Shown piece after piece: positions 1-64,000 of a stretch of DNA of 64,000 bases (the first letter of the stretch is position 1; the number at the start of each line of letters is the position of its first letter). Position numbers and translations under genes: made by a program. The stretch lies in IMG/VR virus record IMGVR_UViG_3300043399_000272, positions 186,001 to 250,000 of that record. The stretch is one strand, 5' to 3'. Below the pieces are notes generated by a model, which did no database searches, was not told the origin of the DNA, and saw nothing but the letters and a program-made list of their open reading frames with translations.

Positions 1-134
1 AATCTACTCCCCCGTTTGATGCTGACGAACCAGTCCAAGCAAGTTCTCCTGTTGAAGTTCCTAAAACAAGCGGAACATCAAGCGACAAAGCACAAGACAT
101 CCTAGCGATGATTCGTGCTAGACAAGCGAAGTAA
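1..134 (+). CDS. 3' end of probable ssDNA-binding protein (gp32-like), truncated by window
   Basis: Frame 3 reads STPPFDADEPVQ...SDKAQDILAMIRARQAK*; acidic/Pro-rich tail; lies upstream of uvsX/uvsY and is followed by a hairpin. Confidence 0.5.
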   Translation, partial: STPPFDADEPVQASSPVEVPKTSGTSSDKAQDILAMIRARQAK

Positions 135-136
135 AA

Positions 137-158
137 TCTAGGGGCTACGGCCCCTAGA
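137..158 (+). terminator. GC-rich hairpin with cUACGg tetraloop (terminator or RNA-stabilising stem)
   Basis: tctaggggc-tacg-gcccctaga; short U-tract. Confidence 0.55.
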
Positions 159-173
159 CTTAAGGAGAAATCT

Positions 174-428
174 ATGACATTACCGGACGAACGCTACCGT
201 GCCCTTAAGCAAGGTAAAAAATTATTAGAGGAGTTATGTGACCCCGGTCGCACCCCTCGTGTCCCTAGTATTATCAGAGATAAAGCAAGAGGTGCATTGC
301 GCCATTTCCCACAAGATTGGGAAATCGATGCGTTAGCAGATAAATGCCCAGATATGCTTGATAAAGTATCATTTACTGATAAACTATTACAAAAACAACT
401 TGGAGATAAAATTGGCAAAACCATTTGA
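174..428 (+). CDS. hypothetical phage protein
   Basis: 84 aa ORF with SD taaggag upstream. Confidence 0.7.
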   Translation: MTLPDERYRALKQGKKLLEELCDPGRTPRVPSIIRDKARGALRHFPQDWEIDALADKCPDMLDKVSFTDKLLQKQLGDKIGKTI

Positions 429-1482
429 TGTAAGCAAATTTAGAAAAGACATTACTAAAAGTATTGAAGGATTGAGCATTGGATTTAACGACCCTACAGA
501 TTGGGTATCTACAGGAAATTACGCTCTTAATTATCTCATTAGTGGTGATTTTAACAAAGGTGTTCCTTTGGGCAAAGTCACTGTATTCGCTGGCGAATCT
601 GGATCTGGTAAAAGCTACATCTGTAGTGGTAACTTGGTTCGTCACGCTCAGGAACAAGGTATTTTCGTTGTTCTAGTCGATAGCGAAAACGCATTGGATG
701 AGGAGTGGTTGCGTAATTTAGGTGTAGATACATCAGAAGATAAACTACTAAAACTTAACATGGCTATGATTGATGACGTAGCCAAGACGATTTCAGAATT
801 TATGAAATCATACAAAACACTACCAGCAGAAGACAAACCTAAAGTATTGTTCATCATTGACTCACTGGGTATGTTGTTGACTCCTACTGACGTTAATCAG
901 TTTGAAGCAGGTGATATGAAAGGTGACATGGGTCGTAAGCCTAAAGCATTGACTGCACTTGTTCGCAATTGTGTTAACATGTTCGGTAGTCATAACGTAG
1001 GTCTAGTTGCTACTAATCACACATATGCTTCACAGGATATGTTTGATCCTGATGATAAGATTTCAGGTGGTCAGGGTTTCATCTACGCAAGTTCAATTGT
1101 TGTTGCTATGCGTAAACTAAAACTCAAGGAAGACGAAGACGGTAACAAGGTTAGTGAAGTGCGAGGTATTCGTTCAGCCTGTAAGGTTATGAAAACTCGT
1201 TATGCAAAGCCCTTTGAATCTGTTCAAGTTAAGATTCCTTATGAGACTGGTATGAATCCTTATTCTGGACTACTTGACTTGTTCGAAGGTCAAGGTCTAT
1301 TGACTAAAGAAGGCAATCGTTTGGCATACACAACTGAAGACGGTGAAGTATTGAAATCATTCCGTAAGGGATGGGAATCTAACGATGATGGTTGCCTTGA
1401 TAAAGTGATGGAAGAATTCCAGAAAAAAAATGCAAATAAGCTAAGTACTGTTACTGCCGATGAAGGAGCGGCGACAGAATGA
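412..1482 (+). CDS. uvsX: RecA-like recombinase UvsX
   Basis: Walker A GESGSGKS, DSENALD, Walker B IIDSLG, NHTY, SGG motifs; TTG start after ggag at 412. Confidence 0.92.
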   Translation: MAKPFDVSKFRKDITKSIEGLSIGFNDPTDWVSTGNYALNYLISGDFNKGVPLGKVTVFAGESGSGKSYICSGNLVRHAQEQGIFVVLVDSENALDEEWLRNLGVDTSEDKLLKLNMAMIDDVAKTISEFMKSYKTLPAEDKPKVLFIIDSLGMLLTPTDVNQFEAGDMKGDMGRKPKALTALVRNCVNMFGSHNVGLVATNHTYASQDMFDPDDKISGGQGFIYASSIVVAMRKLKLKEDEDGNKVSEVRGIRSACKVMKTRYAKPFESVQVKIPYETGMNPYSGLLDLFEGQGLLTKEGNRLAYTTEDGEVLKSFRKGWESNDDGCLDKVMEEFQKKNANKLSTVTADEGAATE

Positions 1483-1736
1483 GTTTAGACTTGGTAACTG
1501 AAGTATGGGATGTTCTACGATCCCACATTGATTTTAATGAACGAGGCGATGCGGCTGACACACTCGTTAATTTTCTAATTGATAACAACTACGAGGCAGA
1601 GGATATCAAAGATGCCTTTAGGGGTGACAAAGAGATTATTACCGCAGTGAAAGATTACTTGTCTCAACATGAAGATGAACTAGAGTATGAAGATGAAGAT
1701 TACTACGGTGATTCGGATGACGATGAATGGGATTAA
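1479..1736 (+). CDS. acidic hypothetical protein
   Basis: 85 aa, D/E-rich tail, overlaps uvsX stop (ATGA). Confidence 0.7.
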   Translation: MSLDLVTEVWDVLRSHIDFNERGDAADTLVNFLIDNNYEAEDIKDAFRGDKEIITAVKDYLSQHEDELEYEDEDYYGDSDDDEWD

Positions 1737-2192
1737 ATGAACTGGTACACACGCATAACACAAAACTTAGGCGTGCTACCCGATTTCATTCTTCACTATG
1801 AGAATGAACTTCTCGGGGCGAAGAACGAGGTTAAAATTTTTGGCAATGTTGAAAAGAACATTGCCAATTTACCCGGTATCACTGAGCACCGTTTTAATCA
1901 ACTACAAGAAATTGAGGCTGTACTAAACTTCCTCAACATTCAACTTCGGAAAATTCGCCGAAAGCATTTTCAAAAATATTTAGAAGCGTATAATAGAGTA
2001 TTGACTAGCCGTGATGCAGAAAAATATGTAGACGGCGAAGATGAAGTCATTGATTTTGAAACCATCATTAATGAAGTTGCCCTATTACGTAACAAATGGT
2101 TGGGTGTCATTAAAGGTCTAGAAGCAAAACAATGGCAAATGGGTCATATCGTCCGTCTGAGAACGGCTGGTATGGAAGATATTACTATTTAA
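1737..2192 (+). CDS. uvsY: recombination mediator UvsY-like
   Basis: 151 aa helical protein next to uvsX; EKYVDGEDE and C-terminal KQWQMGHIVRLRTAG resemble UvsY. Confidence 0.75.
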   Translation: MNWYTRITQNLGVLPDFILHYENELLGAKNEVKIFGNVEKNIANLPGITEHRFNQLQEIEAVLNFLNIQLRKIRRKHFQKYLEAYNRVLTSRDAEKYVDGEDEVIDFETIINEVALLRNKWLGVIKGLEAKQWQMGHIVRLRTAGMEDITI

Positions 2193-2201
2193 GGATTCAC
2201 A

Positions 2202-2987
2202 ATGACCATTAACACGCACACATTCCAATTTCATCCTACCTCTGCACAAACAGGTATTATTGCCAATACAGTAAATTTATCTTTCGATGATTTTGTATCC
2301 AATGATTATCATCCTTCTGTTAAAAAATACGAAGTGTTTGAGTCACCTGAAGATGTTTTGGCACTGAGTGTCGCATGGAAACGTATGCGTGATAAAGGTG
2401 TATCCCCTACAGGTAAGTTGTTAGACAAAACATTATTTGATAGAGTAACACAAGAGGATCGTGACACTGCAAATATTATCCGTGATTATTATAGCAAAAA
2501 GTTTATGATTAATGCATTAATGAATGACGGACGAGAAATGTCACCTTTTAGAAAAGAAATTTCTAAAATCATTAACAGTGAAGGTAAAATGATTTCTAAA
2601 GAGGCATTTGGTCCAGTATATTATTTGCCTATTTTCTATGAATATGATACTGACCTTGATTATGTTAAAAGCTGTGTAACTATTAATCAAGATTTTAAAA
2701 ACAGTCAAGCACCTAGGGTTATATCGAATATTGTTGATTTACAACCTATTAAAAGAATTGTAAAAAAATCAAAACATACTACTACCGTTGAATATTGGTT
2801 GAAGAGTAATAACAAGCATAATTCAGCTAATGTAATTAGTATTCCTAAAGATAATCCATTGTTACATATTTGGGATCATGTGTTTAGTACTAAAGAAGTA
2901 TTACAAATTCAGGGCGGATATGAACAGAAACGCTTGGACAATTTTGAATACTATTCAATTAAGGCTTGGAAACTAGCCCAGGATTGA
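2202..2987 (+). CDS. hypothetical protein
   Basis: 261 aa ORF with SD aagga. Confidence 0.7.
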   Translation: MTINTHTFQFHPTSAQTGIIANTVNLSFDDFVSNDYHPSVKKYEVFESPEDVLALSVAWKRMRDKGVSPTGKLLDKTLFDRVTQEDRDTANIIRDYYSKKFMINALMNDGREMSPFRKEISKIINSEGKMISKEAFGPVYYLPIFYEYDTDLDYVKSCVTINQDFKNSQAPRVISNIVDLQPIKRIVKKSKHTTTVEYWLKSNNKHNSANVISIPKDNPLLHIWDHVFSTKEVLQIQGGYEQKRLDNFEYYSIKAWKLAQD

Positions 2988-3012
2988 CAATAAATCATTT
3001 CGGGCATATAAT
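2984..3012 (+). promoter_or_regulatory. consensus sigma70 (early) promoter
   Basis: TTGACA-17 nt-TATAAT. Confidence 0.85.
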
Positions 3013-3041
3013 ACATGTATTGATTGATTAAAGGAGCATGT

Positions 3042-3281
3042 ATGACTGAGTTTGAGACTAACTGCTATGGTATGTCTGTTGAAGATATCCGTGAGCAGTA
3101 CATGGAAAGTATTACCGCTCGTTTCTCTGGTCTTGAAATGGTTGTCATGGGCATTCTGTCTGACTGTCAGGAAATGATGGCAATGGGCACTGGTCCCCGT
3201 TCGGTTGAATATGTTCGCAAGCAAATGAATGTCGCCAAGTACATTCTGTCCGAAATGCAAGAAGCCAAGCAGGCAGCTTGA
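3042..3281 (+). CDS. small early hypothetical protein
   Basis: ATG at 3042 after aaggag, directly downstream of a perfect promoter. Confidence 0.7.
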   Translation: MTEFETNCYGMSVEDIREQYMESITARFSGLEMVVMGILSDCQEMMAMGTGPRSVEYVRKQMNVAKYILSEMQEAKQAA

Positions 3282-3306
3282 CATAAAAATCAAGTCGTTG
3301 TATAAT
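3278..3306 (+). promoter_or_regulatory. consensus sigma70 (early) promoter
   Basis: TTGACA-17 nt-TATAAT. Confidence 0.85.
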
Positions 3307-3328
3307 AATCTTTTATTCAGGAGCTTCA

Positions 3329-4330
3329 ATGTCTGTAATTCGTGTGTTGTCTGGTTCTTATCGTAACGAACCTGTTAAAGGCGAAATCTTTACTTTGGTA
3401 AAAGGTTACCAACTCGGTGCCAAAGGCGGTTTTGTTACAGTTAAGAACGAAGGTCAATTCCCCGGTCGTCCGGCAGAAGTTCGTGTTCAAGTTGACAATC
3501 AGGAATGTGTTCAGTTTATGTCCGGTAAATCGGAAATTGTAGAGACTCCTAAAGAAACTGATGAACAGGCAATGGATCGTATTGCCGCACGATTTGCAGT
3601 TTTGGATGAAATGTCCGCTGCCTGTATTGCAGGTAACATTCGTGCTATGATTGTTACAGGTCCTGCAGGCATTGGTAAGTCGCACGGTGTGACTACTCAA
3701 ATGGAAAAAGCATCGATGTTTGACAAAATCTCGGGTAAGCGTCCCCGCTTCGAAATTGTCAAAGGTGCTATTTCTGGTATCGGTCTGTTCGCTACATTGT
3801 ACAAGTACTCTGACAAGAAAAACGTTTTGGTGTTCGATGACTGTGATGTTTGGGAAGACCAGGACGCAATTAACGTTCTGAAGGGTGCATTGGATTCTGG
3901 TAAAACTCGCCGTATCTCTTGGAACAAGGACAGTCGTCTGTTGCGTGACGAAGGTGTGCCGAATCAATTCAATTTCAACGGCTCTATCATTTTCATCACT
4001 AACAAGACTTTCGATAACAAGAAGGCTAGTAAGATTCAACCTCACTTGGATGCTCTCCAATCTCGTTGTCACTTTCTTGACCTGACCGTTGACAGTGAGC
4101 GTGACAAGATGCTCCGCATCAAGCAAGTTCACCGTGATGCTGATGGCGGCCTGTTTGCGGACTATGATTTCAATCAGGAACAAACTGATGAAATTATGAA
4201 TTTCATTTGGGACAATCATACCAAACTGCGTGAAGTGTCTTTGCGTATGTGTCTCAAGATTGCAGACTTGGTTAAGATTTCCGCTAACTGGCGTGAACTT
4301 GCTAAGGCAACTTGCATGAAGGGCATTTAA
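3329..4330 (+). CDS. AAA+-like P-loop ATPase, early
   Basis: Walker A GPAGIGKS, Walker B LVFDDCD, sensor IIFITN, arginine-finger-like ALQSR. Confidence 0.8.
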   Translation: MSVIRVLSGSYRNEPVKGEIFTLVKGYQLGAKGGFVTVKNEGQFPGRPAEVRVQVDNQECVQFMSGKSEIVETPKETDEQAMDRIAARFAVLDEMSAACIAGNIRAMIVTGPAGIGKSHGVTTQMEKASMFDKISGKRPRFEIVKGAISGIGLFATLYKYSDKKNVLVFDDCDVWEDQDAINVLKGALDSGKTRRISWNKDSRLLRDEGVPNQFNFNGSIIFITNKTFDNKKASKIQPHLDALQSRCHFLDLTVDSERDKMLRIKQVHRDADGGLFADYDFNQEQTDEIMNFIWDNHTKLREVSLRMCLKIADLVKISANWRELAKATCMKGI

Positions 4331-4384
4331 TTAACGCCGTGTGAAGGCAGAGGGCAACGTCAATAAGACCCTCCCCTATTCTGA

Positions 4385-4408
4385 ATAAAGGACGTAGTGT
4401 CCTTTTAT
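4385..4408 (+). terminator. rho-independent terminator candidate
   Basis: ataaaggac-gtagt-gtccttttat. Confidence 0.5.
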
Positions 4409-4453
4409 CCATTGATGTTGCAATTACTATTTTGATTATGCTATAATAATGAA

Positions 4454-5491
4454 ATGTCAGCAGTAAAACCCTCTACCAAGGAACAGTTAATCCATTATCT
4501 ATTGAATCATATTAGTTTAGGTACATATGATAGAAAGTTTCTATCCAGCCTTCAGACTATGTATGTTACAGCACAAAAGCCAGTAACCACTAATCAATCC
4601 AATTTATTGAGCAGGATTATATTACGCTACAAAAGGCAACTGTTAAAGCATGAGATTACAGTTGATGAGGCTAATTCACTACCTTGGACACATGATCCTA
4701 TACCTAGCTTACCTGAATTTACTGAAACACATTTGATTTTAGTAGATGATGAATTAATTTTGCGTAGTCCGTATAAAACAAACTTTGTCAAAGACTTTAG
4801 AAAATTAGAAATATACGGAAAATGGGAACAAGAGGATAGGTTTTGGAGAATACCTGCGAATACATTTACTCTGCGTGAAGTAAAAAAGTGTATTGAACAT
4901 CATTATCCCAAGATAAATTATTGCGACCAATTAACTGCCCTTCTGAAAGACATTGACTCTTTATCCGAAAAAGATTATTGGGACCCTACATATGTAAATA
5001 AGAATGGTAACTTTTATGTTGCCCCAATTACAGAATCGTTGCACAACGCTATTGAAAAAATTCCTCTCGATATAGAATTTAAAAACATCACTAGATTAGT
5101 TTCTAGTGGAATCAACATAGATAGTAGCGTAACAGAACTTTGCCGTAGTAAATATTCGGATAAGGAGATCAATTTTGTTAAGTCTCCTGTTGCGACAATT
5201 GAATATCTAGACCCGCAGCTTAGTGACTTGTTAATTTCACTGGAACCCGATTTAGTTATATTTTTAGAATACGTTTCGTCAATGAAACCTTACCTTAAAA
5301 CTATCAAAGAAAAATTAAAAGAGTATAATATAAAAACAATAACTCCTGTGTATTCTAACCTAGCTATAGATATGACACAGCACGGTTACATAGTAATTGT
5401 AGAAACTGGCATTTCATTACGTCAGCAAATACTACCCTATGCTAGTAAAATAGTCCAGGTAGTAAATAATAAACCCGTACATATTAAATGA
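4454..5491 (+). CDS. hypothetical protein
   Basis: 345 aa; preceded by TTGCAA-18-TATAAT; overlaps uvsW start. Confidence 0.7.
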   Translation: MSAVKPSTKEQLIHYLLNHISLGTYDRKFLSSLQTMYVTAQKPVTTNQSNLLSRIILRYKRQLLKHEITVDEANSLPWTHDPIPSLPEFTETHLILVDDELILRSPYKTNFVKDFRKLEIYGKWEQEDRFWRIPANTFTLREVKKCIEHHYPKINYCDQLTALLKDIDSLSEKDYWDPTYVNKNGNFYVAPITESLHNAIEKIPLDIEFKNITRLVSSGINIDSSVTELCRSKYSDKEINFVKSPVATIEYLDPQLSDLLISLEPDLVIFLEYVSSMKPYLKTIKEKLKEYNIKTITPVYSNLAIDMTQHGYIVIVETGISLRQQILPYASKIVQVVNNKPVHIK

Positions 5492-6975
5492 AAGAATGTA
5501 AATTAATCATAAAAGATGAAGTAAACGTAAAGCTAGAAGGTCTAGAACTTGGTGACCGTAAGACGCTGATGAAGATGTTTGAGTTTGAAGTTCCTGGTGC
5601 AAGATATTTACCTAGTGTAAGGCTCGGCAGATGGAATGGTAAAACAAGTTATTTTAGTTTAGGTGGTAGCACATACATTAATCTATTGCCAGAGATTCTT
5701 CCTCTGCTAGATCAAGCCGGGTATGATATTGAACTAGATGACCAGCGTGAATACACTACAACATTCAATTTCGCTCAAGTGTCCGAGGAGACATTCAAAC
5801 ACAAAGTCTGGCCAGCAAAGCACCCAATGGCAGGTCAACCTGTTGTATTGCGTGACTATCAGATCGAAATCATCAACAACTTCCTTGCTAACCCACAATC
5901 AATCCAAGAAGTAGCTACGGGTGCAGGTAAGACACTAACAACAGCAGCATTAAGTTTAAGTGTAGAAGACTATGGGAGAAGTATCGTTATTGTCCCTAAT
6001 AAGGACCTCGTCAGACAAACGGAAGCCGATTATATTAATCTGGGCTTGGACGTTGGTGTATATTTTGGTGACCGTAAAGAAGTCGGACGCACTCATACTA
6101 TCTGTACTTGGCAATCACTAAACAACATGATGAAGAAAACTCAGTCAGGAGAGGCTGAAATTTCTATCATTGACTTTATTGAAGATGTTGTTTGTGTTAT
6201 GGTTGACGAAGTGCATATGGCTAAAGCGGATGCATTGAAAGCATTATTAACAGGTCCAATGTCACGTATTCCTATTCGTTGGGGACTCACTGGTACGATA
6301 CCTAAATCTAAATTTGAATTTATGTCATTGTTCGTCAGTCTCGGTAACGTGATTGGCAAACTGTCTGCTAAAGAGTTGCAAGATAAAGGTGTACTTGCAC
6401 AATGTCACGTAAACATTGTTCAATTGAAAGACGATGTTGAATTCAGTAACTACCAAAGCGAATTAAAATATTTAACAGAAAACAGTGAACGTCTAGACGC
6501 AATTGCAGGATTGATTGGCAAAATAGTTGAGAGCGGAAACACACTTATTCTAGTCGACCGCATTAGTGCAGGCAAAGAATTACAACGCAGACTGAGTGAT
6601 ATATTCAGTCTACTGAAAGACGCACCTGAAGTAGCTTTTGTTTCAGGTGAAACTAATTTAACAGAAAGAAGGGAAAACTATGATGAAGTCGCAACATCAA
6701 ACAACAAAATCATTATCGCAACTTATGGGGTTGCCGCTGTGGGTATTAACATACCCCGCATATTTAACCTCGTGTTATTGGAACCAGGTAAGTCGTTTGT
6801 TAGAGTCATACAATCCATTGGACGAGGAATCAGAAAAGCCGAAGACAAAGACTTTGTCCAAATCTGGGACATTACAAGTTCCTGCAAATTCGCAAAAAGA
6901 CACCTCACCCAAAGAAAAGCGTTCTACAAAGAAGCTGCATACCCGTTCGACCTTGAAAAACTTACCTACAAATGA
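5488..6975 (+). CDS. uvsW: SF2 DNA helicase UvsW
   Basis: Q motif LRDYQ, ATGAGKT, DEVH, TGT, QSIGRGIR; N-terminal WNGK typical of UvsW. Confidence 0.9.
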   Translation: MKECKLIIKDEVNVKLEGLELGDRKTLMKMFEFEVPGARYLPSVRLGRWNGKTSYFSLGGSTYINLLPEILPLLDQAGYDIELDDQREYTTTFNFAQVSEETFKHKVWPAKHPMAGQPVVLRDYQIEIINNFLANPQSIQEVATGAGKTLTTAALSLSVEDYGRSIVIVPNKDLVRQTEADYINLGLDVGVYFGDRKEVGRTHTICTWQSLNNMMKKTQSGEAEISIIDFIEDVVCVMVDEVHMAKADALKALLTGPMSRIPIRWGLTGTIPKSKFEFMSLFVSLGNVIGKLSAKELQDKGVLAQCHVNIVQLKDDVEFSNYQSELKYLTENSERLDAIAGLIGKIVESGNTLILVDRISAGKELQRRLSDIFSLLKDAPEVAFVSGETNLTERRENYDEVATSNNKIIIATYGVAAVGINIPRIFNLVLLEPGKSFVRVIQSIGRGIRKAEDKDFVQIWDITSSCKFAKRHLTQRKAFYKEAAYPFDLEKLTYK

Positions 6976-6987
6976 TACACTTTAATT

Positions 6988-7488
6988 ATGAACATTTTAT
7001 TATTAGACAATATAAAATACAATTTAGAAAATCTACCTGAAGAAGTAGATGATGTTAGATTTGCTATTTTAGATAACAGCAATCCGCAGAACGTAGATTA
7101 CCATTATATTCCATTAATCTTTCTGGAGAGTTTCAACTCACCTGCACTTGTTTTACGAATTGGAGATCAACATATTAAGATGCCTGTTGATTGGCAAATA
7201 CTAATCGGGGAACCTGAAATGGGTGACTTGGAAACATTACCACTAACTAGTATCAATGATCGAGGATTCAAAGCATTCGAGTTTAACCCATTAACCTCAT
7301 TTAGACCCAGCTTTCTTGACATTGACATTGTAGATATATACCATGATGTTACATGGTATGCCCCTAGATTAAAAAACGGACAGTTCTTGTGTGTACCAAT
7401 TGATGATGGATACAAACCTAGGTGTGTGTACTTTGTTAAAGAAATTAGTAGAAATTGTGAAATTGTTGACTACCAACAGGCATTCTAA
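6988..7488 (+). CDS. hypothetical beta-rich protein
   Basis: 166 aa; preceded by TTGAAA-17-TACACT. Confidence 0.7.
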   Translation: MNILLLDNIKYNLENLPEEVDDVRFAILDNSNPQNVDYHYIPLIFLESFNSPALVLRIGDQHIKMPVDWQILIGEPEMGDLETLPLTSINDRGFKAFEFNPLTSFRPSFLDIDIVDIYHDVTWYAPRLKNGQFLCVPIDDGYKPRCVYFVKEISRNCEIVDYQQAF

Positions 7489-8078
7489 TGGCAACTAAAA
7501 AAGCAACTCCGTCAGAAGAAAAATTCGAGAAACAAGACTTTGATTTGTTCAAGGCTTTAGAAGCGATTGACAAGAAAGACTATTCATATTACGATAGACT
7601 GACAGAAGAACAGCAAAAGAAGTTCGTACCGTTTATGATGACTCACTGGATGAGCCAAATCAAAAGCAATGGTAGTATGCAGGGATATTACGTGCGTAGT
7701 GTTGATTATCACGCTAATCAACATTTATTCAATGAAAACGTGATGAAACATCCCAAACTACAGTGGCTAATGTTGTGTGCTAGTAGCCCTGATATGGGAA
7801 AGCAATTCCATCAATGGGTGCCGCACTTGTCTAGCAAAGTTGCTACATTGAAAGAAACACCCAAAGAACGTGAAATTAGAGAGTATTTTAGTAAAATTTA
7901 TCCTAAGGCAAGCGAAGCAAACCTATATGCTATAAGCGAAGCATATGTTACAGAACACAAGAAAAAATCATACCTAGCCAAAAGATTTGAAAATCTAAAA
8001 TACGAAGATATTGAAATATTAGCAAATTTAGTGACCGACGATGACATTCGTAGATATGAAGAAGACCGAGGAAATTGA
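7488..8078 (+). CDS. clamp loader small subunit (gp62-like)
   Basis: DLFKALEAI...FVPFMMTHWMS...ANQ...LQWLML pattern resembles gp62; a gp44 homolog lies at 54390. Confidence 0.5.
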   Translation: MATKKATPSEEKFEKQDFDLFKALEAIDKKDYSYYDRLTEEQQKKFVPFMMTHWMSQIKSNGSMQGYYVRSVDYHANQHLFNENVMKHPKLQWLMLCASSPDMGKQFHQWVPHLSSKVATLKETPKEREIREYFSKIYPKASEANLYAISEAYVTEHKKKSYLAKRFENLKYEDIEILANLVTDDDIRRYEEDRGN

Positions 8079-8754
8079 AACGAAACACAGTTGCGAATTC
8101 TGCAACCGAACATTCGTCAGAGAAAAAACTCTGTTCACCCACATGTGTGAGACAAAGAATAGATGGTTGTCAAAAGATAAAATTGCAAATAGAATAGGAT
8201 TTCAAAGTTTCGTTCAATTTTATAAAAAACATTCTGCTGCTAAAAAGACAAAAACATATGATGAATTCATTCGTAGTCCATACTACACAGCTTTTGTAAA
8301 GTTTGGAAATTATTGTAGTGATATCAATGCTATCAACATTTCTCGTTTTGTTGATTGGTTATTAGCAGAACAAGTGTCAATTGATAATTGGAATAGTGAT
8401 AAAGTATATACTAGGTATTTGATCGAATATCTTAGAAAAGAAGATCCAATGGATGCTATACATCGTAGTGTAGAAACGTCAATAGAATTAGTAAAATCTG
8501 AAGGTATTCTTCCTAAAGACTTGTTGAGATTCGGTAATACAAACAAGATTTGTTATGCAATAACTACTGGTAAGATTAGCCCTTGGATGTTGTATCAAAG
8601 TAAAAGTGGCCCTAAGTTTTTAGACACGTTACACCCTGACCAAGTTAAATTCATTATAGATTATATTGATCCAGAGCAATGGGCACTAAAATTTCACAGA
8701 GAGCCGGAAAATGTCAGAGCAGTCAAAGAAATCCTTGATGTTGGGGGGTATTGA
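8056..8754 (+). CDS. hypothetical protein with N-terminal Zn finger
   Basis: CEFC-x12-HMC. Confidence 0.65.
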   Translation: MKKTEEIETKHSCEFCNRTFVREKTLFTHMCETKNRWLSKDKIANRIGFQSFVQFYKKHSAAKKTKTYDEFIRSPYYTAFVKFGNYCSDINAINISRFVDWLLAEQVSIDNWNSDKVYTRYLIEYLRKEDPMDAIHRSVETSIELVKSEGILPKDLLRFGNTNKICYAITTGKISPWMLYQSKSGPKFLDTLHPDQVKFIIDYIDPEQWALKFHREPENVRAVKEILDVGGY

Positions 8755-8965
8755 TATTAATCATGATTATAGAGTAAGAATACCCTTTACAGTAGGGTTC
8801 ATGAGTGACGGCGAAATAAATATGTGGAATGAAACATGTGCTAGAGCAATCGAGATGTTCGGATTGCCGGGTGACAAATACACATGTAGATTTACTAAAG
8901 AAGCGATTGAGTTTTGGTTCTTAGAAGAAAAAGATGCTATGATTTTTGAGTTGACTTGTGGATAA
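8711..8965 (+). CDS. array member (LRW-motif family)
   Basis: EMFGLPGDKY...FWFLEEKDAMIFELTCG. Confidence 0.7.
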   Translation: MSEQSKKSLMLGGIDINHDYRVRIPFTVGFMSDGEINMWNETCARAIEMFGLPGDKYTCRFTKEAIEFWFLEEKDAMIFELTCG

Positions 8966-9218
8966 GTGTTTAGAGTTTATATTGCCTAGCGGAGCAGCAG
9001 GTATGGCAGCCGGCATGACTCGTCAAGCTATAGGTAAAAAAATCAGAAAATTACAAGAAGATAAAAAAATAGGTCAGTATAAAACTAAAACGACAGGATA
9101 TAGATTTAAGGTATGGTTTGAGAATGAAATTGACTACACTACTTTTTTCCTTGTTTGGGAAGCCATTAACTCTTGGCATAAACCTAAAATCATTGAAGAA
9201 GATTACGATCCGAATTAA
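8958..9218 (+). CDS. array member (LRW-motif family, extended C-terminus)
   Basis: VWFENEIDYTTFFLVW. Confidence 0.65.
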   Translation: MDKCLEFILPSGAAGMAAGMTRQAIGKKIRKLQEDKKIGQYKTKTTGYRFKVWFENEIDYTTFFLVWEAINSWHKPKIIEEDYDPN

Positions 9219-9621
9219 AGCTCTTATAAGAATATTAAAAGCAAATCGCAAACTCAAAAAGAGTGGTTACAATAATTGGGCACATTATAAACATAACCGT
9301 GACCCCGATGTCGAAAGGTATGCTAATTGCATAGATGACTTCTACAAGGGTTATCCATATATCTATGCTTGCCCAAACCCAAACCACTATGCATATCAAC
9401 ACATAGCCGATTATGGACCAGGTGGTGACATATATGGGTTTAATGAGATAGAATTTTGGTGTCACGAAAAAATAAGGTGGAACTTTCGTTGTGACATGCA
9501 TAGAGTTTATGAGAATCAATGGGGAAAAATTGAGTTCAATGATATCGGAGGTTATGATAGAATATACTTTGCTTTTAAACGTGAACAAGATTTTACACAC
9601 TTTTTATTGCGATGGGCCTAA
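9118..9621 (+). CDS. array member (LRW-motif family); true start may be TTG at 9193
   Basis: IEFWCHE...YFAFKREQDFTHFLLRWA. Confidence 0.7.
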   Translation: MRMKLTTLLFSLFGKPLTLGINLKSLKKITIRIKALIRILKANRKLKKSGYNNWAHYKHNRDPDVERYANCIDDFYKGYPYIYACPNPNHYAYQHIADYGPGGDIYGFNEIEFWCHEKIRWNFRCDMHRVYENQWGKIEFNDIGGYDRIYFAFKREQDFTHFLLRWA

Positions 9622-9854
9622 AAAGAATATACATAATGTATCATACACCTAGATCGATGGAAGTTCTTTCATGGTTTTATGATACATTCGGTGAACCTCA
9701 GGAATGGGGAGGTATAATGTCAGAGCCTGTTCAATTGAAAAGTGGATATCAGTGGGCCAATGGTCAACATTCTACTAATTATCATGATGAAGCTAGTCCA
9801 TGTATTTGGTGTACAGAACAAGCGTTTATGATGTATTCTCTAAGGTGGTTATAA
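9612..9854 (+). CDS. array member (LRW-motif family)
   Basis: WFYDTFGEP...EQAFMMYSLRWL. Confidence 0.7.
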   Translation: MGLKRIYIMYHTPRSMEVLSWFYDTFGEPQEWGGIMSEPVQLKSGYQWANGQHSTNYHDEASPCIWCTEQAFMMYSLRWL

Positions 9855-10108
9855 TGGAACAAGGTAGCTTTACATATAAAACAACTAATTACTATGGTAG
9901 TCAACGAAAGATTCACATCGTATCTTGGAAAGGTAAGGGTGAAGTTGACGGGGATGAAATCCGAAAGTGGTGTATTGAAAACTTCGGAAATCCAGGTTAT
10001 CAGGAAGAACATTCTCAAGCTCGATGGCTAGATGATATTAAAGATTCGGGTGAAATCTATCTGTGTAAAGATGAAGATTTGACCTTTTTCTTACTCAAGT
10101 GGACATGA
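9854..10108 (+). CDS. array member (LRW-motif family)
   Basis: KWCIENFGNPG...IYLCKDEDLTFFLLKWT; TAATG overlap with previous stop. Confidence 0.75.
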   Translation: MEQGSFTYKTTNYYGSQRKIHIVSWKGKGEVDGDEIRKWCIENFGNPGYQEEHSQARWLDDIKDSGEIYLCKDEDLTFFLLKWT

Positions 10109-10314
10109 TGTACGATGATTTGACCCATAGGGTATTTCTAAAATGTCCAACTACAGACACAGATACAGTTGACAGGTGGTGTTACGAACATTTTGGTGAA
10201 CAGGGTGACAAATGGGATGCTTGGTTCGCAGATGATAGTCTCTGGAATTATGACCAAATTTATGCTTTCGTTAACCACGAAGATGCAGTACTTTTTACTC
10301 TAACTTGGGTATGA
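10105..10314 (+). CDS. array member (LRW-motif family)
   Basis: RWCYEHFGEQGDKW...YAFVNHEDAVLFTLTWV. Confidence 0.75.
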   Translation: MMYDDLTHRVFLKCPTTDTDTVDRWCYEHFGEQGDKWDAWFADDSLWNYDQIYAFVNHEDAVLFTLTWV

Positions 10315-10544
10315 GAAGATTACATTTTGATGGCTCTACTTGGCATGATACCAAACCCGGTTGGCATGAAATTGAATTGAATTTGAACGGTCAACCAAAA
10401 CGCTATCGTGAAATACTAGAATGGCTGTATAATACTATAGACAAGCCGGAAAGGCATTGTAGGTGGTTCCAAACGTCTGTTGGAATCAAAATTAAATTTA
10501 GGTACGAACGAGATTTTATTATCGCAACATTGAGGTGGACATGA
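10311..10544 (+). CDS. array member (LRW-motif family)
   Basis: EWLYNTI...IKFRYERDFIIATLRWT. Confidence 0.75.
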   Translation: MRRLHFDGSTWHDTKPGWHEIELNLNGQPKRYREILEWLYNTIDKPERHCRWFQTSVGIKIKFRYERDFIIATLRWT

Positions 10545-10894
10545 GAGTAGGTGTTTGGTATCGTACAGAATTACAACAACCCCCTAAGTCAGGTTACTAC
10601 CTTAGCTACAGAGGATGGGGTATCGCTGGCAAGGCAGATGACGACAGCGATTGGGGTTATGTCTATTACGATAAGAAAATAAATGAGTGGCGTGATTATC
10701 AAAATGTTAGCAGTAGCTATGCTATTGTCTATTACTGGACTGACGCTACGCCTGATGATTGGGTAAATCAAGACCCACCCGGTGTCACATTACATAAAGT
10801 AAAAGAAGAACACAATGTAGCACTGGAAGATGCGTGGAAGAAAGTTCAGGAGGCAATCGACCAGTACAACATGATTAAAGAGTTGGTGCGATGA
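10541..10894 (+). CDS. unrelated small protein inside the array (DUF551-like W..PP.SGYYL pattern)
   Basis: Coupled ATGA start; lacks the LRW motif. Confidence 0.6.
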   Translation: MRVGVWYRTELQQPPKSGYYLSYRGWGIAGKADDDSDWGYVYYDKKINEWRDYQNVSSSYAIVYYWTDATPDDWVNQDPPGVTLHKVKEEHNVALEDAWKKVQEAIDQYNMIKELVR

Positions 10895-11265
10895 CAATAC
10901 AATTACACGACTATCAATTGTGCGTTTTAGAACACTTAAAGGGATGGAAGCCGGGCGAAATGATGCTTATCTCTACTCCTAGACAAACTGGTAAAACTTA
11001 TCTCAATCAATTATTCGGTAAAATGAGTAACAGACAAATTTTTATGATGGGACCAGAACCTAAGTATAAATTCAGTCGTGCCAACTGGTATCAAGCAGAA
11101 TTTGACTGGCGAAAGTATGATGAAGTTGAAGAATGGTGCGAACAACAGTTTGGGCCGCACCCACAGAGACCAGATGCGTGGAGTCGCTGGTGGCATAAGT
11201 TTGAGAATAGCATTCTGTTCCGTGACGAAAAAGACTATGTATTGTTCATGTTGAGGTGGTCGTGA
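10891..11265 (+). CDS. array member with terminase-like P-loop fragment at N-terminus
   Basis: LHDYQ...PRQTGKT then EWCEQQFG...ILFRDEKDYVLFMLRWS. Confidence 0.75.
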   Translation: MTIQLHDYQLCVLEHLKGWKPGEMMLISTPRQTGKTYLNQLFGKMSNRQIFMMGPEPKYKFSRANWYQAEFDWRKYDEVEEWCEQQFGPHPQRPDAWSRWWHKFENSILFRDEKDYVLFMLRWS

Positions 11266-11507
11266 TGTTTATTCACACATACCAACAACAGGAGGATTGG
11301 AGAGATCCCGTACCCTGGTTTGTTGCTGCATTTACGACACCTAAGGAAAATCGTAAAGAGATTACCAAATGGTGTTACAAAACTTTTGGTGCCCCTAGTA
11401 TGAATCATCTTACTAAACAGATTCGTTGGAAAGATAGTATTCAATACGGTGAAATATATTTCAGTAATCAAAAAGACCTGGAGTGGTTTGTACTGAGGTG
11501 GTCATGA
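11265..11507 (+). CDS. array member (LRW-motif family)
   Basis: KWCYKTFG...IYFSNQKDLEWFVLRWS. Confidence 0.75.
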   Translation: MFIHTYQQQEDWRDPVPWFVAAFTTPKENRKEITKWCYKTFGAPSMNHLTKQIRWKDSIQYGEIYFSNQKDLEWFVLRWS

Positions 11508-11710
11508 CTATGCACAAAGTTGTTTATGCTCAAACTACAGATGGCACACTGTCTGCGTATCAGCGTAGCTATAAAGACCACCTAGTAGACGAATGGCTTA
11601 AAGAATATTGTAAAGGCCCTTACTATCATAACCCGGGCTGGACTACAGAAAAGTTTATTGAGTTTGAACGCAATGAAGATGCGTTTTGGTTTGCGTTAAG
11701 GTGGTGTTGA
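11504..11710 (+). CDS. array member (LRW-motif family)
   Basis: EWLKEYC...IEFERNEDAFWFALRWC. Confidence 0.75.
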   Translation: MTMHKVVYAQTTDGTLSAYQRSYKDHLVDEWLKEYCKGPYYHNPGWTTEKFIEFERNEDAFWFALRWC

Positions 11711-11952
11711 TGAATAACATTTCAGTTCATAATCTTATCGACAATCATATTATCAACTATCTTAGAGAGATTGATAAGCCCAGTAGAACATATTGGCCCT
11801 ATCTAATTCAGCTAAAATCTTGGGCTGACGTAAGCCCTGCTGAAAGATTCTGCTATACCCACTTCAAGAGTCGAAACTGGAGAAATATCAGCGCCGATTT
11901 TTATTTCAAACATAAAGAAGATTATGAATGGTTTATGTTAAGGTGGTCTTGA
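11710..11952 (+). CDS. array member (LRW-motif family)
   Basis: RFCYTHF...FYFKHKEDYEWFMLRWS. Confidence 0.75.
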   Translation: MNNISVHNLIDNHIINYLREIDKPSRTYWPYLIQLKSWADVSPAERFCYTHFKSRNWRNISADFYFKHKEDYEWFMLRWS

Positions 11953-12131
11953 TGGAAACAAATATTGTATATAGAGCTATGGCAGCAGGCAACTGGGATG
12001 AAAAAGTCGAATGGTGCAGAGAAAACTTGTATCCTGGAGGACACTATGAACCAAAATGGTATATGCGTTATCCTTGGATAGAATTTGATGATGAAAAAGA
12101 ATATATCTGGTTCAAGTTGAGGTGGGAATGA
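11952..12131 (+). CDS. array member (LRW-motif family)
   Basis: EWCRENL...IEFDDEKEYIWFKLRWE. Confidence 0.75.
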   Translation: METNIVYRAMAAGNWDEKVEWCRENLYPGGHYEPKWYMRYPWIEFDDEKEYIWFKLRWE

Positions 12132-12328
12132 GCCTAATTGACGATATCGATGATTTGATGTGGCCAGTATTTGTCAAGTTTGATAAAGCATTGGTTCCTG
12201 ACGAATGGTACGAACTAGATTGCTGGTGTAATCAGCAGTTTGGTAAAGATGGTTGGTGGCTTGAGAAAGGTGTCATGCGTCTTAGAAAAGAAGAACATGC
12301 TACAATATTCTTACTAAGATGGGGTTAA
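12128..12328 (+). CDS. array member (LRW-motif family)
   Basis: CWCNQQFGKDGWW...RLRKEEHATIFLLRWG. Confidence 0.75.
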   Translation: MSLIDDIDDLMWPVFVKFDKALVPDEWYELDCWCNQQFGKDGWWLEKGVMRLRKEEHATIFLLRWG

Positions 12329-12528
12329 TAGTTACAAAGTACATTTATGAAAATTTTGATACCGACGCCGCGGTAGAGTGGGCCATAGAAAATTGTCCTA
12401 GTTTTGAAAAGTACATGATAATAGAACTAGACTGGGAAGAAAAAGAAGATTTGGGTTGTTGGTTTAAATTTGAGGTATATTTTGGTGACGAAAAAGATGC
12501 AATGTTTTATTCATTGAGGTGGGCGTAA
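12319..12528 (+). CDS. array member (LRW-motif family)
   Basis: EWAIENC...VYFGDEKDAMFYSLRWA. Confidence 0.7.
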   Translation: MGLIVTKYIYENFDTDAAVEWAIENCPSFEKYMIIELDWEEKEDLGCWFKFEVYFGDEKDAMFYSLRWA

Positions 12529-12747
12529 TTGATTGAAGTGACATTAGAAGATAAATTACCTAGTGAGTTTTTAGAAATTGTTAGAGAAATTAAAGACAAA
12601 GGGTATGTTCAGGGAACTGACTTTGACTTTGCTTACCATCCACCCAAATTTGATAACTTTTCAGGGGATGCAGTGTATAATAGATGCGTCATATTCAAAT
12701 TTTATAAAGAAGAAATTGCAACATGGTTCAACCTAAAGTATCTTTGA
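12529..12747 (+). CDS. array member (LRW-motif family, LKY variant)
   Basis: FKFYKEEIATWFNLKYL; TTG start right after previous stop. Confidence 0.7.
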   Translation: MIEVTLEDKLPSEFLEIVREIKDKGYVQGTDFDFAYHPPKFDNFSGDAVYNRCVIFKFYKEEIATWFNLKYL

Positions 12748-12995
12748 TGGATGAAATAATCAAAGAAAAATTAGAAGAAATGGAAAAAAGTATAGACAAC
12801 GATGTGATGAGGTCTTGTCTAGTCGAAGGTGGATGGACAGAAATTAAATTTCATTATCACAGTGGTAAACACGCAGTTGATGTGTTAGAATGGTGCGGTG
12901 AAACGTTTAAAGAAAATCAATGGTCGAGACTGAATGGTTACTTTGTATTTCGCAAGAAAAAAGATGCTGAATGGTTTATGTTAAGGTGGCTATGA
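12747..12995 (+). CDS. array member with acidic N-terminal helix
   Basis: EEMEKSIDNDVMRSCL...EWCGETF...FVFRKKKDAEWFMLRWL. Confidence 0.75.
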   Translation: MDEIIKEKLEEMEKSIDNDVMRSCLVEGGWTEIKFHYHSGKHAVDVLEWCGETFKENQWSRLNGYFVFRKKKDAEWFMLRWL

Positions 12996-13333
12996 AAATC
13001 ATATGGGGAAGAAGCATAGGATGGAATATTTCCTATAATAATTACAGAAGCATACTGAAATACGCCGGCGATAATAATTTCGATATCACCCATAAAAATA
13101 TTAAAATGGAATATACTATAATAGAAAACGGTGCAGACTGCTATCCCTGGATGGAATACTTTGCGATATTACCTAGAAAAACAGTGACAGGTAAACGCAT
13201 ATGGTGGCAGAAAGCATATAAGCGTAAAGTATGGGTAGTGTGGGGCATAGGCTTTCACATGGAACCACATGTACAATATGCAACAGCCTTTGATTTGTTA
13301 ATGTATGACAACAACTATAACACTAAAAGGTAA
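12992..13333 (+). CDS. small protein, paralog of 32538-32762
   Basis: FAILPRKTVTGKRIWWQKAYKR...YATAFDLL. Confidence 0.65.
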   Translation: MKIIWGRSIGWNISYNNYRSILKYAGDNNFDITHKNIKMEYTIIENGADCYPWMEYFAILPRKTVTGKRIWWQKAYKRKVWVVWGIGFHMEPHVQYATAFDLLMYDNNYNTKR

Positions 13334-13526
13334 TTTAACTGGTGAACAAGAACAATGGCTCGCAAAGAATATCGGGCCTAGGATGCATTACATTCACAAT
13401 AGTATAGGTGGTCAAGGTTGGATAGCAAGACACGAATGGAAACCTGGAATGGTTTCTAAGTATTGGAATCTTTCTATTGAAGATGACCGTCTCGCTACAT
13501 TTTTTGTACTGATGTTCCCGCAATGA
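13305..13526 (+). CDS. array member (divergent)
   Basis: QWLAKNIG...GW...SIEDDRLATFFVLMF. Confidence 0.65.
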   Translation: MTTTITLKGNLTGEQEQWLAKNIGPRMHYIHNSIGGQGWIARHEWKPGMVSKYWNLSIEDDRLATFFVLMFPQ

Positions 13527-13867
13527 TAGAAAATCATCCTTTTAAAATTACAGAGTACGACAGGTTTGTAACTGTGACTTGGCCTGCTTTTCATGACATA
13601 CGAGACAAAATGACTAAAGTAAAATTAGTTGAGGCAGCATTTCAGCAATCTAAAGCAGTTGAGGTCGGGTTTGTATTAGAACTCAATAACAAAGAATATG
13701 ATATCATGTGGATCAATTCTTTTCTTAGTTTAACTCAAAATGATTATGTGCATTATGTACAAGACATGTATGTGATTAGAGGTGTTGCTTATAGAGATAA
13801 GCAAGACGCAGAAAAGTTATATAATTGGTTAGAAGGAAAGTATATATGGCAGCTATTAAAGGACTAG
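13523..13867 (+). CDS. hypothetical protein (possible divergent array member)
   Basis: VAYRDKQDAEKL. Confidence 0.6.
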   Translation: MIENHPFKITEYDRFVTVTWPAFHDIRDKMTKVKLVEAAFQQSKAVEVGFVLELNNKEYDIMWINSFLSLTQNDYVHYVQDMYVIRGVAYRDKQDAEKLYNWLEGKYIWQLLKD

Positions 13868-14100
13868 GAAGTTTTCAACCAATGATTGAGTATGTTGATG
13901 TGGTTCGTAATAACACGGATTACACCTCAAAGAAAACGTATATCCCTAAGCCCAATGATTCAGATGAACACATTAGATGGTGCCGCAGAAATTTAGGAGC
14001 TAGGGGTGATGGTTGGGACTTTGCAGGTTCTGGTAAAACGTTGACTATTTTTATTTGGTCACACAAATTGCAATTTATGTATGAAATGTGGCAACAATAG
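13825..14100 (+). CDS. array member (divergent)
   Basis: RWCRRNLGARGDGWDF...FMYEMW. Confidence 0.65.
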   Translation: MVRRKVYMAAIKGLGSFQPMIEYVDVVRNNTDYTSKKTYIPKPNDSDEHIRWCRRNLGARGDGWDFAGSGKTLTIFIWSHKLQFMYEMWQQ

Positions 14101-14924
14101 TGAAGAATAAAATAGGTATTGATATCGGCAAAACCAAAACTGAATGCTGTGTCATTTCACTTAACAACGAAGTGTTGTTTCGTGAAAGATTACCTACAGG
14201 TACCGTCTTTAATGAAATAAAAGAATTGTATCAAAAGGCTATCAAATACACAGATACAACGAATCACACCATCGGTGTGTGTATGCCGGGAAAATTAAGC
14301 AACGTTAGTGGGTTAATGATTAATTCTAGTATTGAATTTTTGAATAATACTGACTTTGTAAAAAATCTACAACTTGTTTTAAACCATGATTTTAAAACAG
14401 CAAATGATTCACAATGTTTTGCATTAGCAGAAGCATTACTAGGGGCAGGGAAAAATTATAATATTGTTTATGGCTTAATATTGGGCACTGGCGTGGGCGG
14501 GGGCATCGTAATAAACGGTAGAAGTACACAAAGCGAGTTTGGTCACACTAGTCTAGATAGTTCAAACAAAATACTATGTAGATGTAAGAGAATTGGTTGC
14601 GTTGAAACATGGCTCAGTGGCTCAGGTGTCGATGTATGGGCAAAAGAATTGTTAGGGATCGATATGTCTACTGTAGACTATATGAAAGATCCCAAAGTAA
14701 AGCAGATATACTTTGAAAAGTTTGGATTAGCTCTATCTAATTTAATTCAAACAGTTAATCCAGAATGTATTGTAATCGGTGGTGGAATCAGTAATAATAG
14801 TGAAGTATATTCCGTAGGTGTAGAGCGCATCAAACAAAAGTTGTTTGATGATGAATTGTCTATACCTGTAGTCAAAGCAGAACTAGGAGATAGTGCAGGC
14901 GTTATAGGTGCTGCACTTTTATAA
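14088..14924 (+). CDS. ROK-family sugar kinase
   Basis: GIDIGKT, NDSQCFALAE, LGTGVGGG, EFGH, CxC..GCxE Zn site, IGGG, AGVIGAA. Confidence 0.88.
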   Translation: MATIVKNKIGIDIGKTKTECCVISLNNEVLFRERLPTGTVFNEIKELYQKAIKYTDTTNHTIGVCMPGKLSNVSGLMINSSIEFLNNTDFVKNLQLVLNHDFKTANDSQCFALAEALLGAGKNYNIVYGLILGTGVGGGIVINGRSTQSEFGHTSLDSSNKILCRCKRIGCVETWLSGSGVDVWAKELLGIDMSTVDYMKDPKVKQIYFEKFGLALSNLIQTVNPECIVIGGGISNNSEVYSVGVERIKQKLFDDELSIPVVKAELGDSAGVIGAALL

Positions 14925-14926
14925 TT

Positions 14927-15496
14927 ATGGCAAATGATATAATGATTGACCTTGAAACACTTGACACGACACCGTATTGTGTAATTCTCACAATCGGTGC
15001 AGTCAGGTTCGATCCTAGAGGTCAAGGAGTGGTTGAACGATTAGAACTACGTCCTACGATTGAGGATCAAACAGAAATTCATAATAGAATAATTGATGAT
15101 GACACATTACGGTGGTGGTCTACACAGAGCCCTGATGCACTTGAAGAAGCATTGGGAGACAGGGGACGTACATCATTTAGAGAGTGCATGGAGGCCCTTT
15201 ATAAGTTTTGTTGGAACCGTCGTGCTGTTTGGGCTAATGGTTCTGCATTTGATATCGTAGCATGTGAAACAGGTATGCGTCAGACATTGACTGATTATCC
15301 TAATCCTATTCCGTGGCCATTCTGGACAGTTAGAGATACACGAACACTGTATGAAGTAGCAGGTGTTAGTTTGAAGGATAAGAAATACGGTAGCAAAACA
15401 ACGCACAAAGCAGTCGAAGATGCAGAACACCAAGCGATTGTTGTGCAAGACGCATACATGAAATTGATGAAAGCAGGATTGGCAACACCGCGATGA
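14927..15496 (+). CDS. DEDDh 3'-5' exonuclease (Rv2179c/exodeoxyribonuclease VIII-like)
   Basis: MIDLETL, WANGSAFD, RDTRT, HKAVEDA. Confidence 0.85.
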   Translation: MANDIMIDLETLDTTPYCVILTIGAVRFDPRGQGVVERLELRPTIEDQTEIHNRIIDDDTLRWWSTQSPDALEEALGDRGRTSFRECMEALYKFCWNRRAVWANGSAFDIVACETGMRQTLTDYPNPIPWPFWTVRDTRTLYEVAGVSLKDKKYGSKTTHKAVEDAEHQAIVVQDAYMKLMKAGLATPR

Positions 15497-15954
15497 AAAC
15501 ATACGGTGAATTATTACCTGGCTTAAAGATCATTGAACATACAAAGTACAATGATAATAGAGGTAATTTTTGTGAAACATGGAAGATAACAAATGATGGG
15601 ATGCGAGGATCGTTCCGTCAATTGAACACTGCAACATCTAAACAAAATGTCATTCGTGGTATGCACAGACAAGACCAATCTAAGTTGATTATGCCTGTTT
15701 ATGGTAGAATATTTGACGTTGCACTAGAACCTGAAACTGGTAAGTGGTTTGCGATTGAATTAGACAACACCTCAGGTTTATTAGTACCACCAGAATACGC
15801 ACACGGTTACATGACATTAACTGAAAACACGATAGTGCAGTATATTGTAGACATGCCCTATAATAAAGACGTTGAAGAAAATTTCAAATGGGATCAATAT
15901 AACATCGCTTGGCCAATCGTTGTTACACCCATACTATCAGAGAAAGACAAATGA
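15493..15954 (+). CDS. rmlC: dTDP-4-dehydrorhamnose 3,5-epimerase
   Basis: DNRGNFCE, RGMH, AHGY, ILSEKD cupin motifs. Confidence 0.85.
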   Translation: MKTYGELLPGLKIIEHTKYNDNRGNFCETWKITNDGMRGSFRQLNTATSKQNVIRGMHRQDQSKLIMPVYGRIFDVALEPETGKWFAIELDNTSGLLVPPEYAHGYMTLTENTIVQYIVDMPYNKDVEENFKWDQYNIAWPIVVTPILSEKDK

Positions 15955-16442
15955 AAGTAGGATTTAATTGTTCAAGTTTTGATTTGTTTCATGCTGGGCA
16001 TGTTACCATGCTTAAAATGGAAAAAAAGTTATGTGACTATCTAATTGTTGCACTTCAAGTTGATCCTACTATTGATAGGCCTGGCATCAAAAATAAACCT
16101 ACACAATCTGTCTATGAACGATACGTACAATTGCAGTCATGTAAATATGTAGACGAGATACTAGTATATTCTACCGAATATGACCTACTTCAATTATTGA
16201 TGACCCAAAAGATCGACATTCGTTTTTTGAGTGAAGAATATCTTAACAGAGATTTCACGGGCAAGCAATATTGCATTCAAAATGGAATCGAGTTATACTA
16301 TCACAAACGTGAACATGATTATAGTTCAACCGAGTTGCGTAACAGAATATATATGTTAGAAAAACTCAAGCGTGAAACAACTCAACCAGAAACAGAGATA
16401 CCGCAACACAGTCCTGAATTGGTTAAAAAGAATGAAATTTAA
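15951..16442 (+). CDS. cytidylyltransferase (TagD/glycerol-3-phosphate CTase-like)
   Basis: FDLFHAGH (HxGH), ER...SCKYVDE, SSTELR. Confidence 0.85.
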   Translation: MKVGFNCSSFDLFHAGHVTMLKMEKKLCDYLIVALQVDPTIDRPGIKNKPTQSVYERYVQLQSCKYVDEILVYSTEYDLLQLLMTQKIDIRFLSEEYLNRDFTGKQYCIQNGIELYYHKREHDYSSTELRNRIYMLEKLKRETTQPETEIPQHSPELVKKNEI

Positions 16443-17013
16443 TAGTGACATTGACATTGATTTTAGTAACCGTGATGATATACTAAAGCATATCAGGCAC
16501 ATACCTGCAGCCATGCGTAATGTTAATCCAATTCGTAAACATGCGACTGGAATCTATGTGACAGACATTCCATATGATGCAGTGAATGACATGGCTAACA
16601 TTGATTATGTAGAAGCAGAGGATCGTGGATATATTAAGTTAGATATGCTTAATGTGCATGTATATAATCAAGTCAAAGACGAAATGCACTTAATCGAGTT
16701 GATGCGTGAGCCTGACTGGAATAAGTTAAAAGATCGAGAATTTGTTGAAAAACTGATACACTTGTCAAATCACTACAATAGTCTTTGCAAAATGCCAGAA
16801 CCAGTTGACAGTATTCCTAGACTAGCTATGTTTTTGGCTATTATTCGTCCAGGAAAAAAGCATTTAATTGGTCTGCCCTGGAAAGAAGTAGCTAAAACTG
16901 TATGGGAAAAAGGAAGTGACGGGTATAGCTTCAAAAAAGCACATGCAATTGGGTATTCTTGGTTAGTAGCAGTTCATATGAACTTGCTTACAGAATCTTC
17001 TTCACAAGGGTAA
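16432..17013 (+). CDS. miniature DNA polymerase III alpha (DnaE), C-terminal catalytic half
   Basis: SDIDIDF, KHATGIYV, GYIKLDML, LAIIRPG and GYSFKKAHA occur in DnaE order within 193 aa. Confidence 0.85.
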   Translation: MKFNSDIDIDFSNRDDILKHIRHIPAAMRNVNPIRKHATGIYVTDIPYDAVNDMANIDYVEAEDRGYIKLDMLNVHVYNQVKDEMHLIELMREPDWNKLKDREFVEKLIHLSNHYNSLCKMPEPVDSIPRLAMFLAIIRPGKKHLIGLPWKEVAKTVWEKGSDGYSFKKAHAIGYSWLVAVHMNLLTESSSQG

Positions 17014-17377
17014 TTGATTTTCTTTTAGATTTCTTTTTACTGAGTTCAAGCATACTACATATAGGTCCGTGTAATACTGTCAAACTCTTATTGTTAAATG
17101 TTCTTAAGTAGGGCTTAAAGATAGCCCAGTCTTCTTTTAGAAACATATTAATGGGTACTAATCTGTTTGATTCCCACCACCAAACATCCCCTAATAACAA
17201 AAATTGCTCTCTTAACTCTTGTTGTGCTATAGATCCATAATCATATATAGTGGTGACTAAATCATCACGGTTTTGTACTATACCAACATAATCTTGGCCA
17301 GCATAGGAACAAACGGTGATGAATGGGTGATTTTCTGTTAGTTTTTTAAAGAAATCGTTATGAAGCATAAAAATCAA
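16988..17377 (-). CDS. hypothetical protein (late)
   Basis: 129 aa ORF; GATAAATA on minus strand at 17386-17393. Confidence 0.7.
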   Translation of the reverse strand: MIFMLHNDFFKKLTENHPFITVCSYAGQDYVGIVQNRDDLVTTIYDYGSIAQQELREQFLLLGDVWWWESNRLVPINMFLKEDWAIFKPYLRTFNNKSLTVLHGPICSMLELSKKKSKRKSITLVKKIL

Positions 17378-17417
17378 TTACCAAATATTTATCAAATCTC
17401 GTTACCCAATATATTTT

Positions 17418-17425
17418 TATAAATA
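17418..17425 (+). promoter_or_regulatory. T4-type late promoter TATAAATA (divergent pair with 17386-17393)
   Basis: Exact T4 gp55 consensus upstream of a structural-type gene. Confidence 0.7.
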
Positions 17426-17442
17426 TATAAAAGGAGCAAACT

Positions 17443-18213
17443 GTGTATTCAACAAGTGTTTATTTTTATATCCCAAGACAAACTGTTGTGGTTTACAGTG
17501 GCAATTCTACTAGGAGGTATGCGATTGTGTATGCTAAGAATCTAACATTGAACAAGGGCGTGGATAATAAAATCCAATTTCAGTTCTTAAACCAAGAACA
17601 AAAACCATTTGATATTACAGGTAAGAGTATTACCTTTAGACTATTAGATGAAAGTGGAAGTGAAATCTTATTGCAAAAAGGAGTATTACCTACACTAGCT
17701 TTAAAGGGAATATGTGAATTAACAACTACTGCAAGCGAAATTGAAGATATTAACCCACAGTATTGTTCATATAGTTTAGAAATCTCTGATAATGATTATG
17801 ATCTTCCGGTATTTGTTAGTTCAGAAGCCTCTGCAAGAGGGGCAGTTAGTGTTGTAGACAGTGTGTTTCCTAGTTTTGTTCCTGCAATAAATGTAGAAAT
17901 CCCCACACATTTGTTGCCTAATACTATCGCTAATACAAGCACTGTAAATTATTCAACTAGCATTATTAACACCAAAGATAATCCTATGCTAAGTATTCAG
18001 TGCTATCTTGACAGCTATAGTGGTACTGTCGAGATATATGGATCCACTATTTATAGCCCGGATTTGTCTGCAATAGGATATCAAATATCCAATAATGGTC
18101 CTTATACCACTGAATCTGGTTCTAAAGGCTATAGTATTTCAGGATATCACCCGTATGTGCAATTAAAATTTACCAGCACTGAGGGTAATGTCACCAAAGT
18201 ATTAGCCAGATAA
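17443..18213 (+). CDS. putative virion structural protein (Ig-like/beta-sandwich)
   Basis: Late promoter; S/T/Y-rich; C-terminal domain resembles 62368-62724. Confidence 0.55.
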   Translation: MYSTSVYFYIPRQTVVVYSGNSTRRYAIVYAKNLTLNKGVDNKIQFQFLNQEQKPFDITGKSITFRLLDESGSEILLQKGVLPTLALKGICELTTTASEIEDINPQYCSYSLEISDNDYDLPVFVSSEASARGAVSVVDSVFPSFVPAINVEIPTHLLPNTIANTSTVNYSTSIINTKDNPMLSIQCYLDSYSGTVEIYGSTIYSPDLSAIGYQISNNGPYTTESGSKGYSISGYHPYVQLKFTSTEGNVTKVLAR

Positions 18214-18215
18214 TA

Positions 18216-18244
18216 TTGATTTATTCTAGTAAGAAGTATACAAT
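18216..18244 (+). promoter_or_regulatory. sigma70-like promoter for primase-helicase
   Basis: TTGATT-17-TACAAT. Confidence 0.55.
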
Positions 18245-18250
18245 ATAAGA

Positions 18251-19222
18251 ATGTTCGACATTCTAGGTTTAATTCCGGGTAAAAAGAAGCATACAAACAG
18301 CGGGTGGACTAGCTTTAACGCAGTCTGCTGTAGCCATCGCGGCCATAATCCAGACAGAAGAATGCGAGGCGGGCTACGTATTGATGGAAATAATTGGGTG
18401 ATGCATTGCTTCAACTGCGGATATAGTTGTAGCTTTATGCTCGGTAGGAGTATAAATGCAAAAACCAGACAGTTCCTTATTTGGTGCGGAGTAGATAGTG
18501 AACAAGTACAAAAATGGAGTTTAGAAAGCCTTCAGAAAAAAGATTTGCTTCAACTATACCTAGAACAGAAAAAACGCTTTACGATTAAATTTAAATCTAA
18601 GAGGCTGCCGGACAATTCTGAACAAATTACTGAACAAGGTACTCATAAGTTCTATGTAGATTATTTGAAAAAGCGCAAAATAGACTATGAAAAATATGTT
18701 CTCTATTGCAACCCTTCCGGTGGTCAACGTAAAAAATATGGTATTATAATTCCCTACACATATAAAGGAAAAATAGTAGGACACACTACAAGGTTTCTGG
18801 ATAACAAAAGTCCTAAATATATCAATGAACAACAACAAGGCTATGTCTTTAATATTGACATGCAGAAACCAGAATGGAATGTATGCATTGTAACTGAAGG
18901 TATTTTTGATGCAATGGCAATCGATGGTGTTGCACTGATGCATGACGATATTAGTAATGAGCAAGCAATACTACTAAGTACACTAAACAGAAAAATTATT
19001 GTAGTGCCGGATTTTGACAAAACTGGTTTGAAAATTACAGATAGGGCGTTAGAACTTGGATATCATGTCAGCTTACCCAACTGGGGTCCTGATATTAAAG
19101 ACGTTAACGATGCAGTAGTAAAGTATGGTAAGCTCCCTACATTATTGGCAATACTTGAAAACGCAACGATGAGCAAGATAAAAATTGAAATGAGGAAGAA
19201 ACAGATTGCTAAAGGATTATAA
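18251..19222 (+). CDS. DNA primase (gp61-like)
   Basis: Zn ribbon CC...HCFNCG, KYIN, TOPRIM EGIFDA, PDFD, KDVND. Confidence 0.85.
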   Translation: MFDILGLIPGKKKHTNSGWTSFNAVCCSHRGHNPDRRMRGGLRIDGNNWVMHCFNCGYSCSFMLGRSINAKTRQFLIWCGVDSEQVQKWSLESLQKKDLLQLYLEQKKRFTIKFKSKRLPDNSEQITEQGTHKFYVDYLKKRKIDYEKYVLYCNPSGGQRKKYGIIIPYTYKGKIVGHTTRFLDNKSPKYINEQQQGYVFNIDMQKPEWNVCIVTEGIFDAMAIDGVALMHDDISNEQAILLSTLNRKIIVVPDFDKTGLKITDRALELGYHVSLPNWGPDIKDVNDAVVKYGKLPTLLAILENATMSKIKIEMRKKQIAKGL

Positions 19223-20633
19223 TATTGATGTACAGACCCTATTTCTGCGTATGTTAGTAACAAACGCAGAATTGTTTACAAGGGTTACAAACATCATGAA
19301 TCCACAAAACTTTGATAAGTCTCTCAGACCTGTGGCTGAGCTACTTAAGGAGCACAGTGAAAAATACAGTGTGTTACCTTCTCCTGAACAAATCAAAGCA
19401 ACGACTGGAGTTGAAATTGATGTAGTACCAGAGTTAAACGAAGGTCACTCTGAATGGTTTTTAGATGAATTTGAAAAATTTACTAAGCGCCAAGAACTTG
19501 AACGTGCTATCCTTCAAGCAGCCGATATGCTTGAAAAGGGTGATTACGGTCCTGTTGAAAAGATGATTAAGGACGCTGTACAAATCAGTTTACAAAAAGA
19601 CATGGGTACAGATTACTTTGCTGACCCCAAGACACGAATTAATAAGTATTTCAATGCAGGTGGGCAGGTTAGTACAGGATGGCCACAACTTGACAGACTA
19701 CTATATGGTGGTTTTAGTCGGGGTGAACTAAACATCTTTGCAGGTGGTTCTGGTTCAGGTAAGTCTTTGGTTATGATGAATATTGCATTGAACTGGTTGA
19801 ACGTAGGTCTAAGTGGTGTTTACGTTTCACTAGAACTTTCAGAAGAACTAACATCATTGCGTACTGATGCGATGTTGACCAGTATGAGTACCAAAGATAT
19901 TCGCAAAGATATTGATTCTGCTGAATTGAAGATTAAAATGATGAGTAAGAAGTCTGGTCAATATCGAGTTAAAGGTATGCCTGCACAATCTAACGTTAAC
20001 GATATTCGTGCTTATTTGAAAGAAGTACAAATTCAGACAGGAATCAAAATTGATTTTGTGATGATTGATTATTTGGATCTGGTTATGCCCGTGTCTGTTA
20101 AAGTAAATCCCAATGATCAGTTTATCAAAGACAAGTATGTTTCAGAAGAATTGCGTAACTTAGCAAAAGAGCTAGGCATTTTAATGGTAACTGCATCTCA
20201 GTTGAATCGTAGTGCTGTAGAGGAAATTGAGTTTGATCATAGTCACATTGCAGGTGGCATTTCAAAGATTAACACTGCGGATAACGTCTTTGGTATATAT
20301 CGTACTAGAAGTATGATGGAGCGAGGAAAGTATCAGATTCAATGTATGAAATCTCGTAGTAGTACAGGCGTAGGTCAAAAAATCGATTTAGACTATAATA
20401 TGGAAACTATGCGTATTACAGATGATGATCCTGAAGGATACGCAGACCAGCAAGCAAAGTATAAACAGCAACCTAGTGCAAATGACATAATGAGTAAATT
20501 GAAGCCGCAAAGCACTATAACAACAAACGATCAGGTTCAGTCTTTTGTCCAACCAGAAGCAAAACGAGTAGTAGGTGATGTTCAGGGTGCTAAATTAAAA
20601 GCACTATTGAATACGATTCAAAAAGATAAATAA
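19206..20633 (+). CDS. replicative DnaB-like helicase (gp41-like)
   Basis: STGW, GGSGSGKS, SLEL, IDYLD, TASQLNR, KSR. Confidence 0.9.
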   Translation: MLKDYNIDVQTLFLRMLVTNAELFTRVTNIMNPQNFDKSLRPVAELLKEHSEKYSVLPSPEQIKATTGVEIDVVPELNEGHSEWFLDEFEKFTKRQELERAILQAADMLEKGDYGPVEKMIKDAVQISLQKDMGTDYFADPKTRINKYFNAGGQVSTGWPQLDRLLYGGFSRGELNIFAGGSGSGKSLVMMNIALNWLNVGLSGVYVSLELSEELTSLRTDAMLTSMSTKDIRKDIDSAELKIKMMSKKSGQYRVKGMPAQSNVNDIRAYLKEVQIQTGIKIDFVMIDYLDLVMPVSVKVNPNDQFIKDKYVSEELRNLAKELGILMVTASQLNRSAVEEIEFDHSHIAGGISKINTADNVFGIYRTRSMMERGKYQIQCMKSRSSTGVGQKIDLDYNMETMRITDDDPEGYADQQAKYKQQPSANDIMSKLKPQSTITTNDQVQSFVQPEAKRVVGDVQGAKLKALLNTIQKDK

Positions 20634-20651
20634 TAGTAGGACATATTTATT

Positions 20652-20891
20652 ATGCAAAGAAAAACTCGTAGCTTACTAGAGGAATTAGAGTCCCTAGGAC
20701 AAAATCGTGATACTAAGCATATCATCGAAAACCGAGCCCAACATATCATCACTAGTGCTATAAATTTGCTAGAAATGATCAATAAATATTACGATCCTGA
20801 CAAGGCCCAGATCCTAGAGCGTAAACTTTTAAACGCAATCAAGACTAGAGATCAAGAAAAATTCAGCAAATCCATCAAAAAAGATAGTTAA
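20652..20891 (+). CDS. small late protein
   Basis: GATAAATA at 20625-20632; N-terminal SLLEE. Confidence 0.65.
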   Translation: MQRKTRSLLEELESLGQNRDTKHIIENRAQHIITSAINLLEMINKYYDPDKAQILERKLLNAIKTRDQEKFSKSIKKDS

Positions 20892-20978
20892 AAATCTATC
20901 TGCAAACCCAACTTTTTTTGCAAAAGGCATAAATAAAAGTAGAGCCTATATGGCTCAACTATTTAAAGGAAAATTAAA

Positions 20979-21368
20979 ATGGCACAACAAACTAAAGTTC
21001 ACGGTGATTTCAAAGGCGTAGCTAACTATGACGTTCGTGATTATACAGTAGGTTCTCTAAATGCAGTTACTTCTGCTCAAACAGTACAACCACAAGGTCC
21101 TAAGCTAGACTTTGGTACTATCACTTTCACAGGTGCAGCAAGCCCATCATTAGCTGACATCAAGACAGCTATTGACACAATCCAACAATTAGCAGTTGTT
21201 TATGTATATGAGTATACTGAAGTTGGTGACAATACTGACACTCTAGCAGTTGCAGTATACCCAACAGGTGCATGGGATTTCGCAAACGGTGGTTCTTTAG
21301 ACGCAGCTTTAACTTCTGCTCTAGGATATGCTGTTACTACAGCCGCTACAGCAACATTCACTAACTAA
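20979..21368 (+). CDS. probable abundant virion protein (monocistronic late gene)
   Basis: CATAAATA at 20928, SD aagga, own terminator, Ala/Thr-rich. Confidence 0.6.
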   Translation: MAQQTKVHGDFKGVANYDVRDYTVGSLNAVTSAQTVQPQGPKLDFGTITFTGAASPSLADIKTAIDTIQQLAVVYVYEYTEVGDNTDTLAVAVYPTGAWDFANGGSLDAALTSALGYAVTTAATATFTN

Positions 21369-21383
21369 TTTAAAACTTAGTCT

Positions 21384-21413
21384 AAAAACCCGAGAATATT
21401 CTCGGGTTTTTTT
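21384..21413 (+). terminator. rho-independent terminator
   Basis: aaaaacccgagaa-ta-ttctcgggttttttt. Confidence 0.85.
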
Positions 21414-21431
21414 ACCTCTATAAATATCATT

Positions 21432-21890
21432 ATGAGTTATAGAATAAGATGCTATACGTTATTTGATATCACGCAAACCGGAGTTTTGATTAGACGACCC
21501 CCGATAAATTTGTCAGACGACCAAAGAGTCGATTGGGAAAATCGCAGAAATTCACAGTCTAATTTTGACACGGTTGTTCAGGTGATAAATCTAAGAAGCC
21601 AACCTGAAGAAATGTCAATAACTACCTCGTCTTACATCAACTTCAAAGAATTTCAAAACTTTGGATTTATGTATGAAGATGAAGAAGATCAAATGTGTTG
21701 GCAATTTGATTTTTCGATTAGACATAAAAGTGTATTTGACGACGGAGTAAGTGAACTAGGAGCATTATTCGATGATTGCGAAGGTGTACCTATGATTAAA
21801 CACGGTATAAAGTGGGAGAAACTTGCATCATTTTTAGATACATCCCCTGAATTTCGAAATATTTATTTTGAGGTACTATCAAATGAGTGA
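21432..21890 (+). CDS. hypothetical late protein
   Basis: TATAAATA at 21419-21426. Confidence 0.7.
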   Translation: MSYRIRCYTLFDITQTGVLIRRPPINLSDDQRVDWENRRNSQSNFDTVVQVINLRSQPEEMSITTSSYINFKEFQNFGFMYEDEEDQMCWQFDFSIRHKSVFDDGVSELGALFDDCEGVPMIKHGIKWEKLASFLDTSPEFRNIYFEVLSNE

Positions 21891-22356
21891 GCAAAACATG
21901 TTTGACATTCTTAAAAAGATGTTAGATAAAACTAATATCACCGAACTTTCAGAAAAATTGGTGTTAACGACTGAAAGCGGTTATGAATTATTTGGAAAAT
22001 ACGTAATAACACATGTAAATAATCAGTATATAGTTTCTGCTCATAAGAGGCACCTGTCACAATCATTTTATACATTAAAAAATGCAGTAATATGGACTAC
22101 CTTATACGCTAATAATAAGATATCAGATTCTAAAAGAATTTTAGATTTAGATGTTGCCTTAGAAGGTGCAAACTTTGAAATAAAATTACATGATACTTTA
22201 GCCAAAAAAGCTAAATCGTTAGAAGCTAAATCAATCCATGCAACCAAAGTTGTAGAAAATAAACACCGAAAATACCTTATAAATCGTGAATTAGCTGAAT
22301 ATGAGGAGAGAGTCAAGAAATGGCAATATACTCAGTTCTCTAAGATAACTGCCTAA
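21883..22356 (+). CDS. hypothetical protein
   Basis: ATG after gaggt; overlaps previous stop. Confidence 0.65.
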   Translation: MSEQNMFDILKKMLDKTNITELSEKLVLTTESGYELFGKYVITHVNNQYIVSAHKRHLSQSFYTLKNAVIWTTLYANNKISDSKRILDLDVALEGANFEIKLHDTLAKKAKSLEAKSIHATKVVENKHRKYLINRELAEYEERVKKWQYTQFSKITA

Positions 22357-22406
22357 AAATAATTTAGAAAAAGATAAATACATAATCAGTACTCTAGGAC
22401 AATACT

Positions 22407-23123
22407 ATGAAACTAACCGAATTTAACGCAAAACCATTACAAGTCACTAAGAAGGCTCTAAAAGAGCATTTCAATACTGACATGAAATTAGATGGAATGA
22501 GTCTATATGACACACAAAGAATGATGAGAAAAGTAAGCACATTAATGGCTGAAATGCGTCAGTCTTCAAATGGGTTGAATACAGAAAACAATCCGGCATA
22601 TTTAAAACTAGTGTTCATGGAACAGGCATTAACTCATCACTACGGTGAACTTAAAGCTCTACCAATGTACAATACTAGAATGGTAGTAGAAAATGAAGAG
22701 GTTGAAAAATCTCAAGTTATTCTTGCTGCACAAGAAATGGTCGATTCAATTCAAAAAATGGTTGAGCAAGTTTCTGATATGTTAGTCAAAGAGCTACCTG
22801 CAGTTGTAGACGGCGTCAATAGTGAAGTCGGCACACAGCAAGGACAGCAATTCAACACAACCATGACAGAAGCTCTATCTGGATTGCAGGGCGCATTGAC
22901 ACAAGCTAAATCAAGCATTCAAGGTGGTCTAGGTATTATCACTGGTCAAAGCAGCGATATGGCTGATATGGGTATGGGCGGTGAAATGGGCGGAGAAGCC
23001 GATCTAGGTGGCGAAGACATGGAAGATTTAGGTGGTGAGCAACCTGACGCAGAATTGCCTGAGCTACCTGAAGAACCTGACGAAGACGAGACTGTTGCCG
23101 GCGTCGGCCGCGCAATGCGCTAA
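22407..23123 (+). CDS. putative prohead core/internal protein
   Basis: GATAAATA at 22373; MKLTE leader; helical with acidic G/M-rich tail. Confidence 0.5.
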   Translation: MKLTEFNAKPLQVTKKALKEHFNTDMKLDGMSLYDTQRMMRKVSTLMAEMRQSSNGLNTENNPAYLKLVFMEQALTHHYGELKALPMYNTRMVVENEEVEKSQVILAAQEMVDSIQKMVEQVSDMLVKELPAVVDGVNSEVGTQQGQQFNTTMTEALSGLQGALTQAKSSIQGGLGIITGQSSDMADMGMGGEMGGEADLGGEDMEDLGGEQPDAELPELPEEPDEDETVAGVGRAMR

Positions 23124-23126
23124 AAT

Positions 23127-23456
23127 ATGAGAATTTTTGAATTCGCAGGAGATGATCCTCTTCGTGTTAAATTAGCAGCAATTGCTAAACAATTACAAAC
23201 ACGAGCTATTGAAAAAGATCGTCCGATGGACACAGATGAGTTCCTGCGTTTTCTAAATGACAGTGGTATTAGTTTAGAATTATCCGACTTGTTTGATATA
23301 GTTCAAAAAGAACCACTGAGTAACATAGTTCAATCAGTGAACAAGGATCAAGTCATATTCAAAGGACAAAAAGGCGCCGAAACTACAGGGACTACGCCCG
23401 ATAAATCAGATGCTGAAAAGGTTCGTCAGCAGATGGCTAGAAAAGCAATGAAATAA
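23127..23456 (+). CDS. hypothetical late protein
   Basis: MRIFE leader. Confidence 0.6.
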   Translation: MRIFEFAGDDPLRVKLAAIAKQLQTRAIEKDRPMDTDEFLRFLNDSGISLELSDLFDIVQKEPLSNIVQSVNKDQVIFKGQKGAETTGTTPDKSDAEKVRQQMARKAMK

Positions 23457-23465
23457 CCAAATAGA

Positions 23466-23494
23466 TTGTACTATGTAGAAATATATAGTACAAT
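23466..23494 (+). promoter_or_regulatory. sigma70-like promoter
   Basis: TTGTAC-17-TACAAT. Confidence 0.5.
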
Positions 23495-23500
23495 TTTTTT

Positions 23501-24187
23501 ATGTATATTCCTGATAAATTCAAATATGTTGCTATTAATAGAATTGACACTCCTGAGGGTCGAAGATACGCAACTCCCGACGGTGAAAAACTTCCTAGCG
23601 TTACAACTATATTAGACGCAACTAAATCTGAAGAATCTAAAAAAGCACTACAAGAATGGCGCAATAGAGTAGGACATAAACAAGCACAAGCAATTACTAC
23701 AGAAGCAGCTGGCCGCGGCACACGAATGCATAAGTGGCTAGAGAACTATGTAAAGACAGGAGAAACAGGTGAGCCCGGAAGCAATCCATACAGTATCCAA
23801 AGCCATAAAATGGCGCAATCTATTATCTATCAGGGACTATCTAAATGTAATGAGTTCTGGGGTACAGAAGTTCCTCTCTATTTTCCTAAAGTATATGCCG
23901 GAACAACTGACTTGGTTGGCGTTCATGACGGTAGTCCTGCTATCATGGATCACAAACAAGCTAACAAACCAAAGAAAAAAGAATGGATCTCTGATTACTT
24001 TATTCAATTAGCAGCCTATGCTAACGCACACAATGAAGTACACGGGACTGACATTCGAAAAGGTGTCATTTTCATGTGTACCGCAGATAATAAATACCAA
24101 GAGTTTATAATTGAGGGTTCTGAGTTCGACCACTGGACTAATGAATGGTTTAAACGTGTAGAGAAATTCTACATGCAGTTCTTATAA
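23501..24187 (+). CDS. PD-(D/E)XK exonuclease (RecB/Cas4-like)
   Basis: LPSVTTIL, RGTRMH, E..L..YAGTTD..IMDHK, QLAAY. Confidence 0.85.
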   Translation: MYIPDKFKYVAINRIDTPEGRRYATPDGEKLPSVTTILDATKSEESKKALQEWRNRVGHKQAQAITTEAAGRGTRMHKWLENYVKTGETGEPGSNPYSIQSHKMAQSIIYQGLSKCNEFWGTEVPLYFPKVYAGTTDLVGVHDGSPAIMDHKQANKPKKKEWISDYFIQLAAYANAHNEVHGTDIRKGVIFMCTADNKYQEFIIEGSEFDHWTNEWFKRVEKFYMQFL

Positions 24188-24224
24188 TTCGAGATAAATA
24201 GTATAATCAAATAAAGATTATACT

Positions 24225-25463
24225 ATGGCTATCGTACAAATATCTAAAGTTCAAGCAAGAACAGGCGCAAACGTTGATTTACCACAATTAGATGTGGGGG
24301 AATTAGGTTACGCAACGGATGAAGGTAAATTATATATCGGAAATGATCCAGCAGAACCACTGCCGACCATTGATGGTAAATATATTTCTGAAATTCTAAC
24401 GACTACATCATCACTTGACTTTTCAAGATTAAACGGTTCTGATAACGTGTCAATGGACATGACTAGCGTAAGTTCAGGTGAGTTATTAGGAATTAGTGTA
24501 TCTGGGAATATTGCTACAGTAGTTAATGTAGGTGGTGATGCCGGCGGCGAGATTAACTTAGGGGATGCTAGTAACGTCAAAATTTCAGGTAACGGTGTCG
24601 TTGGTGGCTATGTCCTAGCAAGTGACGGAAATGGTGGACTAACTTGGGTAACTAACGGTGTTTTAAAATCAGTTATTCAGTCTATCGGAAACGCAAGTGG
24701 TACGGCGTTGTTTACTACGCAAGGTGATCACTTATTCGGTACTGGTACAATTTGTTCAGTAACAAATATTCAGCCATCAGGTGTCCAGGGTATTATTCAA
24801 GTATCAGGGGTTGACGATAGTAATAAATTTTATGTTAACCGCAGATCAAGTAATACATTCTCCTTGCACAAAGCTGCCAATGCAATGGCGGGTAATTTAC
24901 CATACGATATTCAATTCGCTAACTATACTGCAAATAGTGGTTCAATAGTTGGCATGATAACACCTAGTGGAAACATAAGTATTGCCGGTACTAGCAATAC
25001 TCAACTATTTTTTAATGACACTGGAGCTACAATAGGTGGTAGTAGTAATCTAACATTTAACAAAACCACATCAGTTTTAACGCTAATTGGTAACATAACA
25101 ACCACTAATGCTAATTTAGGTAATGCTGCAACTGCGAATTATTTCATTGGTTCGTTTAGGGGTGCAGTTGGTAATGCAGCGACCGCTAACGCCGGAACTT
25201 TTACTACAGTAATAGCTAACAATAGTACAGTTTCAGGAAATATTGATGTAGGTGGAAATTTAGATGTAACTGGAAACATTACATTTGATTCTAGTTCAGG
25301 TGCTAATGTTACTGCAACCGGATTTATGCAGCTTCCTGTATATGCCGACGATACAGCACGTGATGCAGCTATCTTATCCCCTTCAGAGGGTATGATGATT
25401 TTCAATCAGTCCGGCGCCAAGTTTCAAGGATATGACGGTACTGATTGGGTAAATCTCAATTAA
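24225..25463 (+). CDS. tail fibre/adhesin-like protein (Mtd N-terminal-like motif)
   Basis: IVQISKVQARTG...LPQL..GELGYATD..KLYIG; G/N/T-rich; C-terminal GMMIFN...FQGY.G..W. Confidence 0.65.
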   Translation: MAIVQISKVQARTGANVDLPQLDVGELGYATDEGKLYIGNDPAEPLPTIDGKYISEILTTTSSLDFSRLNGSDNVSMDMTSVSSGELLGISVSGNIATVVNVGGDAGGEINLGDASNVKISGNGVVGGYVLASDGNGGLTWVTNGVLKSVIQSIGNASGTALFTTQGDHLFGTGTICSVTNIQPSGVQGIIQVSGVDDSNKFYVNRRSSNTFSLHKAANAMAGNLPYDIQFANYTANSGSIVGMITPSGNISIAGTSNTQLFFNDTGATIGGSSNLTFNKTTSVLTLIGNITTTNANLGNAATANYFIGSFRGAVGNAATANAGTFTTVIANNSTVSGNIDVGGNLDVTGNITFDSSSGANVTATGFMQLPVYADDTARDAAILSPSEGMMIFNQSGAKFQGYDGTDWVNLN

Positions 25464-25556
25464 ACAGATAAATATATAATACACTCTTAATTCTGAGAGT
25501 TTATGCGGTCCCCGCCGCGTAGTGGCTAGAACCCACAACTAACAAGGAGAAAACAA

Positions 25557-26417
25557 ATGGGACGCCCAATTAAAGCAAATAAATGGAATGGATCAACCAA
25601 CATCGACTATGGTTATCCTAACGACGGTACTACCGATAATGGCTACGATACAGATAAACCAGGTGTAGTAATCGGAGACCCTGAGGATAGATGGGAAATT
25701 GTACAATCATATGTATGTATTAAAGTAAATGGATTAGGAACTATCACTACTGATTCCACTGCCACCACAGTTACCGGTACAGGTACAAACTTTACTGGAC
25801 TACTTTTAGGCGGTGCTAAACTTTACACATCTGCAGGAGTGTATATCGGTACCGTTGATTCAGTAACCGATGACGGTGAACTAGAATTAGCAGCAAACGC
25901 AGAAGTGGATGTTACTGACAGTGCCTTCTACTATGGTGATGCAGACAGTGAAGGTATAATTCTTCGTCAAAAAGGTAAAAGAAAGTTTTTAGTAGCTAGA
26001 AGGGACAATATCCAAGATGAATATATCGTAGCAGGCAATACATATTTCATTGATACTGTCGGTAATACTGATTGGGAAGCATTAGGAGCCGGAGTAGGCG
26101 CAGGGTACGGAAAAGTGTTTACTGCTACTGCAAACGGTACAGGTCTTGGAACAGACGGCTCAGTGTACAATGTAGGTATATGCTCATTAGTCGATACCAC
26201 TGATTCAACTGAATTAGAGCCCGGAGAAATGTACATTTCTTACTACGATCCAGTACAAGACGATACTTATGCTGCAAGTGAACTTACTAACCATTGGTTA
26301 AGACCGTGGGGTGCTCAAGCTTCCGCAACCAAGTATGTTGCACAATTGACTGACTCTAGTTCAACACCTGATCCAGCTACAGGATATACAAGTGTTGACG
26401 TTAATGATTGGGATTAA
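25557..26417 (+). CDS. putative virion structural protein
   Basis: Late promoter GATAAATA at 25467, strong SD aaggag, VTGTGTNF motif, terminator downstream. Confidence 0.6.
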   Translation: MGRPIKANKWNGSTNIDYGYPNDGTTDNGYDTDKPGVVIGDPEDRWEIVQSYVCIKVNGLGTITTDSTATTVTGTGTNFTGLLLGGAKLYTSAGVYIGTVDSVTDDGELELAANAEVDVTDSAFYYGDADSEGIILRQKGKRKFLVARRDNIQDEYIVAGNTYFIDTVGNTDWEALGAGVGAGYGKVFTATANGTGLGTDGSVYNVGICSLVDTTDSTELEPGEMYISYYDPVQDDTYAASELTNHWLRPWGAQASATKYVAQLTDSSSTPDPATGYTSVDVNDWD

Positions 26418-26435
26418 TAAATCTCATTTGACAAC

Positions 26436-26463
26436 AAAAAAGCCGCATTATGCGGCTTTTTTT
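26436..26463. terminator. bidirectional terminator
   Basis: aaaaaagccgca-tta-tgcggctttttt between convergent genes. Confidence 0.85.
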
Positions 26464-26861
26464 ATTAGTACTTTTAATTTTTCTTGTACTATATCAAAGT
26501 TAATCGTATTGAACAATCCCGGATGTAATGGTTTAGGGTATTGTCCTGATTCTACCCAAGCATATCCGCAATGCTCATCGTTTAATTTAGGAATAAATTC
26601 ATCTTCAATTTCACAAAAGAATGTGTGATACACAAATGAATGATTAATAAATTTTTGAATAGGTATTAATTTAGCTTTAAGGGGGAAGTAACCTATTTCT
26701 TCTTCACACTCTCTTTGAATACCTTCAATCAAAGTTTCATTATCTTCTATTTTGCCACCAGGAATTCCCCAATTACCTGGATTCTTTTTATCTGTTCTTA
26801 GTAGGAACAAGAATCTTTCAGTATTTTTTGAATAAAAGAAAACGCCGGCTGAAGTATTCAT
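26448..26861 (-). CDS. Nudix hydrolase
   Basis: Nudix box GGKIEDNETLIEGIQRECEEEIG. Confidence 0.9.
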   Translation of the reverse strand: MNTSAGVFFYSKNTERFLFLLRTDKKNPGNWGIPGGKIEDNETLIEGIQRECEEEIGYFPLKAKLIPIQKFINHSFVYHTFFCEIEDEFIPKLNDEHCGYAWVESGQYPKPLHPGLFNTINFDIVQEKLKVLIKKAA

Positions 26862-26879
26862 ACTATCATTTATCTTAAT

Positions 26880-28253
26880 TTAGATAACGATAGAATAATC
26901 TCCTTCACCATACCATCCCTCATATGATTTCATCCACATTCCTTCTGCATATCTATATTGAACTCTAGTAGTTAAGTTTAATACATATTGCACATCCGTT
27001 AATAATGTACTGTCAAAACTGACAAACCAATTGGTTCCATCATATTCAATAATATCATTCGCAACAGCAACTAAATCACCCCACGCTATTGTTCCCGGGA
27101 AGTTAACATCATTGCTACCTATGTCTTCTACTATCAAGTAGCGTTGCCCTGCTTCTGCGGGCGGTAAGTTATTGCCCGGACTTTTTTGTTGAGGATTAAT
27201 GATACTATCTACTGGTTCTAACGTGTTCTCCGGTAAAGTATCCGGGTCAATATTGTATATTAGTAATCTGTCATCTGTCGGATTAAATGTAATAGTGCCT
27301 GCAATTTCAGTACTCATATACGGATTCTGTAACCATATCTGACTTATTCCCGGTCTTACAGTGCCGTATACTTGCAAAACACTTTGCCAATACACACTAG
27401 TGTTTGGATTAGTCGGTAAATCAGTTGATGCATTATTTGGATTGAATGGTTGATTAGCAGGTAGAATTTGAAGACTATTTCCAACTAATAATAACTTGTA
27501 TCCATATGGAGTAATCTTTTGTCTGGTACCTAATAATAAATCATCATCTTGCATGTCCGATATTGCTTTACCCTTAAAGATACTTGCAATAATCTTGTGA
27601 ATAACACCCATCTTTGTAATTTTAGCACTAGAACTAATCCAGATTGGCATGTAGAATTTCCAAGACAGTACATCTATCGGATTTCCTGAACCTTGAGGTA
27701 TCTGTCTGCTAGTAAAAGTTAATCCATCCTGGTATACTACGCTTAGAGATGTCCAGTCAATAAAGTTATCTGTACTTTGTAATTCCATACTCGGGTTAAA
27801 CAACACACCTAACTGTTCAATCAATTCTAATTTTTGCAAATAGTTAGTTGTCCAGAAATCCACTGTGATACGTAATGTATACGGTACTGGCATGATTCTT
27901 TGTACACCAAACGCCTCGCCTTGGGTAGTTTCATATGTTCCTGTTTCTTGATTGAATGTACGCTGACGTACAGATAATTTGTCGATAAAAAATGGGTCTT
28001 GTGTTCTTTTTTGATCGTATTCTAAACCGCTAATGTAATATGTAATTAACGGAGCACTAGGTAAACTGCTAGCACTGTTGCCTGCAATTTGCGTAGCTGC
28101 CATTCTACTGCTATCACCGTACATGATAGGTACCCTAACAAGAATATTATTACCTGCAGGATCCTTACCTTTAGTAACTTGCCAGTTGCTAAAAATACGT
28201 GCGAACTGAAGTAAAAAACGCTTTATCTGATTGTCATAAAAATAATTTGCCAT
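26880..28253 (-). CDS. tail sheath stabiliser/terminator (gp15-like) with C-terminal extension
   Basis: YFYDNQIKRFLLQF..IFSN, VPIMYG, MPVPY, EQL...FNP. Confidence 0.75.
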   Translation of the reverse strand: MANYFYDNQIKRFLLQFARIFSNWQVTKGKDPAGNNILVRVPIMYGDSSRMAATQIAGNSASSLPSAPLITYYISGLEYDQKRTQDPFFIDKLSVRQRTFNQETGTYETTQGEAFGVQRIMPVPYTLRITVDFWTTNYLQKLELIEQLGVLFNPSMELQSTDNFIDWTSLSVVYQDGLTFTSRQIPQGSGNPIDVLSWKFYMPIWISSSAKITKMGVIHKIIASIFKGKAISDMQDDDLLLGTRQKITPYGYKLLLVGNSLQILPANQPFNPNNASTDLPTNPNTSVYWQSVLQVYGTVRPGISQIWLQNPYMSTEIAGTITFNPTDDRLLIYNIDPDTLPENTLEPVDSIINPQQKSPGNNLPPAEAGQRYLIVEDIGSNDVNFPGTIAWGDLVAVANDIIEYDGTNWFVSFDSTLLTDVQYVLNLTTRVQYRYAEGMWMKSYEGWYGEGDYSIVI

Positions 28254-28261
28254 TGTCTTCC

Positions 28262-30166
28262 TTAATCTGGAACTATACTGAATAATGTACTTAGTGGTTG
28301 CTGTGACGGAACTACAGTACCGTCAGTTAGCACTAGTGTCTGTTCATTATTAATGAACGAAGACAATTGATTTTGTTCGCTAGGTATCGTAGAGTCAAAC
28401 GCAACACCTGCTCTATTGCTAATACCAATTCTTACCCATAGTGTGCCATCCCAACGATATAGTAAGTTAGGTAGATAGTCAACTCGTAAGAAATAATCAC
28501 CTACGTTAGGATTTACTGGGAATGTAATACCTGATCCAACCGGTAATCCGTTAGGAGCAGTACCGTCACCTATTAGATACCCATCTGTGTATCCAAAATC
28601 TCTAGGACTTACCCTCGCAATAAACACAAATCTAGGATCACTATCCGCTCTAAAATCCATTTGTTGTGTAACAGTATATGTAAAGCTAGGTGCAATTTGA
28701 ATAGCAGTTCCTGCAGGCATGAGCTGAAGTGTAGGATTGTTAACTGTAATAACGCTGTTTACAAAATCTACACTCACTACTCTAGTATCTGGTGGGAATA
28801 CAGATAATACTGTACCGTTGGAAGTCGTTAACGTTGCAGCAACATCTACTTCTGGCCAAGGATCTTGCTGAGGTGTAAATGCTTGGCAAGGTATTACTGT
28901 ACTTCCTATAGGGACTTCTAATGAAGTTAATTCAAATGATGGGAAATTATCAGCAGTCGAGTAGGTATTATCAGCAGTGCCGTAAGGTCCTGTAATATCA
29001 CCCATTGATTTTGCTGTTAATACTAGTGTTCCATCAACTTGACCTGAACCAGTCTCCGTCCTTTCAGGAGCTAATTTCCCCGTGCTTAATGACAAGTTAA
29101 GAAACTTTCTTAGAGCATCACTTTCATTAGATGTTAATTTTTCTAATTTTTTTCTTGCTTCTGCACCAATACGCAACACTGGACTAGGGACTCTATATAA
29201 AGGACTAGTGACCATGAAAACTTCAGCCCTAATTGGTTCTGGGTTTCCGGGTGTTATTACTACGTTTACTGGTGGTGCTGGTTGATTATTTTCATATGTA
29301 GGTACTAGGTATAACTGACTTCTATCATATCCTGCTTGAGGTAGAATACGTCTAGCTTCTTCTATTACTGCGTTATTGATTTCAATGTTTTTGTTATAAC
29401 GACCTAAGATATCACGTAGATTGTCCGCAGGATCTAGTTCCCAATAATTAGGATCAGTTGGTGCGATTCCTGCTGGTACAGGACCTTTTGGTCTATATGT
29501 TTTGTCCCCGTATGTTACAGTATATCCAGGTACATATGTTTTAGTAGGATCCCAGTCACCTAGATAATTGTCTTGGTCTATTGGTTGACTTAGAATGTTA
29601 CTAAATTCTTGACTGTCAACCAATGGTTCGCACTTGATTCTCCAAAGATGTGGGTACCAAGTTTGACTGAAACCCTCACTTGCATAATTTGCATCAGTAA
29701 TTTGATAATATCTACGTAAACCTACAGGGATAGATTCATTTAATGGATGATAATCAGTTAAATGTGGTAATTCAAGTACATCACCTACCATTAACTTGCG
29801 CCCAATTAAATCTATCATTTCGTTATAATGTACAGTAATGAAAATAATATCGTTATTTAAAAATAATCCAAATTGACTTAAATCAAAATCTAAATTTTGT
29901 ACATTATAATGACCGCGAATTCTGTAAATACTAGTTTCATATTTTCTGTCACGGTTTTCCAGGAATAATAAATCTTGAATATTAGTGGGGTCTAATTGGT
30001 CATATTGTGGTAATGTAGCATCTTGACTGGGTCCAGTATTAGGTACACCTAAATATTTGTGAATATATAAATCCGTGCCTCCCACGACTAATTGTTCTTT
30101 GACTATTCTATCTAAGAACTTATAATCCTTAGTTTTTTCGGGACGATATAATGATATTCTAGGCAT
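28262..30166 (-). CDS. neck protein (gp14-like) with large insertions
   Basis: LLFLENRDRKY, DLSQFGLF, GDVLELPH; adjacent to gp15-like; late promoter CATAAATA at 30187-30194 (-). Confidence 0.6.
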   Translation of the reverse strand: MPRISLYRPEKTKDYKFLDRIVKEQLVVGGTDLYIHKYLGVPNTGPSQDATLPQYDQLDPTNIQDLLFLENRDRKYETSIYRIRGHYNVQNLDFDLSQFGLFLNNDIIFITVHYNEMIDLIGRKLMVGDVLELPHLTDYHPLNESIPVGLRRYYQITDANYASEGFSQTWYPHLWRIKCEPLVDSQEFSNILSQPIDQDNYLGDWDPTKTYVPGYTVTYGDKTYRPKGPVPAGIAPTDPNYWELDPADNLRDILGRYNKNIEINNAVIEEARRILPQAGYDRSQLYLVPTYENNQPAPPVNVVITPGNPEPIRAEVFMVTSPLYRVPSPVLRIGAEARKKLEKLTSNESDALRKFLNLSLSTGKLAPERTETGSGQVDGTLVLTAKSMGDITGPYGTADNTYSTADNFPSFELTSLEVPIGSTVIPCQAFTPQQDPWPEVDVAATLTTSNGTVLSVFPPDTRVVSVDFVNSVITVNNPTLQLMPAGTAIQIAPSFTYTVTQQMDFRADSDPRFVFIARVSPRDFGYTDGYLIGDGTAPNGLPVGSGITFPVNPNVGDYFLRVDYLPNLLYRWDGTLWVRIGISNRAGVAFDSTIPSEQNQLSSFINNEQTLVLTDGTVVPSQQPLSTLFSIVPD

Positions 30167-30217
30167 GATTAAATCCGTTTACTTACTATTTATGACAAAA
30201 GTATTACCGTAATTCTA

Positions 30218-30246
30218 TTGACAATAATTGGACATGGCTATACAAT
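30218..30246 (+). promoter_or_regulatory. sigma70 early promoter
   Basis: TTGACA-17-TACAAT. Confidence 0.8.
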
Positions 30247-30270
30247 ACATACATTGTTTAAGGAGAAGTT

Positions 30271-31434
30271 ATGGCAACCCGCAAGCCTAAAAAGACAGCC
30301 GATCATTTTATCAAAGCACTAAATCCCCGAGACCCTGATACAAAGTATATGGGGGACGAGCCGTTCTTTGCCCTCCAGCCTGATTCAGGTTATCGTGGGG
30401 TAGCACTTGCACGTAGCTTCAATTGGTATAACCGTTTTTATAGCAAAAAAGATGCTAAAGAATTGATTTCTCAATATCTGGAACATCACGACCGGCATGA
30501 TGACGCTAAAAAAATGCGTAAGGTCGATGACAAAGAATTCCTAATGACACTGTGTTGGCTTGCAAGAATGACTTTGCGCGGCCTTGAACTTACCGAACAT
30601 GAAGAAGCCACATTGGAAAATGAAATTAGTCGATTGCTGAAATTGGTTGCCAAACCAGTTGTAGTTGAAAAAGTAGAAGACAAGCCTGTGATTTCTCGCC
30701 CCAACATTCAGGATATTATGCGAGACAAAGCACGTGAGGCTGCAGGCGAACTTGAAGGTATGTTTGATGAATTTGTTGCTACTGGAAAGGTATCTGACAA
30801 GACAGTTGATGTGGTTGCAAGATTCAATGTGATGCCTCAACACATTCCACTGATTGTTGAATTCTGGAAGCGTAAGCAGGAAGAATTTGAAGTCCTGCAA
30901 GAAGGTAATGATAAAGATATCAAAGAAGCATACAGTTTTCTGGGCAAAATTCAAGTACGAAACATTCTGAAATTTATTGATCAGGTACTGGGTGATTTGA
31001 ATAGTTACATTTCTATTAAGAAAGCAAGCAAAGCTCCTCGTAAGAAGAAGGCTGTACCGATCGAAAAGGTTGTAGCTAAACTTAAGTATCTCAAAGAATT
31101 TAAAGACCCTGCAAACAAACTGGATCTCGTCAGTGTACATCCTACTAAATTGCATGGTGCAAGTGAGGCGTGGGTTTATGACACTGCGAAACGTAAACTC
31201 CACCACTACATTGCGGATGAGTACAGCAAAACCTTCACTGTCAAAGGTAATACTATTCTCGGCTTTGATACAAACAAATCTGAGATTAAAACACTGCGTA
31301 AGCCCGGTGAACAAATCAAAGAAGTAATGGGTTCAAAACCCGCGGCTCGCAAATTCTTTGCAGATATTAAAGCGGTTGCTACTACACCCAATGGTCGCTT
31401 TAATGAGAACATGCTGATTTTGAAGGCGTTTTAA
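30271..31434 (+). CDS. early hypothetical protein (basic)
   Basis: 387 aa; SD aaggag; own sigma70 promoter. Confidence 0.75.
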   Translation: MATRKPKKTADHFIKALNPRDPDTKYMGDEPFFALQPDSGYRGVALARSFNWYNRFYSKKDAKELISQYLEHHDRHDDAKKMRKVDDKEFLMTLCWLARMTLRGLELTEHEEATLENEISRLLKLVAKPVVVEKVEDKPVISRPNIQDIMRDKAREAAGELEGMFDEFVATGKVSDKTVDVVARFNVMPQHIPLIVEFWKRKQEEFEVLQEGNDKDIKEAYSFLGKIQVRNILKFIDQVLGDLNSYISIKKASKAPRKKKAVPIEKVVAKLKYLKEFKDPANKLDLVSVHPTKLHGASEAWVYDTAKRKLHHYIADEYSKTFTVKGNTILGFDTNKSEIKTLRKPGEQIKEVMGSKPAARKFFADIKAVATTPNGRFNENMLILKAF

Positions 31435-31435
31435 T

Positions 31436-31660
31436 ATGATTACAGGAGCCCTTTGGTATACAGGTAGCCACTGCATTGGTATTGTTCAAGTCGTTCAAGG
31501 CCACCAAGTAGAAGAATATCGACAAACCGGCGAAGCAGAATTTAAGTACTACATTGGTGTAGGTTTGGGTCAGGAAGAAAAATCTGATGCCCAGTATATT
31601 GCAGATTACGGCATGCCTTTTGACAAGGTCGCAGGTGATTCGTTATTCAGAGTAAATTAA
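31436..31660 (+). CDS. hypothetical protein
   Basis: 74 aa ORF in operon. Confidence 0.6.
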   Translation: MITGALWYTGSHCIGIVQVVQGHQVEEYRQTGEAEFKYYIGVGLGQEEKSDAQYIADYGMPFDKVAGDSLFRVN

Positions 31661-31670
31661 GGAGATAAAA

Positions 31671-31901
31671 ATGAAAGTTAGTAAAACAGATATGATTGTA
31701 AAAGATGAAAAAGCATTTAGGTTGCGTGTACGTCACTGGAAGGCAGATAACCCATCTGATCTAAATGCTATTGAATTTGTTCAGGAATGCATCGGTAAAG
31801 ACGGCGAAGTTGACTTCACTTCAACTTACCAGTACAATCTAACCAATGATGATTTAAAACAATTGGCCATCACAATGTCCAGACTAGCAGAAAGCGCATA
31901 A
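31671..31901 (+). CDS. hypothetical protein
   Basis: SD taaggag. Confidence 0.65.
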   Translation: MKVSKTDMIVKDEKAFRLRVRHWKADNPSDLNAIEFVQECIGKDGEVDFTSTYQYNLTNDDLKQLAITMSRLAESA

Positions 31902-32315
31902 ATGACACAACAAATTGATTTAAACAAATATCAGGACTTTGTCCAAGCAGTTACCAGTGACGCAAGCAACGACTTTGCGGCTATGGTTAAACGACTACAA
32001 GAACTTGATGACCAACCCAACCTGAACATCAGTCTACTGATGACTGCTGGTATTGGTCTAGCAAGTGAAGGCGGCGAGTTTAACGAAATCATTAAAAAGA
32101 TGGTCTTCCAAGGTAAGCCATTCAATGAAGAAAATCGCTTTCACATGAAGCGTGAACTAGGTGATATCTTTTGGTATTGGACTAATGCATGTAGGGCACT
32201 TGGATATGACCCTAACGAGGTGATTGCTGAGAATGTAGGCAAACTTGAAGCACGATATCCAGGAGGCTCATTCGATGCGTTCTATTCAGAAAATCGCAAG
32301 GCCGGGGACCTCTAA
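31902..32315 (+). CDS. mazG: MazG-like NTP pyrophosphohydrolase
   Basis: GLASEGGEF.EIIKK...ELGDIFWY...N..KL..RYP. Confidence 0.85.
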   Translation: MTQQIDLNKYQDFVQAVTSDASNDFAAMVKRLQELDDQPNLNISLLMTAGIGLASEGGEFNEIIKKMVFQGKPFNEENRFHMKRELGDIFWYWTNACRALGYDPNEVIAENVGKLEARYPGGSFDAFYSENRKAGDL

Positions 32316-32541
32316 AGTGCATCCTTGGGACGAAAACCTGACGTTGTTCACCCCCGAAGAATTTGACCAATTGCCTGATGGGACTGAATTATATTCAATC
32401 ATGCAGGGTGATAAACCTGTAATCAAAGGTAAAGATGACATTGACATGGATACACGATTCGGGCACATTGCTTATGGAGTTAATGATCCATGGAATCATC
32501 CCTTGAAGGACTTGTTCTTGATGTTCAAACTCAAGCAATGA
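32245..32541 (+). CDS. hypothetical protein (start uncertain)
   Basis: ORF filling the operon gap. Confidence 0.5.
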   Translation: MKHDIQEAHSMRSIQKIARPGTSKVHPWDENLTLFTPEEFDQLPDGTELYSIMQGDKPVIKGKDDIDMDTRFGHIAYGVNDPWNHPLKDLFLMFKLKQ

Positions 32542-32762
32542 ACTTCAGCCCAGCTCCCAAGTATCATACTTGGAACGATTATGTTGCGAGAAAGATTGTG
32601 AAATCTCCCTGGGAGCAGTGGTTTGCGTGGTATCCTGTCAAAGTTAATGGAAATCGAATCTGGTTAAAGACAGTATACCGCCGATGCATCAACACATATG
32701 TTGACATGGATAATTGGAAAAGATACGAATACGGTAATGTATTTGATATACTGAAAGACTAA
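32538..32762 (+). CDS. small protein, paralog of 12992-13333
   Basis: WFAWYPVKVNGNRIWLKTVYRR...YGNVFDIL. Confidence 0.65.
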   Translation: MNFSPAPKYHTWNDYVARKIVKSPWEQWFAWYPVKVNGNRIWLKTVYRRCINTYVDMDNWKRYEYGNVFDILKD

Positions 32763-32793
32763 CTCCTGATAAATACACTATCAGGAGTTTTCC

Positions 32794-33555
32794 ATGGCTA
32801 ATCAGCGACTACAAGATTTAAAAGATGAATTGTTCAAAAATTTAAGATTTCGTCTAGGTGATGGTATGGTTGATGTTGAACTTGACCCAGAGCATTACGA
32901 AGCTGCATACAATTACACCATTAAACTATATAGACAACGAGCACAAAACGCAACGCAAGAATCATATACTTTGATGGAAATTCATAAAAATAAAGATGTG
33001 TATGTCCTGCCTTCAGAATTTATCAACGTAAGACAAGTATTTAGAAGAACAGTGGGTTTAGAAACAGGTCCTGCGGCAAGTTCTTTTGACCCATTTTCTA
33101 GTGCGATTCTTAACACGTATTTGTTAAACTATAACTACGCAGGTGGTCTAGCAACATATGATTTTTATGCCCAGTACATCGAATTAGCTGCTAGAATGTT
33201 CGGTGGATACGTAATTTACACGTTTAACCCTGTAACCAAAGAAATTAGAATTGTAAGAGACCCTAAAGGATCAGGCGAAAAGATTCTAATTTGGGCTGAT
33301 ATTATTCGTCCAGAAGAACAATTATTACAAGATCCAGGGGCAGGGGTTTGGATTGGTGACTATACACTTGCGGTGCTTAAAGGCATATTAGGCGAAGCCC
33401 GTGAAAAATTCGCTAGTATAGCTGGTCCAAGTGGCGGAACTTCTTTAAATGGTGCTTCGCTCAAAGCAGAATCAAAAGCAGAACAAGAAAGATTAATTGA
33501 GGATCTAAAACGCTTTGTAGATTATAGTCAACCATATTCATTCGTTATTGGTTAA
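32794..33555 (+). CDS. neck protein (gp13-like)
   Basis: RLG...VDVELD, KGILG..R.KF....GP.GG.SLNG; late promoter at 32768. Confidence 0.8.
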   Translation: MANQRLQDLKDELFKNLRFRLGDGMVDVELDPEHYEAAYNYTIKLYRQRAQNATQESYTLMEIHKNKDVYVLPSEFINVRQVFRRTVGLETGPAASSFDPFSSAILNTYLLNYNYAGGLATYDFYAQYIELAARMFGGYVIYTFNPVTKEIRIVRDPKGSGEKILIWADIIRPEEQLLQDPGAGVWIGDYTLAVLKGILGEAREKFASIAGPSGGTSLNGASLKAESKAEQERLIEDLKRFVDYSQPYSFVIG

Positions 33556-33615
33556 ACTGCTCTTTATTTTAAGACACTCCTGTAATACAATAAGTACTGC
33601 AGGAGTTTTCTTTTT

Positions 33616-34248
33616 ATGATTATAGGTGTTACCGGATTGATCGGCAGCGGCAAAGATACTATCGCCGATTATTTAGTTACCCATCATGGGTTTAAGCGTA
33701 TAAGTTTTGCAGCTAGTCTCAAAGATGCAGTATCGTCAGTATTTGGTTGGGACCGAGAATTACTAGAAGGAACGACTAAATCAAGTCGTGAATGGCGAGA
33801 ACAAAAAGATGAATGGTGGAGCAACCGTCTAGGTAGAGAAATTACACCACGCTGGGTACTGCAATTTTGGGGCACAGAAGTTTTACGTAATCATTTTCAT
33901 AATGATATATGGGTTGCGAGTGTAGAAAACAAATTGCGCCAAGCAAAGGATGATATTGTAATCACAGATTGCAGATTTGCTAATGAGGTCAATGCTATAA
34001 AAGATGCAGGCGGTCTAACGATGCGTGTTTCACGCGGGCCCGATCCAGAATGGTATCAATATGCAACTGATTATAACAAAGGACCTGATGGAAATTCCAT
34101 GTGGTCTATTAGTAAAACTAAATTAGATAAATTTGGTATACATGCCAGCGAATATTCTAGCGTTGGCTTGATGTATGACTATTACGTTGATAATAACGGC
34201 TCAATTGATGATTTGCATAATAAAGTGAAATCAATAGTCAACCTCTAA
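33616..34248 (+). CDS. deoxynucleoside monophosphate kinase (gp1-like)
   Basis: GLIGSGKDT, FAASLK, TPRWVLQFWGTE, DCRF.NE, H.SE. Confidence 0.9.
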   Translation: MIIGVTGLIGSGKDTIADYLVTHHGFKRISFAASLKDAVSSVFGWDRELLEGTTKSSREWREQKDEWWSNRLGREITPRWVLQFWGTEVLRNHFHNDIWVASVENKLRQAKDDIVITDCRFANEVNAIKDAGGLTMRVSRGPDPEWYQYATDYNKGPDGNSMWSISKTKLDKFGIHASEYSSVGLMYDYYVDNNGSIDDLHNKVKSIVNL

Positions 34249-34578
34249 ATCACCCCTGCGCCAAGTTACTTCCTTTCGTTTTACTACTTCTACGCAATTA
34301 AGACACACCGTTCTTAAGTTGACGTAGTTATTATTTTCTAGATTACCATCTATGTGGTATACAGTCATCTGAGAAGAAAATAGACTCTTAAACCCGCATA
34401 CGTCACATGTGGGTTTTTTCTTGTATCCTGCCCTTTGCCAAGTAGGAACGCTGGGTTTCTTCTTAGCTTTCTTGCGCCCGCACTCATCACATATGCTGCG
34501 ATAGTATGTTTTTCCTTTGCGGATGTAATTAACTGCACAAAGATTCTTGTTACAAGTCTTACATATTGGTCTTTTCAT
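34231..34578 (-). CDS. Zn-ribbon/HNH-like protein (degenerate catalytic residues)
   Basis: Several CxxC; VYHIDGNLENN..NLRTVCLNC. Confidence 0.65.
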   Translation of the reverse strand: MKRPICKTCNKNLCAVNYIRKGKTYYRSICDECGRKKAKKKPSVPTWQRAGYKKKPTCDVCGFKSLFSSQMTVYHIDGNLENNNYVNLRTVCLNCVEVVKRKEVTWRRGDLEVDY

Positions 34579-34696
34579 ACAGTATTTAACAAAACACCTT
34601 TAAAGGTATGGTTATTGGCTGTTTTTATAAATTTTCGCTAAATATTATTACGTATAGGGCGTTAACCCTCAAAATCATAACATAAAGGAAAACAAC

Positions 34697-37600
34697 ATGG
34701 CACTAGTATCACCAGGCGTAGAAGTTACAATTATTGATGAAAGTCAATATTTACCTCCTGCCTCATCATCTGTCCCCTTCGTTCTATTAGCAACTGCACA
34801 AAATAAAGCGAACGCTACCGGGACAGCAATTGCGCCAGCGACTACAGCCGCTAATGCAAACAAATTATACACAGTAACAAGTCAGCGTGACTTAGTAAAC
34901 TTATTCGGTAATCCGTTCTTTTACAAAACTTCGAATAATACCCCTATTCAGGGATATGAACTAAATGAATATGGTCTTTTGGCTGCATACTCATTGCTAG
35001 GTGCTACTAATCGTTGCTTTATCTTACGTGCTGACATTGACTTGGCTAGCTTAGTAGGTACATTATCTCGTCCAACAGGAGCTCCTGCTGACGGTACTTA
35101 TTGGTTAGATACAACAACTACTACCTGGGGTATCTATGAGTTTAATCAATCTACTGGTAAATTCACTAATAAACTACCACTAGTTATTACTGACGCTAAC
35201 CAAATGTCTGGCGGCGCGCCACTAACATCATTGGGTACGATCGGATCATACGCACAATATGCTGAATTGAATTCAGAAACTGGTGTTTATAGTAACCCTA
35301 CATTCTTCTATAAGAACATGAACAACTCATGGGTTGTCGTAGGTAGTCAAGACTGGAAAAATTCAATACCTACTGTAACTACTGTTGCTCCTACAGGTGC
35401 ATTACTTAGTGGAACAGAATACTCATTCACTATTACGTTTAATGGAACTACCGGCAATGCTCAAGTAATAACGTTTGACGGAGCTACTGGCATTTACGCT
35501 ATTCAGAATGCAATTCACAATGCAGGTGGATATTTAGATGCTCAAGTTGTAAACAACACACTTCAAATTTATTACTCTAATCCAGATCCTGATTCTTTCA
35601 TCAATATTACTGACGGAGCAAATACACCATTAGCTACATTATTTGGAGCAGCAGCACCAGTTAATCTCAACTATTTTAACCCATTGATGGTTACTAGTCC
35701 ATCATCTCAGATGCCTTTATGGACAGTTGGCCAATTAACTTCTAGACCTACTGGATCTGTTTGGGTTAAATCAAGTGTATCTGGTAATGGTTTGAATCCT
35801 GCTCTCAACGTTTATCGTAGTAGTTTAGCTAGTTGGGTAGGCGTAAATGTATCTTATTATGACTTATCTGGAAATGCAATCTTTGCGTTAGATTCAACTG
35901 GTGGCCAATCAATACCAGTAGGCACTGTTATCATGTCTGGTGCACCTGCAGGCTTATTAAGAAGAAAAGCTACAGGTAGCACAATTGTAACTGGCTCTAC
36001 TACTTCGCCAGAACCAACTGTAGGATCCGTATTGTATGCTACTGTATCAACTCCGGGTGTTCCTGCTGCATCGGTCCATCAAATTACTATGACCGGTTCA
36101 ACAGGATCTTCGTTTGTAGTTGATTGGCTTGCAGCCGATATCCCTAATACAGATGCATATTTGACTACTAATGGAGCAATTCAAATCGAACACACCGCCG
36201 GCGGCGACATCTATTTAACTGATGTTAATCCTACAACAGGTATTAGTTCGGGACTTCTTGCTGAAATAGGTTTTGACACAGTATCTAACCCAGATGTACT
36301 AGTTGGTTTTGCTCTAAGTAACTACAACACATTCCAGTACACTGACATTGGCGGCGCAGTATTCTCTGTAACTATTGAAAGAGATTACTATTCTGTTTCT
36401 GCTAACTTAGGATCCGGTAACTACTCTAGTTCTGGTACTACTCAGGTAGTAATACCAGGAACTGATTTAGGTGGTTCATCTCCTGCAAATGATATTACAA
36501 TTAACATTGAAGGTGGTTCATCTCCTACTTGGACATTCATGTCCGGCACACCTAACATTAAATATGTTTCAACTTTATCTAATTGGGAATGGTTGTCCTA
36601 CACACCAAATGAAGGTCCACTAGCAACAAACCCAGCAAACGGAACTAATTGGTACTACAGTACAATTTCTGAAGTTGACATTATGGTAAACCAAAATGGT
36701 GCTTGGAAAGGGTATCGTGAAGTATCTTACGATAGTAATGGTCACCCCCTACCAAGCGGTGTTAACACAACTGATCCTAACGGTCCGATTCTTGCAACCG
36801 ATGAGCCAACTACTCAGAGTGACGGTACTGCTCTAGTGTACGGTGATCTATGGATTGACACTAATGATTTAGAAAACTATCCAATGATTTATCGTTGGCA
36901 ATTGGTTGATGGTCAAGATCAATGGGTACAAATCGACAACACAGACCAAGTCAGTCAAAACGGTGTTCTATTTGCAGACGCACGTTGGGGCACTTCTGGT
37001 AGCGTAGATCCAGTAAATGATCCGATACCTGAAATCGTTGATTTGCTAGAAAGCAATTATCTAGATTTAGATGCACCTAATCCAGTTGCGTATCCACAAG
37101 GTATGTTGTTATGGAATACCCGTCGTTCTGGATATAACGTAAAGCAGTTTAGAACTAATTACTTTACAAGTGCTAACTATCCAGGTGAATCATTACCTAC
37201 ATTCTCATACACATGGGTAAGTGTAAGTGGATTGAATACTAATGGATCAGCTTACATGGGCCGCAAAGCTCAGCGTAATATGGTTGTACAAGCCATGAAA
37301 GCTGCAATTGGTACTAACCAGACAATTCGTGAAGAAGATACATTCTTCAACTTAATGGCTACACCAAACTATCCTGAGTTGCAACCTGATATGGTCGTTC
37401 TAAACAATGACCGTAACAACACTGCTTACATCATTGGTGATACACCATTGCGCTTACCAGATCAAGCTACTGCATTGACTAACTGGGCTACAAACGCTGC
37501 AGGAGCATCAAGCACAGGTGAAGATGGATTAGTTACACGTAACGAATATATGGGTCTATTCTATCCAAGCGGTATCACTGTAAACCCAACAGATGGTTCT

Positions 37601-38206
37601 GCAGTGGTGGTACCTGCTTCACATATGATGCTTCGTACATTCTTACGCAATGATACTATTGCTTATCCTTGGTTAGCACCAGCTGGTACTCGTAGAGGTA
37701 ATATCGACAATGCAACAAACATTGGTTATTTAGACGCAACTACTGGCGAGTTTGTAGCTATCAAGAATCGTTTAGGAATTCGTGACGTATTGTACACAAA
37801 CCAGATCAACCCACTAGCATTCTTCACAGGTGTTGGCTTGTTGAACTATGGTAATAAGAACAGCAAGGATACACAGTCTGCACTAGATCGTATCAACGTA
37901 GCTCGTTTAGTTTGCTATGTACGTGAAAGACTGCAAGTTCTTGCTCGTCCGTTCGTATTCGAACCTAACGATTCTGTAACACGTAATCAAATTGCAGGTG
38001 TGGTACAGTCATTGTTTATAGATTTAGTCGCTAAACGTGGCCTATATGACTACCTAGTTGTATGTGATGAATCTAACAATACTCCTGCACGTATCGACAG
38101 AAATGAATTGTGGATCGATGTTGCGATTGAGCCAGTGAAAGCTGCTGAATTCATCTACATCCCAGTTCGTGTCCTTAACACAGGGGAAATTCAAGGAGCC
38201 CAATAA
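34697..38206 (+). CDS. tail sheath protein (gp18-like), large
   Basis: MALVSPGVEVTIIDES; PWLAPAG..RG; RINVARL; FEPND; C-terminal P.KAAEFIYI. Confidence 0.93.
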   Translation: MALVSPGVEVTIIDESQYLPPASSSVPFVLLATAQNKANATGTAIAPATTAANANKLYTVTSQRDLVNLFGNPFFYKTSNNTPIQGYELNEYGLLAAYSLLGATNRCFILRADIDLASLVGTLSRPTGAPADGTYWLDTTTTTWGIYEFNQSTGKFTNKLPLVITDANQMSGGAPLTSLGTIGSYAQYAELNSETGVYSNPTFFYKNMNNSWVVVGSQDWKNSIPTVTTVAPTGALLSGTEYSFTITFNGTTGNAQVITFDGATGIYAIQNAIHNAGGYLDAQVVNNTLQIYYSNPDPDSFINITDGANTPLATLFGAAAPVNLNYFNPLMVTSPSSQMPLWTVGQLTSRPTGSVWVKSSVSGNGLNPALNVYRSSLASWVGVNVSYYDLSGNAIFALDSTGGQSIPVGTVIMSGAPAGLLRRKATGSTIVTGSTTSPEPTVGSVLYATVSTPGVPAASVHQITMTGSTGSSFVVDWLAADIPNTDAYLTTNGAIQIEHTAGGDIYLTDVNPTTGISSGLLAEIGFDTVSNPDVLVGFALSNYNTFQYTDIGGAVFSVTIERDYYSVSANLGSGNYSSSGTTQVVIPGTDLGGSSPANDITINIEGGSSPTWTFMSGTPNIKYVSTLSNWEWLSYTPNEGPLATNPANGTNWYYSTISEVDIMVNQNGAWKGYREVSYDSNGHPLPSGVNTTDPNGPILATDEPTTQSDGTALVYGDLWIDTNDLENYPMIYRWQLVDGQDQWVQIDNTDQVSQNGVLFADARWGTSGSVDPVNDPIPEIVDLLESNYLDLDAPNPVAYPQGMLLWNTRRSGYNVKQFRTNYFTSANYPGESLPTFSYTWVSVSGLNTNGSAYMGRKAQRNMVVQAMKAAIGTNQTIREEDTFFNLMATPNYPELQPDMVVLNNDRNNTAYIIGDTPLRLPDQATALTNWATNAAGASSTGEDGLVTRNEYMGLFYPSGITVNPTDGSAVVVPASHMMLRTFLRNDTIAYPWLAPAGTRRGNIDNATNIGYLDATTGEFVAIKNRLGIRDVLYTNQINPLAFFTGVGLLNYGNKNSKDTQSALDRINVARLVCYVRERLQVLARPFVFEPNDSVTRNQIAGVVQSLFIDLVAKRGLYDYLVVCDESNNTPARIDRNELWIDVAIEPVKAAEFIYIPVRVLNTGEIQGAQ

Positions 38207-38231
38207 ATGAAGCCCGAAAGGGCTTCATTTT
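38205..38231 (+). terminator. terminator hairpin with GAAA loop
   Basis: aaatgaagccc-gaaa-gggcttcatttt. Confidence 0.8.
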
Positions 38232-38265
38232 ATAAAAGATAAATATATATAACAGGAGAAATAAT

Positions 38266-38895
38266 ATGGCAACAGCCTCTCAATCATTGTTCAACATGAC
38301 CGTAGCATCTGATAATGCTACAAATAGTCAAGGCTTGTTGATGCCAAAATTACAATATCGCTTCAGAGCTTTATTTTTGAATTTTGGAGTTGGCGGTGCA
38401 ACAACTGAACTTACTAAGCAAGTTATTGATATCGCTAGACCTAGTCTATCATTTACTGAAATACCAATTGATATTTACAACAGTAAAATTTACCTATCAG
38501 GTAAGCACGAATGGGCTGCTACTACAATCAACTTACGTGATGATGCACAAGGTAACGTAGCTAAGTTAGTAGGTCAACAGATTCAAAAGCAAATGGATTT
38601 CGTAGAGCAAGCAAGTGCTGCTACTGGTCAGGACTATAAGTTCCAGATCAACTATGAAGTTCTTGACGGTGGAAATGGCTTACTCACACCTACAGTTTTA
38701 GAAACTTGGGAATTGTATGGGTGCTTCGTACAACAAGCTAACTATAATACAATGAACTATTCTACCAATGAACCTGCAACAATTTCGTTAACTGTACGTT
38801 ACGATAACGCAATTCAGAGTCCGTTGACTTCTGGTATCGGTACTAACGTCGGTCGTGCATTCGGTGGCGGTACTGTAACAGGTATCGGTTCTTAA
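38266..38895 (+). CDS. tail tube protein (gp19-like)
   Basis: Follows sheath; PKLQYRFR, GKHEW..T, WELYGCF, TVRYD; late promoter at 38238. Confidence 0.85.
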   Translation: MATASQSLFNMTVASDNATNSQGLLMPKLQYRFRALFLNFGVGGATTELTKQVIDIARPSLSFTEIPIDIYNSKIYLSGKHEWAATTINLRDDAQGNVAKLVGQQIQKQMDFVEQASAATGQDYKFQINYEVLDGGNGLLTPTVLETWELYGCFVQQANYNTMNYSTNEPATISLTVRYDNAIQSPLTSGIGTNVGRAFGGGTVTGIGS

Positions 38896-38907
38896 TTAGG
38901 AGCCTAA

Positions 38908-40065
38908 ATGGCAGGTTTTTTTCAAGACCTTTTAGGGGACGCTACCAAAGCGTTCTTCGGTAATGACTACTTGCGTGATTATACTCACGCAAGTCTTACC
39001 TTTAGATCCAACGCATACCAATACTCACCCAAGTTTAAGTTTTTATTTCATGTTTATTTTGATATAAACACAGAGTATATTTCTACACAATTTCCTCAAG
39101 GAAGTAACTTTGGATTAGCTGTTAAAAACATACAACTACCTAAGTACACTGTTGATGTTACAACACTTAATCAATATAATAGAAAACGTCTAGTGCAGAC
39201 GAAATTAAAATACGATCCCATCAACATAGTATTTCACGATGATAACGGTAATTTAATTAGAAATTTATGGAATGCATATTATACATACTACTATAAAGAC
39301 GGATTACAAATAGATTCGTTTAGTAACGTCACTGCAGGTCCTCCTAATCCAAAATTTGATTTAAATAAGAGAAATGTGTATGATAGTAGTATCTCAGGAA
39401 ACGATGATTGGGGATACATCGGAGAATCTAGTAGAACACCGGTGACCACAGCAGGATCTGCGTTGGGTCAGACGAAAGCTCCGTTCTTCAGAGCTATTAA
39501 TATATACGGTTTTAACCAACACAATTTTGCATTGTATCGACTTATCAATCCTATGATTGAAAGTTTTAGCCACGACACCTACGACTACTCACAATCAAAC
39601 GGTGTAATGGAAAATCAAATGTCAATTGCGTATGAAACTGTAAATTATTTCCAAGGTGCAATTGACGGTAGAAGACCTGATCAGATTGTTAAACAATTTG
39701 GTGTCGATGGTCAATATGATAGAACATTGAGTCCTATCGCACGTCCGGGATCGAATGCCGCAATATTAGGTCCGGGTGGTTTATTAGATGCAGCAGGTGG
39801 TATCTTAGAAAATTTAGAAAGCGGAAACATTTTAGGTGCAATCCAGAAAGCAGGAGCTGCAAAAAATACTTTTAAGAACCCTCAAAATATAGTGAAGATA
39901 GCAACTGCAGAGGCGTTGGGAATGGCTAATACAGCATTACAGGGTTCACCTAACAGAAATACTCAGTTCACATTCCCAACTGAAGCAGCAACATTTATCA
40001 AGGGTGTTCCTGGACAAGTACAACAGGGTGTCCAGCAAATGTTGAAAAAGCCACCAACTGTATAA
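38908..40065 (+). CDS. tail-tube-like baseplate protein (gp48/gp54-like)
   Basis: PKFKFLFHV, LPK, YDPINIVFHDD, NPMI.SF, MSIAYE. Confidence 0.65.
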   Translation: MAGFFQDLLGDATKAFFGNDYLRDYTHASLTFRSNAYQYSPKFKFLFHVYFDINTEYISTQFPQGSNFGLAVKNIQLPKYTVDVTTLNQYNRKRLVQTKLKYDPINIVFHDDNGNLIRNLWNAYYTYYYKDGLQIDSFSNVTAGPPNPKFDLNKRNVYDSSISGNDDWGYIGESSRTPVTTAGSALGQTKAPFFRAINIYGFNQHNFALYRLINPMIESFSHDTYDYSQSNGVMENQMSIAYETVNYFQGAIDGRRPDQIVKQFGVDGQYDRTLSPIARPGSNAAILGPGGLLDAAGGILENLESGNILGAIQKAGAAKNTFKNPQNIVKIATAEALGMANTALQGSPNRNTQFTFPTEAATFIKGVPGQVQQGVQQMLKKPPTV

Positions 40066-40076
40066 TAAATACTTTT

Positions 40077-40439
40077 ATGGCACAACTAATTGACGCACCT
40101 AGAAATAATCTAGATAACACTGTTAGAATTTATGACCAGTTTTACAACTTTGATTTAGTTGTTGACGGTGGTCAATTTGATTTGGTTTATTCGTATTTCT
40201 TAAAGATCACTGGTAATAAAAATACAGCTAACAATTTCACCGGTATAATGTTTAGAATTTCTAACATTACTGGTGAAAATGTATTGTCATTACTTGATCA
40301 AATGAAGAACACAAGTAATCTTACAACTAGTAATCTTCTGACTTATTACTTAAACAGCTTAAGAAGTAAAACTACTTTGTACGGAATAGCCAATTTTCCT
40401 ATACCTAATGAAACTGTTCAACGAAACGTAGTACAATAA
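40077..40439 (+). CDS. hypothetical late protein
   Basis: AATAAATA at 40064. Confidence 0.65.
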   Translation: MAQLIDAPRNNLDNTVRIYDQFYNFDLVVDGGQFDLVYSYFLKITGNKNTANNFTGIMFRISNITGENVLSLLDQMKNTSNLTTSNLLTYYLNSLRSKTTLYGIANFPIPNETVQRNVVQ

Positions 40440-40440
40440 T

Positions 40441-40878
40441 ATGGCTAATTGGGCACAAGGTATCTATACTCCTAAAAACCCTGACAAATACATAGGAAAA
40501 CATAAGCCTAAGTATCGCAGTGGTTGGGAGTTTACCTTTATGCAATTTTGTGACAATAACGCATCTGTTCTTAAATGGGCAAGCGAGGCAATATCCATAC
40601 CTTACATGCATCCATTGACTGGTAAAAGAACTAATTACATACCAGACTTTTTCATAATCTACCAGAATAAATTTGGAAAACAATTAGCAGAAATAGTTGA
40701 GATTAAACCCAAAAAGCAAAGTTTGATTGAAAGCAGAGTAGCAAGTGCTAAGGACAGGGCAGTTGTTGCAATAAACCATGCTAAGTGGGCCGCAGCTATG
40801 GCCTACTGTAAACAAAACGGGTTTACATTCAGAGTTATCACAGAAGACGATTTGTTTAGAAACGGTAAACGCAAGTAA
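40441..40878 (+). CDS. head completion nuclease (gp4-like, TnsA fold)
   Basis: PKNPDKYIG, YRSGWE, WASE, Y.PDF, EIKP, N.AKW.AA. Confidence 0.9.
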   Translation: MANWAQGIYTPKNPDKYIGKHKPKYRSGWEFTFMQFCDNNASVLKWASEAISIPYMHPLTGKRTNYIPDFFIIYQNKFGKQLAEIVEIKPKKQSLIESRVASAKDRAVVAINHAKWAAAMAYCKQNGFTFRVITEDDLFRNGKRK

Positions 40879-40905
40879 TAAATACTACTATTACTTAATC
40901 GTCAA

Positions 40906-41397
40906 ATGACAAAAAAACTTTCAGAATTATTTGATTTACCTGAACCCGACGAACCTGATAATCTCAATGAACAGATTATCGAAAGTGCTGAGGTCCGAGA
41001 AATTACTCAAGAAGCCTTTTCTAATTTAGAAAAAATAGAAAATGCGTTGCCACAAGTTAAGGGTTTAGAAGCTGCTGACGGCGAGATGGATGATCTTGCT
41101 CAATTAGCACAAGACAGTTATAAAGATTTAATGGATCTTGGTATGCAAGTTGACAGTCGTTTTGCTAGTGAAATCTTTGGTGTAGCCGGTACTATGTTAG
41201 GACATGCTATTACAGCTAAAACAGCAAAGATTAATAAGAAATTAAAAATGTTAGACCTTCAATTAAAGAAGGCCCAACTAGATCAAAAAGCACTCTCACA
41301 AACTAAAGAAATAGAAAATACACCTGTCGGAGAAGGTCAACTGTTAGATAGAAACGAATTGCTCAAGCAAATTCTAGCTAACAAAAAATCCGACTGA
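40906..41397 (+). CDS. terminase small subunit-like (gp16-like)
   Basis: Helical core, SRFASEIFGVA; C-terminal DRNELLK; adjacent to gp4. Confidence 0.5.
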   Translation: MTKKLSELFDLPEPDEPDNLNEQIIESAEVREITQEAFSNLEKIENALPQVKGLEAADGEMDDLAQLAQDSYKDLMDLGMQVDSRFASEIFGVAGTMLGHAITAKTAKINKKLKMLDLQLKKAQLDQKALSQTKEIENTPVGEGQLLDRNELLKQILANKKSD

Positions 41398-41425
41398 TTG
41401 ATAAATAATATATAGGAATAACAAA

Positions 41426-42025
41426 ATGAAGAACCTACGTCATTATCTAACAGAAAGTGCTAGAACGTATAACTACACCATCAAAATTCTTGGTGACGTT
41501 GACAGCAAGTTTATGGACATGTTTAAATACAATCTTACAAAGTTTGATCCAGTAAAGATTGATGATCCAAAGACTACCCCTATTCAAAAAACTGTTGCTG
41601 GATTTCCTGATGCAGAGAACAATAGCTTAACTATTATTAGAGCAGAATTTAGATATCCAGCAACAGAGCCAATGATTCAACAATGTGCTCAAGCATGCGG
41701 ATGTAATATCAATCGTGTAAGAATGTTTACAACTGATTTTGCAGATTCAGTCGAGCACGAAGCAAAACAATATCAAAATGAGGTTGATGATAGTCCTTTA
41801 TTGTTAGATTCTGAATTGTCAGATAGCGGGAAAGAAGCTAGCAAAGAATACGCAAACCAATATCTAGATAGAGTTGTTCCTAAGAAACCTAGTGTTGATA
41901 TCCCGTTCGCCGCAAAGCCTACTCCTATCGCACCTAAGAACAACAAAGAAGAAAGTCATATGAGTCCGATGAGTAAAATTACTCGTCCTCAAAAACCAGC
42001 TACAGGAGCTAGTAAGGCAAAATGA
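41426..42025 (+). CDS. hypothetical late (head-associated?) protein
   Basis: GATAAATA at 41400; MKNLRHYLTE leader. Confidence 0.6.
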   Translation: MKNLRHYLTESARTYNYTIKILGDVDSKFMDMFKYNLTKFDPVKIDDPKTTPIQKTVAGFPDAENNSLTIIRAEFRYPATEPMIQQCAQACGCNINRVRMFTTDFADSVEHEAKQYQNEVDDSPLLLDSELSDSGKEASKEYANQYLDRVVPKKPSVDIPFAAKPTPIAPKNNKEESHMSPMSKITRPQKPATGASKAK

Positions 42026-42252
42026 TTGATTTTACATCTTCACAGTTGAGTTGGATACTCATCGGTGCTTGTAGTATCGGTGGCACCGGTTATATTACCA
42101 TTGATAACAAAATCAATGATATGGACGTAAAAATGGCAATAGTTCAAACTAAAGCTGATGCAACTGAGAAGAAGTTGAATGAAATGGCTGTTCAATTAGA
42201 CAGGGTTGAACAACTGTTAATAGCACAAAATACGAAAAAAGGATCACGATAA
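42022..42252 (+). CDS. small membrane-anchored coiled-coil protein
   Basis: N-terminal hydrophobic segment followed by heptads. Confidence 0.55.
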   Translation: MIDFTSSQLSWILIGACSIGGTGYITIDNKINDMDVKMAIVQTKADATEKKLNEMAVQLDRVEQLLIAQNTKKGSR

Positions 42253-44447
42253 TGGATTTTAGAAATATGTTACAATCGTTAACCTCATTAGCTGAAGGTG
42301 AAACAAAAGATACCAAGACTGGTCGTGTACATAAAGGCAGTTATGGTACTTCTTATGACGGTGACGATGATAAAAAAGAAAAGAAACCTGAAGTAAAGCG
42401 TGGTCGTGGCCGCCCTAAAAAGGACGCAGGTGAAGACGGCGAAGTAAAGAAATATGATACTAAAGGTCTACATGATGTGTTCGGTGGCGGTAAGAAACCT
42501 AAGAAAGAAGTCGGCAAGACTTCTAAGAAACACTCATTAAAAGAATACATTGAAGAAGTTGCTGATAGCAAAACTCAGTTAGATGAGGCAGAGCAGATTA
42601 CTATTCAACCTGCACAACAAAATACACAGGTCATCAAGCAAGGTAATAAGACATTAGGTACAGTTACTAACCCACAATTAGCTCAGCAAATTAAGCAGTC
42701 AATAGGTAAGGGTGAAATGTCTTTAGCCGGTGATGAGTTAACTGACGAAGGTGTAATGGACACCATGAAGAAAGCAGGTTCTGCTGTTTTGAATAAATTA
42801 GGTCACGGTAGTGATGCTGAATTATTGAAGAAGTTACAAAAACAAGCCGGCGCGCAAAATGCACAAGTTCACGGTAAGCCATCGATGGCATCTTCTAATA
42901 CACAAAAGCCTGTAACAGAAAAAGCTCCTGAAGGTTGGGAAGGTACAGTTAAAGCGATGAAGAAGCACAAGGATGAGATTGATAATCCTTGGGCTCTAGC
43001 ACACTACATGAAGAACAAAGGTTATAAGAGTCATAAAAAGGCTGAAGAGATGACTGAATCTTTTAAAATGGAAGACGGCTCTCTTTTGACTGAGGGTTCT
43101 TTAAGAAGTTTAGTTCTCTGTTTGATGGATGATCTAAGAAATGGTCCTGAAGGTTATAATATCTTACCTGCAGTAGAAATGCAAGATCGTGCAAAAGCAC
43201 AGCGAACAATTGATAAAGTATTACAGCACGGTGATCGTTATAAGCGTTTAGCTGGAACATTAAAAGGTCATTTACGTGATGCTGCCTTAGAAGAATTTGG
43301 ATTCACAGACTATGATGCCAGCTTAGAAGAAGCAGACACACGTCCTGAGCCAGAACTATTAGCACCTGTTCCTAGCAAAGAAGCGTTTAGAACTACTGGA
43401 ATGGATAGCAAATTAGGCAATCCTAAAGAGTTTGTTCCTAGTAGAACGCAAGCTCCTGCAGCAAAGCCTGGTATTTTCAGAGCAGCTGGGTCAGTAGCTA
43501 GCAAATTAAATCCATTCAGAAAACTCGGAGAAAATAAAGAAATGAAAGATACTCAATTAGAAAGCTGGGAACAGCATTTAAATTCATTATTAAATGAAGG
43601 TATTACTGTTACTAGCAGTACTGGACAGCAAGGCTCCCCAGACTCAGTGAGTATAAATGCCACAGACACTGACGCACAAGAATTATTAGCAATTGTAAGA
43701 CAAGCTGGTCTAGGTGTTTTTGGTAATCAAGAACAAGAGGTTAGTGATTACGGTGCTCCAATGAGTACTGGAAGTGAAGAACCAGCAGGACATGGAACAG
43801 ACCCTGAGGTTTCACCTACTGTAGTTGGCGACGGTGACGATATGATGGCATTAATCAAAAAAATGACAGGTATTGACACGAGTGGTTCTGAAGACTATGC
43901 TGATGAAGAAGGTGAAGAAACACACACATTAGAACCTGCAGATTCTGATGAAAGTGAAGATGACACAGAAGAAAAAACTGATGAAGGTAATGCTTTCACC
44001 GGTGCCTTAGCAAAAGCAAAAGCTGATGGTGTGCAGCCCGGTGAAAAAATGAAAGTTGGTGGAAAAGAATATCCTGTCAAAGAAGAAGATGAAGTCGAAG
44101 AAGGTAACAAGTTTACTGGTAATTTAGCAAAAGCACGTGCCGCTGGAAAGAAAGAAGCTGACTTAGACGGCGACGGCGACATGGAAAAAGTGCATGAGGG
44201 TGAACATACTTGCAATGAATGTGGAATGTATGAGTCACAATGCGGTTGCGAAGAGCCTGTTGAAGAAGGATTCTCAAACGATGCGGGCGGTGACGCAATG
44301 GCCGATACAGAAATGGCAAAGTTAAAAGCACTCCTATCAATGGGAAATGATCTACACAAATTAAAAAGAAATCAAACTGTAGGTAACCCCACGCAAGTTG
44401 CATTTGAATCACAAATAAATGACTGGAAGAAGTTAAGCGGTCTGTAA
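42252..44447 (+). CDS. large charged low-complexity protein; putative prohead core/internal protein
   Basis: Many (L/V)xE-(G/A/S) sites; repeat EGNAFTGALAKA/EGNKFTGNLAKA. Confidence 0.55.
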   Translation: MDFRNMLQSLTSLAEGETKDTKTGRVHKGSYGTSYDGDDDKKEKKPEVKRGRGRPKKDAGEDGEVKKYDTKGLHDVFGGGKKPKKEVGKTSKKHSLKEYIEEVADSKTQLDEAEQITIQPAQQNTQVIKQGNKTLGTVTNPQLAQQIKQSIGKGEMSLAGDELTDEGVMDTMKKAGSAVLNKLGHGSDAELLKKLQKQAGAQNAQVHGKPSMASSNTQKPVTEKAPEGWEGTVKAMKKHKDEIDNPWALAHYMKNKGYKSHKKAEEMTESFKMEDGSLLTEGSLRSLVLCLMDDLRNGPEGYNILPAVEMQDRAKAQRTIDKVLQHGDRYKRLAGTLKGHLRDAALEEFGFTDYDASLEEADTRPEPELLAPVPSKEAFRTTGMDSKLGNPKEFVPSRTQAPAAKPGIFRAAGSVASKLNPFRKLGENKEMKDTQLESWEQHLNSLLNEGITVTSSTGQQGSPDSVSINATDTDAQELLAIVRQAGLGVFGNQEQEVSDYGAPMSTGSEEPAGHGTDPEVSPTVVGDGDDMMALIKKMTGIDTSGSEDYADEEGEETHTLEPADSDESEDDTEEKTDEGNAFTGALAKAKADGVQPGEKMKVGGKEYPVKEEDEVEEGNKFTGNLAKARAAGKKEADLDGDGDMEKVHEGEHTCNECGMYESQCGCEEPVEEGFSNDAGGDAMADTEMAKLKALLSMGNDLHKLKRNQTVGNPTQVAFESQINDWKKLSGL

Positions 44448-44467
44448 ATAACAAAACCGTACCTCAT

Positions 44468-44496
44468 AGCCCGAGTAAATTTACTCGGGCTTTTTT
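44468..44496 (+). terminator. rho-independent terminator
   Basis: agcccgagtaa-at-ttactcgggctttttt. Confidence 0.85.
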
Positions 44497-44551
44497 ACGG
44501 GCATACTAAGAATAATAAAACGATAAATACTAGATAAGGTAGACTATTGAT

Positions 44552-47500
44552 ATGGCTCAACAATACATAGACTTTGGTACATTTCCAAACGATCCATCGG
44601 CTGATCCGATTCGATCAGCATTTCAGAAAATAAACGAAAACTTCAATGAACTTTACGGTACTTTTTTCTCGTCCGGTGTTACATCTATTACCACTACTGG
44701 TGGTATTACAGCTCCGGCAGGAGGAACAGGGGACGTATTAATTGAGGGTAATTTCCCTAGAATTCAGATTATTACAGGTAGTAATTTAACAGTTGGAGCA
44801 GGTGCACCTAACACTACCCAGTCAGCAAATATCACTACCTTTTCTGTTCCGTTTTATTTAGATTTAGCTAATTCGATTAATACACAATCAGCTACTTTTA
44901 CAACAGGTGTAACTACATCTAATCTTAGCGTAGGCAACGTAGTAACTAGCTCATTAATTCCCAATGCATCTACCGGTCAATTAGGAAATAGTACCAATAG
45001 ATGGGGTAATTTATTTGTTACTTCTAATATAAATTTAGGAGCAGCAGCCAATAGTCAAACGATTAGATCAAACACTTCAGGTGTAATTCTAACTAATCTT
45101 TTTGTAACATCAAACACTGTAATAGGTAATGCTAACATCACCGGATTAGTTACTGCAGGCAATGCTACTGTGACAGGTCTAACGACTACAAATAATTTAA
45201 CAGTAACTGGAAATTTGATCGGTAACTTAATTCCTGATCAAGACGAAGTTTATAATTTAGGTAGCCCCACACGTAAGTTTAAAGAATTATTTCTTGCTGC
45301 GAATACTTTGACATTGGGTGCAGTTACAATATCAGCAGACTCAAATAGCATTATTGTTCCTAATTTATCAGTCACTGACACAATCAGTGTAGGTACGATA
45401 ACTGCAGGATTTGTCGACGGTATAATAACTGCAACATCACAACCATTAATTACTAGTTTGGGCGCATTAAGCAACTTGACTGTTGCTGGTTGTGTAGCGA
45501 TTGGTAATACATTAATTGATTCTAACGGGGCAATCACAGTAGGTAGTACAGTTATTGATCCTTCCGGTAACATTATACTACCGGCTAATGGTACAATTAC
45601 TGGAACAGTTATTACTCCACCGGGCGGAACAGTTAGTGCTCCGGGTTCTAATACACAAATCTTATTCAATGATGACGGTAACTTAGCAGCAGTTCCAGGA
45701 CTACAATTCAACAAAGTAACTAGTTTATTAAGTATTTCAGGTAATGTAGCAGGAGGAAACTTAGTATCTTCAGGTGCTCTATCAGTTACTGGTAACGGTA
45801 GTGTAGGCGGCACATTTAGTGCTACTGGAAATGTGAACGCTGGCAATTTAATTACCTTAGGTGTTTTAAGTGCTAGCGGCAATATTTCAGGCGGTAATAT
45901 TTCAACTAATGGATTCTTACAAGTAGTAGGCAATGCTAGTTTGGGCAATATTACAACAACTAGAATAGATGGTACTATAGTTAGTGTATCGGGTAATATT
46001 TCAGGCGCTAACTTAATTGCTAGCGGTATAATGCGAGTAGACGGTAACGCAAACGTAGGTAACCTAACTACTAGTGGTTTAGTGTCAGCCGCAACAATAA
46101 ATGCATCAGGAAATGTGTCTGCTGGTAATATTAGTGTTTCCGGATCACTAGCAGTTGACACATTATCAGGAAATAACTTAAGTTCTAGTGGCAACTTAAC
46201 TGTTACCGGTAATTCTTCTTTAGCAAATGCAATAGCTACAAGTCTATCTGCTATAGGTAATATTTCAAGTAGTAATTTAAATATTACCGGTAATTCTTCT
46301 TTAGCAAATGCAATAGCTACAAGTCTATCTGCTATAGGTAATATTTCAAGTAGTAACTTAATCATCACTGGTAATTCTACACTAGCTAATGCATTGGCTG
46401 CGAGTCTTGCAGCTACGGGTAATGTTTCAGGTGGAAACATATTGACTGGTGGACTAATTAATGCTACTGGTAATATATTAGGTGGTAACTTATCCACCAC
46501 TGGTGTAGTTTCTGCTACAGGTAATGTTTCAGGTGGCAATATAACAACTACAGGGTTAATCACTGCGAATGGCACCATCGTCGGCGGCAATCTATCCACT
46601 GCTGGTGTAGTTTCTGCTACAGGTAATGTTTCAGGTGGAAACTTAACTACAAACGGATTAATTGTAGCTACAGGCAATGTCTCAGGTGGTAACTTATCTA
46701 CTACAGGTGTAGTCTCTGCTACAGGTAATATATTAGGTGGTAACTTATCTACTACAGGTGTAGTCTCTGCTACAGGTAATATATTAGGTGGTAACATTAA
46801 TGCTAACGGTAGCGTTACAGGTAACTTGTTTAGTGCTAATTTCTTCAGCGGTGATGGAAACAGCATAACAAACTTGAATGCGTTAAATGCTAAGAATAAG
46901 ATTGTGCCAACTGGTTTATTAATTGGTTCAGGAACAGCAACTATAACTTTCTCTACGCAATCTTTTGCCCCGTTTGATATTGGACAAACAGTAAATGTTT
47001 CAAACATTTTACCAAGTGGATTAAACGGTTCACAGACCATTACGTTCTGCAACGCAGACACATTAACATTTAGTACTGCACTAACCTCAAACGTTGGATT
47101 TGTGCCAGGTACATCAATAGTATCAGGTGACATTAAAGTTTCAAGTGCTATAAGTGCTGCTTCGGCAAATACTGCTAATTCTGCGAATACTGCTAACTCA
47201 GCAACGATTGCTGGACAAGTTACAGGTGCAACACAAGGAAACATCACAAGTGTAGGAACTTTAGTAGGATTGACTGTTGCTCCAACTGGATCAATAACCG
47301 GTGCTAATACTATTTCAGGTAATTTTATTTCAGGTAATTTTGTTCTTGCAAGTGTTACTAGTGGCATCGTTGCTTCTGGTACTACTCAAAGCACCGCATA
47401 TCCGTTGATTAGTCAATATAATGTTGTTTCTACTTCTAGTACAGGAACTGCTGATGGTGTACGTTTACCAACAGCTACAGTGGGTATGCAAGTTATTATC

Positions 47501-47662
47501 ATCAATAATACTGCAAACAGTGTTAAAGTTTATCCAGCATCAAGTGCAAAAATAGATTCCCTAGCAACAAATGCATCATTCTCATTGGGTACAGGTGCAA
47601 GACTATTATTAGTAGCAACAGGGATTTCTCAGTGGTACACAATGGTTGGTGTTTACGGTTAA
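44552..47662 (+). CDS. long tail fibre with gp9/gp10-like N-terminus
   Basis: DPIRSAFQKINENFNELY resembles the T4 gp9/gp10 N-terminus; GN(V/I)SGGN repeats; late promoter at 44522. Confidence 0.75.
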   Translation: MAQQYIDFGTFPNDPSADPIRSAFQKINENFNELYGTFFSSGVTSITTTGGITAPAGGTGDVLIEGNFPRIQIITGSNLTVGAGAPNTTQSANITTFSVPFYLDLANSINTQSATFTTGVTTSNLSVGNVVTSSLIPNASTGQLGNSTNRWGNLFVTSNINLGAAANSQTIRSNTSGVILTNLFVTSNTVIGNANITGLVTAGNATVTGLTTTNNLTVTGNLIGNLIPDQDEVYNLGSPTRKFKELFLAANTLTLGAVTISADSNSIIVPNLSVTDTISVGTITAGFVDGIITATSQPLITSLGALSNLTVAGCVAIGNTLIDSNGAITVGSTVIDPSGNIILPANGTITGTVITPPGGTVSAPGSNTQILFNDDGNLAAVPGLQFNKVTSLLSISGNVAGGNLVSSGALSVTGNGSVGGTFSATGNVNAGNLITLGVLSASGNISGGNISTNGFLQVVGNASLGNITTTRIDGTIVSVSGNISGANLIASGIMRVDGNANVGNLTTSGLVSAATINASGNVSAGNISVSGSLAVDTLSGNNLSSSGNLTVTGNSSLANAIATSLSAIGNISSSNLNITGNSSLANAIATSLSAIGNISSSNLIITGNSTLANALAASLAATGNVSGGNILTGGLINATGNILGGNLSTTGVVSATGNVSGGNITTTGLITANGTIVGGNLSTAGVVSATGNVSGGNLTTNGLIVATGNVSGGNLSTTGVVSATGNILGGNLSTTGVVSATGNILGGNINANGSVTGNLFSANFFSGDGNSITNLNALNAKNKIVPTGLLIGSGTATITFSTQSFAPFDIGQTVNVSNILPSGLNGSQTITFCNADTLTFSTALTSNVGFVPGTSIVSGDIKVSSAISAASANTANSANTANSATIAGQVTGATQGNITSVGTLVGLTVAPTGSITGANTISGNFISGNFVLASVTSGIVASGTTQSTAYPLISQYNVVSTSSTGTADGVRLPTATVGMQVIIINNTANSVKVYPASSAKIDSLATNASFSLGTGARLLLVATGISQWYTMVGVYG
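46203..46356 (+). repeat. 81-nt-period tandem duplication (73 nt identical) in fibre gene
   Basis: ttaccggtaattcttc...tcaagtagtaa at 46203 and 46284. Confidence 0.9.
46684..46795 (+). repeat. 51-nt (17 aa) tandem repeat in fibre gene
   Basis: aggtggtaacttatctactacaggtgtagtctctgctacaggtaatatatt x2; degenerate copies extend upstream. Confidence 0.9.
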
Positions 47663-47673
47663 TAGGAGTTTTT

Positions 47674-48297
47674 ATGATTACAGTAGATATTTTACAAAAA
47701 ATATGCCCAAAGACGAAAACGGCAGTATTAGAAAGATATGCGTTACCTCTTCACGAAGTAGCAGAGTACTACGATATGTACAAAAATCCAAAACGTGCGG
47801 CTGCCTTTTTAGCACAAATCGCACACGAGTCAGGTGGATTTAATTTTGTAACAGAAAATTTAAACTACAGTGCTAAGGGGTTGATGACTACTTTCAAAAA
47901 GTATTTCCCAACAGAAGAATTAGCAAAGCAATATGAGAGAAAGCCTGAAAAGATTGCTAATCGTGTTTATGCTAATCGAATGAGTAACGGAGATGAAAAT
48001 AGTGGTGATGGCTGGAAGTTCAGAGGTCGTGGATTAATACAATTGACAGGCCGAGCTAACTATACACGGTTTGCCGAAGACTTAGGCATTAGCCTTGACG
48101 AAACGGTTGCATATTTAGAAACTCCTGCAGGCGCAGTTTCTAGTGCAGGATGGTTCTGGGATAACAATAACTTAAATCAGTTATGTGATAAAGATGATTT
48201 CGTGACTCTTACGAAAAGAATTAACGGTGGCACTATTGGTTTAGAAGATAGAAAACATCACTATCATATTGCATTAGAGGCATTAGGCGTTCACTAA
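47674..48297 (+). CDS. glycoside hydrolase family 19 endolysin
   Basis: FLAQIAHESG, ENLNYS, GRGLIQLTG..NY, INGG..GL.DR. Confidence 0.9.
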   Translation: MITVDILQKICPKTKTAVLERYALPLHEVAEYYDMYKNPKRAAAFLAQIAHESGGFNFVTENLNYSAKGLMTTFKKYFPTEELAKQYERKPEKIANRVYANRMSNGDENSGDGWKFRGRGLIQLTGRANYTRFAEDLGISLDETVAYLETPAGAVSSAGWFWDNNNLNQLCDKDDFVTLTKRINGGTIGLEDRKHHYHIALEALGVH

Positions 48298-48298
48298 C

Positions 48299-50449
48299 AT
48301 GTCACAACTATTATGGAATACACCTGCAGGTAATATAGGTACTTATCCTAGTCGATTGCCTATAACTTACACATTTTCTGCCATTGCACCTACTGTGGGA
48401 GACAGTGTAGAATACATTCTATTAAACGGAGTATTGCCTATTGGTGTAAGTCTTCTCAGTAACGGACAGTTAACAGGTGTTATTGGTAGCATCGCTGAAG
48501 AAACCGTATATAGTTTTACGATACGTGCTAAAGATAGTTTTAATTCTATATCAGATAGAACATTCTCGTTGACCGTATCAGGTGTAGGTATACCTGTTAT
48601 TTCAACTCCTGACGGTCAAATAGCTAACACATTAGATAGTGTGTATGTTGATAAGACCATTAATGTCACAAACTATGCTAATATACCTTATATTATTAAA
48701 CTGTCTGGTGGAAGTCTTCCGCCTGGGTTATCAATATCTAATACAGGTAGAATAACAGGATATGCAGAACCACCTATTTTAACCAATGGTTCACCTACTA
48801 CTAAAACATACGAATTTGCATTACAACTAATTAGTGAGTACGGTGTCGATGGTGGAATTTTCAATATAGTAGTTCGAAATCAATTGTTAACAAAATCCCC
48901 ACACCAGATCAATCCTGTAATTTTAAATAGTTACCCATTGGAATTGCCTATTAGTACTACTGATCCTTATTATTCTTATTATTTGGTTGACACTATAAAT
49001 CTAGGTACAACTAAATCCGGTGAGTACTTCAACTTTAAATTTATAGGTTATGATTTTGAAGATGATAGTTTGACATATTCTTTCGGTTCTTTACCACCGG
49101 GATTAACTGGAAACAGTACTACTGGTTGGATTACGGGAGTACCGATCATTGCATCTAATACGATAATAGAGTATGGTTTTACTGTTGTAGTATATAAAAC
49201 ATTATATCCTAGTATTAAGTCCTCTATCCAGCGATTTGTTATTCGAGTTTCTAACGAAGTTGATGAAACAATTACATGGAATACTGATTCGGATTTAGGT
49301 ACATTACTAAATGGGGAACTAAGTGATTTGTATGTTGATGCAACTGGATTTGGCAATCTTTCCTACGAATTAGTATCCGGTAGATTACCTGATAATCTAT
49401 CTTTGTTATCTAATGGTAGCATTATTGGAAAAGTATCATTTGAGCCTGAATCTTTTCTAACTATGGTTGGTACTAAAATAACATATGCATTTACAGTTAA
49501 AGCATTCTTAACGGACAATCCTATCGTTTCTTCAACAAAAGAATTTACTTTAACAACAGACAAACAGTTCTTAGAGCCAACTGAAAGTGTTTATTTGAAA
49601 GCGACACCTGATCTGCCTGGTCGTGCTATTATTCAATCATTGTTGACTGACACCTCTATAATTCCTAACGAATATTTGTATAGACCGGAAGATGTTTATT
49701 TTGGTAAAGCGTCGGATATTAGAGTTGTAGTGACATATGGAGTTAATGCTAGTAAATTAACAACGTATTTGGACACATTGAACACAAACTTTTATTATAG
49801 AAAAATAGTATTAGGTGAATTAAAAACTGCGATTGCAACAAATGAAAACAACGAAACACTGTATGAAGTTGTCTATTCTGAGATAGTAGACGGCTTAATA
49901 ACACCCGACGGAGTGTCAATACCGGATGAGATAGTTTGGCCTAGAAAAATAAGTTTGAACCAAGGTGATTATTATACTTCCAATACCTCTATATATAATA
50001 GCTCGACAGAAGTATTCACTAGTGCTAGTCCTGGATTTGTTCAAAAACTGTATCCAGCAAGTTTACAGAATATGAGAAATAAAATAATTTCTACTATTCC
50101 GTATAATAACAGTCAAACATTTTTACCACTTTGGATGACTAGTCAGCAGGCTGATGGTAGTACATTGGGATTTAAGCAAGTTTGGGTAATATGTTACACG
50201 TTGCCCGGAAAGTCACAGGAAGTTTTGAACAATATTAATGATTCCTGGCCATACAAACTTAACCAAATTGATTTCTCAATTGATCGTTTTATAGTAGATA
50301 AGAGCGCAACATACAATTATAACTTGTATCCAGGTATTCCTAGCTGGAGTTCATTACCAGGTGCAACGCCAACACCTGATCCGTTGGATACATATGATTT
50401 ACCTGTGCTGTTTTCGAACACAAACATTTTACCTAACAGTAATCAATAA
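48299..50449 (+). CDS. structural protein with repeated Ig-like (He_PIG-type) domains
   Basis: Repeated G.LP.GL.L...G.ITG motifs. Confidence 0.7.
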   Translation: MSQLLWNTPAGNIGTYPSRLPITYTFSAIAPTVGDSVEYILLNGVLPIGVSLLSNGQLTGVIGSIAEETVYSFTIRAKDSFNSISDRTFSLTVSGVGIPVISTPDGQIANTLDSVYVDKTINVTNYANIPYIIKLSGGSLPPGLSISNTGRITGYAEPPILTNGSPTTKTYEFALQLISEYGVDGGIFNIVVRNQLLTKSPHQINPVILNSYPLELPISTTDPYYSYYLVDTINLGTTKSGEYFNFKFIGYDFEDDSLTYSFGSLPPGLTGNSTTGWITGVPIIASNTIIEYGFTVVVYKTLYPSIKSSIQRFVIRVSNEVDETITWNTDSDLGTLLNGELSDLYVDATGFGNLSYELVSGRLPDNLSLLSNGSIIGKVSFEPESFLTMVGTKITYAFTVKAFLTDNPIVSSTKEFTLTTDKQFLEPTESVYLKATPDLPGRAIIQSLLTDTSIIPNEYLYRPEDVYFGKASDIRVVVTYGVNASKLTTYLDTLNTNFYYRKIVLGELKTAIATNENNETLYEVVYSEIVDGLITPDGVSIPDEIVWPRKISLNQGDYYTSNTSIYNSSTEVFTSASPGFVQKLYPASLQNMRNKIISTIPYNNSQTFLPLWMTSQQADGSTLGFKQVWVICYTLPGKSQEVLNNINDSWPYKLNQIDFSIDRFIVDKSATYNYNLYPGIPSWSSLPGATPTPDPLDTYDLPVLFSNTNILPNSNQ

Positions 50450-50472
50450 TAAATATATTACGGAATACAAAT

Positions 50473-51264
50473 ATGAGCGCAATAAACACTAACAGTATCG
50501 ATGCTAATTACCCTGTGCCGGGCGTTAATAATAGCACACAGGGTTTTAGAGATAACTTTTCAAGCATTAAGAATAACTTAAATACGGCAGGATCTGAATT
50601 AACAGACTTGCAATCCAAAGCAATATTAAAGTCACCGTTGACTGGTACATTGTTGAATAATGATATGGCTGGTGCTCCGCTAAGCAATGCACTAGTAAAT
50701 GGATTTAGAGCCAAGACATATAATTTAGGTGAAAATTTATCAGGAACAGTAACTGTTAATGTCAGCAAAGCTGATGTGCAGTACGGTACAATACAGTCAG
50801 ATTGCACTATCAACTTTGGTGGCTGGCCACCTACAGGAACTAGGGCAAGTGTCGAACTACATTTAACTATTGCTAATCCTAATGTAACAATTACATTACC
50901 GCCCACTACAGTTAACGCAGGTGAAATAACTTCAGGTATGCGTGATAGTGTTAAATTGTTGGAAAATTATTATGCTACCGGTACTACCGCTTCATATAGT
51001 AATTTTATCACTACCCCATATCAAGTAACTGAATTGGTATTGCAATTTATAACACTTGATTGTGGCGCCACGTTAGATGTGATTCCTGTGAATCGAAACC
51101 AACGTAGTTCCCAGTTATCAATTAGGACTCCTACTAGTATAGGACAACCTGGAGACTTTCCTGGACAAATGTGTATGGATCAAAATGGGTACGTTTACTT
51201 TTGTGTAGGTCAATATGACGGTGAAAACGTTATTTGGGGTAAAGTAACATTATCCGGAATTTAA
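50473..51264 (+). CDS. tail/baseplate-associated structural protein
   Basis: Late promoter at 50448; FRDNFSSIK N-terminal motif; C-terminal G..GQMC.D..YVYFC. Confidence 0.6.
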   Translation: MSAINTNSIDANYPVPGVNNSTQGFRDNFSSIKNNLNTAGSELTDLQSKAILKSPLTGTLLNNDMAGAPLSNALVNGFRAKTYNLGENLSGTVTVNVSKADVQYGTIQSDCTINFGGWPPTGTRASVELHLTIANPNVTITLPPTTVNAGEITSGMRDSVKLLENYYATGTTASYSNFITTPYQVTELVLQFITLDCGATLDVIPVNRNQRSSQLSIRTPTSIGQPGDFPGQMCMDQNGYVYFCVGQYDGENVIWGKVTLSGI

Positions 51265-51296
51265 TAAACCGATAATTGTTGCATATAAATATCAAT

Positions 51297-51533
51297 ATGC
51301 AACACCCATTCATAAACGATCTTAGTGGTAAGTCTATGGAAGACTTGCAAAACACAATCCAAGAACTAACCAAAAAATTAAATTTTGTATATAGGACTCA
51401 GAACGGTCCTATGATATCGCAAATCCAAATGGTTTTAGAAAGTTACAAAACTGAGTACACCAAACGAATGGATGATATCTACAAAAAACAAAACTTAACA
51501 AATAAAATTAACATTTCCAACGATAATAAATGA
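51297..51533 (+). CDS. small coiled-coil late protein
   Basis: TATAAATA at 51284. Confidence 0.6.
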   Translation: MQHPFINDLSGKSMEDLQNTIQELTKKLNFVYRTQNGPMISQIQMVLESYKTEYTKRMDDIYKKQNLTNKINISNDNK

Positions 51534-52129
51534 CAGCCCGAGTACAGCGAAACTTTGAGTTTGTGGCAGGTGTATTCATTGACAATGAGTTGCACATGAA
51601 TGTATACGACATAGAAGTCAATTTCTTCATTGAAACTGACAGCATCTATGAACAAAATATTGCCCTTGACAGAATAAAATATTTGTTTATTGAAAAAATA
51701 GAAAATGCAATTTTTATAAATGAGACAGAATCGGTAATTTTTGAGAAAATATCTAATTTAGGTTTAAAATGTGTGCAACTACCAGAAGATCCGTACGATC
51801 AAATTTTGGGAATCGCATTAATGGCAAAAATAGATTCTGTTATAGAAGACCGTTTAACTGTTTCTGATATAAGAATTTCTAGTAGGATGAGCGATGGTGT
51901 GAGCTATCTACACAGTATGGAAGAAAGTAGGGGTCCGCTCAGCGAAAAAGGTTGGTGGAATGATTCAAGCCCGAATACATCAACTAAACCCACAAAAAAT
52001 AAAAAGGTTGTGAAGTTAAAAGAAATAACTACTAGTTGGGATGACTTACTGCTTGGTTGGCAACCACCGATAAAAAGACCCGATTCTGACGTTATTATGG
52101 TAGACTTTGATTCTAAAACGGATAAATGA
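51530..52129 (+). CDS. hypothetical protein, possible degenerate QueD/PTPS T-fold
   Basis: FEFVAG...HMNVYDIEV...IFINE...EDPYDQILG spacing resembles QueD; catalytic His residues mostly absent. Confidence 0.4.
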   Translation: MTARVQRNFEFVAGVFIDNELHMNVYDIEVNFFIETDSIYEQNIALDRIKYLFIEKIENAIFINETESVIFEKISNLGLKCVQLPEDPYDQILGIALMAKIDSVIEDRLTVSDIRISSRMSDGVSYLHSMEESRGPLSEKGWWNDSSPNTSTKPTKNKKVVKLKEITTSWDDLLLGWQPPIKRPDSDVIMVDFDSKTDK

Positions 52130-52132
52130 TAT

Positions 52133-52161
52133 TTGCTTTTTTGTAATAAGTCTGCTAAACT
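52133..52161 (+). promoter_or_regulatory. sigma70-like promoter with extended -10 for the DnaE N-half
   Basis: TTGCTT-17-TAAACT with TGn. Confidence 0.5.
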
Positions 52162-52168
52162 AGTAGCA

Positions 52169-52675
52169 ATGAAAACTGACCAGTATAGCCGACAGATTTT
52201 ATCAGAAGATGATTTGTGTGACATTTTCCTACGAAATCCAGAACACAAACTATCAACGGTATTAACCGATACAGTAATACATTTTCATCCAGATTTAGAA
52301 TTAAATAATACTTTTCATACAACAGAACCTACTACACAAACTATCAGCGTGTCAGAATTTGATGATATAAATCAATCAACATGGTTTATGCCTGATGAAT
52401 ATAAGTCAATGGATATTGCTAAATATCTTTTAGATTTATGCACCTCAGATGAAGAATTACAGCGTGTAGGTAAAGAACTTATTCTTTATCAAGAAAGGAA
52501 TATGTTTCCCTTGCTTAGATTCTGCAAATACTTGGTAGACACAATGAGAGCTAATAATGTAGTATGGGGAGTAGGTAGGGGAAGCAGTGTTAGTAGTTAT
52601 GTACTGTTTTTGCTAGGAGTACATAAGATAAATTCAATATATTACGATTTGGATGTAGAAGAATTTTTAAAATAA
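52169..52675 (+). CDS. miniature DNA polymerase III alpha (DnaE), N-terminal half
   Basis: RV.KEL..Y, YLVD, VWGVGRGSSVSSYVLFLLGVHKINSIYYDL.VEEFL matches DnaE GPGRGSAAGSLV.Y.LGIT.IDP..YDLLFERFL. Confidence 0.85.
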   Translation: MKTDQYSRQILSEDDLCDIFLRNPEHKLSTVLTDTVIHFHPDLELNNTFHTTEPTTQTISVSEFDDINQSTWFMPDEYKSMDIAKYLLDLCTSDEELQRVGKELILYQERNMFPLLRFCKYLVDTMRANNVVWGVGRGSSVSSYVLFLLGVHKINSIYYDLDVEEFLK

Positions 52676-52721
52676 ACGATGTTTTTCAATAATTAAATAC
52701 TTATTTAACAGGAGAGTTGCT

Positions 52722-53024
52722 ATGCCATTACATAGAACAGCACAAGGTAAAATGATAGATATGTCATCTATCGTTGCAAAAAATGAGAAAGTCAGAGCAG
52801 TGGGTAACATGAATGTTAATGCACGAGGAGATATTCTCGACAGCAATAACAAAGTTATCAAAGACAACAACAAAAGAGTAAAGGCTAATTATCAAAAAGT
52901 CGTTAGCAAGGCACCGGCAAAGCCAGCACCCTCGCAGCCCGCCCCAGTTAAGTCTCAACCAGTAGAACAATTAACTAAAGAAGAAAGAGAAATTTTTGAT
53001 GATGATGAGGATTTTGAAAAGTGA
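52722..53024 (+). CDS. hypothetical late protein
   Basis: ATTAAATA plus SD aggag upstream; AVGNMNVNARGD. Confidence 0.65.
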   Translation: MPLHRTAQGKMIDMSSIVAKNEKVRAVGNMNVNARGDILDSNNKVIKDNNKRVKANYQKVVSKAPAKPAPSQPAPVKSQPVEQLTKEEREIFDDDEDFEK

Positions 53025-53392
53025 AAAAAGCAGCATTTGACCCGCATAAGATATCCAAAAGCAAATTCAAACCATTAGGTGAACATGTAATTGTTTATGA
53101 TATGGTATTTGACGAACGTATTACTAGAAGCGGAATCATCATACCCAACGATGACATGAAATCTCAAGGAATCAGACCACGCTGGGCACAAATCTATGCT
53201 GTAGGACCTGATCAGAAAGACCCTGAATTAGTACCCGGAAAATGGATTTGCGTCAGCCATGGTCGCTGGACGAGAGGAGTACAAATTGAAGATGAAACGG
53301 GTAAACACACTATACGCCGAGTTGACATTAATGATATACTGTTAGTCAGTGACGAACCCGTCAATGACATGACAATGAGTGATAAGGTATAA
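53021..53392 (+). CDS. groES: GroES-like co-chaperonin (gp31-like)
   Basis: KPLGEHVIV, TRSGIIIP, IYAVGP, DILLV. Confidence 0.8.
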   Translation: MKKAAFDPHKISKSKFKPLGEHVIVYDMVFDERITRSGIIIPNDDMKSQGIRPRWAQIYAVGPDQKDPELVPGKWICVSHGRWTRGVQIEDETGKHTIRRVDINDILLVSDEPVNDMTMSDKV

Positions 53393-53394
53393 TT

Positions 53395-53706
53395 ATGAAA
53401 TGGTTTTACAAATGGCTAGGGTCTAAGATTCACGATTCTCAATATAGTGACGAGGCAATCCCTCAAATATTAGGAACCACTAAAGCCAATAGAGCAAGAA
53501 GAAGTTTGGTCAGTGAATCCGAGGATTTAAGTTCAGAACCCATTACGTTTAAAATGTTCAAGGCAAGCGGCGGCTGGGCAATTGAGTTTAGACAATACGA
53601 CAACCGAAATGATAGAGTTGACGTTAATTTATATGTAGTGAATGATGAACAAGAATTAGGAAAGCATATTTCACAAATTATTACTATGGAGGCATTAAAA
53701 AGATGA
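53395..53706 (+). CDS. hypothetical protein
   Basis: 103 aa ORF in operon. Confidence 0.65.
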   Translation: MKWFYKWLGSKIHDSQYSDEAIPQILGTTKANRARRSLVSESEDLSSEPITFKMFKASGGWAIEFRQYDNRNDRVDVNLYVVNDEQELGKHISQIITMEALKR

Positions 53707-54389
53707 GTTATTCAGATACATTGATATATCGCAGTGCGGCTCAAATCAACGAAGCAATGGGTCGTGTGTATGGCTACATGGGACTTGCTACATTGGTAAG
53801 TTTGTTTGTAAGCTATGTAGTAGGTTCCAGTCCAGAACTTGTGCAATTTTTCTTCACGGGGTGGATGAAGTGGGTAACTATTCTTTCTCCACTTGTAGCA
53901 GTTGTATTAATTACGATTGCATTGAATAGTAATCCCCCGAAAGAAATGGCACTGTTTATGCTAGTACTCTTTGCTGGCATCATGGGCTTGAGTTTTGCAG
54001 TAATCTTTGCTGTCTACACAATGGCAAGTATTGTTAGCGCATTTATGGGGTCAGCAGTGCTATTTGGAACTATGAGCATTTATGGTTACTTTACTAAACA
54101 AAGTTTAGATAGTCTGGGCAAGTTTCTATTTGTAGGCTTGATTGCAATTGTGATTGCTAGTATAATCAATCTTTTCATAGGAAGCACAGTGGGACAGATG
54201 GTAATTTCTGCACTTGCAGTTATTATCTTCTTGGGACTTACAGCCTATGATACACAAAAAATCCGTGAACAATTAATGGATTCTAGTGACTCGACTGTTG
54301 CAGAAGTCTCCGGAGCATTAACATTGTACCTAGATTTCATTAATATATTCTTGTCGTTGTTACAACTTTTTGGCAATAAGAAAGACTAA
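53703..54389 (+). CDS. Bax inhibitor-1/YccA family membrane protein
   Basis: About 7 TM segments; AYDTQKI, ALTLYLDFINIFL.LL. Confidence 0.9.
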   Translation: MSYSDTLIYRSAAQINEAMGRVYGYMGLATLVSLFVSYVVGSSPELVQFFFTGWMKWVTILSPLVAVVLITIALNSNPPKEMALFMLVLFAGIMGLSFAVIFAVYTMASIVSAFMGSAVLFGTMSIYGYFTKQSLDSLGKFLFVGLIAIVIASIINLFIGSTVGQMVISALAVIIFLGLTAYDTQKIREQLMDSSDSTVAEVSGALTLYLDFINIFLSLLQLFGNKKD

Positions 54390-55313
54390 ATGAAGAATCA
54401 ACTTTGGGTAGAGAAATACAGACCGCAATCAGTAAAAGAGTACGTCTTTGTAAATGACAGTCAAAAGCAACAAGTAGAAGGCTGGATTAAAAACGAATCT
54501 ATTCCTCACTTGTTGCTCAGTGGTGATCCTGGTACAGGTAAAACTACACTAGCAAAAGTTCTTATACACGAACTTGGTATTGAAGATTATGATGTACTAG
54601 AAATTAACGCAAGTCGTGAAAACTCTGTGGATGTAGTCAGAGACAAAATAGTTGGCTTTGTACAAACAATGCCTTTTGGTAAGTTCAAAGTCGTGTTGCT
54701 AGACGAGGCTGATTATTTGACTCCGGCAGGTCAGGCGGCGTTGCGTAATGATATGGAAGCATATCATGCGACTGCTAGATTTATTTTGACTTGTAATTAT
54801 CAGCATAGAATTATTCCTGCGCTAAAAAGCAGATGCCACGAGTTTCACATCAGTAAAACAGACAAAACTGAGTTTACAGCTAGAGTAGCTACTGTTTTAG
54901 TGACTGAAAATGTAGAATTTGATTTAGATACATTGGATAGTTATGTTGGAGCTACTTATCCTGATTTGCGTAAATGTTTGAATCAAGTTCAAGTAAATAG
55001 TAGTAGTGGTAAATTATTAGCGTCAGTTAATCAAACTAACAGTGAAGATGAACTATTGATTGAAGCAACTAACTGCTTTAAGAGTCAAAAAGTATTTGAG
55101 GGAAGGCAATTGTTGTTGCAATATCTAAGTTTGTATCCTACACGCATCGAAGATGTATACAGATGGATGTATAATAACTTAGACTTGTGGGGTAACACTA
55201 ATGAAAAACGTGATGCTAGTATTATCATTATTAGAAATGGTTTAGCTAATTTGAGTTTAGTGGGTATTCCTGAAATTTCACTAGCAGCCACTCTGATAGA
55301 GTTAACCAGTTAA
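54390..55313 (+). CDS. clamp loader large subunit (gp44/RFC-like)
   Basis: LWVEKYRP, GDPGTGKT, INAS, LDEAD, LKSRC, PDLRK. Confidence 0.92.
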   Translation: MKNQLWVEKYRPQSVKEYVFVNDSQKQQVEGWIKNESIPHLLLSGDPGTGKTTLAKVLIHELGIEDYDVLEINASRENSVDVVRDKIVGFVQTMPFGKFKVVLLDEADYLTPAGQAALRNDMEAYHATARFILTCNYQHRIIPALKSRCHEFHISKTDKTEFTARVATVLVTENVEFDLDTLDSYVGATYPDLRKCLNQVQVNSSSGKLLASVNQTNSEDELLIEATNCFKSQKVFEGRQLLLQYLSLYPTRIEDVYRWMYNNLDLWGNTNEKRDASIIIIRNGLANLSLVGIPEISLAATLIELTS

Positions 55314-55321
55314 GGATTATT

Positions 55322-55576
55322 ATGAGATACATGTTAATTACATATTATAAAAAAGCCGGTGGTCAGATTGACGAACAGGTTGAAATTTCTAGAAATTTAA
55401 AACCTAAGGATCATTCTACTTGTAATGTTATTATGGACTTCAAAGAAAAGAAAGTCGAAAAATGCGTGATTGAAGGACAAACACTAACAAAAGAGTGGAA
55501 CCAACTACGTGATTATTACTTTAAAGTATATCCTGATGTAGTTGAAAAAATAGAAAAACTTATGAACGAGAGCTAA
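55322..55576 (+). CDS. hypothetical protein
   Basis: SD aagga; 84 aa. Confidence 0.65.
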   Translation: MRYMLITYYKKAGGQIDEQVEISRNLKPKDHSTCNVIMDFKEKKVEKCVIEGQTLTKEWNQLRDYYFKVYPDVVEKIEKLMNES

Positions 55577-55600
55577 AAAGGGGCGTTAAGCCCCTTTTTT
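55575..55600. terminator. bidirectional terminator
   Basis: aaaaaggggc-gttaa-gcccctttttt between convergent genes. Confidence 0.85.
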
Positions 55601-56390
55601 ATGAGTATAATTTTAAAACGTGCTCAATAATTTTATGCCGTTGAACATCTTGCAGTTCAAACTCGCATAACTGCAACCCTGGAATCACCCCCTTTCTCAA
55701 TCGATTTTGTAAGTCTAGTAGCCCATTGTCGGCTGTTTTTCTATCGGCTTGCTCAATGTCACCAGTAATTACAATCTTACTGCCAACGCCGATCCTAGTC
55801 ATAATCATTTTGAGTTGACCAGGGGTTGCATTTTGAGATTCGTCTAATATTATATAACTATTTTTAAAGTTTCGACCTCGGCAAAATGCTAGGGGTGCAA
55901 TTTCCACTATTTGTTCGTCTAGCATGCGGGTGATTTCACGCATTGTATAATATTCACGTAACACATCTAACAACGGTCTTGTCCAGGGTTCCATCTTTTG
56001 ATTTAAGTCACCGGGTAAGAAACCGTGTTCTTCTTCCTCTACACCTACTGCAGGTCTTGATAAGATGATCCTATCAACTTCACCTTCTTTTAGTGCTTTG
56101 ATGGCTGCTTGCATAGCTAGATAAGTCTTGCCTGTTCCAGCAGGACCGCTAACTACTACAATATCAGTATCAGCATCAGTTAATGCGGAGATATATTTTT
56201 TTTGATTAATTGTCTTTGCGCTTAAATTAACCGGTCTAGAGTTAGATTTAGTGCGACTATGATCAAAATTAATAGTTTTTGATTCTTTCGTGTAAAATGT
56301 GGGTGTGTCTTCGTAATTGTATTTGTCGGTTTGTGTGTATCGTGTGTCTATTTGTTGTTTGCGTAAAGCGCCTGTTTTTCTCTTTCCCAA
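55599..56390 (-). CDS. phoH: PhoH-like ATPase
   Basis: GPAGTGKT, RPAV, GFLPG, RGR.F, DESQN, TRIG, GD..Q.D. Confidence 0.93.
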   Translation of the reverse strand: MGKRKTGALRKQQIDTRYTQTDKYNYEDTPTFYTKESKTINFDHSRTKSNSRPVNLSAKTINQKKYISALTDADTDIVVVSGPAGTGKTYLAMQAAIKALKEGEVDRIILSRPAVGVEEEEHGFLPGDLNQKMEPWTRPLLDVLREYYTMREITRMLDEQIVEIAPLAFCRGRNFKNSYIILDESQNATPGQLKMIMTRIGVGSKIVITGDIEQADRKTADNGLLDLQNRLRKGVIPGLQLCEFELQDVQRHKIIEHVLKLYS

Positions 56391-56563
56391 AATATACTCC
56401 TTTTATTGTGAAAGCCGAGTTCTCATAACACTCAGAGATATTTAAAACCTCATAACAAGCCTAAACTAGTAGAGTTTTAACGCATTTTTTAATGATAAAT
56501 ATTAGGCTAAGGGTTTTGTTCAAAGCATTTACGTATTCATACATATTTGATAAATACAATACT

Positions 56564-57172
56564 ATGAGCAAACTAAAAGCCGACGACTTTTTTAACAATA
56601 TTGATTTCCCTAGCATTGTTGATACTATCAAGGGTGTGTATTCCAGTGACGGCGCAATGAGCGCATTATTGGACTTCGAGCGAGTTCTTGACGAAAGTGA
56701 TCTATACGCATACAAGAATTGGGACTTAGGGGAATTAGTATCCGGTCCTGATGTGAAACGCTACACTGTTTCTTGCATGTTTATGTACCCACTAAAATTA
56801 ATGCCTGATCCAAGAGGTGCATTAAGATTACTAGGAGTAGGGTGCAATCTACAATTTAAGAAAACTAAAATAAAAGTACCGGTTGCTATTAAAGATCCAG
56901 GGGACTATAAAGCGGGAACCCACTTTCCGAAAATGACGGAAAAAGAAATCTGGTTAGTAAGAATTGAAATCCCCAAAACTCTAATGGATGATATTCGTGA
57001 AGGATCTATTGATTTAGCAGGTCAAAGCATTGACTTAGAAGAATTAGATAATGCATATGAGGAAGATTTAGATAAAGAATCTGCACAAGGACAAGAAGAC
57101 CAGGCGCAACAGCCTCAAGGAATGCAGCCAGCCCCAGCAGCCGGCACCCCACCAGCATTGCCAGGATTATAA
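56564..57172 (+). CDS. hypothetical late protein
   Basis: GATAAATA at 56549; ATG at 56564. Confidence 0.7.
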   Translation: MSKLKADDFFNNIDFPSIVDTIKGVYSSDGAMSALLDFERVLDESDLYAYKNWDLGELVSGPDVKRYTVSCMFMYPLKLMPDPRGALRLLGVGCNLQFKKTKIKVPVAIKDPGDYKAGTHFPKMTEKEIWLVRIEIPKTLMDDIREGSIDLAGQSIDLEELDNAYEEDLDKESAQGQEDQAQQPQGMQPAPAAGTPPALPGL

Positions 57173-57173
57173 T

Positions 57174-57746
57174 ATGAAACAGATACTAGTTGAAGGTTTT
57201 GACTATCACGATTTAGTAGGTCAAATTTTCCCAGAAATATCAGTAGATGAGTATTCTGCAAAAATGGGATCAGATGACAACATTGTCACACTTGCATTTA
57301 CTGTTAAAGGTAAAGCCGTAGGTGAAGATTTGTCTGATTGGTTTGAACGCGGTTATATATGGGTATTAGATGCACAAGTGAGTGAGGGAGAAATCACTCC
57401 GGGAAAATACTTAGTGTTCGTTGAAATTGATAGAAGAATGGCTGTACCTGAAAGAATTGTTCAGCTTATAGAAGATTTAGAAACATTGACAGACATGCCT
57501 CTTTCTGAATGGACTATTGAGGTAGATGATGAAAAACACAAAAATCCAACAGTTGAAGTGTTGAAATCAAAAATAATTTTGAGTCCTCATCAGTATAGAG
57601 AAAAGTACGGTACAGAAGAAGAACAAGAAAAAAAAGATGACAATAAGATTGATGAAATGAAAAATCTATCAGGATTAGATCCTAGCAAAAAGTTTAAAGA
57701 ACCTGATAGTTTATTAAAAGATTTTATTGCAAAAGCAGGACTATAA
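57174..57746 (+). CDS. hypothetical late protein
   Basis: MKQILVEG leader. Confidence 0.7.
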   Translation: MKQILVEGFDYHDLVGQIFPEISVDEYSAKMGSDDNIVTLAFTVKGKAVGEDLSDWFERGYIWVLDAQVSEGEITPGKYLVFVEIDRRMAVPERIVQLIEDLETLTDMPLSEWTIEVDDEKHKNPTVEVLKSKIILSPHQYREKYGTEEEQEKKDDNKIDEMKNLSGLDPSKKFKEPDSLLKDFIAKAGL

Positions 57747-57756
57747 GGAGAAAAAG

Positions 57757-58344
57757 ATGCCACAAACTTTACTAGCTAGAAAATCAGGTTCACAAGATAT
57801 GGCAATTGCCACAGATGATGAAGCACATCAACAACTAGCAACAGATCCTTCTATTCCACAATTTCCTGAAAGTAATAGTTTTGGAGCATCAAATGGATTC
57901 AATGTATCATCAAGCAACACTTCAGCATTTGGCTCTTCTCCGTCAGCAGGATTCGGCTCCTCACCCAGCTATTCCGCACCATCAAGTAGCATTGGCGGAA
58001 GCATGTCTGGAAGCGTACCTCAACCAAATCTCACCCAAGCAGGTTCAAATGCCGCCCAGGGTGCAGACGTATTAGTTCAGCACGATAAAGAAAGTTCAGA
58101 CTGGATAAACAAAAAATGGCGTCCTGCAATGGGATGGATGTACATGTTAACATGTACTGTTGACTTTGTTGTATTCCCAGTTTTATGGTCGCTATTGCAG
58201 GCATTGAGTAAAGGTTCCGTCACAAGTCAGTGGCAACCACTTACATTGCAAGGTGCAGGATTGTATCATATTGCAATGGGTGCTGTATTAGGTATCGCAG
58301 CATACGGTCGAACAAAAGAAAAACTCGAAGGCGCTGCAAAATAA
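57757..58344 (+). CDS. holin-like protein (3TM GTA-holin type) with Ser/Gly-rich N-terminus
   Basis: KWRPAMGW.Y, hydrophobic segments, LG..AYGRT.EK. Confidence 0.7.
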   Translation: MPQTLLARKSGSQDMAIATDDEAHQQLATDPSIPQFPESNSFGASNGFNVSSSNTSAFGSSPSAGFGSSPSYSAPSSSIGGSMSGSVPQPNLTQAGSNAAQGADVLVQHDKESSDWINKKWRPAMGWMYMLTCTVDFVVFPVLWSLLQALSKGSVTSQWQPLTLQGAGLYHIAMGAVLGIAAYGRTKEKLEGAAK

Positions 58345-58347
58345 ATA

Positions 58348-58376
58348 TTGACACTTGCACAATAATGTGCTAACAT
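58348..58376 (+). promoter_or_regulatory. sigma70 promoter for dnaJ-clp operon
   Basis: TTGACA-17-TAACAT (TGn extended); AATAAATA immediately upstream. Confidence 0.65.
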
Positions 58377-58382
58377 CAATAT

Positions 58383-59165
58383 ATGACCGATTATTACCAA
58401 ACTTTGGGTGTAGCGAAAAATGCTACACCGCAAGACATTAAAAAGGCATACCGTCGTTTAGCAGGAATACACCATCCAGACAAAGGCGGTGACACTTCCA
58501 AGTTCCAAGAAATCCAAACAGCATATGAAACGTTGAGCGATCCAAAAAAGAGACAAGAGTACGACAACCCTAGTTCGTTTGGTCCTTTCAATGATCGGCA
58601 CGGGTTCCATTTTAACTTTAATGGGTTTAACATTAATGATCTTTTCGGAGCAGCGTTTAGTCAAGGATTCAGACAACCTCAAATGCCTAGTTACCGCACG
58701 ACTGTACTGGTTACTTTAGAACAAGCATATTCGGGTTCAGAACAAACATTGCAATTCAATGCAGATGGGCAGCGACAAGTCGTAAAAATTCAAGTACCCA
58801 AAGGTGTCACTGATGGACAAACATTAAGGTATGAAAATCTTATTAAAAATGCTATCTTACTAGTTGAATTTAGAATTCAGCCGCACCCTACATTCGAGCG
58901 TGACGGTTCTAATTTATATAGCATTCAAGATATCGATGTTTTGGATTTGATAATCGGAACTGAAATTAGATTTACTGCTATTTCGGGCAAAGTATTAACT
59001 GTAAAAGTGCCACCTAAAACACAGCCCGGTGCTAAGCTACGAATTCAAAATGAGGGGATGCCAGTTAATAATGGTTTCGGAGACCAATATATCTTGCTAA
59101 AACCGTTCATACCTGATAAAATAGACAATCGAATTATTGATAGCATTTTGCAATCAAGAGCCTGA
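58383..59165 (+). CDS. dnaJ: DnaJ/CbpA-class co-chaperone
   Basis: J-domain with HPD, G/F-rich linker, C-terminal domain, no Zn finger. Confidence 0.9.
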   Translation: MTDYYQTLGVAKNATPQDIKKAYRRLAGIHHPDKGGDTSKFQEIQTAYETLSDPKKRQEYDNPSSFGPFNDRHGFHFNFNGFNINDLFGAAFSQGFRQPQMPSYRTTVLVTLEQAYSGSEQTLQFNADGQRQVVKIQVPKGVTDGQTLRYENLIKNAILLVEFRIQPHPTFERDGSNLYSIQDIDVLDLIIGTEIRFTAISGKVLTVKVPPKTQPGAKLRIQNEGMPVNNGFGDQYILLKPFIPDKIDNRIIDSILQSRA

Positions 59166-59190
59166 GTGAGACATTATTTAAAGGAAGTTT

Positions 59191-61464
59191 ATGAATTCAC
59201 CCGAAATTGAAGTAATTATTGAGCAAGCATTAAATTTGGCTAAAGAGAGGTCACACAAGTATTGTACACTTGAACATTTATTGCTTGCACTGATTACTCA
59301 TCAGCCCTTTAAAAAGTGCTTAGATAGTTTTGGTGCAGATGTTGAAACACTAACCAAAGAAGTTACTCATTATATTGACACACTACATGCCATTGTAGTT
59401 GATGTTAGTAACGGAGAAGAAGTGCATCCTCGCAAAACTAATTCTCTCGAAAGAGTCATGAACCGAAGCATTACACAAGTATTGTTTACTGGTCGTAAAA
59501 TGGTAACTACTATTGATTTGTATCTGAGTATTTCTAGCGAAACCAACAGTCATGCACATTATTACTTGCTGAAATATGGTATCACAAAGCAAGAATTTGT
59601 AGCACACTGGCAAAAGAATTATAAAAATCAGGATGCAGAAACTAAACTTACTGATTCGCAAGCATCTGAAATTCTCGAAGAATACACAGTTAATCTTAGC
59701 GAACTTGCACGTAACCATAAACTAGAACCGCTTGTGGGTCGTAGTGAAGAACTGGACGACATTATAAATGTGCTAGCTAAGAGATTCAAATCAAACGTAC
59801 TAATGGTGGGGGATCCAGGTGTAGGCAAGACCGCTATCGTAGAGGGACTAGCACAGCGTATTGCTGATGGTAAAGTACCTGAGTTTCTTAAGGACCATGA
59901 AGTATATTCAGTAGAAGTAGGTAACTTGCTTGCAGGTTCAAAGTATCGTGGAGATTTCGAAGAAAAGATCAAAGTAATCATTGAAGCACTGATTACAAAG
60001 AAAAAGGCTGTGTTGTTTATCGATGAAGCACATACTATGAAAGGTAGCGGGTCTTCAAATAACGGCAGTGTTGACTTTGCTAATATGATTAAGCCTGCAA
60101 TCACAAAGGGTAATTTGAAAGTTATCGCAAGCACTACATGGGAAGAATTCTATGAGTCCTTCGAAAAGGATCGTGCATTGATGCGTAGATTCTATCGTGT
60201 GGGTGTAGATGAACCTGATCGTGATTCTACGGTTCGCATTTTGACAGGGTTAAGTACTCGGTTGAATGACTTCCATGATGTGGATATTTCTCCTGACGCT
60301 ATCACTGCGGCAGTAGATAGCGCAATTAGGTATTTGCATGACCGTAAAAACCCTGATAAGTCTATCGACTTGCTAGACGCCGCATGTGCAAAACAGCGTG
60401 TAGCTGATAACAAGGGTGCAGTCATTACTAAAGAAATGGTGTATGACCAAGTTGAACGTATTGCAGGAGTTCCAGCAGATAAACTCAAGGATCAAACAGT
60501 TGATAAGATTCAACTATTGGAATCTAATATCAAAGATAAATTGTATGGGCAAGAAGATACGGTAGATAAAGTTTTGGAACGTATTTATGTTAGCTTTGCT
60601 GGCATCGGAAATCAAAGTAAACCTATTGCAAGTTTCTTATTCTTGGGCCCTACTGGTACTGGTAAAACAGAATTGGCTAGACTGTTAAGTAAGAACCTAG
60701 ATATGCCGCTAATCAAATATGACATGTCTGAATATTCTGAGAAATTCAACGTTAGTGCTTTGCTAGGTGCACCTCCCGGATATGTTGGGTTTGGAGAAGG
60801 TAGTCTTGGTGGCGGCAAACTAATTAACGACTTGAGTAAAAATCCGCACTCTATCTTGTTGTTTGATGAAGTAGAAAAAGCACACCCTGATATCTTTAAT
60901 ATTTTCTTGCAATTGCTTGACGACGGTAAAGTTACTGGTACTAATGGTAAGTCAGTAAATGCAAAGAACTGTATTGTTATTATGACTAGTAACTTGGGAA
61001 GTCAAGATGCAGAAAGAAACAATATTGGCTTTGGCAGTCAAGAAAAATCAGGTGAAGATGATAAAGCCTTGAAGGACTTCTTCAAGCCTGAATTCAGAAA
61101 TCGTATTGACTTGATTTGTAAATTCGGTAAACTTGATATGCTAGCAATCAAGAAAATTGTCATTAAATTTACTGATGATTTGAAGAAGTCATTGAAAGAT
61201 ACCCATGATATTACTCTTAATTTGCGTGAATCAGTTGTTGAATATCTCGCTGAAAAGGGTTATGATAAGAAGATGGGTGCAAGACCACTGGCTCGAAAGA
61301 TCGATGAATTGATTAGGGTTCCATTGTCAAAGAAGATTCTTTTTGAACGTATTAAAAACGCAACTATTAACGTTAGCGTCGGGGATGATGACAAGATTGA
61401 ATTCGAAATTCAACAAAAATTAACTGCTACGGTGAATGAAGATGGGATTATTGAAGTCAGTTGA
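59191..61464 (+). CDS. clpA: ClpA/ClpB-family AAA+ chaperone
   Basis: Clp N-domain, GDPGVGKT, GPTGTGKT, FDEVEKAH, IGF loop, GARPL; no ClpB middle coiled-coil. Confidence 0.9.
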   Translation: MNSPEIEVIIEQALNLAKERSHKYCTLEHLLLALITHQPFKKCLDSFGADVETLTKEVTHYIDTLHAIVVDVSNGEEVHPRKTNSLERVMNRSITQVLFTGRKMVTTIDLYLSISSETNSHAHYYLLKYGITKQEFVAHWQKNYKNQDAETKLTDSQASEILEEYTVNLSELARNHKLEPLVGRSEELDDIINVLAKRFKSNVLMVGDPGVGKTAIVEGLAQRIADGKVPEFLKDHEVYSVEVGNLLAGSKYRGDFEEKIKVIIEALITKKKAVLFIDEAHTMKGSGSSNNGSVDFANMIKPAITKGNLKVIASTTWEEFYESFEKDRALMRRFYRVGVDEPDRDSTVRILTGLSTRLNDFHDVDISPDAITAAVDSAIRYLHDRKNPDKSIDLLDAACAKQRVADNKGAVITKEMVYDQVERIAGVPADKLKDQTVDKIQLLESNIKDKLYGQEDTVDKVLERIYVSFAGIGNQSKPIASFLFLGPTGTGKTELARLLSKNLDMPLIKYDMSEYSEKFNVSALLGAPPGYVGFGEGSLGGGKLINDLSKNPHSILLFDEVEKAHPDIFNIFLQLLDDGKVTGTNGKSVNAKNCIVIMTSNLGSQDAERNNIGFGSQEKSGEDDKALKDFFKPEFRNRIDLICKFGKLDMLAIKKIVIKFTDDLKKSLKDTHDITLNLRESVVEYLAEKGYDKKMGARPLARKIDELIRVPLSKKILFERIKNATINVSVGDDDKIEFEIQQKLTATVNEDGIIEVS

Positions 61465-62164
61465 TGATGTTCCTGGTATTAATTATTACGAATACCGTGA
61501 TAATTTATACTACAACAATTATGAATATCGTTTGAGGGCAACAATACCGTGTATTAAATATACTTGGTATTGTAAGAATCCCGAAGAACTGGATAAAAAA
61601 ATTGAGGGCAAATTCAATAGATATGGCAATGTTCGTAAAGAAGATAAGCAAGATGTTATTGATAACTTACCGGCTTTAAAGTTTATAGTCAAATTACAAA
61701 AAGAAAAAAAGAAAAAGCAAATTGGTATTCGTATTGAAAGTGAAACAATTGCGGTTTTTTCTAATGATATAGCTATTCTAAAAGATATTGCTACGGAATT
61801 AGGAACTCGATATAAATGTAACTACACTCAGGTAAAAACAAGTCAATATGCTGGTATCAAACATTTTGTAAATGATCCTCCCCATAAATACCGTGTATAT
61901 TTGAAGTCAAAGCGAGTAGAAGATAACTTTCACATTGAATTTCGTAAAATGTGTGAAAGGCAACCAGGACTACACCCTAGTCCTGCTCTTAAAAGATGGT
62001 TGTACAACGACGGAAAACGCTATGGAATCTGGTATTTCCGTTGGGCTAGTTCAGCACATTTTATTGATTATGACGATGAAAGTACACTCAGTTACCTAGC
62101 ACTTATGTACGGCGAAATCTTAGGTAAAAAGTACAAATTAGAAAAGCGTCCTGATAATATCTAA
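61436..62164 (+). CDS. hypothetical protein
   Basis: 242 aa; C-terminal FIDYDDESTLSYLALMYG weakly resembles the array motif. Confidence 0.7.
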   Translation: MKMGLLKSVDDVPGINYYEYRDNLYYNNYEYRLRATIPCIKYTWYCKNPEELDKKIEGKFNRYGNVRKEDKQDVIDNLPALKFIVKLQKEKKKKQIGIRIESETIAVFSNDIAILKDIATELGTRYKCNYTQVKTSQYAGIKHFVNDPPHKYRVYLKSKRVEDNFHIEFRKMCERQPGLHPSPALKRWLYNDGKRYGIWYFRWASSAHFIDYDDESTLSYLALMYGEILGKKYKLEKRPDNI

Positions 62165-62200
62165 AAGTGATAAATACTCTATTACTATAGGGTATTTACC

Positions 62201-62368
62201 ATGGCAAAGATTGTAGAAGACGTATTAGTCGTTAAATTCAGCAAAATCGTTAAAGATGCAGACGCAGATAATGGTGGTTTAGTCAATAATGACATTCAAG
62301 CAGCATTAGAGCAAGTCGCCCAAGAATTAGTGGGTGACGGTGTCGTTGTAGAAGTGGAACGAGCATAA
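62201..62368 (+). CDS. small late protein (55 aa, below ORF-track cutoff)
   Basis: MAKIVEDVLVVKFSKIVKD...VVVEVERA*; late promoter at 62169; TAATG overlap with next gene. Confidence 0.7.
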   Translation: MAKIVEDVLVVKFSKIVKDADADNGGLVNNDIQAALEQVAQELVGDGVVVEVERA

Positions 62369-62724
62369 TGTCACAAGCCACTACATTAATACTATTACCA
62401 CAGACTTACTACCAAAATAACAACGTAAATGTTGTGGGTGAGAAGGTACAAGCTGCTGCGTATTATTTAGGTAATCAAGATTTACAAACTTTAAGCTGGA
62501 GTCTTAATTCGTTTTACGGAGTCATAGACATTCAAGCCACACTTGCATCAGACCCAACTGCAAATTCTGATTGGTTCAACGTTCATCAGATTTCAGGCAA
62601 CAATACTACTACAAATAGTTTTGCAAACTTAACTGGTAATTATGTTTGGCTAAGAGCGAAAGTTAGTTTTAATAACAGCACCGGAAATCCAGGTGTAATT
62701 CAATACGTTAAAGTGAGTTATTAA
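62368..62724 (+). CDS. putative structural beta-sandwich protein
   Basis: F.G.IDIQATL...W...GNYVWLRAKV; resembles the C-terminus of 17443-18213. Confidence 0.55.
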   Translation: MSQATTLILLPQTYYQNNNVNVVGEKVQAAAYYLGNQDLQTLSWSLNSFYGVIDIQATLASDPTANSDWFNVHQISGNNTTTNSFANLTGNYVWLRAKVSFNNSTGNPGVIQYVKVSY

Positions 62725-62725
62725 T

Positions 62726-63487
62726 ATGAAATTGTTTGAGGGCGGAAACATTTGGCCTGATGTTGTAACTAATTTTGATCCAGGTGTAGTTGGGAAACCA
62801 CTCACCGCCGCCACACAAAAATATCTAGAACCATTAGGTGCAACAGTTCACACAATAGGTAGCGCATGGAAGCCTAGATTTGATAAAGACGGCAACGTTG
62901 TTCCTAGCAATGACTTAGATGCTATGGTCGATCTTGCTGAATTACAAAAAGCATTTAACACTACTGATGCTAAAACAACAAGACAAGCATTAGATGATTA
63001 TCTACAGAAACAAGGTCTAAAGACTTATAAAGCAGGGGTAACAGTTCACACTAGAATGCCGTTAGGTGGAAAGTTTTATCAAGCTGACTTAAAGGTTGTA
63101 CCGAACGCAGCCAAAGTTGCACAATTTCATAGACACGAAATACCTCAAGGCAGTCAATACAAAGGTGTCAACAAGCAACTTGTAATGAACGCACTTGCTA
63201 GCAGTCAACGTATGCTATGGAGTCCCGATGAAGGATTGTATGCAAGAGATGCTAATGGTAAGAAAGCTGAATTATTAAGTGATGACTGGGATACGATTGC
63301 TCAGTATTTACTAGGCAAAGGTGCAACAGGAAATGATTTAGGCAGTGTTGAATCTATCATGGCAAAGATTCCTGATCCTAAGCGTAGAGAAGAAATAATG
63401 AATATGGCACGTTCAGGTCATAGTTGGCAAGCTGCAACTCCTAATGTGACTGAATGGTTCCGTAGAGCAATGGATATGTTAAAATGA
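62726..63487 (+). CDS. Pol-beta-superfamily nucleotidyltransferase-like protein
   Basis: IGS...NDLDAMVD...YQADL; MKLFEG leader. Confidence 0.6.
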   Translation: MKLFEGGNIWPDVVTNFDPGVVGKPLTAATQKYLEPLGATVHTIGSAWKPRFDKDGNVVPSNDLDAMVDLAELQKAFNTTDAKTTRQALDDYLQKQGLKTYKAGVTVHTRMPLGGKFYQADLKVVPNAAKVAQFHRHEIPQGSQYKGVNKQLVMNALASSQRMLWSPDEGLYARDANGKKAELLSDDWDTIAQYLLGKGATGNDLGSVESIMAKIPDPKRREEIMNMARSGHSWQAATPNVTEWFRRAMDMLK

Positions 63488-64000
63488 AAATTCAAACACT
63501 ATTAGAAGCTGCTGGACAAGTTGGGCGTAAGTATCAACACATTGAAGATTTAGTAATAGCTAATGGTAGTGCAGGTGGACTACATGCAGTTGAACGCATG
63601 AAGCACATGGTTGACAATTACGATTCAATTGAACTTAAGTGGGACGGTATGCCAGTAGTATACTGGGGCCGTGATGAAAAAGGTGTCTTTAGAATGATTC
63701 CTAAGAATGCTTGGGCTTACTTAAAGTCAGGCAAGACACAAACTAGTTCAGGTGCAAGTACAATCATGAACAGCCCCGATGACGTTTATAAATTTGTTAT
63801 GGGCACAGGAGACGGTGGAGAAGGTCGTGCAGGATTTGCAAAGCAATTTGCTAGCTTGTGGCCACTGTTCGAAAAGATAAGCCCTAAGCAAGGCTTCCTT
63901 GAAGGTGGTTTATTATTCTTCCCTGGTTCAATGCCTGTAGTTAATAAAAACACAAATACATACGATTTCAAACCTAATATTACTACATTCCATGTACCAG
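63484..64000 (+). CDS. KxDG ligase/nucleotidyltransferase-like protein, truncated by window
   Basis: MKIQTLLEA...HIEDL...ELKWDGMPVVYWG...FLEGGLLF; open to window end. Confidence 0.55.
   Translation, partial: MKIQTLLEAAGQVGRKYQHIEDLVIANGSAGGLHAVERMKHMVDNYDSIELKWDGMPVVYWGRDEKGVFRMIPKNAWAYLKSGKTQTSSGASTIMNSPDDVYKFVMGTGDGGEGRAGFAKQFASLWPLFEKISPKQGFLEGGLLFFPGSMPVVNKNTNTYDFKPNITTFHVP

What the first reader, a model, noticed from the sequence alone, without database searches (positions are those of the whole stretch)
8711..14100. Tandem array of about 21 short coupled ORFs, about 18 sharing a conserved C-terminal LRW scaffold with variable N-termini
Seen in sequence: back-to-back ORFs of about 60-165 aa with ATGA/TGATG/TAATG overlaps. 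Most share a central (E/K)WC.E.FG..G..W motif and a terminal (F/Y)xF..E.D...F.L(R/K)W-x-stop (LLRWA, SLRWL, LLKWT, TLTWV, TLRWT, MLRWS, VLRWS, ALRWC, MLRWS, KLRWE, LLRWG, SLRWA, NLKYL, MLRWL). Identity outside the motifs is low, so this is an old, diversified expansion rather than a recent duplication. Inference: a cassette-like library of small alpha/beta domains, possibly an anti-defence or host-takeover repertoire, or subunits of a shared hetero-oligomer. I do not recognise a named family.
Basis: partly seen in the sequence, partly recalled or inferred. Interest (0 to 1): 0.85.

Follow-up and report, generated by a model that had tools for sequence, protein, structure and literature searches.

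The report
Tandem small-protein family in giant phage
A 5.4-kb stretch of an uncultured giant phage carries about 18 old, diverged copies of one unnamed 60-70-residue protein domain, read as a single coupled operon. The conserved Leu-Arg-Trp ending of each gene also serves as the ribosome-binding site or start codon of the next gene.

Summary
Window 8711-14100 holds 21 back-to-back + strand genes. Fifteen are significant members of one family, three more (g16, g19, g02) are divergent members, and three (g08, g18, g20) are unrelated.

The domain folds as beta-beta-alpha-beta-beta-alpha (AF2 pLDDT 86). It has no Pfam, PHROG, NCBIfam, PADLOC or PDB match. It does have 2,267 clusters (50% identity) in metagenomes, all unnamed.

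The array sits at a fixed hotspot (UvsW-type helicase module | array | exonuclease-primase-DnaB) in a clade of uncultured T4-like jumbo phages. Copy number ranges from 0 to about 30. Order is colinear, and orthologues are under purifying selection.

Two new points:
- **Dual coding.** The terminal L-R-W codons are TTG AGG TGG, which gives the Shine-Dalgarno GAGGTGG for the overlapping next start. Alternatively they are NGA TGG, which contains that start. AGG is used in 62% of cases there and 8% elsewhere (p = 1e-51).
- **Borrowed motifs.** Longer members, including window g09, carry disordered N-terminal tails. These resemble the most conserved motifs of essential phage proteins: the DnaB-type P-loop, the RNR cysteine loop, and in relatives the capsid gp23 95-128 segment.

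Function is not shown. My best guess is an early accessory binding or decoy repertoire.

The parts
8041..8754 (+). Anchor gene (237 aa, phrog_11058, unknown function, Cys/His zinc-finger-like N-terminus). It is the conserved upstream border of the array.
   Evidence: Found in 406 IMG/VR contigs, with family members directly downstream on the same strand.
8738..8965 (+). g01, family member (75 aa; alternative start 8711). Always the first gene of the array in relatives.
   Evidence: Profile E 3e-3, later 1e-12. First after the anchor in all long loci that have a detectable g01 orthologue.
8958..9218 (+). g02, probable degenerate member. The FFLVW ending is followed by a 19-aa read-on that overlaps g03. 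Start uncertain.
   Evidence: hhalign 86% over the C-terminal 22 columns only. Among the long loci compared it has an orthologue only in the window's own contigs; jackhmmer found 5 homologous ORFs in all loci.
9124..9621 (+). g03, member with a 100-aa basic N-terminal extension (165 aa). Ends LLRWA with R = CGA.
   Evidence: Orthologues of 138-167 aa (P0209, P0238).
9612..9854 (+). g04, member (80 aa). Its ATG lies inside the CGA-TGG (Arg-Trp) codons of g03. Alternative start 9636.
9854..10108 (+). g05, member (84 aa), TAATG junction.
10108..10314 (+). g06, member (68 aa), TGATG junction.
10311..10544 (+). g07, member (77 aa), ATGA junction.
10541..10894 (+). g08, not a member (117 aa). Its C-terminus weakly matches phrog_23093. 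It has orthologues at the same array position.
10891..11265 (+). g09, member with a 55-aa N-terminal tail. The tail carries a Walker-A segment (TPRQTGKT) like that of DnaB-type helicases, and the folded domain follows it.
11251..11267 (+). Example junction: TTG AGG TGG TCG TGA TG. This encodes Leu-Arg-Trp-Ser-stop of g09, contains the Shine-Dalgarno GAGGTGG, and holds the ATG of g10.
11265..11507 (+). g10, member (80 aa). This is the protein that was modelled.
11504..11710 (+). g11, member (68 aa).
11710..11952 (+). g12, member (80 aa).
11952..12131 (+). g13, member (59 aa).
12128..12328 (+). g14, member (66 aa). Ends LLRWG with R = AGA.
12319..12528 (+). g15, member (69 aa). Its ATG lies inside the AGA-TGG codons of g14.
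12529..12747 (+). g16, divergent member (72 aa, ends NLKYL, TTG start).
   Evidence: hhalign 95%. Orthologues in most relatives.
12747..12995 (+). g17, member (82 aa).
12992..13333 (+). g18, not a member (113 aa). Conserved array resident.
13305..13526 (+). g19, divergent member (73 aa, ends FFVLMFPQ).
   Evidence: hhalign 97.6%, E 3e-12.
13523..13867 (+). g20, not a member (114 aa). Conserved array resident.
13846..14100 (+). g21, member (84 aa, degenerate ending YEMWQQ). Last gene of the array.
14927..15496 (+). 3'-5' exonuclease (Rv2179c-like). It is the conserved downstream border of the array in relatives.
   Evidence: The ROK kinase at 14088-14924 lies between them only in this phage.

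Best explanation
**Shown.** The region is one translationally coupled operon of about 18 ancient paralogues of a single 60-70-residue alpha+beta domain (beta-beta-alpha-beta-beta-alpha). The domain has an aromatic core (W.C...FG ... RW ... F.F..E.D...F.LRW) and always sits at the extreme C-terminus.

The array occupies a fixed accessory hotspot between the UvsW-type helicase module and the exonuclease/primase/DnaB module. This holds across a large clade of uncultured T4-like jumbo phages.

Genes are gained and lost as cassettes, giving 0 to about 30 per genome. Each retained paralogue is under purifying selection.

The last codons have two jobs. As protein they end helix 2. As RNA they are either the Shine-Dalgarno sequence (GAGGUGG, 5-8 nt before an ATG that overlaps the stop) or, as NGA-UGG, the next start codon itself. 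A ribosome finishing one cistron is therefore handed to the next.

**Inferred.** The domain is a stable scaffold with variable surfaces, hairpins and N-terminal tails, and no conserved catalytic constellation. I therefore think the members act by binding. Most likely they form an early-expressed accessory repertoire, each member occupying a different host or competitor protein (host takeover or counter-defence).

A subset carries flexible tails that copy the most conserved peptides of essential phage proteins: the DnaB-type P-loop, the RNR cysteine loop, and the gp23 95-128 segment (the Gol region). This points to molecular mimicry, meaning decoys or pseudo-substrates.
For: **Family and fold**
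- Membership statistics.
- AF2 pLDDT 85.8.
- Conserved positions are mostly aromatic or hydrophobic.
- The domain ends within 0-3 residues of the C-terminus in 145 of 151 hits.

**Size and range**
- 2,267 clusters at 50% identity, all unnamed.
- No relative found by one pattern-based scan of the 185k species-representative genomes.
- tblastn with g09 and g10 found nothing in GenBank phages.

**Hotspot and turnover**.

**Purifying selection**: orthologue dN 0.07-0.3, no higher than the flanking genes; omega about 0.05-0.3.

**Coupling**
- Junction sequences.
- AGG at the LRW arginine in 124 of 199 cases, against 44 of 560 elsewhere in the domain (Fisher p = 1e-51).
- With AGG, the next ATG is at ATGA or TGATG in 89 of 118 cases.
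- With AGA or CGA, the internal ATG opens the next ORF in 52 of 66 cases.
- AGGTGG is concentrated in the array, while the rest of the window uses AGGA/GGAG.
- No + strand terminator and no promoter excess.

**Tails**
- Pfam Gp23 hit, E 9e-7.
- Profile of tails against T4 gp23 residues 95-128, E 8.6e-8.
- All 11 PDB hits of the NLCxEIxLP profile are RNR alpha chains, and the alignments shown place the match on the catalytic loop.
- The best non-family hits of the g09 tail profile are the phages' own DnaB Walker A region, E 2e-4.
- The only named PHROG hits are DnaB-like helicase, terminase large subunit, DNA polymerase and RNR large subunit.
- The tail is predicted disordered, pLDDT 45-55.
- Motif codons vary synonymously between phages.
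Against: - No experiment, no structural or sequence link to any known anti-defence protein, and no known partner.
- Charge is heterogeneous (pI 4.1-9.6), so there is no common DNA-mimic property.
- Orthologues are not fast-evolving, which is unlike a classic arms-race effector.
- The tail similarities other than gp23 are individually weak (E 1e-3 to 0.7). They could partly reflect ascertainment, because only fragments of very conserved motifs are recognisable.
- A Gol-like decoy could as easily trigger as block a Lit-like protease.
- Early expression is inferred only from the position in the replication module.
Confidence: 0.4

Rival explanations
1. Selfish cassette family. The genes multiply and shuffle because their conserved 3' ends and junctions (about 50 nt, up to 21 identical bases) promote unequal or illegitimate recombination. 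The proteins give the phage little benefit, and the mosaic N-termini are recombination scars.
For: - Direct repeats of 54-55 nt at 62-74% identity at the gene junctions.
- Large copy-number differences at one locus.
- N-terminal modules swapped within one subfamily.
- g02 looks decayed.
- Analogy with PeSL-mediated shuffling in T4-type phages (PMC2839356, PMC4122927).
Against: - Each paralogue has orthologues kept at 60-89% identity with low dN.
- Order is colinear across distant relatives.
- Tail motifs are conserved at the protein level while their codons vary.
- Junction similarity is no greater than the protein and Shine-Dalgarno constraints would give.
Confidence: 0.15
2. Nucleic-acid- or ribosome-binding regulators. 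The fold would be a permuted ferredoxin-like or SUI1-like alpha+beta sandwich, and the paralogues would tune translation or replication of different targets.
For: - The best PDB fold hits are eIF1/SUI1 and mitoribosomal L49-type proteins, TM 0.43-0.49.
- The Atlas structure neighbours include SUI1 and Img2.
- The array lies in the replication module.
- A related phage encodes IF3 and S21.
- The Gol region of gp23 binds EF-Tu (PMC3014915).
Against: - Foldseek E >= 0.2, which is not significant.
- No Pfam SUI1 match.
- Many members are strongly acidic.
- No conserved basic surface is evident from the alignment.
Confidence: 0.15
3. Subunits or accessory factors of a housekeeping assembly (replisome, nucleotide-synthesis complex or virion) that need many related small partners.
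For: - Fixed position between replication genes.
- A core set (g01, g03, g07, g16-g21) recurs in order in many relatives.
- Coupled translation favours fixed ratios of products.
Against: - Copy number ranges from 0 to about 30, and content differs even between phages whose anchor proteins are about 65% identical.
- The family is absent from the syntenic region of the related cultured jumbo phage Atu_ph07.
- tblastn with two members found nothing in GenBank phages.
Confidence: 0.12
4. Relic of a homing element. The domain would descend from an intron- or intein-associated protein (for example a LAGLIDADG-like half-domain). The N-terminal tails would be captured exon or extein flanks from classic homing sites.
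For: - The tails match DnaB, RNR, DNA polymerase and terminase, the P-loop match being to DnaB and weakly to terminase.
- These are among the most intein-rich proteins, and DnaB insertion site b is in the P-loop (PMC4760082).
- About 20 of the top 50 weak Foldseek hits are LAGLIDADG endonucleases.
- The Atu_ph07 terminase gene is split right after its Walker A.
Against: - LAGLIDADG matches have TM 0.27-0.37 and E >= 0.8.
- There is no LAGLIDADG or other nuclease motif.
- All three tail-bearing members whose context was checked lie inside the array, not in or beside the source gene.
- Several different motifs are strung together in a single tail.
Confidence: 0.08

Closest known systems
Hyperplastic regions of T4-type phages with PeSL-flanked small early ORFs (PMC2839356, PMC4122927)
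   Same: Blocks of small, variable genes of unknown function lie between conserved core genes. Content changes by cassette gain and loss, and conserved short sequences sit at the cassette borders.
   Different: Here the cassettes are paralogues of one domain. There are no intergenic promoter/stem-loop motifs (and junctions overlap). The conserved border is coding sequence that also acts as the ribosome-binding site or start codon.
Lineage-specific expansions of a small domain in jumbo phages, for example about 35 zinc-ribbon copies in Bacillus phage G (PMC7824862)
   Same: Dozens of paralogues of one small domain in a giant phage genome, with function unknown.
   Different: The fold is different (no zinc ribbon). 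The family spans a whole uncultured clade with orthologous, colinear arrays, rather than being an expansion in one genome.
Poxvirus 'genomic accordion' and K3L pseudo-substrate mimicry (from my own knowledge)
   Same: Copy number varies at one locus, and there is a possible mimic of a conserved protein segment used as a decoy.
   Different: The copies here are ancient (20-34% identical), not recent identical duplicates. The mimicry idea is untested here.
Tandem immunity-protein arrays of polymorphic toxin systems (SUKH/Imm families; from my own knowledge)
   Same: Tandem, diverged paralogues of small alpha+beta binding domains.
   Different: No toxin gene is adjacent, there is no Pfam SUKH or Imm match, and the genes are strictly phage-borne.
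Translational coupling through overlapping stop/start codons (ATGA, TGATG) in phage operons
   Same: The same junction types occur, with a Shine-Dalgarno sequence inside the upstream gene.
   Different: The signal is fixed into a conserved protein motif shared by a whole family. Two interchangeable encodings are used: AGG-TGG as the Shine-Dalgarno sequence, and NGA-TGG as the start codon.

Membership tests
Any named protein family (Pfam, PHROGs, NCBIfam, PADLOC, PDB sequences) | A match above the family threshold, or E < 1e-3. | tested here: not met
   The only hit is g01 to phrog_16777 (unknown function) at E 6e-3.
T4-type hyperplastic region with PeSL cassettes | Variable small ORFs lying between conserved core genes. 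| tested here: met
   Synteny helicase-p166-p196-anchor-[array]-exonuclease-primase-DnaB, with variable content.
T4-type hyperplastic region with PeSL cassettes | An early promoter plus stem-loop motif between the ORFs. | tested here: not met
   Genes overlap. There is no + strand terminator-like site and no promoter excess.
Genomic accordion (recent tandem amplification) | Near-identical tandem copies. | tested here: not met
   Paralogues are 20-34% identical, and orthologues are far closer than paralogues.
SUI1/eIF1 fold family | Significant structural or sequence similarity to SUI1. | tested here: inconclusive
   Foldseek E 0.2, TM 0.46-0.49. No Pfam PF01253 hit.
LAGLIDADG homing endonucleases | A LAGLIDADG helix with a catalytic acidic residue, and an alpha-beta-beta-alpha-beta-beta-alpha fold. 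| tested here: not met
   No N-terminal helix in the model. TM 0.27-0.37, E >= 0.8. No Pfam hit.
Polymorphic-toxin immunity arrays | An adjacent toxin gene and an Imm or SUKH domain. | tested here: not met
   The neighbours are replication and sugar-metabolism genes, and there is no Pfam match.
Translationally coupled operon | Stop/start overlap, with a Shine-Dalgarno sequence inside the upstream gene at 5-9 nt. | tested here: met
   This is sequence evidence only. Re-initiation itself cannot be tested here.
Gol-type capsid peptide (gp23 segment that binds EF-Tu and activates Lit) | Sequence similarity to the conserved gp23 segment. | tested here: met
   Met for relatives only, not for any window gene. 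Tail profile against T4 gp23 residues 95-128, E 8.6e-8. Pfam Gp23 hit E 9e-7.
Gol-type capsid peptide (gp23 segment that binds EF-Tu and activates Lit) | Binding to EF-Tu, or an effect on a Lit-like protease. | not testable with these tools
   Needs biochemistry or complex modelling.

The most novel reading that the evidence does not exclude
The family is a peptide-display decoy system. A small stable scaffold is amplified into arrays. Some members present flexible copies of the phage's own most conserved motifs: the Gol-like capsid segment, the DnaB P-loop and the RNR cysteine loop. These motifs may be sensed by host immunity or targeted by endonucleases. The copies would antagonise host abortive-infection sensors, proteases or competitor elements that recognise them. 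The invariant C-terminus would be kept because it also drives ribosome hand-over along the array.
Probability: 0.12. Interest if true: 0.9.

Novelty: new variant of a known kind. Interest (0 to 1): 0.62.

Why it matters
This is a very large family with no name in any curated library: 2,267 clusters at 50% identity. It takes up 5-8 kb of the genome in a widespread clade of uncultured giant phages.

It offers a clean natural example of a protein motif and a translation signal evolving as one unit, and this can be tested with simple reporter constructs.

The N-terminal tails look like pieces of capsid, helicase and ribonucleotide-reductase motifs. If that similarity reflects mimicry, it would be a new way for phages to deal with immune sensors that recognise conserved phage proteins.

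Even if the function turns out to be mundane, the profile built here lets thousands of 'hypothetical proteins' be grouped, and it marks a genomic hotspot in these phages.

Tried and rejected
- **Megablast** of 8000-15000 against GenBank phages gave no match.
- **tblastn** of g10 and g09 against GenBank phages gave none.
- **The search for related loci with the family alignment** failed because no conserved 7-10-column stretch exists.
- **Species-genome scan** with a g09-type domain alignment gave no relatives.
- **Foldseek against PDB** gave nothing below E 0.2. **BFVD** returned only uncharacterised uncultured-phage proteins.
- **ESM Atlas** returned only unnamed viral clusters.
- **PADLOC and NCBIfam** gave nothing.
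- **Terminase origin of the g09 tail.** BLASTP against both pieces of the Atu_ph07 TerL was not significant. The profile against PDB gave only generic P-loops at E about 1. The profile scored Atu TerL at E 0.66 but the phages' own DnaB at 2e-4. I therefore moved the P-loop segment from TerL to a DnaB-type helicase.
- **UvsW helicase as the source** was rejected (hhalign probability 0.5%).
- **Atu_ph07 syntenic region** has no members.
- **Fetching the clade's TerL** through Atu TerL found only close Atu relatives.
- **dN/dS** is only indicative because dS is saturated.
- **DNA-mimic idea** is not supported, because charge is heterogeneous.
- **GH42 beta-galactosidase** weak similarity (E 0.2) was treated as chance.

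Full report
**Context**

The window is part of an uncultured jumbo phage.
- It is identical to IMG/VR contigs of 260 kb and 100 kb.
- Its UvsW-type helicase is only 50-54% identical to those of Sinorhizobium phage Phosso, Agrobacterium phage Atu_ph07 and the 121Q/BF-like phages.
- The window also encodes a DnaB-type helicase, a primase, a tail sheath, a gp15-like protein and a ClpB-like ATPase.
- GC content is 35-41%.
- Megablast of the region finds nothing in GenBank phages.

**Observation**

Between 8711 and 14100 there are 21 consecutive + strand ORFs. The true starts are the ATGs that overlap or abut the previous stop, as ATGA, TGATG or TAATG. Most products are therefore 59-85 aa.

Membership was established in three steps.
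- Pairwise phmmer links 11 of them, E down to 6e-13.
- A profile of these finds g15, g01, g03 and g04 among all 613 six-frame ORFs of the window, and nothing outside the array. A broader profile of 163 sequences gives the same 15.
- Profile-profile comparison using orthologue alignments adds g19 (97.6%), g16 (95%) and, weakly, g02 (86%, last 22 columns only). g08, g18 and g20 are unrelated.

Conserved positions are W36, C37, F41, G42, R50, W51, F61, E64, D66, F70, L72, R73 and W74. Paralogues are 20-34% identical to g10.

**Fold and known families**

AlphaFold2 with the 15-sequence alignment gives a confident model of g10 (pLDDT 85.8). The topology is strand-strand-helix-strand-strand-helix.
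- Foldseek finds nothing significant in the PDB. The best hits are eIF1/SUI1 and mitoribosomal L49-type proteins at E 0.2-0.8 and TM 0.43-0.49. Many LAGLIDADG enzymes appear at TM about 0.3.
- In BFVD only uncharacterised 'uncultured Caudovirales phage' proteins match, at E from 1e-4.
- Pfam, PHROGs, NCBIfam, PADLOC and PDB sequence searches are negative.

**Size and range of the family**

- An exhaustive profile search of 1.84 billion cluster representatives gives 2,267 clusters at E <= 1e-3. Nearly all are 55-170 aa.
- The domain ends within 0-3 residues of the C-terminus in 145 of 151 cases.
- Every source name is 'hypothetical protein'.
- One pattern-based scan of 185,579 species-representative bacterial and archaeal genomes found no relative.
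- tblastn with g10 and g09 found nothing in GenBank phages.

**Genomic behaviour**

The gene just upstream (8041-8754, phrog_11058) occurs in 406 IMG/VR contigs. In the 80 loci fetched, family members lie directly downstream on the same strand, at 0 to 19 per locus.

In about 30 long loci the order is helicase, p166, p196, anchor, array, exonuclease, p213, p256, primase, DnaB.
- Where detectable, g01 is the first array gene.
- Shared paralogues are colinear.
- The window's g10-g15 block is missing from L059/L065 and only partly present in L030.
- The ROK kinase at 14088-14924 is unique to this phage.
- A related 200-kb scaffold has 30 array genes, almost all ending F.LRW.

Orthologues are 60-89% identical. 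Their dN (0.07-0.3) is no higher than that of the anchor, primase or p196, and omega is about 0.05-0.3. dS is saturated, so these values are only indicative.

The array is therefore an old accessory hotspot. It changes by gene gain and loss, not by rapid sequence change.

**Dual use of the C-terminus**

In the window the last codons of most members read TTG AGG TGG NNN TGA(TG). This contains GAGGTGG 5-8 nt before the next ATG.

Counts across 199 non-identical LRW-ending members from the fetched loci:

| Feature | At the LRW motif | Elsewhere in the domain |
|---|---|---|
| Arginine codon AGG | 62% | 8% (Fisher p = 1e-51) |
| Leucine codon TTG | 53% | 23% |

- With AGG, an ATG that opens an ORF of at least 40 codons sits at the ATGA or TGATG position in 89 of 118 cases.
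- With AGA or CGA, the ATG formed by NGA-TGG opens the next ORF in 52 of 66 cases. Window examples are g03 to g04 at 9612 and g14 to g15 at 12319.
- AGGTGG occurs 42 times in the window, 15 of them in the array. Other genes use AGGA/GGAG.
- There is no + strand terminator and no promoter excess.

Base-pairing of GAGGUGG with the 16S 3' end is established knowledge. Re-initiation itself is an inference.

The junctions are also the best-conserved DNA in the array: 54-55-nt repeats at 62-74% identity, with up to 21 identical bases.

**N-terminal tails**

Longer members have extensions in front of the domain.
- **Capsid type.** One group of tails is homologous to the major capsid protein. The Pfam Gp23 hit has E 9e-7, above threshold. 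A profile of ten such tails hits T4 gp23 residues 95-128 at E 8.6e-8. gp23's Gol region, described as its most conserved part, binds EF-Tu and activates the Lit protease (PMC3014915). That Gol spans about residues 93-122 is from my memory.
- **g09 type.** The window's g09 belongs to a subfamily of at least 401 clusters. Its tails mostly read Walker-A segment then NLCxEIxLP.
  - All 11 PDB hits of the NLCxEIxLP profile are ribonucleotide reductase alpha chains. The alignments shown place the match on the catalytic cysteine loop, for example E. coli R1 residues 436-448. The best E is 0.058, so each hit is weak on its own.
  - The best non-family matches of the tail profile are the phages' own DnaB-type helicases at the H1/Walker A region, E 2e-4 to 2e-3 in a set of 8,600 ORFs.
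  - A scan of 67 members against 38,880 PHROGs returns, among named families, only DnaB-like helicase (5 members), terminase large subunit (2), DNA polymerase (1) and RNR large subunit (1). Two unnamed PHROGs also gave single hits. All E values are about 1e-3.

Further properties of the tails:
- Codons of the motifs differ synonymously between phages, so conservation is at the peptide level.
- AF2 models the g09 tail as disordered (pLDDT 45-55) and the domain as folded (75-91).
- Three tail-bearing members whose context was checked lie inside the array, not next to the source genes.
- DnaB and RNR are the most intein-rich bacterial proteins, and DnaB insertion site b is in the P-loop (PMC4760082). 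This overlap may only reflect that both phenomena involve the most conserved motifs.

**Interpretation**

The anatomy, coupling, hotspot behaviour and purifying selection are shown. Function is inferred.

The conserved residues are mainly core aromatics. Surfaces, hairpins and tails vary, charge is heterogeneous, and content is accessory. I therefore favour a repertoire of small binding proteins expressed with the replication genes, with some members acting as mimics of conserved phage peptides.

The rivals are a selfish cassette family, nucleic-acid or ribosome-binding regulators, housekeeping subunits, and a relic of a homing element. They are weighed in their own sections. None is excluded.

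**Novelty**

The general kind is known: a variable block of small early genes in a T4-type or jumbo phage, or a lineage-specific expansion. Examples are in PMC2839356, PMC4122927 and PMC7824862.

What appears undescribed is the family itself, the fixed dual-coding C-terminus, and the tails built from motifs of essential proteins.

Noticed in passing
window 14088-14924 and 15493-15954: A ROK-family sugar kinase lies between the array and the exonuclease only in this phage. A dTDP-4-dehydrorhamnose 3,5-epimerase follows. In a relative (L091) the same border carries cupin, nucleotidyltransferase and PfkB kinase genes. The downstream edge of the array therefore looks like a second insertion hotspot, this one for sugar-metabolism genes.
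   Followed up: partly
window 8041-8754: The conserved anchor protein (phrog_11058, unknown function) starts with a Cys/His zinc-finger-like motif (CEFCNRTFVREKTLFTHMC). It overlaps the first array gene.
   Followed up: no
L084:1559-3750 (Agrobacterium phage Atu_ph07): The annotated terminase large-subunit gene is in two pieces. The first ORF ends shortly after its Walker A (CGRQLGKS), which suggests an intervening element at the P-loop.
   Followed up: no
L084:30161-39980 (Atu_ph07): Eleven consecutive ORFs of about 250-360 aa, all 'hypothetical protein', follow the primase/helicase. By their sizes they look like another tandem family in a related cultured jumbo phage. Their similarity to each other was not tested.
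   Followed up: no
L081 (356-kb contig, GCA_013565675.1): A related giant phage carries family members in a different context. It also encodes IF3, ribosomal protein S21, HSP20, ClpS and a ClpP-like protease.
   Followed up: no
window 24225-25463 and 44552-47662: These two proteins are similar to each other (E 3e-7). The first has an Mtd_N-like N-terminus, so they are probably tail-fibre or receptor-binding paralogues. They are the only other paralogue pair in the window.
   Followed up: partly
window 59191-61464: A full-length ClpA/ClpB-type double AAA+ chaperone is encoded by the phage.
   Followed up: no
window 8958-9218 / 9124-9621: g02 reads 19 codons past the usual family end and overlaps g03 by 94 nt. 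This looks like a member that lost its stop codon and may be decaying.
   Followed up: partly

What the first reader, a model, noticed from the sequence alone, without database searches (positions are those of the whole stretch)
9841..12995. The LRW codons double as the Shine-Dalgarno of the next cassette (dual-coded junction, possible recombination site)
Seen in sequence: in 9 of 11 members ending L-R-W, Arg is AGG (positions 9843, 10533, 11254, 11496, 11699, 11941, 12120, 12517, 12984). This gives (T/C)T(A/G)AGGTGG, 2-6 nt before the next start codon, which overlaps or abuts the stop. Elsewhere in the window Arg appears mostly as CGT/AGA. Established: (G/A)AGGTG pairs with the 16S anti-SD (3'-AUUCCUCCACUAG). 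Inference: each unit carries the RBS for whatever follows it, so units are plug-and-play. The shared 3' sequence could also serve as the homology or crossover point for inserting and shuffling cassettes, in an integron-like way but with no integrase visible.
Basis: partly seen in the sequence, partly recalled or inferred. Interest (0 to 1): 0.75.

Follow-up and report, generated by a model that had tools for sequence, protein, structure and literature searches.

The report
Trp-tail codons start next gene
In a freshwater jumbo phage, a run of small related genes all end in Leu-Arg-Trp, and the DNA spelling of that tail also supplies the ribosome-binding site (or the start codon itself) of the next gene; this is a neat family-wide case of a known trick, not a new kind of system.

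Summary
Eleven ORFs in window 9235-12995 end L-R-W-x-stop, and nine use AGG at exactly the stated positions. AGG is 6% of Arg codons genome-wide (P about 6e-10).

The signal is not ancestry or codon-pair bias. R-W dipeptides elsewhere use AGG in 2 of 46 cases. Internal R-W in the family uses it in 12 of 79.

In 162 unique junctions from this phage and about 25 related metagenomic contigs:
- AGG is used in 95 of 111 L-R-W-x-stop tails.
- AGG goes with a start codon 8-12 nt downstream (92 AGG, 6 other). Where no such start exists the counts are 3 AGG and 10 other (Fisher 4e-8).
- The Leu codon co-varies, giving GAGGTGG.
- Predicted anti-SD pairing is -12.4 kcal/mol. It falls to -6.4 or -3.9 with synonymous Arg codons.

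With NNA-TGG, the ATG formed inside the Arg/Lys-Trp codons is the next gene's start, and there is no SD.

Plug-and-play is supported: one cassette precedes at least 12 different downstream genes. The recombination-site idea stays unproven. Mosaic joints fall in the motif, but non-LRW junctions are also shuffled. No integrase or attC-like repeats were found.

Verdict: a new variant of intragenic-SD translational coupling.

The parts
8711..14100 (+). Array of about 20 tightly packed small genes (59-128 aa) with no intergenic spacers. It lies in a hyperplastic region between a helicase block and an exonuclease/DnaB block. Thirteen clear members of one paralogous family are present, plus distant members and two unrelated genes.
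   Evidence: ORF list. HMM built from the members finds 13 hits at E<1e-7 and weaker ones at 8690-8965, 8955-9218, 12529-12747, 13302-13526 and 13825-14100. No promoter or terminator enrichment. Synteny with L001 and L007.
9840..9856 (+). Type I junction: CTA AGG TGG TTA TAA with ATG at 9854 (TAATG overlap).
10530..10544 (+). Type I junction: TTG AGG TGG ACA TGA with ATG at 10541 (ATGA overlap). The next gene is an unrelated 117-aa ORF.
11251..11267 (+). Type I junction: TTG AGG TGG TCG TGA with ATG at 11265 (TGATG overlap).
   Evidence: Contigs of related strains diverge just behind 11266-11269.
11493..11507 (+). Type I junction: CTG AGG TGG TCA TGA with ATG at 11504 (ATGA).
   Evidence: This cassette's orthologs precede at least 12 different genes in relatives.
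11696..11712 (+). Type I junction: TTA AGG TGG TGT TGA with ATG at 11710 (TGATG).
11938..11954 (+). Type I junction: TTA AGG TGG TCT TGA with ATG at 11952 (TGATG).
12117..12131 (+). Type I junction: TTG AGG TGG GAA TGA with ATG at 12128 (ATGA).
12514..12531 (+). Type I junction: TTG AGG TGG GCG TAA followed directly by a TTG start at 12529.
12981..12995 (+). Type I junction: TTA AGG TGG CTA TGA with ATG at 12992 (ATGA). The next gene is an unrelated 113-aa ORF (MKIIWGRS...). In relatives the same gene pair uses the type II junction.
9607..9621 (+). Type II junction: TTG CGA TGG GCC TAA. The ATG at 9612, formed by the last base of the Arg codon plus TG of the Trp codon, opens the next ORF (MGLKRIY...). 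There is no abutting start and no SD.
   Evidence: The orthologous junction in L010 is AGA TGG GCT TAA (MGLRIIY...).
12314..12328 (+). Type II junction: CTA AGA TGG GGT TAA. The ATG at 12319 is the only plausible start of the next member. The next in-frame Met is residue 33, which would remove the conserved VEW motif.
10094..10108 (+). Lys variant of the junction: CTC AAG TGG ACA TGA with ATG at 10105 (ATGA).
   Evidence: AAG rather than AAA goes with an abutting start in relatives (10 of 11 against 6 of 13, P=0.03).
10300..10314 (+). Thr variant of the junction: CTA ACT TGG GTA TGA with ATG at 10311 and no SD-like core. A co-occurring strain lacks this cassette exactly (joint 10104 to 10311).

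Best explanation
The region is a polycistronic array of small paralogous genes in the hyperplastic region of a freshwater T4-like jumbo phage. Each protein ends in a C-terminal helix closing with F-x-L-(R/K)-W plus one residue.

The protein needs a basic residue and a Trp there. The choice of codons is set by the next gene's translation start, and the junction exists in two interchangeable states.

State I is (T/C)TG AGG TGG NNN stop. The Leu-Arg-Trp codons spell GAGGTGG or TAAGGTGG, a strong Shine-Dalgarno sequence. The next start codon overlaps or abuts the stop (ATGA, TGATG/TAATG), so it sits 8-12 nt after the A of AGG. Ribosomes terminating on, or binding at, the junction then initiate on whatever ORF follows.

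State II is NNA TGG NNN TAA. The third base of the Arg/Lys codon plus TG of the Trp codon forms the ATG of the next gene, with a 10-nt overlap and no SD. Initiation there presumably depends on termination-reinitiation coupling.

Shown here: the sequence pattern, its codon-level enrichment, its positional dependence, its covariation with start-codon position across relatives, and the predicted pairing energy. Inferred: that ribosomes actually use these signals, and how much initiation is coupled rather than independent.
For: - AGG is used in 9 of 11 members here against a 6.2% background.
- AGG is used in 95 of 111 L-R-W-x-stop tails in 162 unique junctions from this phage and relatives.
- Other Arg codons in the same genes are AGG in about 10% of cases. 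Arg before Trp elsewhere is AGG in 2 of 46 and 12 of 79 cases.
- AGG against presence of an abutting start: [[92,6],[3,10]], Fisher 4e-8, or 2e-6 without this genome.
- The Leu codon before AGG ends in G in 85 of 95 cases, against 18 of 46 before other codons (P 8e-10). TTG+CTG are 25% genome-wide.
- With three residues after Trp, Arg is never AGG (0 of 4). The K/T-W-G-G-E tails (3 of the 7 three-residue tails) instead encode GGAG in the Gly-Gly-Glu codons.
- Mean predicted duplex with the anti-SD tail is -12.4 kcal/mol. It is -6.4 after AGG to AGA, -3.9 after AGG to CGT and -2.9 for random 18-mers.
- Other ATGA/TRATG pairs in this genome average only -4.6.
- State II: 18 of 20 non-AGG junctions without an abutting start have NNA-TGG, against 14 of 26 with one (P 0.01).
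- The same gene pair toggles between states in relatives, for example AGG..CTATGA (MKIIWG) against CGATGGCTATAA or AAATGGCTATAA (MAIKIIWG).
- 113 of 120 database homologs end L-(R/K)-W plus exactly one residue.
- There are no intergenic promoters or terminators.
Against: - There is no expression, ribosome-profiling or reporter data.
- The host and its 16S tail are unknown. The E. coli-type anti-SD was assumed, although gene starts in this genome are enriched for TAAGGAG.
- The junctions are phylogenetically related, so the Fisher tests overstate independence.
- Six AGA junctions keep an abutting start without AGG, so the SD is not obligatory.
- AGG to AGA is a single transition, which partly explains the excess of NGA among non-AGG codons.
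- The SD is predicted to be somewhat more base-paired than neighbouring sequence (unpaired probability 0.33 against 0.45).
Confidence: 0.78

Rival explanations
1. The conserved junction (F-x-L-R-W codons plus the stop/start overlap, 9-21 nt shared between cassettes) is mainly or additionally a crossover site. Short-homology recombination between junctions inserts, deletes and reorders cassettes in register. It would be a translational-level analogue of the PeSL elements of T4-type phages.
For: - Cassette content and order differ between relatives, including reordering.
- Between blocks that are 88-99% identical, homology repeatedly ends right after ...TTGAGGTGG and begins at TTTGTNTTGAGGTGG.
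- Contigs of co-occurring strains diverge at 11266-11269 and 12523-12529, and one lacks the cassette 10105-10311 exactly.
- Paralogous junctions inside this genome share up to 21 identical bases, within 49-55-nt repeats of 62-84% identity.
- The terminal Ser codon switches between TCA and AGT according to the downstream partner.
Against: - Genes overlap at the junction, so any viable joint must fall there. BLAST also extends into the shared motif from both sides whatever the history.
- Adjacency is broken about as often at non-LRW junctions of the same region (22 of 34 against 45 of 56).
- Joints at ordinary SD/start sites are equally sharp elsewhere in relatives.
- Only assembled contigs were available, so no rare junction-to-junction recombinants could be looked for.
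- No site-specific recombinase was found.
Confidence: 0.3
2. AGG is a frozen accident. The cassettes arose by tandem duplication and the junction has been kept uniform by ancestry or gene conversion, with no role in translation.
For: The members are paralogs, and the junction is the most conserved nucleotide stretch between them.
Against: - Paralogs are only 23-38% identical in protein sequence, so synonymous sites are saturated.
- The neighbouring Leu codon varies among four codons in this genome.
- Other Arg codons in the same genes follow background usage.
- AGG tracks the presence and distance of the downstream start across relatives.
Confidence: 0.07
3. AGG matters as a rare, slowly decoded codon just before the stop. 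It would pause ribosomes to tune termination or reinitiation, rather than pairing with 16S rRNA.
For: AGG is the second-rarest Arg codon (6%). The phage carries its own tRNA-Arg(CCU).
Against: - A phage-encoded cognate tRNA argues against a strong pause.
- The rarer CGG is not used here.
- The co-varying G-ending Leu codon, the fixed 8-12 nt distance to the start and the GGAG-encoding G-G-E tails all point to an SD, not to rarity.
Confidence: 0.08

Closest known systems
Overlapping gene pairs with an intragenic Shine-Dalgarno motif and translational coupling by termination-reinitiation (Huber et al. 2019, PMC6728339; reviewed in PMC12548453)
   Same: ATGA and TGATG stop/start overlaps. An SD located in the last codons of the upstream gene. 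The strong-SD class (<= -8.4 kcal/mol). Coupling also possible without an SD (state II).
   Different: Here the SD coincides with a conserved protein motif (L-R-W) of a multi-copy paralogous family. The same dual-coded junction is therefore repeated at each cassette and kept while the downstream partner changes. Other overlapping pairs of this same genome mostly lack a strong SD.
Selection on synonymous codons at gene 3' ends by the downstream gene's SD. This covers adaptation of short spacers and stop codons to the SD (PMC2784483), non-translational pressures on local codon usage (PMC8410138), and Eyre-Walker 1996, the last cited from memory.
   Same: Codon choice near the stop is shaped by the neighbour's ribosome-binding site.
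   Different: Those are weak genome-wide statistical effects. Here it is near-deterministic at one residue of one family (86% AGG against 6% background) and extends to the preceding Leu codon.
PeSL mobile regulatory cassettes of T4-type phages (Arbiol et al. 2010, PMC2839356; Comeau et al. 2014, PMC4122927)
   Same: Small ORFs of unknown function in hyperplastic regions of T4-like genomes. A short conserved motif at every ORF boundary. Indels and replacements between relatives are bounded by the motif. Each unit brings an expression signal.
   Different: PeSLs are intergenic early-promoter plus stem-loop elements that act in transcription. Here there is no intergenic DNA, and no promoter or terminator signal. 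The motif lies inside the upstream ORF and acts, by inference, in translation.
Integron gene-cassette arrays
   Same: A one-orientation string of promoterless small cassettes whose content varies between relatives.
   Different: No IntI-type integrase, no attC inverted repeats, cassettes are paralogs of one family, and the setting is a lytic-type T4-like phage genome.

Membership tests
Translationally coupled overlapping gene pairs with intragenic SD | Stop and start codons overlap (ATGA, TGATG/TAATG) or abut | tested here: met
   9 of 9 AGG junctions in the window. 92 of 95 AGG junctions overall.
Translationally coupled overlapping gene pairs with intragenic SD | SD-like sequence in the 3' end of the upstream ORF at a functional distance, with strong predicted pairing to the anti-SD | tested here: met
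   Mean -12.4 kcal/mol. Start at +8 to +12 from the A of AGG. Pairing is lost with synonymous codons. The host 16S is unknown, so a canonical tail was assumed.
Translationally coupled overlapping gene pairs with intragenic SD | Downstream translation depends on upstream translation and/or on the SD | not testable with these tools
   Needs reporter constructs or ribosome profiling.
Integron cassette array | Tyrosine-recombinase integrase (IntI) next to the array | tested here: not met
   PF00589 has no match in the 260-kb record. PF00239 also has none. The record is estimated 74% complete.
Integron cassette array | attC imperfect inverted repeat at the 3' end of each cassette | tested here: not met
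   Only 8 short inverted repeats in 8500-14200, and none recurs at junctions.
Integron cassette array | Promoterless cassettes in one orientation with variable content | tested here: met
PeSL modular-shuffling elements of T4-type phages | Intergenic early promoter plus stem-loop between ORFs | tested here: not met
   No intergenic space. Promoter-like sites: 36 found against 34 expected. Terminator-like sites: 6 against 4, none on the + strand.
PeSL modular-shuffling elements of T4-type phages | Indel and replacement boundaries between related phages coincide with the motif | tested here: inconclusive
   Joints fall in the motif. However, non-motif junctions are shuffled at a similar rate, and selection for intact overlapping genes predicts the same.
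PeSL modular-shuffling elements of T4-type phages | Located in a hyperplastic region of a T4-like genome | tested here: met
   T4-type tail sheath. Conserved flanks with RecA-like (L001), helicase and DnaB genes and a variable middle.
Any curated protein family (Pfam, PHROGs) | Significant profile match | tested here: not met
   No Pfam hit above cut-off and no PHROG at E<=0.01 for 10 members. The AF2 model (pLDDT 86) has no PDB match at E<0.5, and in BFVD it matches only uncharacterised phage proteins down to about E 0.15 (ranks 1-19).

The most novel reading that the evidence does not exclude
The F-x-L-R-W / TTGAGGTGG-stop-start junction is a self-contained mobile 'translational linker'. It would be at once the C-terminal helix end of one protein, the ribosome-binding site of the next gene, and the short-homology crossover point that lets these phages shuffle, gain and lose small ORFs in register. 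That would make it a translation-level counterpart of PeSLs, and it would explain why the family has expanded to 10-20 copies per genome.
Probability: 0.25. Interest if true: 0.7.

Novelty: new variant of a known kind. Interest (0 to 1): 0.5.

Why it matters
This is an unusually clean natural example of one short sequence under two simultaneous constraints, a protein motif and a ribosome-binding site. It has a built-in evolutionary control: the same gene pairs toggle between 'SD in the tail' and 'start codon in the tail'.

It has a practical use. Annotators of jumbo-phage metagenomes can use it to place start codons in such arrays, including the 10-nt overlaps that gene callers miss.

It gives a simple testable model for how hyperplastic regions keep newly arrived ORFs expressed without carrying promoters.

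If the junction also proves to be the crossover site, it would extend the PeSL idea of motif-mediated modular shuffling to a translational signal. The function of the protein family itself, found here only in phage and metagenomic sequences, remains unknown.

Tried and rejected
- Megablast and single-protein tblastn against GenBank phages found nothing. Relatives exist only in metagenomes.
- The search for related loci with the paralog alignment failed because no stretch was conserved enough.
- Pfam, PHROGs, PDB and Atlas gave no function for the family. A weak eIF1/SUI1-like resemblance (TM 0.47, E 0.5-1) is not significant and was not pursued.
- Codon-pair bias for AGG-TGG was rejected.
- A general habit of this genome to embed strong SDs in overlaps was rejected.
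- Integron membership was rejected.
- No Rfam family lies in the region.
- mRNA structure sequestering the SD gave only a small effect, 0.33 against 0.45 unpaired, which is not decisive.
- Read laying had only assembled contigs, so rare recombinants could not be sought. It showed strain-level whole-cassette differences only.
- Comparing the adjacency-break rate at LRW and non-LRW junctions did not separate the models.
- A frameshift or fusion reading of the junction was considered and dropped, because there is no slippery site. A Chi-like reading of GGTGG was also considered and dropped, because there is no full Chi match and the host is unknown. Neither was tested with a tool.
- My simple gene caller missed several array genes and over-weights the SD when choosing starts. 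The statistics that matter were therefore anchored on stop codons or on explicit junction strings.


Full report
**Context.** The window is bases 186001-250000 of a single 260,148-bp virus record with 37.8% G+C. The record comes from a freshwater metagenome and is estimated 74% complete. Its tail sheath is T4-type, 44% identical to that of Pseudomonas jumbo phage PA5oct.

The finding lies in a block of about 20 small, same-strand, abutting or overlapping ORFs at window 8711-14100. Upstream is a helicase block and downstream an exonuclease/DnaB block. In relatives the flanks are conserved and the middle is variable, which is the layout of a T4-like hyperplastic region. Promoter-like and terminator-like sites are not enriched there. 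No Rfam family matches.

**The observation.** A six-frame regex scan of the whole genome finds 11 ORFs ending L-R-W-x-stop. All are in this block. There is also one L-K-W member and one L-T-W member.

Each AGG junction reads (C/T)T(A/G) AGG TGG NNN stop. The next start overlaps or abuts the stop:
- TAATG or TGATG at four junctions;
- ATGA at four junctions;
- TAA followed by TTG at one junction.

AGG is 6.2% of Arg codons in called genes outside the array and 9.8% of the other Arg codons inside the array genes. The binomial probabilities are 6e-10 and 4e-8.

**Is it more than ancestry or context?**
- The paralogs are only 23-38% identical in protein sequence.
- The Leu codon next to AGG varies (TTG, CTG, TTA, CTA).
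- Arg before Trp elsewhere in the genome is AGG in 2 of 46 cases. Internal Arg-Trp pairs in family members across all loci are AGG in 12 of 79, with CGT commonest.

So neither codon-pair bias nor simple inheritance explains it.

**Relatives.** A profile of the paralogs finds 171 homologs, all unnamed or labelled only 'hypothetical protein' and from metagenomes, several on contigs of 230-360 kb. Of the 120 listed, 113 end L-(R/K)-W plus exactly one residue.

I fetched 37 loci and extracted 162 non-redundant family junctions. Among L-R-W-x-stop tails the Arg codon is AGG 95 times, AGA 11, CGA 4 and CGG 1.

The key test is whether AGG goes with a start codon that overlaps or abuts the stop.
- With such a start: 92 AGG, 6 other.
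- Without one: 3 AGG, 10 other.
- Fisher 4e-8, or 2e-6 when this genome is left out.

Further support:
- The only CGG sits at the end of an array, before a 90-nt gap.
- When three residues follow Trp, Arg is never AGG (0 of 4). The K/T-W-G-G-E tails (3 of the 7 three-residue tails) instead spell GGAG just before the ATGA.
- The Leu codon before AGG ends in G in 85 of 95 cases, giving GAGGTGG. Before other codons it does so in 18 of 46 (P 8e-10). TTG+CTG are 25% of Leu codons genome-wide.

**Pairing energy.** The predicted duplex between the 18 nt upstream of the start and a canonical 16S tail averages as follows.

| Sequence set | Mean duplex energy (kcal/mol) |
|---|---|
| AGG junctions as found | -12.4 |
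| Same, AGG changed to AGA | -6.4 |
| Same, AGG changed to CGT | -3.9 |
| Random 18-mers of the genome | -2.9 |

Gene starts elsewhere in this genome are enriched for TAAGGAG-type motifs, so the host uses SD-led initiation. However, the other 47 ATGA/TRATG overlaps of this genome average only -4.6. The strong junction SD is therefore a property of this family, not of the genome.

**A second junction state.** Of the 23 junctions with no abutting start, 18 have NNA-TGG. The third base of the Arg, Lys, Thr or Val codon plus TG of Trp makes an ATG in the +2 frame that opens the next ORF. Both non-AGG members of the window are of this kind:
- 9612, opening MGLKRIY...;
- 12319, opening MGLIVTK..., where no other start is available.

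These ATGs have no SD (mean -2.4 kcal/mol). NNA is enriched specifically where no other start exists: 18 of 20, against 14 of 26 where one does (P 0.01).

The same gene pair toggles between states in relatives. Upstream of the 113-aa gene this genome and L019 have AGG TGG NNA TGA (MKIIWG..., MKLVWN...). L001, L010 and L012 have CGA or AAA, then TGG CTA TAA (MAIKIIWG...). There the former ATG has become an Ile codon and TGA has become TAA by one G-to-A change. Sixteen of the 18 state-II junctions still encode Arg or Lys, and Trp is invariant. The protein therefore needs a basic residue plus Trp whatever the junction state, and the codon spelling serves the neighbour.

**Plug-and-play.** Orthologs of the 11265-11507 cassette (tail EWFVLRWS) are followed by at least 12 unrelated downstream genes in 19 relatives. 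Seventeen of the 19 keep an AGG TGG TC(A/G) stop junction. The junction also feeds unrelated, non-family genes.

**Recombination.** Cassette content and even order differ between relatives. Between blocks that are 88-99% identical, homology repeatedly stops right after ...TTGAGGTGG and starts at TTTGTNTTGAGGTGG. Contigs of co-occurring strains diverge at the same junctions, and one lacks the cassette 10105-10311 exactly. Junctions inside this genome share up to 21 identical bases.

This is what short-homology crossover would give. It is also what selection for intact overlapping genes, plus BLAST extension into a shared motif, would give. Adjacency is broken at 45 of 56 informative LRW junctions and at 22 of 34 non-LRW junctions of the same region. 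Joints at ordinary SD/start sites elsewhere are equally sharp. No integrase or resolvase and no attC-like repeats were found. I therefore treat the crossover role as possible but unproven, and the integron analogy as superficial.

**The proteins.** The AF2 model of the 80-aa member has pLDDT 86 and a beta-beta-alpha-beta-beta-alpha fold. The L-R-W motif closes the C-terminal helix. No Pfam, PHROG or PDB relative was found. BFVD and the Atlas return only uncharacterised phage proteins as credible matches. Function is unknown.

**Comparison with known systems.** Overlaps of the ATGA/TGATG type with an SD in the upstream gene, and coupling with or without an SD, are well documented (PMC6728339; PMC12548453 and PMC2784483). 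Motif-bounded shuffling of small ORFs in T4-type hyperplastic regions is known for PeSLs, which are intergenic promoter-terminator elements (PMC2839356 and PMC4122927).

What is particular here is that a conserved protein motif of an expanded family is itself the ribosome-binding site, or the start codon, of the next gene. This holds family-wide and across genomes, with two interconvertible states.

**Verdict.** The SD dual-coding reading is well supported and the recombination reading is open. It is a new variant of a known kind, of moderate interest.

Noticed in passing
genome G000 8642-24649 (outside the window) and 160460-160533: ARAGORN tRNAs, 46 of them in one minus-strand cluster. They include tRNA-Arg(CCU), which reads AGG. 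There is also a call with a four-base anticodon and a lone CUA-anticodon tRNA (labelled Pyl, i.e. amber-suppressor-like). TAG is the rarest stop (10 of 300 called genes).
   Followed up: partly
L029:630-650, L030:1476-1496, L032:2276-2296: Family members whose tail is K/T-W-G-G-E-stop encode a GGAG Shine-Dalgarno in the Gly-Gly-Glu codons just before an ATGA start. It is a third way of writing the next gene's RBS into the C-terminus.
   Followed up: partly
window 10104-10311 (runs X1, X2): In the source sample a related strain, at about three times the depth of this phage, has a contig that joins 10104 directly to 10311. It lacks exactly the 10105-10314 cassette, with a 4-nt ATGA ambiguity at the joint.
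   Followed up: partly
L002:1-1800 and 18284-18901 (356-kb relative): A larger relative carries IF3, ribosomal protein S21, HSP20, ClpS and a Clp protease near its copy of the array. These are translation and proteostasis genes in a jumbo phage.
   Followed up: no
window 14088-14924: The 278-aa ORF just after the array looks like a ROK-type sugar kinase/regulator from its N-terminal glycine motif. This is from memory only and was not tested. It is absent from the syntenic relatives L001 and L007 at that place.
   Followed up: no
window 11265-11504 (model m0e4c35b8da2d): The best, non-significant, PDB fold neighbours of the family model are eIF1/SUI1-type and mitoribosomal small alpha/beta proteins (TM about 0.45-0.47, E 0.5-1).
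   Followed up: no
whole genome, 47 ATGA/TRATG overlaps outside the array: Most overlapping gene pairs of this phage have little or no SD in the upstream gene (mean -4.6 kcal/mol, only 7 at or below -8.4). SD-less coupling seems to be the norm outside the LRW family.
   Followed up: partly

Follow-up and report, generated by a model that had tools for sequence, protein, structure and literature searches.

Small phage proteins joining captured motif peptides to a C-terminal module predicted to fold

Here we show that a 124-residue phage protein (P0001) carrying a Walker A-like motif is not a broken terminase, but belongs to a large, undescribed family that joins short copies of the most conserved motifs of core phage proteins (helicase/terminase P-loop, ribonucleotide reductase loop, capsid peptide) to a small domain predicted to fold. 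The captured pieces, here termed cassettes, share no synonymous-site similarity with their parent genes and evolve under purifying selection, so they matter as peptides rather than as DNA. An earlier note, based on sequence alone, had described this protein as an array member in which a terminase-like fragment of about 40 residues is fused to a normal LRW module without the remainder of an ATPase, and had proposed that the captured fragment could act as a decoy or mimic for terminase-sensing Avs/AVAST proteins. What the note saw in the sequence is real. Its interpretation is supported only in part: a captured and displayed fragment is supported and can be generalised, while the terminase identity is not supported and the Avs-decoy role, which is inference only, is unlikely for a 40-residue piece predicted to be unfolded.

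Sequence data

The window analysed is a stretch of 64,000 nucleotides (bases 186001-250000) of the 260 kb IMG/VR virus record IMGVR_UViG_3300043399_000272 (37.8% GC, CheckV completeness 74%), which originates from a freshwater metagenome. Features discussed below are summarized in Table 1.

Table 1. Coordinates of the features discussed. Positions are those of the window unless stated otherwise; residues are those of the encoded protein.
Position	Strand	Feature	Residues	Supporting observations
10891..11265	+	ORF for P0001 (124 aa plus stop); the ATG start overlaps the stop of the upstream ORF (ATGA)	1-124	Identical protein on a second IMG/VR contig (L011)
10903..11016	+	P-loop cassette: LHDYQ (residues 5-9), a predicted helix, the strand MMLIS, Walker A, and the start of a helix	5-42	Aligns over its whole length to the N-terminal profile of 40 homologues (E=1.9e-22)
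10975..10998	+	Walker A-like octet TPRQTGKT	29-36	G34, K35 and S/T36 at least 90% conserved in 108 homologues but not invariant
11026..11061	+	Degenerate remnant of the NrdA-loop cassette, SNRQIFMMGPEP; typical family members have NNLCKEI.LPMKPEP here	46-57	Alignment to the N-terminal profile
11062..11262	+	C-terminal LRW module: predicted strand 67-70, helix 73-87, strands 100-104 and 107-110, helix 113-123	58-124	Family HMM E=2.8e-31; matches five paralogues in the same array
8711..12995	+	Array of at least 12 tightly packed small genes ending in an LRW-type module, P0001 being one of them		Family HMM at E<1e-3 for ORFs starting at 8711, 9800, 10099, 10305, 10891, 11256, 11483, 11686, 11928, 12122, 12319 and 12723; paralogy runs through the C-terminal modules only
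19689..19784	+	Walker A region of the phage's own DnaB-like helicase gp41 (gene 19206..20633), the best-scoring full-length relative of the P-loop cassette in this genome	162-193	Profile search and hhalign (see text)
180526..182073 of the genome record (G000)		The phage's own large terminase (TerL), with WDYQ-x17-PRQTGKS		Residues 55-87 resemble the P-loop cassette more weakly than gp41

Results

The ORF encoding P0001 is open, and its product carries DYQ (residues 7-9), a 20-residue spacer, and PRQTGKT (residues 30-36), followed by the LRW module with no Walker B or other ATPase motif. The composite pattern YQ-x(14-24)-RQxGK[ST] is expected 0.0014 times in the 146,429 residues of all six-frame ORFs of the genome and was never seen in 300 shuffled proteomes, yet it occurs twice in the real ORFs (in the phage's own TerL and in this ORF), and chance is therefore excluded. 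Nor is the gene an assembly artefact, given that identical pieces covering 10910-11059 and 11007-11241 occur in contigs from an independent wastewater study. The runs labelled RNA-Seq among these data are probably DNA and, taken as contigs, say nothing about expression. Within the window, P0001 is the only array member with a recognisable payload.

One part of the earlier description requires correction, in that the N-terminal piece is not a private capture of this array member but the conserved N-terminus of a large family. A search with the whole protein found 402 homologues at E<=1, of 105-170 aa and covering 86-100% of the query, while a search of 1.84 billion representative proteins with the C-terminal module alone found 155 clusters at 50% identity, all of 52-156 aa and with the module always at the C-terminus. 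The homologues come from uncultured jumbo T4-superfamily myoviruses, and the nearest cultured terminase is that of Pseudomonas phage PA5oct, at 50% identity. The earlier note had asked whether homologous arrays repeatedly capture the fragment, and the same P-loop piece was found at the N-terminus of 107 of the 120 best homologues, with the consensus YQQALLDKVSGGFKxGEMxIISAGRQTGKS followed by NNLCKEI.LPMKPEP. By contrast, megablast of the array and tblastn of P0001 against 50,697 cultured-phage records found nothing, even at E<=10.

The C-terminal module of about 65 residues (consensus KYKFSRANWY..W-C-x-QQFGPHP..PDAWSRW..FRDEKDY..LRW) has 19 invariant columns in a sample of 30 homologues, and P0001 is a clear member of this unnamed LRW-module family. 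AlphaFold2 predicts the module as strand-helix-strand-strand-helix with pLDDT 76-90. Foldseek against the PDB gave no match at E<=0.001, an exhaustive structural aligner gave a best Z of 5.2, to small KH/ACT-like alpha/beta domains and within background, BFVD returned only uncharacterised phage proteins, and a protein atlas showed no named neighbours. No Pfam, PHROG or NCBIfam family covers the module; for P0001, Pfam gave only AAA_14 at E=0.07, PHROGs gave nothing, and NCBIfam and PADLOC gave nothing meaningful.

In contrast to the module, the N-terminus is conserved in sequence but predicted to have no fold of its own. In two models, computed with 108 or 60 aligned sequences, residues 1-57 of P0001 (pLDDT below 56) and residues 1-70 of a typical member remain below pLDDT 58, with the P-loop itself below 50 and only one short helix predicted after YQ. 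A region that is conserved yet unstructured is what one expects of peptide motifs that fold on a partner. Prediction of a four-copy homo-oligomer gave no verdict and is not evidence either way.

To identify the source of the N-terminal pieces, a profile of 40 N-termini was scored without filters against all 1,475 ORFs of the genome. The best non-self hits were the phage's own gp41 (E=5.7e-4) and its ribonucleotide reductase NrdA (residues 437-454, HTIYQSNLCCEILLPTKP, E=5.6e-3), whereas TerL ranked only fifth (E=1.7). It is important to note that this genome is 74% complete, and some cassette sources may lie in the missing part. Comparison by hhalign gave 92.7% probability (P=4.4e-7) against a gp41 alignment and 58.9% (P=9.3e-5, over 47 columns) against a TerL alignment, although both alignments are shallow (Neff 1.6-2.1). 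In six-frame scans of five records, Pfam DnaB_C (PF03796) picked up the family genes in two of them (G006 and G007) at 12-13 bits, below its 27-bit cut-off and without hitting P0001 on its own, while Terminase_6N (PF03237) found only the true TerL genes even at E<=10. Pfam scans of the 40 members individually gave DnaB_C in 13, AAA_14 in 12, KaiC in 10 and Ribonuc_red_lgC in 10 (best E=2.5e-4), with no terminase family.

Single-sequence comparisons were weak throughout. P0001 alone scores poorly against every parent protein, and BLASTP of its N-terminus against the phage's own TerL gave E=2.7 with 33% identity over 30 residues, which rules out a recent copy of the phage's own terminase. Against solved structures the profile found only generic P-loops (E>=0.013), with T4 gp17 not among the 60 listed best matches, and tblastn of a typical N-terminus against cultured phages gave weak hits split between T7-like primase/helicases (best E=0.04) and large terminases (E=0.3-8), the latter including those of Campylobacter and Pelagibacter phages. 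We read the piece as a genuine Walker A strand-loop-helix that is statistically closer to the DnaB family, but whose YQ and RQxGK[ST] features are terminase-like; its origin is thus not resolved and may be chimeric.

Sister proteins carry other captured pieces in place of the P-loop. Some homologues carry a 40-50-residue copy of the conserved N-terminal segment (N-arm) of the major capsid protein: residues 8-48 of one such member (P0092) match residues 59-99 of the own capsid protein at E=6e-8, and Pfam Gp23 scores above its gathering cut-off in six of six capsid-carrying members tested (up to 45 bits, E=1e-11), always against model positions 1-57. In addition, tblastn of residues 1-70 of another member (P0195) hits 2,495 phage records, of which the 25 listed matches all lie in major head genes at 57-59% identity. 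Other members carry a capsid C-terminal strand (FYAPYIP, E=6.7e-3 against capsid residues 328-347), or a longer form of the catalytic Cys loop of NrdA that keeps both conserved strands (YQ.NLC.EI and LCTLG) while lacking the 11-residue variable loop between them. Chimeras are common (ex. NrdA plus capsid C-strand, or NLCNEI joined directly to VGVQPM).

Of the 150 listed representative clusters, 110 have an N-terminal extension of 12 residues or more, while 40 have almost none. Based on simple motif patterns, 23 of the 110 carry the NLC cassette, 21 the capsid N-arm, 17 a P-loop, 6 the capsid C-strand, and 55 no recognisable source, such that the apparent restriction to the most conserved motifs may be partly an ascertainment effect. 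A search among the ORFs of this genome found no source for further cassettes (TITVDLE, which resembled an exonuclease ExoI motif; YPKT..ALKKL; the DDIIRMID helix; TGFKSKK; and PNIVKFHK).

Capsid-type and P-loop-type genes occupy the same slot in a syntenic array of small genes, between a uvsW-like helicase and primase/gp41. This layout is found in the window and in three further loci (L007, L008 and L009), and gp41 lies downstream in 21 loci. Single genomes can hold two or three copies of different types. Within the window, Rfam found no intron, which argues against an intron-borne ORF, and a promoter scan over the array performed no better than shuffled sequence.

To discriminate between peptide- and DNA-level conservation, cassettes were compared with their cognate genes in a complete 364 kb relative (G001) that carries both. 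Amino-acid identity was 42-58%, but third-codon identity only 0.20-0.42. The capsid cassette is identical to its own capsid protein at 19/45 amino acids, with second codon positions 76% and third positions only 20% identical, and the NrdA and capsid C-strand cassettes behave alike. These are therefore old captures, and DNA-level roles (decoy sites for homing endonucleases, repair donors, recent or ongoing gene conversion) are rejected.

Across ten P-loop-type genes, synonymous sites are saturated, with pN/pS of 0.36/0.69 for the P-loop cassette, 0.29/0.73 for the NrdA (NLC) cassette, and 0.24/0.70 for the module. All three regions are thus under purifying selection, weakest in the P-loop. In 60 typical members the Walker A lysine is invariant and twelve further N-terminal positions are at least 90% conserved. 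The Walker A is nevertheless not sacrosanct: the closest homologue (P0002, 79% identical) has TSKT and has lost the glycine, while others have GIS (P0019) or GRS (L016 and P0095), and, given that the NrdA cassette of P0001 has also decayed, the P-loop may be drifting in this branch. Pairs of genes show discordant synonymous divergence between their N and C parts (ex. pS of 0.19 against 0.73), and cassettes and modules are therefore exchanged by recombination.

Discussion

The anatomy and evolution of the family, that is, a widespread and unannotated set of 52-170-residue proteins combining a conserved C-terminal module with N-terminal cassettes of 15-45 residues that are homologous to the most conserved segments of core phage proteins, occur in different combinations and are exchanged independently of the module, are demonstrated by the analyses above. 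The mechanism, including any binding, partner or effect on infection, is inferred. We propose that the module is a scaffold or effector and that the cassettes act as peptide mimics, which would compete with the nascent or unfolded forms of the parent proteins for a factor that recognises those segments (possibly a host immune sensor, a chaperone or a protease), thereby blunting recognition early in infection. Taken together with the anatomy, this explanation is tentative and falls somewhat short of being more likely than not. A precedent that a short capsid peptide is biologically active is provided by the T4 Gol peptide, which binds EF-Tu and is described as the most conserved part of gp23 (PMC3014915). 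However, known sensors of capsid peptides (Lit/Gol, as well as chaperone-based toxin-antitoxin systems) are activated by such peptides, so a mimic could trigger rather than block them.

A bolder form of this hypothesis, which we consider unlikely although it is not excluded, is that the family represents a new class of phage counter-defence, namely poly-motif decoys. In this view, a small scaffold would display strings of the peptide segments that the phage cannot change (capsid N-arm/Gol region, helicase or terminase P-loop, reductase catalytic loop) and that host sensors, immune chaperones or proteases use to detect nascent phage proteins. If made early, as its position among replication genes would suggest, it would saturate or misdirect those sensors, and the cassettes would be reshuffled among phages as the hosts' sensors change.

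Bacterial immune sensors are increasingly found to recognise conserved phage proteins (terminase, portal, capsid and replication proteins). A family of hundreds of phage proteins that copy such invariant segments, keep them under selection as peptides, and shuffle them as cassettes would be a natural catalogue of which phage segments matter to some recognition machinery, and would make the question of what the host sees directly testable, each cassette being a ready-made bait. Even if the decoy idea is wrong, the family is unusual in showing repeated capture of motif-sized pieces of essential genes into a small accessory protein, for which our literature searches found no description, and we regard it as lying outside the known kinds. 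It also shows that a Walker A-like motif in a small phage ORF can be a conserved feature without being an enzyme remnant.

The rival that survives best, though unlikely, is that the cassettes are evolutionary debris pasted into a plastic gene array by illegitimate recombination or break repair, and now serve only as a spacer or leader while all function lies in the LRW module. The array is indeed highly plastic, with shuffling of N and C parts and a variant contig lacking one member, many representatives have almost no N-terminal extension, some members have lost Walker A residues, and no structure is predicted in the region. Against this reading stand the constraint on the cassettes, which keep pN of 0.29-0.36 while synonymous sites are saturated, the conserved N-terminal positions, the pieces being in frame and in sense far more often than the one in six expected for random filler, their coincidence with the best-conserved motifs, and the removal of a variable loop from the NrdA piece.

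Less likely still, the cassettes may be strand-mimic peptides that modulate or poison the folding or assembly of the phage's own or a competitor's helicase, reductase or capsid. All identified cassettes are buried strand-turn elements of their parent folds (by inference in the case of the capsid), and the family is confined to phages that encode those parents. However, a mimic could not tell own proteins from a competitor's, because the motifs are nearly universal, and the cassettes are only partly identical to the cognate segments. Similarly doubtful is a minimal phosphate-binding protein, in which the strand-loop-helix would bind a nucleotide or nucleic acid, perhaps as an oligomer. Most members do have a canonical (A/G)xxxxGK(S/T), and a designed phosphate-loop protein (6c2u) is among the weak solved-structure matches (E=0.087), but there is no Walker B, the Walker A glycine or lysine is lost in several members, capsid-type cassettes replace the P-loop in the same slot, and no packing of the N-terminus is predicted. 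The terminase/Avs-decoy reading is the least likely, given that, despite the shared signature, the terminase identity fails the profile tests, Avs proteins are reported to bind the folded ATPase and nuclease domains, which a 40-residue piece predicted to be unfolded would mimic poorly, and sister proteins carry capsid or NrdA pieces instead, so that any function is not terminase-specific.

With respect to previously described systems, P0001 shares with the N-terminal ATPase domain of T4-type large terminases (gp17) a YQ motif 17-20 residues before a deviant Walker A, (S/P)RQxGK(T/S), but lacks the Walker B, catalytic glutamate, coupling motif and C-terminal nuclease, and is joined to an unrelated small domain. 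The family consensus resembles the H1 region of DnaB-family helicases (T4 gp41), with its preceding GG(F/L)xxG(E/D) strand, in the run L-D-x-L-x-G-G-F-x-x-G-E-hydrophobic strand-G-x-x-G-K-S, which is the best profile match in the own genome and with Pfam, but scores stay below the Pfam cut-off, P0001 on its own does not reach significance, the match ends about 10 residues after GKS, and motifs H1a, H2 (Walker B), H3 and H4 are absent. The protein thus fails membership of the terminase, DnaB and functional P-loop families, as only the Walker A segment is present in each case, and, judged from its sequence, it is not an ATPase.

The capsid cassette of the sister proteins (IVGVQPM region) is taken here to correspond to the Gol region of T4 gp23, whose peptide triggers the Lit protease through EF-Tu. 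In these proteins, however, the peptide is part of a separate gene product joined to the LRW module and encoded among DNA replication and recombination genes, which T4 expresses early, rather than within the capsid gene, and P0001 itself has the P-loop cassette instead. Phage anti-defence mimics and decoys (ex. Ocr as a DNA mimic, DSAD1 against DSR2) are likewise small accessory proteins of variable regions that work by resembling something the host recognises, but known examples mimic DNA or bind the sensor through a folded surface, and our literature searches found none described as a string of peptide motifs copied from the phage's own core proteins. Finally, laboratory-made P-loop prototypes (PDB 6c2u/6c2v) are also lone strand-(P-loop)-helix elements without the rest of an NTPase, but these are designed and shown to bind phosphate ligands, whereas here there is no evidence of binding and the element is replaceable by unrelated cassettes.

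Capsid-type and chimeric N-termini among the homologues

Sister genes of P0001, the 124-residue array protein, were found at six loci to carry a 40-50-residue copy of the N-terminal conserved segment of the major capsid protein (IVGVQPM region) in front of the same C-terminal module, with Pfam Gp23 scoring over its cut-off. This segment would correspond to the Gol region of T4 gp23. In a different, high-GC phage lineage, a 130-residue ORF joins the capsid N-terminal segment (E=4.7e-13 to the capsid protein of the phage studied here) to a degenerate WC..QQFG module, and sits inside an array of LRW-like genes. A third capsid-like fragment was detected in the complete 364 kb relative (G001), where it lies far from the array and has one in-frame TAA.

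Chimeric N-termini were also observed, in which the NrdA catalytic loop, with its variable loop absent, is joined directly to a capsid C-terminal strand (YYAPYMP). Other chimeras join NLCNEI to VGVQPM (homologue P0132), or GVQPM to an NPCGEI motif that looks like class II reductase (homologue P0225). Three further recurrent cassettes, for which no source has been identified, occur in the N-termini of homologues and loci P0127, P0139, P0153, P0222 and L024; P0134, P0168, L025 and L061; and P0124, P0131, P0162 and P0182. These are (G/K)YPKT(S/T)xALK(K/R)L, MTGFKSKKxM, and an amphipathic helix MKQDDIxRMIDxLKK. The closest homologue of P0001 (P0002, 79% identical) has serine in place of the Walker A glycine (PRQTSKT), while the same contig carries a second, typical copy.

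Locations of sister genes, related fragments and other features of the window
Location	Strand	Feature
L007:10001-10351		Sister gene with capsid N-terminal segment
L028:9836-10249		Sister gene with capsid N-terminal segment
L036:3162-3632		Sister gene with capsid N-terminal segment
L050:9857-10252		Sister gene with capsid N-terminal segment
L055:6252-6641		Sister gene with capsid N-terminal segment
L058:9932-10339		Sister gene with capsid N-terminal segment
L039:9881-10210		Chimeric N-terminus
L040		Chimeric N-terminus
L042		Chimeric N-terminus
L044		Chimeric N-terminus
L046		Chimeric N-terminus
L058:9379-9720		Chimeric N-terminus
L064:5235-5627		Capsid segment-module ORF of the high-GC lineage
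G001:C1:13417-13638 (locus L166)		Third capsid-like fragment
L009:10001-10375, L010:831-1205		P0002
L009:1728-2120		Second, typical copy on the contig of P0002
window 10104-10311		Segment skipped in a contig from the source sample
window 14088-15496	+	ROK-family homologue and Rv2179c-like exoribonuclease
window 25484-25559	+	Freshwater-2 RNA motif
window 34697-38206	+	Tail-sheath homologue
window 59191-61464	+	ClpA/ClpB-type double AAA+ protein

Other features of the array and the surrounding window

A contig from the source sample joins 10104 to 10311, skipping 206 bases, which is one whole array member (gene 10099..10314). Given that this contig also differs in several other letters, a co-occurring relative lacks that member, which suggests copy-number variation in the array. 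Directly after the array lie a homologue of ROK-family sugar kinases or regulators (E=1e-48) and an Rv2179c-like 3'-5' exoribonuclease (E=6e-33), both of which are unusual cargo for a T4-type replication region.

Elsewhere in the window, the phage encodes a 757-residue ClpA/ClpB-type double AAA+ protein with a Clp_N domain. While an unfoldase that reads exposed peptides is a conceivable partner for proteins with disordered N-termini, nothing in the present data links the two. The freshwater-2 RNA motif (66 bits against a gathering score of 49.9) is the only Rfam family found in the window. The tail-sheath homologue is very long (1,169 residues), and only its last 100 residues match Phage_sheath_1C.
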